A stretch of DNA of 32,000 bases from Promethearchaeota archaeon (GTDB lineage: Archaea > Asgardarchaeota > Hermodarchaeia > Hermodarchaeales > Hermodarchaeaceae), in NCBI GenBank assembly GCA_048938295.1, contig JBHLMI010000001.1, forward strand, positions 29,449-61,448, read 5' to 3'. Made by a program: the position numbers and the translations under genes. This document shows positions 1-32,000 of this stretch, piece by piece (within the stretch, counting starts at the first letter, position 1; every line of letters begins with the position of its first letter). The notes below the pieces were generated by a model, which was given only the letters and a program-made list of their open reading frames with translations, did not search any database and was not told the origin of the DNA.

Positions 1-675
1 TTCAAGTGGGACTTGTGTGCCATAGTTAAGACATTGCTTTACCAGTTTCATTGCAATTGGTGCTCGCTCTGCGAGTGTTTGAGCAAAAGCTCTGACCTCC
101 TTGTTGAATGAGTCATCTGCGTATACTCGGTCTACCAACCCGATTTCCAACGCTTCCTCAGCGCTGAATTGTTTTCCTAACAAGATAGCCTCACGGGCTT
201 TTGCCAATCCGATGAGTCGCGGCATCCGTTGGGTTCCTCCCCATGCTGGAATTAACCCTAAATTTACTTCAGTAAATCCAATTTTCGCGCGCTGGGACGC
301 CAAGCGAAAATCACACGCCAAAGCGATTTCACAGCCCCCGCCATATGCATACCCGTTGACTGCGGCTATGACTGGTTGGGGCAACCGATCAATCATCGCT
401 AGCAACTCATGACCCTTGGAGGCAATATATTGGGCATAAAGGGGGGTTACCCCACTCATGAAAACTGACAGGTCGGCACCAGCGGAGAATGCTTTTTCTC
501 CTGCGCCGGTTATTATCAGAACACGAATCTCCTTATCTAGCTCAACCTTTGCCAGCGTTTGCTGAAGCTGAAGGGTGAGTTCCTCATTGATGGTGTTCAG
601 TTTTTCGGGACGATTCAAAATCAGCCAAGCGATCTTTTTTTCTGGTTCTTTTTTTAAAAGGACAGATTCCGTCAT
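1..675 (-). CDS. Enoyl-CoA hydratase/isomerase (crotonase family), 3'-truncated by the window edge; not in the supplied ORF track
   Basis: Manual translation from ATG at 675 (GAGG SD-like motif upstream): MTESVLLKKEPEKKIAWLILNRPEKLNTIN...IITGAGEKAFSAGADL...VIAAVNGYAYGGGCEIALACDFRLAS...FTEVNLGLIPAWGGTQRMPRLIG. Crotonase motifs AGAD, GGGxE and PxxGGTQR with both catalytic Glu; frame open to base 1. Confidence 0.95.
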   Translation of the reverse strand, partial: MTESVLLKKEPEKKIAWLILNRPEKLNTINEELTLQLQQTLAKVELDKEIRVLIITGAGEKAFSAGADLSVFMSGVTPLYAQYIASKGHELLAMIDRLPQPVIAAVNGYAYGGGCEIALACDFRLASQRAKIGFTEVNLGLIPAWGGTQRMPRLIGLAKAREAILLGKQFSAEEALEIGLVDRVYADDSFNKEVRAFAQTLAERAPIAMKLVKQCLNYGTQVPLE

Positions 676-812
676 TAGTTCAACCTCAAAGTTAGAATGA
701 CCTTTAGGTGGAAGGATTAACACAATAAAGGTTGCTTGGAAACAAAAAGGCTTACGACTGTCAAAAGGAATCACTGCATCATCGATGCTGGAATGAGAGG
801 AAATAGCAAATA

Positions 813-819
813 TTTATAA
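813..819 (+). promoter_or_regulatory. Putative archaeal TATA box for the 874 gene
   Basis: TTTATAA preceded by purine-rich GCAAATA, about 55 nt upstream of ATG 874, in a divergent intergenic region. Confidence 0.45.
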
Positions 820-873
820 TGGCACTTTTTGATGCCCAAAGTAATCAAACACTAAATTAGGTGTTAATTTAGC

Positions 874-1653
874 ATGGCAAATAAAATAACTCAGACAACA
901 GGGAGCAACCGGACAACCTACATTATTGTTGCTGTCGTTGCCATTGTCATCATCAGTGCCGGAATCATCGGTGGCTGGTTTTTCTGGCAAAATGCCATAA
1001 GATGGCAATACGAAAACCAACCGATAGAGTATCACTTCGATGAAGTGGCACCAACACCACCTGAGTTAATCACGTTGAATATTAATCTAGTAGCTGGTGT
1101 TGTGAATATTACCTTCGTTGATAATGCCACTTTGATTTACCGAATGGATGTGACGGCGAATCGGTTGACAGTTGATCAACACGGAGATCCCACGGTATCC
1201 TATGCATCGAACACGATTACCTTTAACTATGCAGCTGCTGCAGCTGATATCTTCCTTGGTAGTGGTGCTAATTATTCAATCAATACTGACACGAATGCGG
1301 GTAGCATTCGCGTGATTGCAGGTCAATTTGCGCATCTGGATGATGTCAGCCTTGAAGCCACGGCAGGTATTGTCCAGTTTGATCTTACCAGCACGGCAAC
1401 GCTCAATGGAAACATCACAGTTACTCTTTCAGCAACTACAGGTCCGATTTATGTGAATGTGGCGCTTCCTTCAGGTGCAAGTGGCAGCTTTACAGGTGCT
1501 TCTAATATTGGACCAGTCAGTGTCACACCAAGTAGTCCATGGTCGGAAGTGAGTGCAACCGAGTATGAAACCTCCGACTTTGGGTCAACTGCAAATTCGA
1601 TTGACATCATGGCTCATGCGGATATAGGTTCTGTAACGGCAACGCTATCGTAA
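874..1653 (+). CDS. Membrane-anchored protein with DUF4097/adhesin-like beta-repeat extracellular domain
   Basis: One N-terminal TM helix (YIIVAVVAIVIISAGIIGGWFFW), then repeated x(T/A)xGx(I/V)x(V/F) units (NTNAGSIRV, EATAGIVQF, SATTGPIYV, ASNIGPVSV, HADIGSVTA). Confidence 0.6.
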   Translation: MANKITQTTGSNRTTYIIVAVVAIVIISAGIIGGWFFWQNAIRWQYENQPIEYHFDEVAPTPPELITLNINLVAGVVNITFVDNATLIYRMDVTANRLTVDQHGDPTVSYASNTITFNYAAAAADIFLGSGANYSINTDTNAGSIRVIAGQFAHLDDVSLEATAGIVQFDLTSTATLNGNITVTLSATTGPIYVNVALPSGASGSFTGASNIGPVSVTPSSPWSEVSATEYETSDFGSTANSIDIMAHADIGSVTATLS

Positions 1654-1693
1654 AGCTAGCCTGTTCAAATGGAGGGCGTAAAGTCCTCCTCAC

Positions 1694-1708
1694 TTTTTCT
1701 TGTTCTTT
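1694..1708 (+). terminator. Possible oligo-U archaeal terminator
   Basis: TTTTTCTTGTTCTTT 40 nt after the 1653 stop. Confidence 0.35.
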
Positions 1709-1834
1709 ACTCCGCAAGTGTCAATCGATTCATGACCGATATCGCTGAAACTGAAAAAAACGGATTTGTTAGCATTTAAAGTCGATGCGCTTCAAAGAAT
1801 AAACAGTTATAGTTTCTTATCGGATGTGAGAATT

Positions 1835-3481
1835 ATGGACCGATTTTGGCACAAAAGCTGGCCAGAAGGTTTTTCTTTTGACATTGAAATACCTGACACA
1901 ACCATCCATGAAACTCTGAGTGCAACTGCAAAGCAGTACCCAAACCACCCTGCTTATCATTTCCAAGGCAAGACTCTAACCTTTCAGGATGTTGATTTAC
2001 TTTCCAACCAGCTAGCAAACGTGCTCATTGATTTAGGTGTGAAAAAAGGAGACCGTATAGCCTTCATGCTCCCAAACATTCCCCAAGCTCCACTGACCCT
2101 GTTTGGAATACTCAAGGCTGGCGCTATTGTTACTCCCATTAATCCGCTATTCAAGCAGCATGAACTAAAATACCAACTGAACTCAGCCGAGGTTACACAC
2201 CTCATTGGCTTGGATCTCTTTCATGAGGTTATCGAGGCTGGGAAACAAGGCACATCTCTCCGGTCAGTAATCTATACGCGAACTGGGGAATACCTGAGTA
2301 AGACGAAAGCAATTCTAGCACGATTAGCTCGTAAAATTCCTCAGCCACGGTTACCAACAGGCAATGACATTCACCTCTTCCAAGATTTATTACAGGGGCA
2401 CTCCACTAGGGCTCCATCGGTCGATGTCAGTGCAAATGACACCGCTGCTTTGTTATATACTGGGGGAACCACAGGGCCCCCAAAGGGCGCGATGCTTAGC
2501 CATCAAAACTTCATGTTCAATGCAAAAGTTGGTAGTCAATGGTTTACTGTGCGGGAAGGTGAAGAATGTTTCATCGGCGTATTACCTGCTTTTCATGCCT
2601 TTGGCTTTTCGTGCATCATCGTGCTCTCTGCGCTAATCGCCGCCTCCGTTGTGCTCATTCCTCGTCCAGATATCAAAGAGATTCTGAAAAGCATCCAACA
2701 GTACCAGGCATCGGTGTTAGTGGGTGTTCCCACTTTGTATGTATCGTTGCTAGCTAGTCCTCTATTACAGAAATACGATATCCGCAGTCTCGAAAACTGC
2801 TTCTCAGGTGCCGCCTCATTACCTGTCGAAGTGTTGGAGCAATTCCAAAACGAAACCGGTAGCTACATTGTCGAAGGTTATGGCATGACTGAAACTTCAC
2901 CCATTCTCACTCTCATCCCTCAAGGGGTTCTGCGTCCTGGCGCAGTGGGAATACCCACCTTTAATACTGATATCAAAATCGTTGACCAAAGTGACGACAC
3001 CAAAGAACTTCCAATTGGAGAATGGGGGGAGATACTTGCGAAGGGACCGCAAATCTTCCAGGGCTACTGGAACGCTCCAGAAGCTACGGCAGCAACGCTT
3101 CGAGGAGGCTGGCTCCATACCGGTGATGTAGGACGATTTGACGATGAAGGTTACCTGTACATAGGGGACCGAAAAAAGGACCTCATAAAACGTAGTGGTT
3201 ACTCGGTATTTCCCGCTGAAGTTGAGGCCCTACTGTATCGGCACCCTGCCGTTGCTGAATGTGCTGTTATTGGCATACCTGAAAGACGTGTGGGAGAGGA
3301 AGTTAAGGCGTTTATCATTCTTAAACCTGAATACAAAGGATCAATCAGCGAAGATGAAATCCGAGACTGGGCTAAACAAGAAATGGCTGCTTACAAATAC
3401 CCTCGCATCATCGAATTTCGAGAAGATTTACCTAAATCTGCAGTTGGAAAGATTCTTCGTCGAGAGCTCCGTGAAGCCTAA
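1835..3481 (+). CDS. Long-chain fatty acid-CoA ligase (adenylate-forming, FadD-like)
   Basis: AMP-binding motif LLYTGGTTGPPKG, plus YGMTE, LHTGDVGRFDDEGYLYIGDRKKDLIKRSG and PKSAVGKILRREL. ATG 1835 (MDRFWHKSWP) is preferred over TTG 1766 because the W..SWP start is typical of the family. Confidence 0.95.
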   Translation: MDRFWHKSWPEGFSFDIEIPDTTIHETLSATAKQYPNHPAYHFQGKTLTFQDVDLLSNQLANVLIDLGVKKGDRIAFMLPNIPQAPLTLFGILKAGAIVTPINPLFKQHELKYQLNSAEVTHLIGLDLFHEVIEAGKQGTSLRSVIYTRTGEYLSKTKAILARLARKIPQPRLPTGNDIHLFQDLLQGHSTRAPSVDVSANDTAALLYTGGTTGPPKGAMLSHQNFMFNAKVGSQWFTVREGEECFIGVLPAFHAFGFSCIIVLSALIAASVVLIPRPDIKEILKSIQQYQASVLVGVPTLYVSLLASPLLQKYDIRSLENCFSGAASLPVEVLEQFQNETGSYIVEGYGMTETSPILTLIPQGVLRPGAVGIPTFNTDIKIVDQSDDTKELPIGEWGEILAKGPQIFQGYWNAPEATAATLRGGWLHTGDVGRFDDEGYLYIGDRKKDLIKRSGYSVFPAEVEALLYRHPAVAECAVIGIPERRVGEEVKAFIILKPEYKGSISEDEIRDWAKQEMAAYKYPRIIEFREDLPKSAVGKILRRELREA

Positions 3482-3503
3482 CAGCCATTTATTCTAGATG
3501 TTA

Positions 3504-4817
3504 CTAGTTGAATAGAATCGACTCCCCACAGGTCGCTGCTTGCGCATCAAAGCCAAAAAGCCTCTGGAGTGTCTGAGCGAGGTTTTCACAGGATGCGGGC
3601 TCTCCATGCACCGTGAAGATCTTAGGATTCCCTTGTGCCCCTTTGAGGTAGTTCAAAACTTCTTGGCGCCCAACATGGCAGGAGAAATCAAAAGATTTCA
3701 CCTGGGCTTTCACCTTGAGAACTTTGGATTCAGCATCTTTGGTACGTAATGTTATGCTGCCTGTTTTGACCAATTCAGAACCAGGTGTCCCTGGAAGCTG
3801 TTTTCCAACAAGTAAAACACTGCTTTGAGACTTGCTGGCTATACCTTTCAAATATATCTGTGCGGTTCCACCCTTGAGCATTCCAGCGGGGGCGATGATA
3901 ATTGCCGGTTCATCTAGCACTGCTTTTCGATCGGCTTGGTTACGGATAAAGGAAGCTCGTTGGGCGGCTTTGCTAGCCTTCATACCGCCTGTAAAGGACT
4001 TGGCGTGTTGTTGCATAATCCGTGTGACTTTTCGGGCCATTCCATCGATGAAGATAGGGTAGTCAAGCCCTCGATGCCGATGCTCGTCGAGGACTGTCAG
4101 AATTTCCTGAGCCCGTCCAACGGCAAAGGATGGCACTAATACCGTGCCTCCCGATTCTAACGTTGAGCGTGCAGTATCAGTAAACTCCTTCTCAACGTTA
4201 CGACGTGGTGGGTGATCTTCTCGAGCATAAGTGCTCTCAATGATAATCGCATCGAGTTCGCCTAAATCCCGTAGATTTGGAGCTCCTTTGACTAGCCGGG
4301 TGTCGGTTGTGTTCAGGTCGCCTGTGTATAGGATTCGGGCGCCGCCATCGCCATTGGCTTCGGTTTCAACTAGGATGGTGGCACTGCCCGGAATATGTCC
4401 GGCATCGTGGAGTGTGACTTGGACTTTCGGGTGAATTTGAACTGGTTTACCATAGCCTAAAGTCCGTGTGTTTTGAAGAAGGGTTTGGATTTCTGGTCGT
4501 TCGAAGGCCAAGGAGTCTCCCCCGATTTGTAGCATATCCATGAGAAGTAGTCTTACTAGGTCTTTTGTTAATGCCGTTGAATACATAGACACATGGTTAG
4601 TTTGACTACCTGTAATTAGCGGCAGGCTCCCACTATGGTCTAAATGCGCATGTGTTAGGACGCTAGTGAGGTTACGTGTGGAGACCGGTAAGGGTACACG
4701 TTGGACCCCATTGAAGGCGGTGCCGTAATCCATAACAACACGGGCACCTGCTTGTTCTACAAGAACTGCCGATGCTCCGACTTGGCGGCATCCACCGAGG
4801 AAGGTTACTTTTGTCAT
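3504..4817 (-). CDS. Beta-CASP metallo-beta-lactamase ribonuclease (archaeal CPSF-like, no KH domains)
   Basis: HAHLDH, DAGHIPGS, YTGD, ESTY, PSFAVGRAQE, APAGMLKGG, FSCH and VHGE motifs all present. Confidence 0.92.
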   Translation of the reverse strand: MTKVTFLGGCRQVGASAVLVEQAGARVVMDYGTAFNGVQRVPLPVSTRNLTSVLTHAHLDHSGSLPLITGSQTNHVSMYSTALTKDLVRLLLMDMLQIGGDSLAFERPEIQTLLQNTRTLGYGKPVQIHPKVQVTLHDAGHIPGSATILVETEANGDGGARILYTGDLNTTDTRLVKGAPNLRDLGELDAIIIESTYAREDHPPRRNVEKEFTDTARSTLESGGTVLVPSFAVGRAQEILTVLDEHRHRGLDYPIFIDGMARKVTRIMQQHAKSFTGGMKASKAAQRASFIRNQADRKAVLDEPAIIIAPAGMLKGGTAQIYLKGIASKSQSSVLLVGKQLPGTPGSELVKTGSITLRTKDAESKVLKVKAQVKSFDFSCHVGRQEVLNYLKGAQGNPKIFTVHGEPASCENLAQTLQRLFGFDAQAATCGESILFN

Positions 4818-4867
4818 GTTCTTTCATTCCCTCTAGTTGGGTAAGTGTGACAAGTAAACCCACAACA

Positions 4868-5036
4868 CTGAATCGAGCTCCACTGATTCAGGTGAACTGG
4901 GCTAGCTAGGTGTTTCTTTCACGTTGCCTCATCTGAAGACATCAGTTCTCACTGAGTCTTCGTGCAGGTGAGTTACCGTCGTTCCGTCTCGAATCTAATC
5001 ATGCAAATTAAATGATTGAGACACGACGTGGAACAC
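4868..5036. ncRNA. Putative structured RNA/leader element with several nested hairpins; strand uncertain
   Basis: Stems 4868-4874/4885-4891; 4928-4934/4966-4972 stacked on 4935-4946/4951-4961; 4977-5002/5012-5028; closing helix 4917-4924/5026-5033. No known RNA family recognised. Confidence 0.4.
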
Positions 5037-5072
5037 GTATCTCTTGTCTGGGCTTGTCAGCTCAACACGGCT

Positions 5073-5080
5073 TTTTAAAC
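5073..5080 (-). promoter_or_regulatory. Putative TATA box (TTTAAAAA on the minus strand) just downstream of the PHP gene
   Basis: Minus strand reads GGCAAGGTTTAAAAAGCC. It would give the beta-CASP gene a leader of about 230 nt containing the hairpins. Confidence 0.4.
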
Positions 5081-5091
5081 CTTGCCATCCT

Positions 5092-6006
5092 CTAGGCTGG
5101 CCCTCGCGGAGTCGGTAGGAAACCAAACAGCTCTTTATATCGGCGTCGAAGCATTTCCAGAGTTTCAACGGGAACCGGAAGTGAGCCCAGATCTACTTTG
5201 TTCGAGGCTCTGCCATGGTAATCTGAACCACCTGTGAGAATCAGATTGTACTGTTTAGCTAGTTGCATGAGTTCTGCTCGATTTGGTTCAATATTTGAAT
5301 ACCATGTCTCAGATTTCCCTGCAACTTGCTCGTATGGGTAGTAGTATTCGATGCCTTGGAGGCGTAATTGCACTAAATCGGTGATTAACTCCTTTGGCCC
5401 CACGTCAATAGTAAGAGGATGGGCGACTACGGGAACTCCTTTGGCGTTGAGAATGATTTGGATGCCTTGACTGATTGTAGGTCGTGGGCGCTCCACATAG
5501 GCAGGGCGGCCATATCCCAAGTATTTGTCAAACGCTTCCTCGATGGAGATCACATGGTTGTGCCGGAGGAGGACCCGAGCAAGGTGAGGACGTCCAGAGG
5601 ATTCACCCCTCGCCTCTCTTTCTACTTCCCGTTGATCAACCTCGATGCCTAACTTCCGGAGTTTAGCAATCATCTTGGGTAGGCGTTGTTCACGTCCAAG
5701 TTGCATCCATTCCAGCAAAGAAAGTAACTCTGAGTTTTGGGTGTCAAGGTAAAGACCGAGTAAATGAACGTGGTGAGTGTGCCAATTGCAGCTGATTTCT
5801 ACTCCCGAAACGACTTCAATTCCCAGATTTATGCCTGCACGTAATCCTTCCTCGACGCCATGGATCGTGTCATGATCTGTAATTGCAACTCCCACTAATC
5901 CAAGAGCATGAGCTTTACTGACCACCTGTGTCGGCGACTCGGTTCCATCAGAAGCGGTTGTATGTGTGTGTAAATCAACGAAGCGTTTCACTGACGAGTT
6001 CCTCAC
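5092..6006 (-). CDS. PHP-domain metallophosphoesterase (YciV/TrpH-like)
   Basis: DLHTHTTASDG, AITDHDT, SGVEIS, HVHLLG, GRPHLAR, VAHP, GIE and TGGSDYHG motifs. Confidence 0.92.
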   Translation of the reverse strand: MRNSSVKRFVDLHTHTTASDGTESPTQVVSKAHALGLVGVAITDHDTIHGVEEGLRAGINLGIEVVSGVEISCNWHTHHVHLLGLYLDTQNSELLSLLEWMQLGREQRLPKMIAKLRKLGIEVDQREVEREARGESSGRPHLARVLLRHNHVISIEEAFDKYLGYGRPAYVERPRPTISQGIQIILNAKGVPVVAHPLTIDVGPKELITDLVQLRLQGIEYYYPYEQVAGKSETWYSNIEPNRAELMQLAKQYNLILTGGSDYHGRASNKVDLGSLPVPVETLEMLRRRYKELFGFLPTPRGPA

Positions 6007-6012
6007 AATCTA

Positions 6013-6906
6013 CTAACACTCAATTGTCAGATGAGGTAAAAGTTTTCGGATGACTTCCAGGGATTTCAGGGCATCTTCACGGTTCAGTTCGAAGATTATT
6101 GGTCCATCAAATCCTCGGTCTTCAAGGGTGATGAGAAACTCGACTGTGGGTAAAGTGCCCTCGCCTAGCACTCGATGATCGTAATAGGGGAATCTTCTTC
6201 CTACCATTTTCCTTAGGTCTCCATCGTGTAGATGGATTTCTGATAACCGGCTATGGTATTGGTTGACGAAGTCGACGACATCAGTTGCTCCTGACTGTCC
6301 AGAGAGAACATGGCCAGTATCAAGGCAAATTGATGTATCCAATCTTTCAGCAATCATCCATGTAATTTCAAATGGGAACTCGATTGATTCTAAGGCAAAC
6401 TTCCGTGACGGAATATTTGTTTGCTGAATGAGTTCGCGGATACTCTGTTCAGCCAAATTCCCTAATATCATCGATATAACCGGCTGGTCCTCTCCGCCGA
6501 TTTCGAATTCCCCGAATTCGGCTCCAATCCACCCTGCGTTATGGACTACATATACTTCAGGTTCCAGTGGTTCAATTAGGCGAACTGCATCAATAAGACA
6601 TGCAACTGATGCTTCACGAATAAAGGGGTTTGGACTGGAGGGTTCAATCGACCACAAGGGCAGATGAACCGTGTAAGTCAAATCTAATTTCTCTTTCAAA
6701 GTGTGTAACTTTGAAACCTGTTGTTCGGATAACGCTCCGGGAATCACATAACCGATATCGAGGGTGAGTTCCAAGAGAGAAAAGCCCTGCTCATGATTTA
6801 TTCGGGCTATCTCAGCAAAGTCGAACCTGCTTAAATCGAAGAATCCATCCGAAGACAGCTGGCTCAACACCGTGGGCCAGTCCAAAGCTGTGATTCCAAA
6901 TCGCAT
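6013..6906 (-). CDS. AP-endonuclease-2/xylose-isomerase-like TIM-barrel metalloenzyme; possibly CbiR-like cobamide-remodelling phosphodiesterase
   Basis: LELTLD, TYTVHLP, YVVH, ALES, CLDTGH, IHLHD, DH and IIFEL metal-ligand pattern. The CbiR resemblance (LTYTVHLP, CLDxGH) is from recall only. Confidence 0.7.
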   Translation of the reverse strand: MRFGITALDWPTVLSQLSSDGFFDLSRFDFAEIARINHEQGFSLLELTLDIGYVIPGALSEQQVSKLHTLKEKLDLTYTVHLPLWSIEPSSPNPFIREASVACLIDAVRLIEPLEPEVYVVHNAGWIGAEFGEFEIGGEDQPVISMILGNLAEQSIRELIQQTNIPSRKFALESIEFPFEITWMIAERLDTSICLDTGHVLSGQSGATDVVDFVNQYHSRLSEIHLHDGDLRKMVGRRFPYYDHRVLGEGTLPTVEFLITLEDRGFDGPIIFELNREDALKSLEVIRKLLPHLTIEC

Positions 6907-7050
6907 TGAAGTAAACCTCGCTGCTATAATGAATCCCCGTGTTCCTTCTATAAAGGTCGGGGTTATTCATCTCTCCTTTGGCAAACCAAACAGGTAAAAG
7001 GGACTTTGAACCGGTAAGACCATCATGAACCTTTCAGGAGACACCATCAG

Positions 7051-7815
7051 ATGTCCAAAGTCGAATTGAAAAAAGAGAAGCAAATCGCACTAATCACTAT
7101 CAATAATCCCCCTGCGAACGCCCTTGACCAAGAAATCTTCACAACCCTGAAAGAAATCCTCACCGAATTGGATCAAGACGATACGAAAGTCATCATCATC
7201 ACGGGTGCTGGAGACAAATTCTTCATTGGCGGCGCAAACATCAAACAATTCAAGGATCTGGACGCGAAAGGTGCCGAAACAGTCTCTCGGATGGGTCAAG
7301 AGTTTACCCTCTTCTTAGAAAACCACAGCAAAGTCCTTATCATGGCAGTCAACGGGTTTTGCCTAGGTGGCGGAATGGAGCTCTCCCAAGCCTGTGATTT
7401 CGTAATTGCCTCAGAAACCGCGCGTTTCGGACAAACCGAAATCAAACTCGGCATCATTCCAGGATGGGGTGGAACTCAACGTCTTCAACATTGGATGGAT
7501 CCCCAACGCGCCAGAGAACTCATTCTCACTGGCGATATCGTTCCTGCCGCTGAAATGGGAAACTTCGTCTACAAAGTTGTTCCACCCTCTCAGCTTATTC
7601 CGACCTCGATGCGCCTAGCAGAACGGATTGCCCAACGTGGTCTGATGGCAATCAAACTTGCAAAGAAAGCCATGAAACGCGCTTTGTATATGTCAATCGA
7701 AGAGGGGTTGAAACTCGAAGCCCGCTACTTCGGCGAGGCCTTTGAAACCGAAGATGCCAAAGAAGGAATCAAAGCCTTCTTCGAAAAACGTGACCCCAAA
7801 GTGGTGGATAAATAG
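7051..7815 (+). CDS. Enoyl-CoA hydratase/isomerase (crotonase family)
   Basis: INNPPANAL, ITGAGDKFFIGGANI, AVNGFCLGGGMEL and FGQTEIKLGIIPGWGGTQRL; AGGAG SD upstream. Confidence 0.95.
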   Translation: MSKVELKKEKQIALITINNPPANALDQEIFTTLKEILTELDQDDTKVIIITGAGDKFFIGGANIKQFKDLDAKGAETVSRMGQEFTLFLENHSKVLIMAVNGFCLGGGMELSQACDFVIASETARFGQTEIKLGIIPGWGGTQRLQHWMDPQRARELILTGDIVPAAEMGNFVYKVVPPSQLIPTSMRLAERIAQRGLMAIKLAKKAMKRALYMSIEEGLKLEARYFGEAFETEDAKEGIKAFFEKRDPKVVDK

Positions 7816-7975
7816 GCTCTTCCATATGCAATTCACACTCAACTAGCCTTATTTGATACCTCGCAGATTCCACAGTATTCGAAAACTCCACCCATAGTAG
7901 ACAAAAGCGTTAAAGCACATTTCACGGCTAGTTGATACCAACCTTCCACACAACTCCATAGAGGAGCGATTTGGG

Positions 7976-10900
7976 ATGCGTAAAAGTAATCTAGCCCTCG
8001 GGCTCTTTCTCGTTTTCTTTCTAGTCCAGTTTATAGTTCCAACCTTTGCTCTACCTAAACAAACCACTTCACCGGAAAGTGGATTGTATACCCAATCCGC
8101 TCCTAGTATACAACCTGCTTCTCCGTCTGGCGATCTCATTATATTGCCAATAGAGGATAATTCACCACCAATACCCGATAATCCCTTTGGAACAGGACGG
8201 GAAACACTTGTAGAGTGGTGGAACACTTCATACGATTATCGACGGAAAATCACAATCGTCGAGCCTAATCTTGCTTCCCGAGCCATGGAACCTGTTCATG
8301 TCTACCTCACCTTTTCACCCAACACGGCTCGGGAAAACATCATCGCAGTCGCTTATTGGGATCTAACAACCTGGCATGAGGTTCCATCCCAAATCTGGAA
8401 TGTCTCTAAAACGGGTAACTATTATGATTCTTGTACAGTTTGTTTCCTTGTCAATATCACTCAGAACCACCAAGAAGTATTCTACCTCTATTATGACGAT
8501 GACCCAATCACACCCCCCTCCTATCCTGACCACATTGATGCCATCCCCACTGATGGTCCTGCAACAGATGATACCATCATGCCCTGGGTCTATTCTGATG
8601 TCACCTCAACGAATTACACTGGTGTTGACACAATCTTCATCCGATCATCAGCCAGCCAATACGAACACTCGGCAATTCTCCTTGTCGACACCCTCCGTGG
8701 GGGGTCTGATTGGGGTGGACCCTGCTGTGGCTTAATCACCGCTCGATATGGTGATGCTGACGCGTTTGATACATCTAACGGCACATCCGCTGATCAATAC
8801 ATGCTATTAGGTGAATTCGCCCTTGATCCATATTTGGTCAATCCAGGAATGGAATCAAATAACCGTGCCAACGTTGCCCCCGATAATCCAGCTGAAGCCT
8901 GGGTCGAAGGGGCGGGTGTATGGATCCTTGATGATGGACCACTCTTCACCCGAATCAAGATTGTCACCAGTGATGGAGGCTACGAAACCAGCTCTTCTAT
9001 TTATCCCTCCGATCCATATCAAGACTCGTACTCGAGGAGCTGGGGAAGCCATGGATTCTTCAACTATACGATTACCTACACCTTCTATTGGCATGGGGAC
9101 AATCTGTTTGTAAAAATACTTCTCGATATTGAAGCTAATCCCCAAGAATCAGGCCAGCAATGTGCCGTTAAAAACTATGGGGACTGGCCGCATATCATGA
9201 CCTTCACCTGCGGGATCGGAACCCCTGGCACTATTGATGCCCTGCAAAACCGCAAATCATGGTATGGTTCCAAATACGGGCTTTACAATGAGACAGTAGA
9301 TGGACGTCGCCGAGACTTTCCCGTTGAGCCCTGGATGACCTGGTATGATAATGCGAGCGGAACTGATCCCTCCGTTGGGCTCATAGCGAAAGTGAATCCT
9401 GTTGGTTGGGAAGTTCTCTCTCTTGCTGTCTCAGGGATGGGAGACAATACTATGTTGCAGCAGATTCTCCGTGAAGGGCATCAAGGGGACTTCTTCGTGA
9501 TGCCAGATGGAGACCATTTCGTCTATGATTATACCTTGTATACCTCAGCCTTTGGCACCAACTTCACCGAAACTCGTTCTCTTTCAATGCAGGTCAATCA
9601 ACCCATTTCGCTAGCACTCGGTGAAGAGGAGTTCTATGCACATAATGTGCTGACATGCACGACTAAGGATGTTGCTGGGACTAGTATCTCGAATGTGGCA
9701 ATCTACGTTTATAATAGTACAAGTCACCTTGTTCGCTCTGGTATAACCGATGTTGCCACAATCGACTTTCTCAAATTACCCTCAGATACCTATACAGTAA
9801 TTTCCAACTATTCTCTCCTATCAACGTATGGTGGAAGCATTACCTTTACCGTAAACACCACAGGTATACTCTTAGATCATACCATCCAACGTGGCTGGTC
9901 CCTTACCATTGAATGCCAGCTAAGTTATGTGACTTTAGAGGTTAGGGACTGGTTTGATGATAGTCTGCTCCCAACATATGCAGAAGTCTTCCTCGATAAC
10001 GCCACATCAACGGATCCCGTTTTTGCATTGAACGCCACCCCTTCCGCTTCAACCTACCTTCCCCCCGATCAATATGATATCAATGTTCGCTACATCAATC
10101 AATTCCGAAATCATAACCAAACAGCCCCGATTATTGTGAGTAGTACTGAAGACACCTATGTAGCAATTGGGATAGTCGCCCAAGAACATCGAACAGAAAT
10201 AGAGCTTAAGGCACCGACAACTGTCCCCTTCGTTGAAGTTCCTTATAATGTAAGCCGAACATTCATTGTCTTTTACAAGGATTCGGATTCAACACCAGCC
10301 GGCCAAGGAATCGATGTAAATGTGACTTCTATTCTTGGTAGTGCGACCTGGACATTATTTAATTCAACAGCAGATATGGTAGATTACGGTAAACTTATCT
10401 CTGTACCCAGTGAGGTTGGTAACTATTCGATGATCTTTGACGCATCGAAATATCTGGTCAACGAGACTTACCAGCTTCGCTTTTTCCTAGATGCCAATGC
10501 ACCTGTTGATTACTGGCAAGCTTTTCTTTCTGTTAGTATTCTCATCCGTGGCCGAGAAGTGCAAATTATTCCTGAGTTTACCTCTCATAGCGTGTTCTGG
10601 AACGGCACTTTCACATTCGCGGTGTATCTTAACGATACAGCAGAAAACCAACCAATTCTTGGTGCAGCACCCCAATATTTTGGGATAGGCTTCTCTGGCA
10701 CTTTACTTCCCAATGGGACGGACGGATGGTATTCAATAACTATCCAAGTCGAGAATCAATCCGTGGGCACCTATACCATCACTATACGCGCTCAAATCGC
10801 CGCCTATGAAGATGCAACATCCCAAATCCTGCTTCTGATCTCCCCTCAACCCACCGAAGCTAATCTTGTCGACGCATACACTCAAAGCATATGGGGCATG

Positions 10901-12163
10901 CGCCAAGCGCCCCTTGACGAGTTATGGGTGCCCATTAATGACCTGCTTGTTTTAACATTCAACTATACTGGGATGAATGGTCAACCGATTCATAATGCAA
11001 CCGGGCAAATCAGCTACATTGTAGGCTACCAAAATATCGTATACATCGGCAATGGCCTCTATCAGGTCGTCATCAATTCAAGCACAGTGCCCATCGGTTC
11101 ATACGCGGCCGCAGCGGGCTTTGGCGGACAAAACTTTGATGTAGCGATTCTGAGTTTCACAATCGAAGTTCGTAATATTCCCACTGCAGTCTATCTTCTT
11201 CATCCCATCCTCAATACAACATTCTATCAACTCAATATCGGTGATCTCTTTCGAGTCCGGATTAACTTCACTGACCTTGCCCACCAGATTCCAATTTCAG
11301 GGGCATCTGTTTACCTTCAAATCTCAGGCATTAACCCTCAGCCCATCCAAATGCTAGAAATCGAACCTGGCGTTTATGAGGCTGTAGGACTTTCCGTCTT
11401 CTTTGAGGGCGTTTGGGAACTCAATATCAATGCTATCATGGATGACCACGAAACAGGAGCCTACAACCTTCAATTAGTCGTACGAACCCCAGAATTTACT
11501 CGAAACGTCATTACCTACGGACTCATTGCCGCCATCATCGGCATCCTCCTCCTCGTCGCTTGGATGGCTTACACTCGAATCTTTGCGATTCCATGGCTGG
11601 TCCGCAAGATGCGGAAAATGTCCACTACCCTTGGCAAAGGAAAGACACCCAAACTGTCCGGTAGCGATCAACGCCGTATCGCCACGCGTCCCGATCAAAT
11701 GACCAATATCATGGAAGATGTCTATGATAGCGCAAAAATCACCTTCGTCGCCACCGCCATCCCCATCGCCCTAGCTGTGGATGAACGCGAAGCCGAAGAG
11801 ATCGATATCTGGCATGAACTCGACCAGCTCGAGGGTCTTGGTCGGGATCAGAAATTGGAGCTCTTCGAAGAAATGAAGCGCATCCCCGCCAAGGACCGCA
11901 TCTGGTTCCTCGAAGACCTCAAACGCCAGATGGCTGATGGCACCCGCTTCCAACGCACGCCAAGAGCCCCTCCTGAAGGGCTCCTGGACACGACAGCAGA
12001 AGAGCAAATCATCCAAGCTCGACTCGATGCCATTCCTGCGCTCAGTGAAAGGGAGAAGAAAACTCTCTTCAAACAGATAAGCAGCCTTGCGCCTGAAGAT
12101 CGCGAAGAGGTCTTCGAAACCCTAAAAGAGCAGTATAAGACGTCTGATGAGGACGAAGAATAG
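7976..12163 (+). CDS. Giant single-pass surface protein 1: signal peptide, DUF2341-like domain, beta-sandwich head, two carboxypeptidase-regulatory-like domains, about 4 Ig-like repeats, TM helix, cytoplasmic helical-repeat tail
   Basis: N-terminal hydrophobic signal; WWNTSYDYRRKITI...FYLYY (DUF2341-like); repeats with YxD...IxGA...GxY; TM GLIAAIIGILLLVAWMAY followed by PWLVRKMRKM; many N-x-S/T sequons; GAGGAG SD upstream. Confidence 0.85.
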   Translation: MRKSNLALGLFLVFFLVQFIVPTFALPKQTTSPESGLYTQSAPSIQPASPSGDLIILPIEDNSPPIPDNPFGTGRETLVEWWNTSYDYRRKITIVEPNLASRAMEPVHVYLTFSPNTARENIIAVAYWDLTTWHEVPSQIWNVSKTGNYYDSCTVCFLVNITQNHQEVFYLYYDDDPITPPSYPDHIDAIPTDGPATDDTIMPWVYSDVTSTNYTGVDTIFIRSSASQYEHSAILLVDTLRGGSDWGGPCCGLITARYGDADAFDTSNGTSADQYMLLGEFALDPYLVNPGMESNNRANVAPDNPAEAWVEGAGVWILDDGPLFTRIKIVTSDGGYETSSSIYPSDPYQDSYSRSWGSHGFFNYTITYTFYWHGDNLFVKILLDIEANPQESGQQCAVKNYGDWPHIMTFTCGIGTPGTIDALQNRKSWYGSKYGLYNETVDGRRRDFPVEPWMTWYDNASGTDPSVGLIAKVNPVGWEVLSLAVSGMGDNTMLQQILREGHQGDFFVMPDGDHFVYDYTLYTSAFGTNFTETRSLSMQVNQPISLALGEEEFYAHNVLTCTTKDVAGTSISNVAIYVYNSTSHLVRSGITDVATIDFLKLPSDTYTVISNYSLLSTYGGSITFTVNTTGILLDHTIQRGWSLTIECQLSYVTLEVRDWFDDSLLPTYAEVFLDNATSTDPVFALNATPSASTYLPPDQYDINVRYINQFRNHNQTAPIIVSSTEDTYVAIGIVAQEHRTEIELKAPTTVPFVEVPYNVSRTFIVFYKDSDSTPAGQGIDVNVTSILGSATWTLFNSTADMVDYGKLISVPSEVGNYSMIFDASKYLVNETYQLRFFLDANAPVDYWQAFLSVSILIRGREVQIIPEFTSHSVFWNGTFTFAVYLNDTAENQPILGAAPQYFGIGFSGTLLPNGTDGWYSITIQVENQSVGTYTITIRAQIAAYEDATSQILLLISPQPTEANLVDAYTQSIWGMRQAPLDELWVPINDLLVLTFNYTGMNGQPIHNATGQISYIVGYQNIVYIGNGLYQVVINSSTVPIGSYAAAAGFGGQNFDVAILSFTIEVRNIPTAVYLLHPILNTTFYQLNIGDLFRVRINFTDLAHQIPISGASVYLQISGINPQPIQMLEIEPGVYEAVGLSVFFEGVWELNINAIMDDHETGAYNLQLVVRTPEFTRNVITYGLIAAIIGILLLVAWMAYTRIFAIPWLVRKMRKMSTTLGKGKTPKLSGSDQRRIATRPDQMTNIMEDVYDSAKITFVATAIPIALAVDEREAEEIDIWHELDQLEGLGRDQKLELFEEMKRIPAKDRIWFLEDLKRQMADGTRFQRTPRAPPEGLLDTTAEEQIIQARLDAIPALSEREKKTLFKQISSLAPEDREEVFETLKEQYKTSDEDEE

Positions 12164-12192
12164 AGAATATCATTCTCGGATTAAGGGTTTAC

Positions 12193-12213
12193 CTACTTTC
12201 AGCATGAAAGTGG
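12193..12213 (+). terminator. Hairpin after surface protein 1
   Basis: CTACTTTCA-GCA-TGAAAGTGG, a 9-bp stem with one G-U pair, 30 nt after the stop. Confidence 0.3.
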
Positions 12214-12362
12214 ATTTAGGATAATAAGTGCGAGATATAAGGTCGGCTTTTTTCAATTAGAAATTTCAGGAAATCTATTTAAATTCCTATCGTGTGTCTA
12301 GCTAAGTGGCTACAGCAGCCTAGCTGACATTGCGCGCCATCAAGTTAATGGAGAGTAATCTA

Positions 12363-15300
12363 ATGAAAATCCGTCCAGTTGCCATTATGGCATTATGTCT
12401 CTTTCTTATTCCACTCCTTCTCCAACCTTTATCCACTCAAGGAATTGACCCCACCCTTGCCCCTAATGCAAGCAAATCATCATCTCCAATGCAACCGGAT
12501 GGAGGACCACCTCCACCAAGTCCTGATTATTCAGGCATTGGAATGGCGCGGAATGTGGCTGAATATGCTAACCGAACGGATGCAGGGCAGAGTCTTCACC
12601 TCATCTATGACAGCTCAGCTAGCATCCGATACAACGACACAGCCCAAGCAGTTCTTCCTCCCGGATGGGAAGGTTACATGCTTGTCACCTATGTGTATGA
12701 CGTAGCAGAGAATCGCTCTTGGGTACTCAATCCCTATTTTGATAATACAGCCCAATATTGGAACGGCATCACGTTTGACGGGGGATCTTGGGTTAACGTC
12801 ATTAGCACAAGCTATGAAGCTAATGGCCATGGTACTGGCAATCCGGCTGTTCGATGCGATATCAATGGTTATGACAGGGGTAGCGGTTGGTACTCCTATG
12901 ATCCTGTCGATTATGCCCGCTGGAATCAAACTATCGCTGTTCCTCCACGCGGACAAGTCCTCTCTGCCTCTATTCAATTTGATTACGCTGTTTGGACCGA
13001 CTCTGGATGGGGGCTAGGACTACCTTTTCAAATTTATATTCGAATAGATGGCACCCAAGTCTATTCAATGGGCTTTGACAATGTCTTGGTTTCTGAACAG
13101 ACCTGGACCAACACCGGGCAACAACCCTTCAACCCCAATGTCATTAATTTAGCAGATGGACTCAATGTGCAAGTGGGACTCCGCTATACCGGAGACAGCG
13201 GGACACGATTTAGCCCCGACCCCCGACCCCGAGCACGTTTTGATAATGTCTTCGTTTATATCAACGCTCTTGTGCTTCCCTCTGATATCAACCTCAAAGT
13301 AAACGGGCTCGATGTCATCGATGATACTTTCGGTTCAGGACAAGTAACCGAAGATCAACTGGCAAGCCCATGGACGACGTCTCCTGTGATAGCTGAAGTT
13401 AATTGGACTTCAACCCCATACCCACCCAATCCTGACATGGATATGGATATCACACTCACAGTTGACACAAACCTGTTCTCACAGAAATTTAGCACAACTC
13501 TCTACGCACAGGATCCCTTTACTTCTGGCACCCAGTTTATCGCTTCAAGTGGACAAAACACGGTCTGGAAGATGTATTATCAACTGGCCTTGCCCACCCT
13601 CTATTGGAATGATCACTTCAACCTCACAATCCCAGATGATTGGAATGTCACCTTCGTCTCTGAACCCCAGCTTCCTACAACAAATACTCTCCATCTCTGC
13701 TATGGTGGAGGCTTAGGAGACGGCTATATTAGCATCCCAACGACTGACATCACAAATAGCCCTGATGGGTACTGGTACATTAAAGCTGAATCCCATAACT
13801 ACGTCGATTCAGCAGAGCTGCAAATTTATGATGGCGGCTGGACTCCCACCTCTGCGATACGGGCTGGCAACACAACCCGCGTACAGGCGAGAATTTTAGA
13901 TGGTTCAAACAATCCACCATCAGGCGTTTCATCCACCCAAGCAAATGTCACCATCTTCGAACCAGGTGGAGGGATATATTATACCGAATTAGTGAATCCC
14001 ACTGCTGCCGGATGGGTGTACACACAAAGCTTCTACAATGATGGCTGGAACACCACTGGAGGCACCTACGCCATCTTTGTAAATTGGGATAATTCCACAG
14101 AAGCTGGTGAAATCAATCTCCAATACACTGTTCGCCACGGAACTAGCCTTACTCCCCGTGAACCCATCATTGAAACCTTCTATGAAGACCAGCCCTTATT
14201 CCCCAAAGTCCGTTACTTAGATGTCGACAGCGATGATTGGTTAGAACCTGCAGCGGTCGTCGAAGGTAACTGGACAACCGGCACGATTAGCTTCCACTAT
14301 GTATCAGGAACTGGTTACTGGGAAGCTGAGATTAACGCTCTTGAAGCCGGCGATGTGGGACAATTTTGGATTCGCGTGAATGCGAGTAAAAGCCATTATG
14401 ATGACGCTTTCTGCTTCATCCTCATTGACGTTGTAGCTGAAACCATAGTTAATTCACCACAAGCCGCAGGCGTCTACGTTCCCTGGCGGGACAATGCAAC
14501 TATCCAAATTGAATATCTCCGGAAAGCTGACAGTATGGGAGTAACCGGCTGTGTACCCTACCTGGAAGTCACTGCAAACTGGACCGCTGGATATTATACC
14601 ATCACTGAGATTGGAAGTGGCTGGTATGAGATTGAGCTGAACAGTACTGGTCCAGGGTCCCTAGGCTCATTCGTACTCAATATCACCATATACAAAGAAC
14701 GGTATCAATTTCAGCAATTCTACATTACTGTCACCGTTCGCGAAATCCTCACCGATCTGGACTTCACCAACCCGACTAATGTCTATTGGAGCCAAAACAC
14801 CAGCATTCCCCTCTTCTACAATGACACTGATCACGGAGGCGTCGGCATTGCCGGGGCACTGGTGACCTGTGACTGGGGAGATGTCTATTATGTTACTGAC
14901 ATGTACGTTCTTACCCTTAGAACCGATAACATCGATATTGGACTTCATACGGTCACTATCACTGTAAGTAAAACGTTCTATAATACCCGCCAAATCATTG
15001 TCCAATTCTACGTTAACCCACTCCCTCTAGACCTGACTGTCACGGTGGCCGATCCCATTAATATTATCTATGGTGAAAACTTCTGGGTTGAAATCTATGT
15101 GGAAACCATCTTCGGTGACCCAGTCACAGATGCTAACGTCACCTTCTCCTGGATCGGAGGTGCTTTCAGCAATACCAGCGGACCTGGAGGCTATTATGGC
15201 ACCTGGTTCTCCTCCTCTTCAGGCACGATTGGTGTTCACTATGTGACCGCCTTTGTCAACCGCACAAATTGTGCTCAAAGCTTTGCATCAGTAGTCGTCA

Positions 15301-17207
15301 ATGTCAAGCAAATTCCCAGTTTCCTCGATACGGTACCACCGGGTCGCTATTCACTGAACTTTACCATTGGATCCGCCTTTAGCCTCCCAGTAAATTATAG
15401 TACCCTACTTGGAAGCCCAGTCCTCGGTGCGGTCGTCACCTACTCCGTTGGAACCCTAAATGGTATTTACTCCGAAATAGGTGGAGGAATCTATAATATC
15501 ACCATTGACACCACCGGATTAATCGCTGGATCCTACACTATCTACGTCACGGCCTCCTCTCCCAACGTTAACTCTCAATCCCGAGCAATTAGCTTGGTCC
15601 TCACCCTACTCCCAGCTGCCCTCGAACCCGAAACTACCACCTATGTTGTCTATTGGGGATTGAACTTCACAGTTAATATTTTCCTCCGAAATCTGTTCAA
15701 CGACACTCCAATCACAGGAGCTACTGTTGAATACTTCTGGGGCCCATACTCGGGAACCATGATCGCGAATGGGACACCCGGATGGTACACAATTACACTA
15801 CCCAGCACAGCTTTTTCATCCGGTTCAGTCTACATCGCAACCTTTGCTGCAAACCCACCCAGTTTTGAATTCGTAGTCAATTCTGCCACCATCTACATCG
15901 AATCACGACCCACTCAACTAGATCTTGTTAACGCCTGGATGTACTTCCCCGAAACTGGTGCAATCACCTGGCTAAACATCTCTGAGCCCTGGACCGTCCC
16001 ACGTAGTGATGTTCTGTACCTTTACTTCAACTACACCGATTATGCCAAGAACACGGTATTAAACGCAATTGGATCATATTCCTGGTTACTGGGAAGCGGA
16101 ACCCTAACTTACGATGACGAAACTGGCTTTTACTATGCGGTAGTCAACATGACTCAGGTTTCACCCGCCAACTACTACCTGGATGTCACATTATCCCGGC
16201 AAAACTATCAAACCGCACAAATCCTACAACTCCCAGTCATCGTCACTTTGGTTCGAACAGAAATCCGAGGAATTCCACAAAACATCCAAGCTGTCACTGG
16301 CACGGCATACACATTTACCATAACCCTTTGGGATCTAGATCATAACACCTCCATTCCTGGTTCCACGGTTACAGTAACAATTCCTCTGGTTACAGATGAA
16401 CATGGCTGGGTTCTCACAGATAACGGGGATGGAACCTATACCCTGCCCTCGGTCACCTTTCCTGGTGAACTCACATATCTCATGGAATTTCGAGCAGAAA
16501 CCGGCTTGATCTATTCTATTGCGATACATCAGGTCAATGTCAATGTAGCCCTTCACCCCATCGTCCAAGCCAGCCTCCGATTGGGTCTAATCGCTGCCAT
16601 AATTGGCATCATTATCCTCATCACCTGGCTTGCCTATACACGGGTGTTTGCCATTCCATGGCTAGTTCGCAAGATGCGGAAAATGTCCACCGACCTAGGC
16701 AAAGGTAAATCAACCCACCTGTCCAACCGTGACATCAACCGCATCGCCACCCGACCCGAATCCATGGAAACCATCTTCGAACCCGCCTACGGCGCTCTCG
16801 GCGTCCCGATAGCCGCCACTGTGTTACCTGCAGCCATCACCATCGAAGAACGGGAAGCCGAAGATGAAATCATTTGGCAGGAACTTGAAAAGCTCGAAGG
16901 CCTTGGCCACGACCAGAAACTCGAGCTCTTCGAAGAAATGAAACGTATCCCTGCCAAAGACCGGGTCTGGTTCCTCGAAGACCTCAAACAACAAATGGCT
17001 GACGGCACCCGCTTCGGACGACTCCCTGCTGAACCGACGCTCGTGCCCGAAGGTGTTGATCCTCGCGTCCACGCACGTCTCCTATCCCTCGAAGCCCTCG
17101 GACCCGCCGAGAAAGACGCTGTCGTCGAACAGCTTCGCGGCCTCTCCAAGGAAGAACAAGAAGAGGTCATCCGCGCCCTCGAAGAAACCGAACGTGGAAA
17201 AGAGTAA
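12363..17207 (+). CDS. Giant single-pass surface protein 2: signal peptide, jelly-roll/CBM-like head in a conserved core, about 8 Ig-like repeats, TM helix, cytoplasmic helical-repeat tail
   Basis: ATG 12363 follows GGAGAG and begins a signal-like MKIRPVAIMALCLFLIPLLL (alternative starts 12330 and 12348). NPYF...W...FDNV jelly-roll hallmarks; roughly 100-aa repeats including DNGDGTY; TM plus PWLVRKMRKM; tail paralogous to gene 1. Confidence 0.85.
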   Translation: MKIRPVAIMALCLFLIPLLLQPLSTQGIDPTLAPNASKSSSPMQPDGGPPPPSPDYSGIGMARNVAEYANRTDAGQSLHLIYDSSASIRYNDTAQAVLPPGWEGYMLVTYVYDVAENRSWVLNPYFDNTAQYWNGITFDGGSWVNVISTSYEANGHGTGNPAVRCDINGYDRGSGWYSYDPVDYARWNQTIAVPPRGQVLSASIQFDYAVWTDSGWGLGLPFQIYIRIDGTQVYSMGFDNVLVSEQTWTNTGQQPFNPNVINLADGLNVQVGLRYTGDSGTRFSPDPRPRARFDNVFVYINALVLPSDINLKVNGLDVIDDTFGSGQVTEDQLASPWTTSPVIAEVNWTSTPYPPNPDMDMDITLTVDTNLFSQKFSTTLYAQDPFTSGTQFIASSGQNTVWKMYYQLALPTLYWNDHFNLTIPDDWNVTFVSEPQLPTTNTLHLCYGGGLGDGYISIPTTDITNSPDGYWYIKAESHNYVDSAELQIYDGGWTPTSAIRAGNTTRVQARILDGSNNPPSGVSSTQANVTIFEPGGGIYYTELVNPTAAGWVYTQSFYNDGWNTTGGTYAIFVNWDNSTEAGEINLQYTVRHGTSLTPREPIIETFYEDQPLFPKVRYLDVDSDDWLEPAAVVEGNWTTGTISFHYVSGTGYWEAEINALEAGDVGQFWIRVNASKSHYDDAFCFILIDVVAETIVNSPQAAGVYVPWRDNATIQIEYLRKADSMGVTGCVPYLEVTANWTAGYYTITEIGSGWYEIELNSTGPGSLGSFVLNITIYKERYQFQQFYITVTVREILTDLDFTNPTNVYWSQNTSIPLFYNDTDHGGVGIAGALVTCDWGDVYYVTDMYVLTLRTDNIDIGLHTVTITVSKTFYNTRQIIVQFYVNPLPLDLTVTVADPINIIYGENFWVEIYVETIFGDPVTDANVTFSWIGGAFSNTSGPGGYYGTWFSSSSGTIGVHYVTAFVNRTNCAQSFASVVVNVKQIPSFLDTVPPGRYSLNFTIGSAFSLPVNYSTLLGSPVLGAVVTYSVGTLNGIYSEIGGGIYNITIDTTGLIAGSYTIYVTASSPNVNSQSRAISLVLTLLPAALEPETTTYVVYWGLNFTVNIFLRNLFNDTPITGATVEYFWGPYSGTMIANGTPGWYTITLPSTAFSSGSVYIATFAANPPSFEFVVNSATIYIESRPTQLDLVNAWMYFPETGAITWLNISEPWTVPRSDVLYLYFNYTDYAKNTVLNAIGSYSWLLGSGTLTYDDETGFYYAVVNMTQVSPANYYLDVTLSRQNYQTAQILQLPVIVTLVRTEIRGIPQNIQAVTGTAYTFTITLWDLDHNTSIPGSTVTVTIPLVTDEHGWVLTDNGDGTYTLPSVTFPGELTYLMEFRAETGLIYSIAIHQVNVNVALHPIVQASLRLGLIAAIIGIIILITWLAYTRVFAIPWLVRKMRKMSTDLGKGKSTHLSNRDINRIATRPESMETIFEPAYGALGVPIAATVLPAAITIEEREAEDEIIWQELEKLEGLGHDQKLELFEEMKRIPAKDRVWFLEDLKQQMADGTRFGRLPAEPTLVPEGVDPRVHARLLSLEALGPAEKDAVVEQLRGLSKEEQEEVIRALEETERGKE

Positions 17208-17215
17208 ACCTCAGC

Positions 17216-17262
17216 TCTAGGGGACCTCTGGTCCCCCCTCGAACCTTTTTAGGCCCCCTAGA
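17216..17262. repeat. GC-rich palindromic element after surface protein 2
   Basis: GGGGACC-TCT-GGTCCCC hairpin (17220-17236), overlapping an alternative 8-bp inverted repeat TCTAGGGG (17216-17223)/CCCCTAGA (17255-17262); T5 at 17246-17250. Confidence 0.5.
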
Positions 17263-17271
17263 AACTGCGCT

Positions 17272-17281
17272 AAACTTTATA
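17272..17281 (+). promoter_or_regulatory. Putative BRE/TATA element for surface protein 3
   Basis: AAACTTTATA, about 150 nt upstream of GTG 17430. Confidence 0.35.
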
Positions 17282-17429
17282 GAACAACACTAGTAGCATC
17301 CCATTCATCCATCTATTCAGCTCTTTTGTCTAGATGGCTCATTTACAAAAAACTCATAAAATCTAGTTGACAATATAATATGATTCAGTAGTAGTTCGGA
17401 CGATTACAGCTGGGTCAAATTGCGGTGAG

Positions 17430-20400
17430 GTGCAGGTTGTGAAGCTAGGCAAACTCGAATTAGCAGTCGTCATATCGTTCTTTTTAGTTATGATACTCTC
17501 CTCTTCAGGGGTTAACCTCCCTCTTGTTGTGAGTGCAGCTCCAGATCCCTATCAGGGATCAGGTGGAGATATTGACATTTATGAGTTTGCTCGCAACGAT
17601 AGCCTTACTTTCAAGAATGGTGTTAATGACACTGCGTTCAGCTACCTGGCTAGCCGGTATCCTTCAAACCCCTCCCCATATTTCGGGTACCGACTCCATA
17701 GCGAAGTAAGCAACCTATTCCAAATCGAAGATCCAGTTCCAAATGGTGAGTTTTCGCAAACGGAGCCAGGAACAGCCTGGGTTGAAACATTAAACACCCG
17801 TGGCCTCGTCGAAGCATGGGGTAATACGACCGGGGGCAACCCCGATGATTGTCTGGAAATTAATCTTGACTTTAAACATGATTTCGATGCTTCTGCAGAA
17901 GCCAATTACGATAATGTGTTTTCCTATACGTCCGATAAACAACCGTTTAACTCCACCCTCGAATTCGATATCAAATATTCCGGGGATATCACAAAGAAAA
18001 CTGAGTTAGAAATCAAGGTTGCCCTCATTTATCATACATCAGAAATTGGGAGCTGGTCCGCAACCACAGACGCCTACCACCCCACAAGCTGGTCTCCTCA
18101 AAGCTTCAGTACCGCACCCGTGAATGGCACAGTAACACTGAGAATCTTCATCATCTACACTGGTGGAAAGAAGAACGACTTGGACGGAAACGTCTATTTC
18201 GATAACTTCCAGTATCGAATTTTGACGCAACGTAGCCCCACTGAAGTGTCCCTCACCCTAAATAACACCGCTTTTCTCGATACAGGCATTGCTCAAGGCC
18301 ACGTTGACGTTTACGCCGATACTCCGAACAAGGAACAAGCTCTCATCGGTAACTGTTGGTCAACTACCCAACTCTTTCAATTCTATTCCTCACACGAGTT
18401 AGCCTTCGACTATTCATATTCGATGTATATCAAAACAGAAAACACCGATGCTGCTTCCACCACCTTCACTGCCCCCGTGGACACAGATCCCACATGGGAA
18501 ATTACCTACACCACTCCCTCACCACTACCACCAACCGGCTATAGTGGATACACCTTTGGGCTATTTCTTCAAACGGGCTGGTTTCTCACCTCAGTTGAAA
18601 ACGACACAGGAGACACAATCTCTGAGTATGAATTTAACATTACCAGCCGATTCATTTGGCTAGATGAGGGGATCGCTGGTCCAAACGAGGATTTCTCGAT
18701 TTTTGCCTCAAGCACTAACTATGTACAGGCCATTTATCCTCAAATCAGCGCAACAGGAACTGGAGGCTGGACAAACCTCTCATCAGGTGAATACTACGTC
18801 AAAGGCGATTATCTGCGCATCATGGCCAAAATCCAAACCTTAGACCCAGTCACCAACATCGCCAATATCACTGTATTCTTCCCCAATGATACCAAGTGGC
18901 AGAGTGATGCCACCCCGGACTTCTTTCTCGCAAATGATACGATAGTTAGCGCGCCTTGGCTGGTTTCCTCGATTGATCCCATTGATGCTGGAAGCGAATG
19001 GCACGTTACTGTTTCCTATAACTCCCCAAATCAATGCGGAATGCGAGAACAAGCGATTTCCATCGTCATTGAAACCACCGCTACCAAAGTCACTCCACCT
19101 GATGGTACCCGCGTTATTTCTGGCGACACCGTGACAGTTGAAGTGTTCTGGGAAAATCTAGACACAAGTGCACCAATCACTGATGCAACGGCCCGTATCC
19201 GCTATCTAGACCGTAACATGCAAGTCCAAACCGTCGGCATGACCGCCGATGGCCTAGGAGGTTATTCTTTGATCTATTTTTCCACCAGTCTAATGCGACC
19301 CAGTACCACAGCCACATTCGGCGTTGAACTCTTCCGATATGGGTACGTTAACGCCAGCTACAGTGAGGGCACCCAAATAGACTTCACAATCAATCTTGTC
19401 AATAATATCAACTATGTGATGATCAAACCTACCCAACAAACCGGTCCAGATGAATTCACCGCAGAAACCTCCCGATCCCAGGGATATACTACCCTTGTCA
19501 AATTCTATGATCCCTTCCAATCCGCCTATGTGCTGAACGAGACGTCTCTATGGCCAAAGGTGCTGGTACAATTTGACTACTACGAAGATACGGGTTCAGG
19601 ATTCGGCTCATCTCTGTATTCGGGCAGTTTCAGCGAAAATGCCACAACACGCACTTTCTACAAAGATGAAACCTTTGGCCCAACCGTTCAACGTGTGAAG
19701 TACGTAGTTACGATGCGAATTGAAGACGCCTCCTGGGAATTTGAACAACAAAATTTCACGATAATTATTAACGTCGTCTCGTGGGCGACAAATCTGGATG
19801 CAGTTCGGACAAGTATCGCCTATCCACCATCTGGTACAGGTGATGGCTGGACTGCGTATAATAACGTCACAGACACTTATGAAGTGCATTTGTATTGGGA
19901 TGAGAGCTTCACCATCACCGTCTATTACGAGAACCTCAGCAGCATTCCTACTCCAGAAGGAATTGAATCGGCAACCGTCAGAATTCTAATCGACGAAACC
20001 CTGTATCCGCTAACGGAAATGGGTAACGGGAACTATTCGTATACCCTCAATACGAATTCCTATTCTGTTGGCATCTTGGATTTGTATGTGAATGCCACCT
20101 TTCTTGATCATGCATCACAGACGATTCGCATTCGCCTAATCATTAATGCACGTACCACTCAACTGGTGAGTGATTATCTTCCCACCACCAAGGATATTCC
20201 TTATGATAGCGATTTCTCGGTGCTATTCACATTCACTGATGAAGTCTCATCCTCAGTTCCAATCACAAACGCCGTGGTGTCAGTAACTGGATACGTTTCA
20301 GGTAAATATTCCATCACCAATCATGGTGATGGCACCTATACGATCACATTTGAGGGGGATATCACAGAAGGAGCCTATTACGTTACGATTTTGTTTGAAC

Positions 20401-23400
20401 GGACCAATTATGCAAGCAAGTCCAAATACTATGAGATTACCGTACGTCCAATTCATACCGGCAGCTGGGCCTCGGCGGAAAATCCGTCCGTTCCATGGGG
20501 CACCACAGTTGTCATTACCCTGCAGTATAATGATACAGATAACGGGTCTCTGGGCATTCCTGGAGCAACAATCGCGTTCTCCTGGATGGATAACATTGAA
20601 GGCGTTGACTATTGGCTAACAGATAACAGCGATGGCACATATACGATTACCTTAGCCACATCCAAGGTGGCTTATGGAACTCAAGGCTATACTGTTTCGT
20701 TCACGCTATCGAAAACCCATTATGACTCTGACCAAATCGACGTATCATTTCAGGTGCGCGACATTCTCACCACACTGTTCATCGTCGACACGCTTGTCAT
20801 GGGAACAACCACAACCTCTGTGCCTTGGGGTGAAACGCTTACCCTTATTCTGCATTTCAATGATACTGAAAATGGCCTACACATCCCAGCTGCGAGTATT
20901 TCCTGTAACTGGGATCCAGGCTATTGGGACGTCATTTACAATGGCACCGACCACGCATATTATCTGACAATCTATACTGATAACACCATTGAGGGTGGCC
21001 ACGTAATCCAAATCTATGCATCAAAAATCCATTACGTCAATGGGTTTAATATCCAAAGCTTTGTCGTTCGAGAAATTCAAACCAGCCTTTCTGCTATCCC
21101 CTCCTACGTTGCTTCTTGGCCCTGGGGAGATAATCTTACGATCCAACTCACCTACCAAGATTTAGATCATGGCGGTACTTTCATTCCCTACGCTACTACC
21201 ACAACTGATTGGAATGCTGGATTTTACACCTTCTATGATTATGGTAACGGAACCTACCTGTTGGTGCTGAATACTACCTGCCGAGTCATTGGTCAACATT
21301 CTATTCAAATCACACTCAGTGAATCACTTCTAAGCCCACATTATGCAGAAAGAACACTGACCCTTTTAGTAAAGCTTGATCCCATTCCGCTTATCGTTAC
21401 AGTTCAAAGTCCACCCGGTGGTCAAAATATAACCAGCTATAACGATCTTCAAATCCTAACCGTAAATGTCACCGACCACCTCGGTCGGCCCATAAACGAT
21501 GCCACCACCGTCTACGAATGGGCAGGCCGCAATAATGTAACCATGACGTTCCTTGGAAACGGAATATACACATTTTCCTTTTTGGCAAATGCAACGCCAG
21601 GAAGTTGGATTGTTACCATCATAGCATCGAATTTACCTAATTATCGCGATGGTTCATCCTCTATTGTTTTAACAATTAAAGCAACTGAGACGAAGCTTGT
21701 TGCCATCACCTTAACCCCTGTCAATGCGGTGGCCAATACGAGTTTCATTTTTACTGTGAATTTTACCACGCTCAATGGTCAACCCATTGAAGGTGCTGTT
21801 GTCACATTCTCGTTAGGTCCACACAATGGCTTCCTATTAGCTATTAGTCCAGGAATCTACGAGGCTACAATCCCCACAACCAACCTAGGCGCTGGCCAAT
21901 ACACGCTTTATGTCAGCGCAAGTAAAGCTACAATGGAAACCAAATGGAATGAATTCCCTGTCTTTCTTACCAAGATTCCTTGTAGCCTTGAACCCGAAGT
22001 ATCTTTTCTGAACGTAGACTGGGGTCATAACTTCACAATCAATGTGTACTTCAATGACACCCACAATAACCTCCCTATTGATGCCGCAAATATCATCTAC
22101 AACTGGGAAACTCTAAACGGCTCACTCGTCGCAAACGGAACTGCAGGTTGGTACACCATCACGCTCCCCAGCACTGTTTATCCTGCGGACTCCTTCTATT
22201 CGGTAACCTTCACTGTAGACCACGCAGGCTATCAGTACAGCCTTGCTGTTGTGACAGTAAACATTCGCCGGCAAAGCACTGACTTAGTGCTCACCCAAGC
22301 AGAAGCCCATTACCAAACCATCACTCGACAACTCAATACCACCCCCTGGGACATACCCTGGAGCGACACCTTAGTCTTATCCTTCAATTATACCGACGGA
22401 GATGGAATCAGTATAGCCAATGCCATCGGAGCCTATACCTGGGAATTAGGCTCAGGTACCCTCCAATTCATCGAAGGTCTCTATGTATGTCAAATCAATT
22501 TTACTGGGGTAAGTGGTATCTACGGGCTGCAAGTTATTATTAGCAAACAAAACTACGATAAAGGCATATCTGAAATTTACACATTAAATATAACCAGATC
22601 CCTGACTGAAATAGCCTTTATTGAAGGGCCTCCCCCCACAGTAACAGCCGGAACCCCTTTCCAAATCACAATCCGTGTTACCGATTACTATCATAATCGT
22701 TCTATCCCAGGTGCCAATGTTTCTGTTGAGATACTTGAATATGGTCAACATTTCACTATGTACGACAACCAAGATGGTACATACTCAATCATGTTAACCC
22801 TCCCTCAACCTAATGTCTATCATCTCATGTTTTATGTTGAAGTGGATGTTCGGTTCGAAACTGGACGGTTGGGTCCAATTCAGGTTGTGGCTCTTACTAG
22901 TCCAATCATACAGAATACCATCAACGGAGCTGCAATAATCGCTGTTATTGGAATTATTGTCATCGCTGTCTGGTTTGCGTACACGCGGGTTTTCTCGGTA
23001 CCTTGGCTCGTTCGAAAGATGCGGAAAATGTCACAGGCAATTGGTAAAGGTCGAACTCCCAGTTTGTCCAAGGTTGATGTTGCGAAAATTACTAGTCGAC
23101 CTGATCTATTACACGACATGACAACGCCTGCCTACCGAAGTATTGGTCTCGCAGCCAGCACAATCGTAATTCCTGTTGAAATCGATTGGGCTGAAAAAGA
23201 AGCCGAAGATGAGGCTATTTGGTCAGAACTGAAAAACCTGCCGTTCATCGAATATGCGCAGAAATTAGAGCTCTTTCAGCAAATGAAGCAGCTTCCCCCT
23301 GGTGAACGTGTATGGTTTATCGAAGATCTCCGGAAACAAATGACCGATGGAACCCGATTTGATCGGAAGTCAAAGGAGCCCGAAATTAGCGAAGATTTAG

Positions 23401-23729
23401 AAAAACTATTGCGGGCCCGGTTAGCCCTATTCCCTGCCCTAAGTGACCTTGAAAAAACCCGAATTGCGGCGCAGCTGCGAAAAATGCCCAAAGAGGACTG
23501 GGACGAAATCTTTGACACTCTCGCCATTTCTCAGGTCTCTAGGGAAGACCTTGAGCCAGAGATTCTCCGTCCTGATGAATTCCCGTCACTCACAGAGGAA
23601 GAACGTCGAAAGATACTGGAACAAATTGAGGGTTTGACTGACGAAGAACGCGAAAAAGTACTCAAAACCTTCCGTGAAAAACACGATAAACCCAAATCGA
23701 AAGGGAAGAAAGAGGAAACGAAGGATTAG
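17430..23729 (+). CDS. Giant single-pass surface protein 3: signal peptide, jelly-roll/CBM-like head in a conserved core, about 12 Ig-like repeats, TM helix, cytoplasmic tail with 3 helical repeats
   Basis: NGEF...W...YFDNF hallmarks; repeats with DNSDGTY, NHGDGTY, DNQDGTY and YGNGTY turns; TM AAIIAVIGIIVIAVWFAY plus PWLVRKMRKM; collinear with protein 2. Confidence 0.85.
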   Translation: MQVVKLGKLELAVVISFFLVMILSSSGVNLPLVVSAAPDPYQGSGGDIDIYEFARNDSLTFKNGVNDTAFSYLASRYPSNPSPYFGYRLHSEVSNLFQIEDPVPNGEFSQTEPGTAWVETLNTRGLVEAWGNTTGGNPDDCLEINLDFKHDFDASAEANYDNVFSYTSDKQPFNSTLEFDIKYSGDITKKTELEIKVALIYHTSEIGSWSATTDAYHPTSWSPQSFSTAPVNGTVTLRIFIIYTGGKKNDLDGNVYFDNFQYRILTQRSPTEVSLTLNNTAFLDTGIAQGHVDVYADTPNKEQALIGNCWSTTQLFQFYSSHELAFDYSYSMYIKTENTDAASTTFTAPVDTDPTWEITYTTPSPLPPTGYSGYTFGLFLQTGWFLTSVENDTGDTISEYEFNITSRFIWLDEGIAGPNEDFSIFASSTNYVQAIYPQISATGTGGWTNLSSGEYYVKGDYLRIMAKIQTLDPVTNIANITVFFPNDTKWQSDATPDFFLANDTIVSAPWLVSSIDPIDAGSEWHVTVSYNSPNQCGMREQAISIVIETTATKVTPPDGTRVISGDTVTVEVFWENLDTSAPITDATARIRYLDRNMQVQTVGMTADGLGGYSLIYFSTSLMRPSTTATFGVELFRYGYVNASYSEGTQIDFTINLVNNINYVMIKPTQQTGPDEFTAETSRSQGYTTLVKFYDPFQSAYVLNETSLWPKVLVQFDYYEDTGSGFGSSLYSGSFSENATTRTFYKDETFGPTVQRVKYVVTMRIEDASWEFEQQNFTIIINVVSWATNLDAVRTSIAYPPSGTGDGWTAYNNVTDTYEVHLYWDESFTITVYYENLSSIPTPEGIESATVRILIDETLYPLTEMGNGNYSYTLNTNSYSVGILDLYVNATFLDHASQTIRIRLIINARTTQLVSDYLPTTKDIPYDSDFSVLFTFTDEVSSSVPITNAVVSVTGYVSGKYSITNHGDGTYTITFEGDITEGAYYVTILFERTNYASKSKYYEITVRPIHTGSWASAENPSVPWGTTVVITLQYNDTDNGSLGIPGATIAFSWMDNIEGVDYWLTDNSDGTYTITLATSKVAYGTQGYTVSFTLSKTHYDSDQIDVSFQVRDILTTLFIVDTLVMGTTTTSVPWGETLTLILHFNDTENGLHIPAASISCNWDPGYWDVIYNGTDHAYYLTIYTDNTIEGGHVIQIYASKIHYVNGFNIQSFVVREIQTSLSAIPSYVASWPWGDNLTIQLTYQDLDHGGTFIPYATTTTDWNAGFYTFYDYGNGTYLLVLNTTCRVIGQHSIQITLSESLLSPHYAERTLTLLVKLDPIPLIVTVQSPPGGQNITSYNDLQILTVNVTDHLGRPINDATTVYEWAGRNNVTMTFLGNGIYTFSFLANATPGSWIVTIIASNLPNYRDGSSSIVLTIKATETKLVAITLTPVNAVANTSFIFTVNFTTLNGQPIEGAVVTFSLGPHNGFLLAISPGIYEATIPTTNLGAGQYTLYVSASKATMETKWNEFPVFLTKIPCSLEPEVSFLNVDWGHNFTINVYFNDTHNNLPIDAANIIYNWETLNGSLVANGTAGWYTITLPSTVYPADSFYSVTFTVDHAGYQYSLAVVTVNIRRQSTDLVLTQAEAHYQTITRQLNTTPWDIPWSDTLVLSFNYTDGDGISIANAIGAYTWELGSGTLQFIEGLYVCQINFTGVSGIYGLQVIISKQNYDKGISEIYTLNITRSLTEIAFIEGPPPTVTAGTPFQITIRVTDYYHNRSIPGANVSVEILEYGQHFTMYDNQDGTYSIMLTLPQPNVYHLMFYVEVDVRFETGRLGPIQVVALTSPIIQNTINGAAIIAVIGIIVIAVWFAYTRVFSVPWLVRKMRKMSQAIGKGRTPSLSKVDVAKITSRPDLLHDMTTPAYRSIGLAASTIVIPVEIDWAEKEAEDEAIWSELKNLPFIEYAQKLELFQQMKQLPPGERVWFIEDLRKQMTDGTRFDRKSKEPEISEDLEKLLRARLALFPALSDLEKTRIAAQLRKMPKEDWDEIFDTLAISQVSREDLEPEILRPDEFPSLTEEERRKILEQIEGLTDEEREKVLKTFREKHDKPKSKGKKEETKD

Positions 23730-23871
23730 TTCAACGGCGGAGAAAAGCCAAAGAAATAGCTCCTGGTATCGATGGTATCACGGATTCTCTTTCAACGAAT
23801 GACCGGTAACACTATTAGGTGGCGCTTCCTGCGTATGTTGTCCGAGATAACATACTCTTTGGTGGCAAGCC

Positions 23872-24639
23872 ATGACGAACCCTAATAACAGTACGTTGAT
23901 GTTGAACCTCATTAAAGAGCGTCACGCAATCCGCGACTTTAAGACCAACCAACCGGTTAGTGATGACCTCCTTTACAAGATTATTGAAGCCGGTGGGTAT
24001 GCTCCGAGTGCTGAAAATCAACAACCCTGGCGTGTAATCATTGTTCGAGACAGAGCCAAACAGCGTCGCATTGGTGAATTAGCGGTATTGCGGGCCATTG
24101 AACTCTTTGGTCGCATCACTCCGCGTCAAGAAATCGAGCGGCGTCTTGGGTACGTAGAAGCATTACCGAGTCGGGAGCGGACCATCGACTGGCTTATCAC
24201 GGGTAGACGATTTGAATATATCAAAGGCGAGCCCGAAACTGATGGGACCCCGATTCTCCTCGTGTTAGTTGTCGAATCGACCCACGTGGGTAATTCACAG
24301 CCCACCCTTCGAGGAACAGGTGGGGTCTATGGGTGGAGCAGCTTGCGCCATTCCATCATTGCCGGGAGTATGTTCCTCCAAAACTGCTGGCTTGCCGCTA
24401 CAGCCCTAGGTTTGGGGGCCTGTGTGTCGAGTGTACAATTGGATCACTACGATGATGTCCGTGAGATATCTGAGCTGCTTAACATTCCACAGCCCCATTG
24501 GACGCCCATCATGTGTCTTGCCATTGGCTATCCCAAATTTCCCCGAACTCGTGGGCCACCTCGCCAGGCGCCGGAAGAAATCACCTATGTCGACTCATGG
24601 GGACAGAACTGGCAACCCAAAAAGAAATCCAGCACATAA
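23872..24639 (+). CDS. Nitroreductase-family flavoprotein
   Basis: IKERHAIRDF...IIEAGGYAPSAENQQPWRVIIVRD; QNCWLAATALGLGAC; LAIGYP. Confidence 0.92.
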   Translation: MTNPNNSTLMLNLIKERHAIRDFKTNQPVSDDLLYKIIEAGGYAPSAENQQPWRVIIVRDRAKQRRIGELAVLRAIELFGRITPRQEIERRLGYVEALPSRERTIDWLITGRRFEYIKGEPETDGTPILLVLVVESTHVGNSQPTLRGTGGVYGWSSLRHSIIAGSMFLQNCWLAATALGLGACVSSVQLDHYDDVREISELLNIPQPHWTPIMCLAIGYPKFPRTRGPPRQAPEEITYVDSWGQNWQPKKKSST

Positions 24640-24655
24640 CTGAGGGAACAAATCG

Positions 24656-25198
24656 ATGGATCAGTTCAAAACATTACAGGAATTCATTATCGCGTGGATG
24701 GATGAACTCTGGTGGAGCATGCGCGACCGCGTCGGTGCGCTCTCCATGATAGATATTCTACAAAGCTCATGGAAAGCTGCGGGACAGAAAGTTGGGGCAA
24801 TTGGAAAAACAGAGGGGCTCCCTATCCTCAACACCGTTGAAGAAGCCCATTCGATATTCGGACGAACCGTCAACGTGAATAATAATACAGTTCGTGTTAC
24901 CACCTGTCCTATTTGGGATAGAATTCTGGCGGGCAAGCTGGAATATGGGCTCCGCTGTGAGGAATTCGTCTGTGCCCCTTATCTCTCTGGTATCAAAGAT
25001 GCAATGAGTGCGAAAGAAGCCACTGTTGAAACCAATCTCCGCTTAGCTCATGTTGCTCGGGTCCGATTAGAATACAAGCTAAACAAACTGAAATCAGCAA
25101 GTGCTTCAGATCCACAGGTTAAAGCTCAGATAGCTGAACTCAAAATGCAGCTCGATCAATTGCCCACTGAACCGGCTTGTATTTTCCACGTGAAATAA
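24656..25198 (+). CDS. Hypothetical Cys-rich protein, probable V4R/H-NOX-like fold with a coiled-coil insert
   Basis: VRVTTCP...RCEEFVC...ACIFHVK four-Cys pattern; 16 nt after the nitroreductase, with a GAGGGA SD-like motif. Confidence 0.55.
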   Translation: MDQFKTLQEFIIAWMDELWWSMRDRVGALSMIDILQSSWKAAGQKVGAIGKTEGLPILNTVEEAHSIFGRTVNVNNNTVRVTTCPIWDRILAGKLEYGLRCEEFVCAPYLSGIKDAMSAKEATVETNLRLAHVARVRLEYKLNKLKSASASDPQVKAQIAELKMQLDQLPTEPACIFHVK

Positions 25199-25490
25199 CA
25201 GAACTCCAAACCAGTCTATTTCGTTCCTTCAAGGATCGGTTTTGCCATCGCAAGTAACTCCTCTTCACTCAGATCTGCTTTCAAGGGGCTAAACTCTTTT
25301 TTACACTAATCACGCTCATCTGCCTCCAACTGTTAGCTACCTACTCAGCAGTTCATCCTCGTCCTTTATTTTTCTTGAAACGCGAGAAATCGAAGAAACT
25401 ATGGCAACTCAAATTGCGAATGGTTATTAAGTGAAACTTGCCAAAGGCGACTCACTATCCTAATGCGTTTTCTCAAACTCGGTGTCACGG

Positions 25491-26873
25491 ATGGCTTCGA
25501 AAAGCGCTAAACCACTAATCAGACCAATGCTCTCTCCCAAATCCATCGTACTCATTGGAGCTAGTGATAATCCACAATCTTTCGGATTCCAAGTCGCCCG
25601 ATCCATCATCCACGATTTCGATGGACCGGTCCATTACGTTAACCCCACAGAGGCCCAGGTCTTAGGGTTCCCAACATTTGCAACTATTACCGAAGTTCCA
25701 CCCGGCTCACACTTCTGGATTATTGCCACACCCACCCGCGATCTCACCGGCACCATCAAGCACATCGGCAAACGACAGCCTGTCGGAATCCTAATGCAAT
25801 TTGAGCTGCCATCATCCCAATTTGACGAAGTTCGAAAAGCAATCTCTACGCTATCATGCCCTGTGATAGGACCCCGAAGTGCAGGCTTTTATCACTCATC
25901 ACCGTACATCGACATGATTCCTCTCCCTGCAGAGGTACTCCCTAGACCCAAGAAGGGCGCCGCTGGCGTAATCACTGATAATCGAGACGTAGCCTACGGC
26001 CTTTTTGAACAGGTCACCAAATACCGATGTGGGGTTTCCTTTTTCATCGATCTCGGTGAAACCCTTGGAATTACAGAAGGCGACGTGCTTGCTTATCTGA
26101 CCCAAGATGAAACAACCCGTGTCATCTTACTAGGTGTTGGACAAATCTCGAATCCAAAGAAATTTCAAACTGAAATCCGGAAGGCCCATCGATCCCATAA
26201 ACCAGTCATTGTCTCACTTTTCCCCCAAGAAATCACTCAACAACTCGGACTACACCGCCGAGAAGGAAAATCGATCACTCCACTAACAACCGAATTCGCA
26301 GAACAACATAGCCTCATGGTCACTTCTTCATGGGGGCGAGCTGTGGATTTGGCCTTACTTTGCCAAACACAACCACTTCCACAAGGCCAGGGCGTCGTGG
26401 CCATCTCGAACTTCGGAGCTTACTGTGTCTACGCTGCTAGTGCTCTGCACGAATCAACCCTACACCTCGCCCAGCTTAAACCCCAAACTGTCGATGCGCT
26501 CAAAGAAAACCTCCCTCCCTATTGCAGAAATGACAATCCCATCGGCCTTTACACAAACGCAGATGAAGAACGACTTGACACAGCATTGCGAATTGTCCTC
26601 ACAGACCCCAACGTTAACAGCATCATACTCAGTCTGCTCCCCGATTCACCTAATATCGATCCAGACTACCTCTACGTAATGCTCCGCCAACGACTCAAAA
26701 GCATTGAAACACCCAAAACCATTATCGCTGTCATTCCAGCGACCGAACGTGACAACCTCCTCATTCGAAGCCTCGAACAACTCAACATTCCAGTTTATTC
26801 AAATTCACACCGAGCGGTTAGCACATTAGAAAACGCATTTACACTAAACAACTTGTTAAATCCCAAAACCTAG
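25491..26873 (+). CDS. Divergent acyl-CoA synthetase (ADP-forming) alpha-subunit paralog, probably catalytically impaired
   Basis: PKSIVLIGASDNP...VNP CoA-binding domain, FFIDLG...TRVILL and NPIGL...DPNVNSII are collinear with the 27190 protein, but the catalytic motifs are altered. Start could be GTG 25482, ATG 25491 or ATG 25527. Confidence 0.75.
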   Translation: MASKSAKPLIRPMLSPKSIVLIGASDNPQSFGFQVARSIIHDFDGPVHYVNPTEAQVLGFPTFATITEVPPGSHFWIIATPTRDLTGTIKHIGKRQPVGILMQFELPSSQFDEVRKAISTLSCPVIGPRSAGFYHSSPYIDMIPLPAEVLPRPKKGAAGVITDNRDVAYGLFEQVTKYRCGVSFFIDLGETLGITEGDVLAYLTQDETTRVILLGVGQISNPKKFQTEIRKAHRSHKPVIVSLFPQEITQQLGLHRREGKSITPLTTEFAEQHSLMVTSSWGRAVDLALLCQTQPLPQGQGVVAISNFGAYCVYAASALHESTLHLAQLKPQTVDALKENLPPYCRNDNPIGLYTNADEERLDTALRIVLTDPNVNSIILSLLPDSPNIDPDYLYVMLRQRLKSIETPKTIIAVIPATERDNLLIRSLEQLNIPVYSNSHRAVSTLENAFTLNNLLNPKT

Positions 26874-26885
26874 GAGTGGATACTA

Positions 26886-27143
26886 ATTTACAAAGCATAT
26901 GTACTCATGAAAGTTGAACCCCAACAAGAAGACCGAATTCTCCGAGCAATTTCTCAGCTACCTTCAATTTCCGAGTCGCACAAACTTTTCGGAATGTATG
27001 ATATCATCGTCGAAATTGAAAGGAAAGGAATGCGCGATATCATGGAAACGGTAGCAAAAATCCGAGCCATCAAAGGAGTCGTCGATACGATCACAAACCT
27101 TGTTGCTGACTACGAAATGGATATCTCCGGTGCACCGCTCTAA
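26886..27143 (+). CDS. Stand-alone Lrp/AsnC ligand-binding (RAM) domain protein, no HTH; start codon uncertain
   Basis: YKAYVLMKVEPQQE...ESHKLFGMYDIIVEIE...KIRAIKGVVDTIT matches the AYVLI...GxYD...IxGVxxTxT pattern. The first strand lies upstream of ATG 26907, so an ATT (26886) or ATA (26880) start is proposed after the AGGAG SD. Confidence 0.8.
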   Translation: MYKAYVLMKVEPQQEDRILRAISQLPSISESHKLFGMYDIIVEIERKGMRDIMETVAKIRAIKGVVDTITNLVADYEMDISGAPL

Positions 27144-27189
27144 TACGAACTGGTGTTTCTCTGAACGGAGTATCAATTGGGGGGTTATC

Positions 27190-28581
27190 ATGGCATCGGA
27201 CTTGGAGCCGTTTTTCAATCCGAAAACGGTCGCGGTCGTCGGAGCTTCGGCACGAAAGGCTAGTGTAGGTGGTGTAATTTTCCGAAACTTCTTGAAGCCA
27301 GCCTTCAAGGGTGCAGTATATCCCATTAACCCCCGGGCCACCGATGTACTCGATATTCCAAGCTATGAACGGGTTTCATCGGTTCCAGACCCTGTAGACC
27401 TCACCGTCATCGCCGTTCCCGCAGGAATTGTTCCCAACATCATGAAAGACTGCGAAGAAAAAGGCGTAAAGGCTGTAATAATTATCAGTGGCGGATTCCG
27501 AGAAATCGGTGCCGAAGGGGCGTACCTTGAAGAACAAGTCGTTGAAATCGCTAAACGCAGCGGAATCAGAGTTATTGGACCCAACTGCGTCGGCGTCTAT
27601 GATACCAATACTGGTGTAGATACAACGTTTCTTCCCGCCTCACACATGGGTCGCCCTGGAAAAGGCTATATCAGCTTCATTAGTCAAAGCGGTGCCTTTG
27701 CAGCTGCAGTCCTTGATATGAATGCCCAATCTGGGCTGGGAGTCAGTCGAGTCGTCAGCTTTGGGAATAAAGCCGATGTCAACGAAATTGACCTCATCAA
27801 CTATCTCGGAAACGATCCAGAAACACACGTGATTGTCGAGTATCTAGAAGGTCTAACTCCAAGCACAGGGAGCTCTTACCTTCAGACGGCAAAAACGGTC
27901 ACTCAACAAAAGCCGATTATTGTTGTGAAATCTGGTCGGTCGCAGCGTGGTTCAACGGCTGCAGCAAGTCATACCGGTGCCTTGGCAGGAGATGCGCGAC
28001 TCTATGATTTTGCCTTCCATCAAGCAGGAATTCTCCCTGCCCAGGATTTTGAAGATGGCTTTGAAATGGCAAAAAGCCTTGCCTCGCAACCACCTGCGAA
28101 GGGAAACCGGGTTCTCATTGTCACCGATGCTGGCGGCGCCGGAGTGATGACTGTTGATGCTTGCGAAGCACTCGGGTTAATCGTACCAGAACCTCCAGAA
28201 AAAGAAAAACAAATCCTCCGCGAAGCTTTCCCCAGCTATTGTAGTGTCCATAATCCCATCGACCTCACAGGTGACACGGATGCAGGACGCTATCAACTTG
28301 CGTTTGATACGCTACTCGGAACACCACATTATGATGCAGCGATCGCTATTGTGATGATGCAAGTCCCCTTGCTGAATCTTGACATCGTTGATCGTTTAGT
28401 GGCTGTGGTACGCAAGTACAAGAAGCCCCTGGTCGCACTAACCGCTGGTGGCCGACTCACGATGCAAGGCGCTCGAGGTCTCGAAGAAAGAGGAATACCT
28501 GCCCTTCCTACGCCTGCTCGTGCCGCAAAGGCTCTCTGGGCCCTGGTCGAGTACGGACAACACCTTAGGAAGTTTAAATAA
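27190..28581 (+). CDS. acdA: Acyl/acetyl-CoA synthetase (ADP-forming) alpha subunit
   Basis: FFNPKTVAVVGAS, YPINP, ISGGFRE, GPNCVG, SQSGA, GNKAD, KSGRS...AAASHTGALAG (phospho-His loop), TDAGGAG and NPIDLTGD; no ATP-grasp beta domain. Start set at ATG 27190. Confidence 0.9.
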   Translation: MASDLEPFFNPKTVAVVGASARKASVGGVIFRNFLKPAFKGAVYPINPRATDVLDIPSYERVSSVPDPVDLTVIAVPAGIVPNIMKDCEEKGVKAVIIISGGFREIGAEGAYLEEQVVEIAKRSGIRVIGPNCVGVYDTNTGVDTTFLPASHMGRPGKGYISFISQSGAFAAAVLDMNAQSGLGVSRVVSFGNKADVNEIDLINYLGNDPETHVIVEYLEGLTPSTGSSYLQTAKTVTQQKPIIVVKSGRSQRGSTAAASHTGALAGDARLYDFAFHQAGILPAQDFEDGFEMAKSLASQPPAKGNRVLIVTDAGGAGVMTVDACEALGLIVPEPPEKEKQILREAFPSYCSVHNPIDLTGDTDAGRYQLAFDTLLGTPHYDAAIAIVMMQVPLLNLDIVDRLVAVVRKYKKPLVALTAGGRLTMQGARGLEERGIPALPTPARAAKALWALVEYGQHLRKFK

Positions 28582-28602
28582 CAAAACTCACCGACTTGAT
28601 CA

Positions 28603-28609
28603 TTTTTTT
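28603..28609 (+). terminator. Possible oligo-U terminator
   Basis: T7 run 21 nt after the 28581 stop. Confidence 0.4.
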
Positions 28610-28631
28610 GGTAAGGTTGGACGAGGGCACG

Positions 28632-28639
28632 TTTTATAA
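28632..28639 (+). promoter_or_regulatory. Putative TATA box for the thiolase-DUF35 operon
   Basis: TTTTATAA, about 60 nt upstream of GTG 28698; GAGGTG SD at 28685-28690. Confidence 0.5.
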
Positions 28640-28697
28640 TTGGGTGCGAATACCGTTGCTCCATTCAGCTTTCCTCGTATGAACGAGGTGTACTATT

Positions 28698-29858
28698 GTG
28701 CTCAATGTAAGCATTGTTGGCGCCGGACAAACCAAGTTCGGACGTCATGACGATTACACTTTACGGGAGCTTTTCGCCCTTGCCGCTCATGAAGCCATTG
28801 AGGATGCTGGGATTGCACCAAAAGACGTCGAAGCAGCCTTCATTGGCAACCTCTCAGCAGACCAATTCAACCGGCAAACCCACATAGCTCCCATGATGGT
28901 CGATGCTGCTGGGATGAAAGGCATCCCTGCCACGAAATGCGAAGCCGCCTGCGCCTCATCAGCCACGGCATTACGCGCTGCAATTCTTGCCGTCGAATCT
29001 GGGCAACACGAGGTGGTCATGGCGGCAGGTGTTGAAAAAATGACCGACCTCCCCACACCTGGGGTCATCGAGACACTAGCTATGGCAGCTGACCAGCCTT
29101 TCGAAGCCGAACCCGGTATCACCTTTCCAGGCATTTTCGCCCTCCTTGCCGTTGCCCATATGGCCAAGTACGGAACAACAAAAGAGCAGATGGCTGCGGT
29201 CGCCATTAAGAACCATGCCAACGCAATGCATAACCCATTAGCTCAATACCAAAAGGAAATCACTCTGGACCAAGTCCTATCGGCGCGCATGGTTGCTTGG
29301 CCCCTTGGACTCTTCGATTGCTCACCTATCACAGATGGTGCAGCCGCCATCATCATCACCCGAAATAAACTCGCGAAGAAATTCACCGATGCACCTGTAA
29401 AAATCAAGGCCTCAGCGCAAGCCAACGACAACATGGATATGAGCGACCGGACAGATCTTACTTCCTTATACTCCGCTAAAACAGCGGCTTATCATGCTTA
29501 TAAGCAAGCAAAAATCGGTTCCCAAGACATCGACGTTGCCGAAGTCCATGACTGCTTTACCATCGCCGAAATCATCGCCACCGAAGACCTTGGCTTCTTC
29601 ACACCAGGAATGGGAGGACAAGCTGTCGAAGAGGAATACACCACCATTGATGGAGAATTCGCTATCAACACTAGCGGCGGACTCAAAGCTAAAGGACACC
29701 CTGTAGGAGCAACAGGTGTAGCTCAAATTATCGAGCTCTACCACCAACTCCGAAACGAAGCCGGTAAACGCCAAGTCGACAAACCCAATTATGGTTTAGC
29801 TCATAATGTTGGAGGGTCAGGTGCAACGGCTGTTGTGCATATTTGTGAACGATGGTGA
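28698..29858 (+). CDS. Archaeal-type (SCP2-like) thiolase / acetyl-CoA C-acyltransferase
   Basis: CEAACASS (catalytic Cys), GVEKM, DCSPITDGAAA, AEVHDCFT, GGLKAKGHPVGATG and HNVGG. Confidence 0.95.
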   Translation: MLNVSIVGAGQTKFGRHDDYTLRELFALAAHEAIEDAGIAPKDVEAAFIGNLSADQFNRQTHIAPMMVDAAGMKGIPATKCEAACASSATALRAAILAVESGQHEVVMAAGVEKMTDLPTPGVIETLAMAADQPFEAEPGITFPGIFALLAVAHMAKYGTTKEQMAAVAIKNHANAMHNPLAQYQKEITLDQVLSARMVAWPLGLFDCSPITDGAAAIIITRNKLAKKFTDAPVKIKASAQANDNMDMSDRTDLTSLYSAKTAAYHAYKQAKIGSQDIDVAEVHDCFTIAEIIATEDLGFFTPGMGGQAVEEEYTTIDGEFAINTSGGLKAKGHPVGATGVAQIIELYHQLRNEAGKRQVDKPNYGLAHNVGGSGATAVVHICERW

Positions 29859-29860
29859 TT

Positions 29861-30268
29861 ATGATGAGTGAAGAAACAACGGTTAAGAAATACTTCGAGC
29901 TGATTAACGAACAGAAACTCTGTGCAGCCCATTGCGCGAGCTGTGACACTTTGCATCTTCCTCCTCGGCTCTTTTGTCCGAATTGTAATAGTAAAACAAC
30001 GGATTGGACGCAACTGAGTGGTGAAGGAACCCTTCGTTCGTTTACGGTGATTCACATTGCTGGTACAAAGTATGCTAAGGATGTCCCGTATATTGTTGCC
30101 ATCGTTGCGTTGAAGGAAGGGCCTTCGGTGTGTGCACGGTTGGTGGGTGTTGATCCTCTCAAACCCGAGGATATCCATGTCGGTGATCCTGTCATAGCTG
30201 ATTTCGAAGAGATGCCGGGATCTACTTCAGAAGAGAAAGTAATGCGCCTGGTCTTTCGTCCTGCCTGA
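29861..30268 (+). CDS. DUF35 / ChsH2-like Zn-ribbon OB-fold protein (thiolase partner)
   Basis: CASC...PPRLFCPNC, GEGTLRSFTV, VPYIVAIVALKEGP and IHVGDPV...F; abuts the thiolase stop; GGTGA SD upstream. Confidence 0.93.
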   Translation: MMSEETTVKKYFELINEQKLCAAHCASCDTLHLPPRLFCPNCNSKTTDWTQLSGEGTLRSFTVIHIAGTKYAKDVPYIVAIVALKEGPSVCARLVGVDPLKPEDIHVGDPVIADFEEMPGSTSEEKVMRLVFRPA

Positions 30269-30295
30269 GATGCTTCTTTACGATTTGAGTATTTA

Positions 30296-31624
30296 CTAGT
30301 TCTTAACCCCTAAATAGCGGAGCGTGGAAAGTGCGACGACTTTGGTCACTTTGACCAAATCGTCTATCGCGATATTTTCATCGGAGGTATGCGCAGAAGT
30401 CATGATCCCTGGGCCATACACCACTGTGGATTCAATTCCCGCACGACGGAGCAGTCGACCATCCGTGGCATAGGGAACAAGGAAGTACACTGAGGGACCA
30501 GTGATTTCGGTTGACGCGTTAAACACCGTTGTCACAAATGGGTTTTGTGTGTAATTGGGCACTGAATTTCCTTCAAAGGACTCGATGATTTTAATGTCGC
30601 AGTTGTCTCCAATGTCTTGTTGTTGTGCGTGTTTGTGTATGAAATCTACCATCTCTTGGGGCTTTTGACCGGGTAAAATTCGGAAATCTAGCTGCGCTTC
30701 ACAACGGTCTGGAACTATGTTTGGAGCCACTCCACCAGTAATAGTTCCGATATTCATGGTCGTTGTAGTAAGTCCTTCGATTCCAGCTGCCAATGGATTA
30801 GGCTCATCTCCCTGAAAGATAAAGGATTCTAGCAGTTTTGGTTCTGTGTTCAAGCTAGCTGCGAACTGGGCAATAATCGCTTCACGGGTAACCGGAGGAG
30901 GTATCGTGGGCAGTTTTTCGGTTTGTAGCGATTTAAGCAGCTTCATCATCATAGTGATCGCATTCTTGCCTGCTGCTGGAATACTGCCATGAGCCTTCTC
31001 TCCTTTGGTGGTTATTTTCAGCCAAACTGGTCCTTTTTCTCCAATATTCACTGCATACCCAAGACGGCCAATACCTGAAGGTTCTGCGACGAGCGCTGCG
31101 TTGGCTTTAATTTTTTTCCAGGCTTTGTCAATGCACCACATTGTTCCTAATCGCCCTTGCCGTTCTTCATCCCCCACGGCATTAAGAATCAGAGTTCCCT
31201 TCAACGGCACCTCTAAATCATGAAGTGCACTCATCGCTATCGTTAGGCAGGCTACTCCGCCTTTCATATCCACGGCTCCCCGTCCATAAATGTGACCGTC
31301 ACGGATTTCCGCTGCAAAGGGTTCCACTGTCCAATCTTCTCCCGGCGGAACGACATCGACATGACCATTGAACAGCATGCGCTTCCCCTTGTTCGCTTCC
31401 CAGGTGGCGATGAGATTATCGATGTTCCGGTGTGAAGAAATATATTCGGTAGCTATCCCACGCTTTTCCAGCGTTTTACCGACACAATGTGCCACTTCCG
31501 CCTCTCCACGCGTTTGCCGGTCCCAACTTGGAATCCGAATCATATCCTGACATAATCGAACCAGTTCATCTTGCAGCTCATCAATATAGTTGAGAATTTT
31601 TTGCTCCCAGTCTTCTGCTGTCAT
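30296..31624 (-). CDS. M20 family metallo-hydrolase (ArgE/DapE-like)
   Basis: FNGHVDVVPPG, GRGAVDMKGG, GDEE, AEPS, GEKG, AHGS, TDG and GPG...AHTSDE. Confidence 0.95.
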   Translation of the reverse strand: MTAEDWEQKILNYIDELQDELVRLCQDMIRIPSWDRQTRGEAEVAHCVGKTLEKRGIATEYISSHRNIDNLIATWEANKGKRMLFNGHVDVVPPGEDWTVEPFAAEIRDGHIYGRGAVDMKGGVACLTIAMSALHDLEVPLKGTLILNAVGDEERQGRLGTMWCIDKAWKKIKANAALVAEPSGIGRLGYAVNIGEKGPVWLKITTKGEKAHGSIPAAGKNAITMMMKLLKSLQTEKLPTIPPPVTREAIIAQFAASLNTEPKLLESFIFQGDEPNPLAAGIEGLTTTTMNIGTITGGVAPNIVPDRCEAQLDFRILPGQKPQEMVDFIHKHAQQQDIGDNCDIKIIESFEGNSVPNYTQNPFVTTVFNASTEITGPSVYFLVPYATDGRLLRRAGIESTVVYGPGIMTSAHTSDENIAIDDLVKVTKVVALSTLRYLGVKN

Positions 31625-31691
31625 TGGAACACCCTACGAGCATAGTCTAGTTCCTAATGCAAAAACATTGAGGGTGTTCGAGGATAGAACC

Positions 31692-31703
31692 AAATATATT
31701 ATA
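31692..31703. promoter_or_regulatory. AT-only box that could serve as a bidirectional TATA element for the divergent M20 and citG-like genes
   Basis: AAATATATTATA, midway in the 120-nt divergent spacer. Confidence 0.35.
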
Positions 31704-31744
31704 CTAGGCAGACTCTCTATCTCTTAGCCGGAGATCTCATCTTT

Positions 31745-32000
31745 ATGCCTCAGGAGATAAATGTCGAAGAGTGGCTTTGCAGCATCTCAGAGAAAGCCCA
31801 ACTGGCTATGCTCTTAGACATTCTCACTCCCAAACCTGGTAATGTACACCGATACAAGGACCACCATGATACGAGACTCGTTCATTTTGCGGCTAGTATC
31901 GCACGGTTAGCCCACCCAATCTATCAGGCAGCACGTTGGGGCTATCAACGCAACCAATCGTTGCAAGGTCCCTCGAAATTGGGAGAATTAAACAAACTCG
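31745..32000 (+). CDS. citG: Triphosphoribosyl-dephospho-CoA synthase (CitG) family protein, truncated by the window edge; not in the supplied ORF track
   Basis: Manual translation MPQEINVEEWLCSISEKAQLAMLLDILTPKPGNVHRYKDHHDTRLVHFAAS...; PKPGNVHR is the archaeal CitG-family N-terminal signature. Confidence 0.75.
   Translation, partial: MPQEINVEEWLCSISEKAQLAMLLDILTPKPGNVHRYKDHHDTRLVHFAASIARLAHPIYQAARWGYQRNQSLQGPSKLGELNKL

Follow-up and report, generated by a model that had tools for sequence, protein, structure and literature searches.

Three consecutive plus-strand genes encode products of 1395, 1614 and 2099 aa (A, B and C; open reading frame calls and translations) that, judged from sequence, are paralogous giant type-I membrane glycoproteins, for which expression, glycosylation and surface location are predicted. 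They share an intracellular module whose juxtamembrane (JM) helix and first three-helix bundle are, in alignments of orthologues, the segments of the whole protein under the strongest purifying selection. Such a common intracellular module suggests a shared connection between the surface and the interior of the cell. A preliminary description of this DNA had proposed a same-strand trio with signal peptide, head, Ig-like stalk, one transmembrane (TM) helix and long tail, a layout confirmed here from the open reading frames and hydropathy, and had tentatively placed it in an Asgard-type host, which proved right: the host is an archaeon of the Asgard group, Hermodarchaeota type. The array is laid out as follows.

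7976 to 12163, plus strand: gene A (P0001), 1395-aa type-I surface protein (open reading frame and translation)
12164 to 12362, plus strand: A-B spacer, with a T6 run at 12248 and then TTTAAA at 12278 (read from the sequence)
12363 to 17207, plus strand: gene B (P0002), 1614 aa from ATG 12363
17208 to 17429, plus strand: B-C spacer, with a GGGGACC-TCT-GGTCCCC hairpin and T5 run (about 17217 to 17250) and TTTATA at 17276 (read from the sequence)
17430 to 23729, plus strand: gene C (P0003), 2099 aa, GTG start

The open frame of gene B also permits a TTG start at 12330, which would give 1625 aa; the public record begins at residue 12 (ATG), and P0002 residue numbers here count from TTG 12330. The A-B spacer suggests that genes A and B are transcribed separately, and in the B-C spacer the hairpin with its T5 run is a putative terminator and TTTATA a putative promoter. 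Within the window, meaning the whole 32,000-nucleotide stretch that was analysed, the neighbours of the array are metabolic (enoyl-CoA hydratase, nitroreductase and ACD genes).

All three proteins show a signal-like hydrophobic stretch at the N-terminus and, close to the C-terminus, a single hydrophobic helix. The 25 residues ahead of this TM helix carry a net charge of -1 to -3, the 25 that follow it one of +5 to +7. The ectodomains are acidic (acidic to basic residues about 2.4-fold) and contain 29, 33 and 43 N-x-S/T sequons in A, B and C, respectively, or about one per 40 residues, against none in the tails. Hydropathy and charge pattern agree with the expected type-I topology, in which paralogue-specific heads lie outside and the common TM helix leads to a tail inside. 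The ectodomains comprise the following parts.

8057 to 10210, plus strand: head A, aa 28-745, no Pfam match
10211 to 11488, plus strand: stalk A, four Ig-like repeats, aa 746-1171 (iterated HMM)
12447 to 14150, plus strand: head B, P0002 aa 40-607, no Pfam match
14151 to 16553, plus strand: stalk B, eight Ig-like repeats, P0002 aa 608-1408 (repeat HMM)
17538 to 19085, plus strand: head C, aa 37-552
19086 to 22892, plus strand: stalk C, 11 Ig-like repeats, aa 553-1821 (repeat HMM)

Head A opens with a DUF2341-like segment of about 105 aa (aa 81-183), which is 44% identical over 106 aa to a protein segment whose record lists PF10102; the rest of the head found no family match in Pfam. Homologues of head A (39-50% identity) occur in records labelled Hod-, Sigyn- and Promethearchaeota. 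Heads B and C are collinear with each other at 22% identity (E 1e-3), and head A aligned to neither. The stalk unit measures about 95 aa in all three proteins and the repeats are mutually homologous by repeat HMM, those of A reaching iE 4e-17 to 2e-27 with an iterated HMM built from the repeats of the proteins themselves; stalk C includes a stretch of about 150 aa without repeat assignment (aa 659-811). In Pfam, Invasin_D3 (PF09134) matched three stretches of stalk C at 68 bits (cut-off 33), together with a weak Big_1 match, and reached 23.8 bits, below cut-off, in stalk B, while stalk A matched neither PF09134 nor PF02369. The bacterial invasin/intimin D3 and Big_1 adhesins are built alike: their distal binding head is borne on a rod of successive Ig-like domains, each about 95 aa long. 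Those are anchored, however, by an N-terminal outer-membrane beta-barrel, whereas A, B and C belong to an archaeon with a single membrane, carry unrelated heads and are anchored by a C-terminal TM helix and cytoplasmic tail; neither a beta-barrel anchor nor a LysM region was matched in them by Pfam. Between paralogues, the ectodomains can be aligned just in the Ig-like stalk (28-32% identity), the membrane-proximal Ig repeats being common to all. The ectodomains, described earlier as variable, are so in that their heads are paralogue-specific and their stalks diverged, but orthologous ectodomains are 50-80% identical within the genus and not hypervariable.

The part common to all three proteins begins at the membrane.

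11507 to 11641, plus strand: TM helix (aa 1178-1205) and JM helix (aa 1206-1222) of A (hydropathy, AF2)
11777 to 12154, plus strand: bundles 1 (aa 1268-1321) and 2 (aa 1339-1393) of A (AF2, pLDDT about 90)
16572 to 17204, plus strand: TM helix, JM helix and tail of B, P0002 aa 1415-1625, with two three-helix bundles
22917 to 23726, plus strand: TM helix, JM helix and tail of C, with three three-helix bundles and a Lys-rich end

The cytoplasmic tails are 190-245 aa long and consist of a basic amphipathic JM helix (PWLVRKMRKMS), a linker and small three-helix bundles, two in A and B and three in C (aa 1917-1979, 1989-2037 and 2049-2087). The JM helix of A, PWLVRKMRKMSTTLGKG, is basic and amphipathic, with a hydrophobic moment of 0.54 (range 0.54-0.60). 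The AF2 model of the A tail places helices at 2-32 and 36-49 (TM and JM, pLDDT 80-98). This model, built with 34 sequences (pLDDT 83), contains the TM helix, the JM helix and two sets of three helices, but with a pTM of 0.36 it does not pack the JM helix and the bundles as one confident unit. The bundle repeats are related, as two repeat HMMs match each other at iE 3e-6 to 1.5e-9. Three-helix bundles are generic and could be spacers or self-association elements.

Domain searches of the tail returned no catalytic, enzymatic or known output domain. The module has no match in Pfam, NCBIfam or PDB and no specific fold match, and among these results there is no described anchoring domain of the kind that would have explained the tail away. 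No SAP/HeH/LEM helix-extension-helix profile exceeded its cut-off; YqbF_HeH, the HeH-type family that turned up most often in the tails (in 5 of the 34, best E 0.004), reached 13.6 bits against 27. The bundles do resemble modules of Gram-positive surface proteins, namely protein A domains and GA/FIVAR modules (Ebh/Embp), in being predicted simple antiparallel three-helix bundles of similar size, and VIA-align gave Z 6.0-6.6 at rmsd 2.4-2.9 over 54-61 residues, a range that any small helical bundle would reach. There was one weak repeat-wise sequence match (P0040) and no Pfam match at cut-off, and the Gram-positive modules are extracellular whereas the Hermod tail repeats are cytoplasmic.

The motif AYTR(I/V)F(A/S)(I/V)PWLVRKMRKMS, reported earlier as nearly invariant, is indeed found in all three proteins. 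The TM-plus-tail segments are 43-56% identical between paralogues, and synonymous differences in the paralogue tails are saturated (pS 0.56-0.88); the likeness of the motif therefore reflects purifying selection rather than recent gene conversion. Among 12 orthologues of gene A, each of about 1400 aa, the JM helix (mean identity 91%) and bundle 1 (92%) are the best-conserved segments, compared with 73% for the head and 49-76% for the Ig repeats. Residues E99, L111, L125, M129, F140, Q147 and M148 of bundle 1 are invariant in the alignment. That the tail as a whole is conserved above the ectodomain holds for A- and B-type orthologues (dN 0.09-0.14 in the tail against 0.09-0.47 in the ectodomain) but not for the C type, where a tail dN of 0.26-0.41 is no better than that of the ectodomain.

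A profile of the tail module found 43 matches among 1.84 billion (1.84e9) cluster representatives; wherever the protein is complete, the module forms the C-terminal end of a giant, and by these searches the module is limited to giants of Hermod- and Thorarchaeota. It is present in 18 of 18 other genomes of the family in conserved arrays of three to four genes, and in the host genome it sits on five giant open reading frames and never on a soluble protein. The group of Hermod/Thor conserved-tail giants was defined by two alignments (A3 and A4) and by a C-terminal TM helix, a JM helix of the form P-x-x-V-R-x-h-x-K-M, a G-K-G-x-x-P linker and at least two three-helix repeats. A, B and C show these features, and their E-values against the profile, for which the same three served as seed, are 1e-117 to 1e-119; independent members were recovered besides. 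Tails from the two lineages are homologous (hhalign 99.5%, E 6e-23, 202 columns) over the whole module, from the TM and JM helices through bundle 1 to bundle 2, and in Thorarchaeota, too, the tails belong to giants that have Ig-like stalks and are encoded by paired tandem genes. The tails of the two lineages are about 20% identical and differ in linker lengths, repeat numbers and the JM helix itself, which reads VPKMVRWLNKMIK in Thorarchaeota and IPWLVRKMRKMS in Hermod-type tails. Other Asgard lineages may have a related JM motif: the JM segment (A3) aligned with their tails at an hhalign probability of 76% (E 2e-5, 55 columns). A literature search found no paper describing the conserved tails of this group.

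Cultured Asgard archaea have no ordered S-layer, and complex proteins protrude from their single membrane (PMC9834061; bioRxiv 10.1101/2025.11.06.686947). A, B and C probably belong to such a non-crystalline coat of protruding surface proteins. The explanation that best accounts for the observations jointly, to which we give about an even chance, is that they are coat glycoproteins whose common module, by way of bundle 1, docks a cytoplasmic or cortical partner. Stalks of 4, 8 and 11 repeats would hold the heads at three heights, the JM helix would lie on the inner leaflet of the membrane, and bundle 1 would be the site where a conserved partner, cytoplasmic or cortical, docks. Heads with different external binding would in this way all connect to one component inside the cell, whether as a mechanical anchor or through recruitment. 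Since the tail has no catalytic domain, any signalling must act by recruiting another protein. The preliminary description had gone further, proposing receptors that feed one intracellular partner. That reading is plausible and supported in part, by the type-I topology and the shared, undescribed module. The tail, however, has no output domain, and no partner gene was found beside the arrays, either in the flanks within the window or in the examined flanks of two Thorarchaeota genomes; in both cases the neighbours are metabolic or lipid-related genes.

Alternatively, the module could be an anchor or biogenesis device, serving stop-transfer, membrane retention or insertion and sorting of very long ectodomains with no dedicated partner and no flow of information. 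The strong positive-inside cluster right after the TM helix and the amphipathic JM helix would suit such a role, as would the absence of a partner gene from the flanks examined, and a possibly related JM motif on Asgard giants with quite different distal tails would fit a generic membrane-proximal function. Nevertheless, a short run of basic residues behind the helix is typically enough to anchor an archaeal surface protein, and bundle 1, although it lies some 60 residues past the JM helix, is equally conserved (0.92), which simple retention leaves unexplained. We regard a pure anchor as unlikely.

Docking of a partner might also be part of an Asgard-wide coupling, in which the JM helix and bundle 1 form the receptor end, heads of varied kind and height bind outside partners or substrates, and the common tail recruits one conserved cytosolic adaptor, perhaps the longin/winged-helix protein together with a small GTPase fused to a longin domain, or else the actin cortex. 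This broader proposal is unlikely on present evidence. Integrin beta (talin/kindlin) and classical cadherins (catenins) offer an analogy, but no more, in that a single TM helix joins a diverse ectodomain to a short cytoplasmic region, which is conserved best; neither ectodomain nor tail of A, B and C showed integrin or cadherin homology in Pfam, PDB-sequence or fold searches.

Tails, with or without the TM helices, could instead bind each other, giving homo- or hetero-oligomers of A, B and C or a sub-membrane lattice that anchors a loose coat from inside. The tandem array is conserved, the module and the membrane-proximal Ig repeats are common to all paralogues, and small helical bundles often mediate oligomerisation. 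Array size, however, varies between three and four genes among genomes, stalks of such unequal length poorly suit a fixed parallel hetero-oligomer and no coiled-coil heptad signature is evident; self-association is quite unlikely.

In a more specific form of coupling, the JM helix or tail would dock the Asgard 'MPxGL' longin/winged-helix adaptor (here P0088, on contig C38) and so connect surface binding to GTPase-type regulation. One argument comes from locus L135, where two tandem surface-protein genes stand directly before the gene of a 358-aa adaptor (P0087). The head of one of these surface proteins, P0074, shares 39% identity with head A, and the protein's short tail contains a JM-like motif recognisable by eye. 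The host genome encodes a full-length P0087 homologue (E 1e-33) beside a longin-GTPase fusion, and the JM segment may be shared with other Asgard tails. Against this, the host adaptor cassette is unlinked to any tail-bearing gene, of the six other loci with head-A-like giants that were compared L135 alone has a neighbouring adaptor gene, and JM homology beyond Hermod- and Thorarchaeota is just moderate; docking of this particular adaptor is distinctly unlikely.

Canonical subunits of a crystalline S-layer, with the tail as a lineage quirk, are extremely improbable: the Sec signal, sequon-rich acidic ectodomain (at a density resembling that quoted for S-layer proteins in PMC11284389) and single C-terminal TM anchor followed by basic residues are those of TM-anchored archaeal S-layer glycoproteins such as the haloarchaeal ones, but the latter end a few residues past the helix or are PGF-CTERM-processed, whereas here 190-245 conserved residues follow with no PGF-CTERM or archaeosortase-type end (Pfam, NCBIfam), in place of one dominant subunit there are five or more paralogues whose heads are unrelated and whose stalks have three lengths, and no lattice is known in Asgard archaea, the cultured ones lacking an ordered S-layer (PMC9834061; PMC11284389; bioRxiv 10.1101/2025.11.06.686947).

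The genes for A, B and C are concrete candidates for the protruding surface proteins of Hermod- and Thorarchaeota. Proteins of this kind are thought to mediate the cell-cell contacts that are central to models of eukaryote origin. As the most constrained part is intracellular, it provides a short, defined bait, consisting of the JM helix and a 55-residue bundle, with which to look for whatever the Asgard surface is attached to. If there is no partner, giant surface proteins of archaea would be anchored in the membrane by a module of a new kind. A docking partner, if there is one, would for the first time connect the Asgard surface to the cytoplasm in molecular terms, and the Asgard-wide coupling, if true, would be a prokaryotic equivalent of the receptor-and-adaptor systems used in eukaryotic adhesion, found in the closest relatives of eukaryotes.

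The consecutive genes A, B and C encode the giant type-I surface proteins P0001, P0002 and P0003, a conserved tandem family whose stalks are graded in length and whose cytoplasmic module (the tail) is shared. The preliminary description had drawn them as heads on Ig-like stalks with a transmembrane (TM) helix and a common tail, and all of these elements were recovered here.

7976-12163, plus strand: gene A, open reading frame of 1395 aa
12330-17207, plus strand: gene B, 1625 aa from the first TTG, or 1614 aa from the ATG at 12363 (the start in the public record)
17430-23729, plus strand: gene C, open reading frame of 2099 aa

The A-B and B-C spacers are each about 200 nt long and both hold a T-run and, behind it, a TATA-like hexamer, with an additional GC-rich hairpin between B and C, which points to separate transcription units. 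The DNA of the window is listed in sediment metagenome DNA runs only, and no RNA run is listed. The flanks of the array are metabolic, with genes for enoyl-CoA hydratases, an acyl-CoA synthetase, a beta-CASP nuclease, a nitroreductase, two ACD-type CoA ligases, a thiolase, a DUF35 protein and an M20 peptidase. Downstream of the array, the gene for the nitroreductase is directly followed by a 180-aa ORF (P0086, 24656-25198) that matches nothing in Pfam. Similar sets of ACD-type CoA ligase, thiolase and DUF35 (OB_ChsH2) genes follow the giant loci both in the window (25482-30268) and on contig C64 of the same genome (9500-15300, L134). Segmental duplication may be the cause, or the neighbourhood may be a conserved one.

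All three proteins open with a hydrophobic, signal-like segment, and a single further hydrophobic helix lies 190-250 residues from the C-terminal end. Net charge over 25 residues is +5 to +7 behind this helix and -1 to -3 ahead of it, and N-x-S/T sequons number 29, 33 and 43 in the acidic ectodomains of A, B and C but are absent from the tails. The charge around the helix and the confinement of sequons to the ectodomains fit a type-I orientation, in which a glycosylated ectodomain would lie outside and the tail in the cytoplasm. Directly N-terminal to the membrane helix, an HMM built iteratively on the repeats of these proteins counts 4, 8 and 11 tandem stalk units of about 95 aa in A, B and C, with one gap without repeat match in C (aa 659-811). 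The stalks would then be roughly 15, 30 and 45 nm long. By Pfam these units are Invasin_D3/Big_1-like Ig domains (68 bits in C, under the cut-off in B). Head A begins with a DUF2341-like segment of 105 aa, its remainder being without match, and bears no relation to head B, which is collinear with head C at just 22% identity. In an ESM Atlas feature search the tail had no usable match and head B only Ig-like/CARDB leads below 0.85.

Among the three paralogues, identity over the TM helix and tail is 43-56%, and the motif AYTR(I/V)F(A/S)(I/V)PWLVRKMRKMS is near-invariant. In the AlphaFold2 model of the tail (34-sequence alignment, pLDDT 83), the TM helix breaks at I-P-W and is followed by an amphipathic, basic juxtamembrane (JM) helix (hydrophobic moment 0.54-0.60), a less ordered linker and two three-helix bundles, the packing of the domains not being confident (pTM 0.36). 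HMMs of bundles 1 and 2 match each other, and the bundles are therefore an internal repeat, present in two copies in A and B and three in C. A YxxPhi sorting signal in AYTR(I/V) was set aside, as the motif falls within the TM helix or at its end and no Asgard AP-type reader of such signals is known to be established. At synonymous sites, divergence among the three tails has reached saturation (pS 0.56-0.88), which rules out recent gene conversion as the source of the shared motif. Despite this saturation, the 17 nt AAGATGCGGAAAATGTC coding for KMRKMS are identical in all three genes (11606-11622, 16671-16687 and 23016-23032), which could reflect a nucleotide-level constraint or chance.

As dS is saturated between the available species, conservation was judged by dN and identity rather than by dN/dS. 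The expectation that the tail would be better conserved than the ectodomain holds for types A and B, where dN between orthologues is 0.09-0.14 in the tail compared with 0.09-0.47 in ectodomain regions, but not for type C, whose tail is no better conserved than its ectodomain. Constraint is strongest on the JM helix and bundle 1, and these two also stand out as islands in the 34-sequence family alignment. Residues E1270, L1282, L1296, M1300, F1311, Q1318 and M1319 of P0001 are invariant.

Mean pairwise identity by region among 12 A-type orthologues
JM helix: 0.91
Bundle 1: 0.92
Bundle 2: 0.76
Head: 0.73
Linkers: 0.70
TM helix: 0.66
Four Ig repeats: 0.49-0.76

The tail does not correspond to a described anchoring domain. 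With Pfam and NCBIfam, run on the complete proteins as well as a set of 34 tails, no tail match reaches the cut-off, and the only matches are weak ones to BET, DUF3106, YqbF_HeH, MgtE_N and FliG; a PDB-sequence profile search returned nothing under E 0.4, and a full-text literature search found no description of the tail. Given the tail model, Foldseek (PDB, AFDB clusters) and VIA-align wide found generic three-helix bundles only (Z <=6.6), among them protein A and GA/FIVAR modules, at scores that any small helical bundle would typically reach. The tail lacks any kinase, HAMP, cyclase or further output domain. The earlier wording of a signalling receptor goes further than the evidence. The proteins are classed as the anchored archaeal surface glycoprotein or adhesin type, with a new cytoplasmic domain family. 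Less probably than linking the proteins to an intracellular component, the tail might be a pure anchor or serve in biogenesis, or the tails might associate with one another.

The tail module is lineage-restricted and undescribed. Its profile finds just 43 proteins in 1.84 billion cluster representatives, C-terminal in every full-length one (up to 3986 aa), and the tail occurs in 18 of 18 other genomes of the family, with arrays of three or four genes kept across the genus. In its own genome it is found on five giant ORFs only, three in the window and two on C64, and never as a soluble protein. The C64 pair is also in tandem (L082: 1-495, cut by the contig end, and 700-9456, 2919 aa), and its tail subtype has IPWEVRR, with bundles 1 and 2 separated by a long linker rich in Pro. 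Weaker tail-profile matches fill a Thorarchaeota family, whose tails are homologous over the entire module (profile-profile 99.5%, E 6e-23, 202 columns). Head A recurs at 39-50% identity in proteins with records labelled Hod-, Sigyn- and Promethearchaeota, in which the distal tails are different and the TM-JM segment is still like that of the window; as hhalign gives 76% probability for this likeness, a phylum-wide JM motif in Asgards is suggested. The Asgard-type host guessed from the sequence was correct.

A further, rather unlikely reading is specific docking of the tail to a longin/winged-helix adaptor: at one locus (L135) two tandem surface-protein genes, one of them for a protein (P0074) whose head is a homologue of head A and whose short tail is JM-like, are directly followed by the gene of such a 358-aa adaptor (P0087), but the adaptor is absent at five other loci with head-A-like giants and has no match in the examined flanks of Thorarchaeota arrays, which hold lipid-related and other genes. 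The own-genome, full-length homologue of the adaptor (P0088, E 1e-33) is encoded on contig C38 beside a longin-fused small GTPase gene and is unlinked to any tail-bearing gene. Co-folding of P0001 aa 1203-1395 with P0088 aa 1-385 scored 0.00 without controls and carries no weight either way.

P0088 itself (527 aa, beginning MPKGL, with a Lys/Glu-rich end) belongs to a three-gene cassette outside the window (C38:87842-91528, minus strand, L138/L139), together with the GTPase (89614-90588) and a second adaptor-like N-domain fused to a TFIIB-like C-terminus (90506-91528); a 1794-aa TrmB-type wHTH/coiled-coil ORF lies 4 kb away (78432-83813). At the locus of P0059 (L143, 12474-13145 and 16252-19136), on a sequencing-run contig, the gene of a giant with a head-A-like head precedes one for an Arf/Ras-type small GTPase, with a 1940-aa MarR/apolipoprotein-like coiled-coil gene nearby, components that resemble the C38 cassette. 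In two Thorarchaeota genera, tandem giants (L131, G372:C1:199000-208000; L132, G389:C12:177000-186000) precede the same LPG_synthase_TM, PHP, UbiA prenyltransferase and DUF362 genes, which could be a lipid or glycan-related neighbourhood. An NPRL2-like longin/roadblock/winged-helix protein on contig C65 was rejected as a linked partner, being never adjacent to tail genes: its strong orthologues share families with the tail (f1, f30, f31) and sit on separate contigs or at distances above 100 kb, and this co-occurrence was given no weight because relatedness confounds it. Pfam NPR2/NPR3 were not detected in the genome.

A non-crystalline surface coat of Asgards has been described by cryo-ET (PMC9834061; bioRxiv 10.1101/2025.11.06.686947), and the proteins of A, B and C are probably components of such a coat. 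Their tail would link these surface proteins to one common intracellular component.

Follow-up and report, generated by a model that had tools for sequence, protein, structure and literature searches.

The window, the whole stretch of 32,000 nucleotides analysed here, contains three giant genes in tandem. Each product ends in a cytoplasmic tail that carries copies of a small helical unit, called A, B and third unit with increasing distance from the membrane:

7976..12163, + strand: gene 1 (P0001, 1395 aa), giant type-I surface protein
11501..11569, + strand: gene 1 C-terminal transmembrane (TM) helix, residues 1176-1198, approximate (hydropathy, alignment)
11570..11692, + strand: gene 1 basic juxtamembrane block YTRIFAIPWLVRKMRKMS..GKGKTP.., residues 1199-1239
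11795..11929, + strand: gene 1 unit A, 45-column core, residues 1274-1318 (unit HMM E 5e-20)
11999..12133, + strand: gene 1 unit B, residues 1342-1386 (unit HMM E 5e-17)
12330..17207, + strand: gene 2 (P0002, 1625 aa as listed)
16557..16634, + strand: gene 2 C-terminal TM helix, residues 1410-1435, approximate
16635..16757, + strand: gene 2 basic juxtamembrane block, residues 1436-1476
16860..16994, + strand: gene 2 unit A, residues 1511-1555 (unit HMM, model helices)
17055..17189, + strand: gene 2 unit B, residues 1576-1620 (unit HMM, model helices)
17430..23729, + strand: gene 3 (P0003, 2099 aa), giant type-I surface protein
22905..22979, + strand: gene 3 C-terminal TM helix, residues 1826-1850, approximate
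22980..23102, + strand: gene 3 basic juxtamembrane block, residues 1851-1891
23205..23339, + strand: gene 3 unit A, residues 1926-1970 (unit HMM E 7e-18)
23400..23528, + strand: gene 3 unit B, residues 1991-2033 (unit HMM E 3e-13)
23574..23678, + strand: gene 3 third unit, partial, residues 2049-2083 (unit HMM)

The start of gene 2 is probably the ATG at 12363, since the database form of its product (P0004) has 1614 aa and not 1625.

The three products are type-I single-pass surface proteins of receptor-like layout, with a signal, one C-terminal TM helix, a positive-inside tail and sequons outside. Each has two hydrophobic segments, one N-terminal and one C-terminal. N-x-S/T sequons number 29-43 per ectodomain and are absent from the tail, and a +9 charge cluster immediately follows the TM helix. 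This topology agrees with the cytoplasmic location that an earlier, sequence-only reading had given to the tails. P0001 consists of a signal/anchor segment (residues 3-28), a sequon-rich ectodomain, the single C-terminal TM helix and a 189-aa tail; the ectodomain of P0003 contains Ig repeats (Invasin_D3/Big_1-like).

A repeated unit in the cytoplasmic tails

The tails had been described as carrying an unnamed repeat in two, two and three copies, and the unit HMM returns the same count, the third copy of protein 3 being partial as claimed. The intervals 11807-11950, 16872-17015 and 23217-23360 all translate in frame to 48-aa unit A segments (IWHELDQLEGLG...DGTRF, IWQELEKLEGLG...DGTRF and IWSELKNLPFIE...DGTRF in proteins 1, 2 and 3). 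Recomputed identities reproduce the earlier values of 42/48 (proteins 1 and 2) and 27/48 (proteins 1 and 3); proteins 2 and 3 share 28/48. Unit B is far more divergent, as had also been said, with paralogue identities of 38/40/35% versus 84/55/61% for unit A. The third unit, which is also found in the protein 3 orthologues P0032, P0044 and P0047, covers model positions 10-44 only and thus lacks helix 1.

Judged by their profiles, units A and B are homologous, true repeats and not a chance likeness. When built from 51 tails, the two profiles align at an hhalign probability of 97% (E 1.2e-10) over 45 columns with no gaps, and neither matches the juxtamembrane block, which served as control. In the organism's own genome, an HMM of A alone recovers B and an HMM of B alone recovers A. 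Across the family a tail has between one and five copies. A 19-aa sub-repeat of half a unit was rejected as weak (hhalign probability 78% over 15 columns).

From the membrane inwards, the TM helix is followed by the basic juxtamembrane block, a spacer of 28-30 aa in 51/51 tails (linker 1), acidic unit A and then further units. The distance from membrane to unit A varies by no more than 2 residues across two families. Linker 2 is variable, with 13-95 aa in the 51 tails. In the same tails the net charge is +8.7 for the juxtamembrane block, -5.7 for unit A and -3.4 for unit B. The juxtamembrane block, modelled as a helix in protein 2 (pLDDT about 90), probably lies as short helices on the inner membrane face. 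The sequence-only reading overlooked this larger conserved block of juxtamembrane helix, fixed spacer and unit A, as well as the wide spread of the family in Asgard archaea.

By prediction, every unit forms a three-helix bundle of its own, ~45 aa in size. Modelled alone, unit A gives three helices (model residues 3-19, 25-36 and 40-56) at pLDDT 80 and pTM 0.61, and the unit is not predicted to be disordered. In the whole-tail model of protein 2, the helices lie at tail residues 71-86, 92-104 and 107-123 for unit A, and 143-151, 157-167 and 172-189 for unit B. Since the whole-tail model reaches a pTM of 0.30 and its linkers stay at pLDDT <50, the units appear to behave as separate beads. In this single chain they pack neither on one another nor on the juxtamembrane helix.

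Relation to known folds and families

The unit had been called unnamed, and so it is: no Pfam family passes on its own, NCBIfam is empty and our literature searches found no description of the tail. The suggested likeness to MgtE_N, FliG or SAM helices is not supported. MgtE_N (PF03448) matches none of the three window tails even at E 10 and gives only scattered sub-threshold matches in 6/51 family tails (best E 0.082). CBS and MgtE membrane domains are absent; the tail adjoins one TM helix and an Ig-like ectodomain. FliG_M is sub-threshold in 2/51 tails (best E 0.017), with no match in the window tails. We also discarded a continuous superhelix of the MgtE_N or FliG type, because the units sit on linkers of 13-95 aa at pLDDT <50. 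The sole SAM_1 (PF00536) match falls in the ectodomain of protein 1, not in its tail (residues 705-743, E 0.016, 16 bits against a cut-off of 23), and SAM domains have five helices in about 65 aa, whereas the unit has three in about 45.

Structure searches with unit A (Foldseek against PDB and Swiss-Prot AFDB; VIA-align) gave generic three-helix bundles and, apart from these, only the N-terminus of RecR, with Foldseek E values of at least 2.2 and VIA-align Z of at most 6.7. As these scores are below the chance level of helical bundles, the fold matches carry no functional weight. No MgtE, FliG, SAM, UBA or ET structure was among the matches returned, though lists of this kind can miss a fold. 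With the whole-tail model, neither Foldseek (PDB, AFDB clusters, ESM Atlas) nor a language-model atlas search yielded anything usable.

The model of unit A has the up-down-up topology of the protein A B/Z domain, GA/FIVAR modules (Embp/Ebh), the BibA N-domain and the streptococcal beta protein. Protein A-type matches have TM-scores of 0.55-0.70 and rmsd of 2.2-3.3 A over 50-58 residues (VIA-align Z 5.9-6.7). The nearest structural analogues (protein A B/Z domain, BibA, Embp and the paramyxovirus P X domain) bind ligands. Gram-positive adhesin modules are likewise ligand-binding beads on a string, of about 50-58 aa in tandem, and the helix 1-loop-helix 2 pattern of protein A ('L..LP.L.EEQR.AF') is similar to that of the unit ('L..L.GL...QK.ELF'). 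However, those modules are bacterial, act outside the cell and have host proteins as ligands, whereas the Asgard units are cytoplasmic, archaeal and acidic. Profile searches against PDB sequences found nothing significant (a weak protein A-type match has E 0.006, no single stretch passing), and Pfam B (PF02216) matches one distant tail only (E 0.005, 17.3 bits against a cut-off of 27). The resemblance thus looks like one of fold without a significant match, rather than established homology.

It is highly improbable, in our view, that the unit belongs, in diverged form, to a known small helical family (BET/ET, UBA/CUE, HeH/SAP, MgtE-N or FliG), although sub-threshold Pfam matches do recur: BET and YqbF_HeH in 18/51 tails each and DUF3106 in 13/51, besides MgtE_N and FliG_M. 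The BET/ET domain (PF17035) of BRD2/3/4 is, like the unit, a small acidic helical bundle, and its motif 'S..EK..L...I..L..E' is also present in unit B and the third unit. The short peptides recognised by ET domains have a basic-hydrophobic pattern, similar to that of the RKMRKM block in the tail itself. Two orthologues of protein 3 exceed the BET cut-off of 24.5 bits (26.2-26.3), but these scores sum half-profile matches (positions 2-36 of 64) over the repeats and no single stretch passes. The window proteins score 16-18.2 bits, with protein 3 itself at 18.2, and BET/ET is nuclear and eukaryotic. A CUE chain appeared at Z 4.6 among the generic bundles of VIA-align, yet UBA, CUE, SAM, MgtE and FliG structures are not among the top fold matches. 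UBA and CUE are not among the 25 Pfam families listed for the family tails or among the window-tail matches. UBA/CUE bundles have a conserved hydrophobic loop (MGF/Y or MFP); the unit's helix 1-helix 2 loop reads EGLG, P.LS or KGMS. The strong negative charge of the units disfavours a DNA-binding HeH/SAP domain, and their flexible linkers argue against an MgtE-N/FliG superhelix.

Distribution of the tail and constraint on unit A

Searched against 1.84 billion representative proteins, the unit profile gave only 166 matches, nearly all of them C-terminal in proteins 1,000-5,500 aa long or in pieces of such proteins. By this measure the tail appears confined to Asgard archaea, where it almost always forms the C-terminus of a giant type-I surface protein of glycoprotein-like character. 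Hermod- and Thorarchaeota-type families have it in strong form; other lineages have diverged versions with one or two units. In the organism's own genome, units and juxtamembrane block are confined to five giant ORFs. The soluble carrier that the sequence-only reading had hoped for, as a candidate adaptor, was found neither in this genome nor in the library. An ORF of the genome resembling thymidine/AMP phosphorylase matched through its N-terminal helical domain (E 0.006) and was judged a chance hit. Short library matches were C-terminal fragments of giants or apparent chimeras (P0170, P0175, P0183), while the bacterial matches P0176, P0178, P0186 and P0194 were long helical repeats of the 'MSPEER' type that recur about every 18 aa and match the unit only in part.

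In one Asgard family (f9) the conserved tail is a ~230-aa cytoplasmic module followed by a single unit, which shows that tails can reuse the unit as a building block. The ~230-aa module has no Pfam match, either in f9 or in its small homologues of the organism's own genome, which has it on four further surface proteins as well as in two small ORFs. The giants bearing it have their overall layout, genome and phylum in common with those of the window, whose three tails are entirely without it. Gene neighbourhoods, in the window and on two other contigs, are heterogeneous and mostly metabolic, and no conserved neighbour stands out as a partner candidate.

Unit A is the most constrained part of these proteins. 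Among nine genus orthologues its dN (0.041) is the lowest of any region, followed by unit B (0.096), the juxtamembrane block (0.099), the TM helix and linkers (0.17-0.20) and the ectodomain (0.44). Between genes 1 and 2, with synonymous sites near saturation, unit A is 84% identical and the adjoining ectodomain 28%. Unit A codons of this pair comprise 28 identical, 14 synonymous and 6 non-synonymous ones (pS 0.54, pN 0.10), which, with the low dN, bears out the earlier view that purifying selection and not recent copying preserved it. Recent gene conversion was rejected as the source of the paralogue identity, as pS is like that of the juxtamembrane block and unit B. In the genus orthologues, dS is also lower in unit A (0.76 versus 1.3-1.6), so nucleotide-level constraint or conversion might explain part of its conservation.

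In 36 related tails, non-core positions that are at least 90% identical amount to 15/36 in unit A and 6/36 in unit B. The sequence-only reading had seen exposed Trp and Phe residues (RVWF) as a binding surface. The Phe does not fit, being a family-invariant core residue that is hydrophobic in A and B alike; only for the Trp residues are the corresponding unit B positions polar.

A putative docking surface and its alternatives

The unit had been supposed to be a protein-interaction or oligomerisation domain, and the surplus of invariant non-core residues in unit A fits an interaction surface. Unit A combines this surplus with the lowest dN. As the best reading, we consider it an even chance that the 39-45-aa unit is an undescribed, independently folding acidic three-helix bundle whose first copy docks one cytoplasmic partner common to all paralogues, the later copies being secondary. 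At its constant distance from the membrane, unit A would offer the docking surface, unit B and further units would add avidity or secondary sites, and ectodomains that have diverged almost beyond recognition would be coupled to a common internal machinery. Several points weigh against docking: the heterogeneous neighbourhoods give no partner candidate, no soluble carrier of the unit hints at a network and the fold matches are generic. Moreover, folding, stability or contact with the protein's own juxtamembrane helix could also conserve a small domain, and the lower dS leaves room for nucleotide-level constraint or conversion. That the partner, across the giant Asgard glycoproteins, is a soluble eukaryote-like regulator (for instance the small homologues of the ~230-aa module) or a cytoskeletal protein is an unlikely further step.

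Alternatively, the acidic bundles could bind each other or the basic juxtamembrane helices of neighbouring molecules and gather the proteins into patches or a coat. We regard such lateral clustering as rather unlikely. It would draw on the opposite, conserved charges of block and units, on the near identity of unit A in tandem-encoded paralogues and on a copy number of one to five, which varies as avidity-driven clustering predicts. However, the single-chain model (pTM 0.30) shows no packing among units or onto the juxtamembrane helix, and electrostatics alone does not need 15 invariant non-core residues of mixed chemistry. Co-folding two copies of the unit A plus unit B region scored 0.00 without controls, which speaks neither for nor against self-association. 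The three co-encoded paralogues would be included in such clusters.

A biogenesis or sorting signal, recognised during or after membrane insertion and transmitting no surface information, has the same rather low probability. It might serve in the targeting of very long Sec substrates, in retention or in localisation to protrusions. The tail is exclusive to very large secreted, anchored proteins, serves highly diverse ectodomains and has a membrane-adjoining block of fixed geometry, all of which favours this reading. But other giant surface proteins of the same genome have a different tail, so this one is not a general requirement for giant export, and sorting usually relies on short linear motifs, whereas this tail has repeated folded domains. 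Finally, the generic fold, high E/D/K content, variable linkers and lack of a known partner would suit a passive acidic spacer, a stable and charged filler with no specific ligand whose role is C-terminal solubility or repulsion of the membrane. A spacer is very unlikely in view of the lowest dN of the whole protein, the many invariant non-core residues of unit A and a membrane distance fixed within 2 residues across two families.

For the docking of a common partner, the tails of eukaryotic adhesion receptors, with their adaptor-binding sites, may provide a working analogy. In integrin beta and cadherin too, a large variable ectodomain and a single TM helix lead into a basic juxtamembrane segment and a conserved tail that is short and common to paralogues. 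Their tails, however, use linear motifs such as NPxY, whereas the Asgard tails use repeated folded bundles, and there is no relationship in sequence or fold.

The unit represents an unannotated, apparently Asgard-restricted family of cytoplasmic domains. A large set of giant surface proteins bears it, and nothing else in them is as conserved as the first copy. It would make a useful domain model for annotating such proteins. Unit A would also be a small, soluble bait that is easy to express, at about 60 aa alone or about 130 aa if the juxtamembrane block is included, and could find what the cell attaches to its surface giants. If there is no partner, the unit is merely another small helical spacer. 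If the partner is a GTPase regulator or a cytoskeletal protein, the finding would bear on the pre-eukaryotic origin of receptor-like signalling or adhesion coupling.

Receptor-like proteins with a repeated tail unit

Three long open reading frames are arranged head to tail in the window:

7976-12163, + strand: gene 1, encoding 1395 aa
12330-17207, + strand: gene 2, encoding 1625 aa as listed and 1614 aa in its database form, P0004
17430-23729, + strand: gene 3, encoding 2099 aa

The TTG start listed for gene 2 (window 12330-12363) is probably wrong, as P0004 begins 11 codons later, with the ATG at 12363. Each protein contains an N-terminal hydrophobic signal or anchor, a very large ectodomain with 29-43 N-x-S/T sequons, and one C-terminal transmembrane (TM) helix followed by a tail of 182-242 aa. 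The ectodomains of proteins 2 and 3 give weak matches to Ig-like Pfam families (Invasin_D3, Big_1). Neither sequons nor cysteines occur in the three tails, which begin, next to the TM helix, with a segment of net charge ~+9. Because there is a single C-terminal TM helix, sequons are found in the ectodomain only and a basic segment follows the membrane, the sequence places the tails in the cytoplasm and the proteins among type-I, receptor-like surface proteins. The three genes are flanked by metabolic ones, namely enoyl-CoA hydratase, a nitroreductase-like gene, ADP-forming acyl-CoA synthetase and thiolase, which offer no clue to function.

A sequence-only reading had described a repeated helical unit in these tails, in 2, 2 and 3 copies, and every detail of that observation was confirmed. 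Translated in frame, the unit A ranges (11807-11950, 16872-17015 and 23217-23360) give three 48-aa segments, identical at 42/48 positions between proteins 1 and 2, 27/48 between 1 and 3, and 28/48 between 2 and 3. The codons of genes 1 and 2 differ here by 14 synonymous and 6 non-synonymous changes. The coordinates and identities stated in that reading were thus the same on recomputation. With 51 tails collected from the window's genome, related genomes and the protein database, the profiles of units A and B align by hhalign over 45 gap-free columns (probability 97%, E 1.2e-10), and the juxtamembrane block, used as a control, aligns with neither. In the six-frame ORF set of the organism itself, an HMM built from A only finds B (E 4e-4, 5e-3) and one built from B only finds A (E 2.5e-7). 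At the profile level, these searches show that the A/B internal repeat is real.

A combined unit HMM returned the same 2, 2 and 3 copies in proteins 1, 2 and 3. The third copy of protein 3 covers model positions 10-44 only and so lacks the first helix; it is kept in protein 3 orthologues. The majority of tails in the family carry 2 units; 3 occur in some, and 5 in two Thorarchaeota-labelled proteins. The unit also matches itself weakly by halves (hhalign 78%), and four apparently bacterial proteins (P0176, P0178, P0186 and P0194) contain a helical repeat of ~18 aa, 'L..MSPEE...L', in long arrays that match half of the unit (E 1e-11 to 3e-5). Both observations hint that the unit could have originated from a duplicated helix-cap motif.

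Constraint and predicted fold of unit A

Nine same-genus orthologues of protein 2 were compared to estimate substitution rates by region. Mean dN is 0.041 in unit A, 0.096 in unit B, 0.099 in the juxtamembrane block, 0.17-0.20 in the TM helix and the two linkers, and 0.44 in the last ~490 residues of the ectodomain. This gradient shows the first unit to be, by substitution rate, the most conserved element in the entire protein. Between the paralogues of the window, synonymous sites are near saturation throughout (pS 0.5-0.97). Comparing genes 1 and 2 over unit A gives pN 0.10 and pS 0.54. As this pS does not fall below that of the adjoining juxtamembrane block and of unit B, the high identity stems from long-standing purifying selection rather than from a recent copying event, as had been proposed. 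Among the nine genus orthologues, dS of unit A is 0.76 vs 1.3-1.6 elsewhere in the tail, which could reflect sampling noise over the 56 codons compared, nucleotide-level constraint or exchange between copies:

16842-17009, + strand: unit A region of gene 2, 56 codons (orthologues at loci L006-L015)

Across 36 related tails, identity reaches 90% or more at 15/36 non-core positions in unit A and at 6/36 in unit B.

AlphaFold2, run on the 51-sequence tail alignment, gave a mean pLDDT of 73.6 and a pTM of 0.30, with confident elements, numbered along the tail of protein 2, separated by low-confidence linkers:

tail residues 9-22, 31-36 and 40-53: juxtamembrane helices
tail residues 71-86, 92-104 and 107-123: unit A helices
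tail residues 143-151, 157-167 and 172-189: unit B helices

In the juxtamembrane block, pLDDT is ~90 at tail residues 11-30 and falls to ~71 at 41-50. Unit A modelled alone from 112 sequences again formed three helices (pLDDT 80, pTM 0.61), and each unit is confidently predicted to fold as a separate acidic three-helix bundle. The spacer from the juxtamembrane block to unit A measures 28-30 aa in every one of the 51 tails; the A-B linker varies from 13 to 95 aa and is Pro-rich in some paralogues. We therefore picture a fixed membrane-proximal block, made up of the basic helices, the spacer and unit A, and beyond it the remaining bundles strung like beads on a flexible chain. A continuous helical solenoid was rejected in view of the low-confidence linkers and the variable A-B linker length.

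Nine columns of the 45-column unit (5, 9, 15, 23, 27, 30, 38, 39 and 42) carry a hydrophobic residue in 80% or more of the A copies and likewise of the B copies, and form the presumed core. Of the Trp and Phe residues that had been proposed as an exposed surface, the Phe of 'RVWF' falls at position 38, in the presumed core, a column invariant in both tail alignments. Unit A has Trp at positions 6 and 37, both of which are polar in unit B; the two Trp residues are replaced in Thorarchaeota-type tails.

Distribution in Asgard archaea

Close homologues are labelled Promethearchaeota, Hermodarchaeia/-ota, Thorarchaeota and Hodarchaeota in the databases, that is, Asgard archaea. When 400 genomes of the phylum were searched by profile, strong matches (E below 1e-23) appeared in 18/18 genomes of the window's family, in nearly all genomes of a second large family (~3-3.7 Mb), whose protein-database relatives are labelled Thorarchaeota, and in one small family. 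Weaker matches (E 1e-6 to 1e-15) extend to at least 6 further families. In those inspected the layout is unchanged: the ectodomain is Ig-like and rich in sequons, and it is followed by a TM helix, a basic stretch next to the membrane and 1-2 units. One of them lies in a closed 1.4-Mb Asgard genome (L041, G001:C1:207443-210631); its protein ends in the basic juxtamembrane segment and a single unit, and its ectodomain has the head motif 'MLQQILREGHQGD...YTSAFG.N(F/Y)TE.RS' as in protein 1 (window ~9400-9600). Because this protein shares both the head motif and the unit, the gene-1 lineage is, on sequence grounds, older than the Hermod/Thor clade.

Only 166 matches were obtained from 1.84 billion representative proteins, nearly all of them at the C-termini of proteins of 1,000-5,500 aa or their fragments. 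The few from bacteria are long repeats of the 'MSPEER' type; they cover part of the unit only and are probably analogous. By these searches, the distribution of the unit is shown to be Asgard-restricted and on giant surface proteins. No soluble carrier was found in the window's own genome or among the 1.84 billion proteins. Three short metagenome proteins (P0170, P0175 and P0183) were rejected as such carriers, as they join unrelated N-termini (one phosphoesterase-like, one MogA-like and one without assignment) to tail fragments and look like assembly or gene-calling chimeras.

In the window's genome, the unit with its juxtamembrane block occurs in five ORFs only, namely proteins 1-3 and two adjacent ones on another contig (L052, G000:C64:1-12000). 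The latter are tandem tail-bearing giants, one truncated at the contig start and one of 2917 aa, with an A-B linker formed by a ~70-aa Pro-rich stretch. The genes downstream of them (CoA-ligase-like, ODP/flavodoxin) are of the same families as those beside a homologue at another locus (L036).

In another large Asgard family, f9, the surface-protein tail runs from the TM helix through a short basic segment, a ~230-aa cytoplasmic module and one unit copy to a Lys-rich helical end. The whole tail is kept at 45-60% identity in ~40/61 genomes sampled from f9, and the unit HMM matches 6/6 fetched copies (E 3e-13 to 4e-5). The module has no Pfam match. It also defines a second tail class in the window's genome, where four further surface proteins carry it C-terminally and their tails have no three-helix units:

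G182:C123:16162-19374, - strand: f9 example ORF (L042; also L044-L049)
G000:C6:41325-45491, C9:49977-52250, C50:14545-17310 and C46:22670-26866: surface proteins of the window's genome with the f9-type module
L050:1581-2231, + strand: small ORF homologous to the module, 216 aa, phmmer E 9e-11
L051:1477-2139, - strand: small ORF homologous to the module, 220 aa, phmmer E 7e-7

In contig coordinates the two small homologues lie at G000:C51:14580-15227 and G000:C4:22979-23638; they are candidate soluble partners of the unit. Since one unit copy sits beside the module in the f9 tail, and the module is also found on other surface proteins, the domain arrangement shows the unit as a building block that can be reused in the tails of Asgard surface proteins.

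Known families and possible function

The tails of proteins 1-3 match no Pfam family above cut-off and nothing in NCBIfam, in agreement with the description of the unit as unnamed. Sub-threshold Pfam matches among the 51 tails were BET (18), YqbF_HeH (18), HAAS (15), DUF3106 (13), MgtE_N (6) and FliG_M (2). BET reached 26.2-26.3 bits in two protein 3 orthologues (cut-off 24.5) by summing matches to the first half of the profile, and 18.2 bits in protein 3 itself. The speculative resemblance to MgtE-N, FliG or SAM-like helices is not upheld: the first two appear only as these sub-threshold matches, the units sit on flexible linkers and not in a solenoid, and SAM is likewise absent above cut-off in the three tails. 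PDB sequence profile searches gave nothing significant, the best match being staphylococcal protein A repeats (E 0.006). Foldseek and VIA-align returned generic three-helix bundles only, none of them scoring above what chance alone yields for helical bundles. Among them, protein A B/Z domains resemble the unit A model in shape (TM 0.55-0.70, rmsd 2.2-3.3 Å; not significant), and BibA, Embp, streptococcal beta protein and paramyxovirus P X domains reach Z of at most 6.7. From these generic matches and non-significant profile searches, the most fitting description of the unit is a three-helix bundle that is protein-A-like in predicted shape and, in sequence, a family without a name. It is an undescribed domain family with a common fold, and membership, hidden so far, of a known small helical family is the least probable of the alternatives.

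The proposal of a small protein-interaction or oligomerisation domain is reasonable but unproven; the predicted fold, the constraint and the invariant non-core residues speak for it. A tail serving as a passive acidic spacer would agree with the acidic bundles, and we think it very unlikely for an element conserved in this way. Lateral clustering through contacts between acidic bundles and basic helices would use both charged parts of the tail, and we consider it improbable. The same holds for a role of the tail in biogenesis or sorting. We give about an even chance to unit A being a docking surface, because it is a repeat predicted to fold, in the cytoplasm, on giant surface proteins of Asgard archaea, at the top of the constraint gradient, with invariant non-core residues and at a fixed distance from the membrane. 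In such docking, the basic juxtamembrane helices would rest on the membrane, unit A would bind a cytoplasmic partner that the paralogues share, and avidity would come from the later units.
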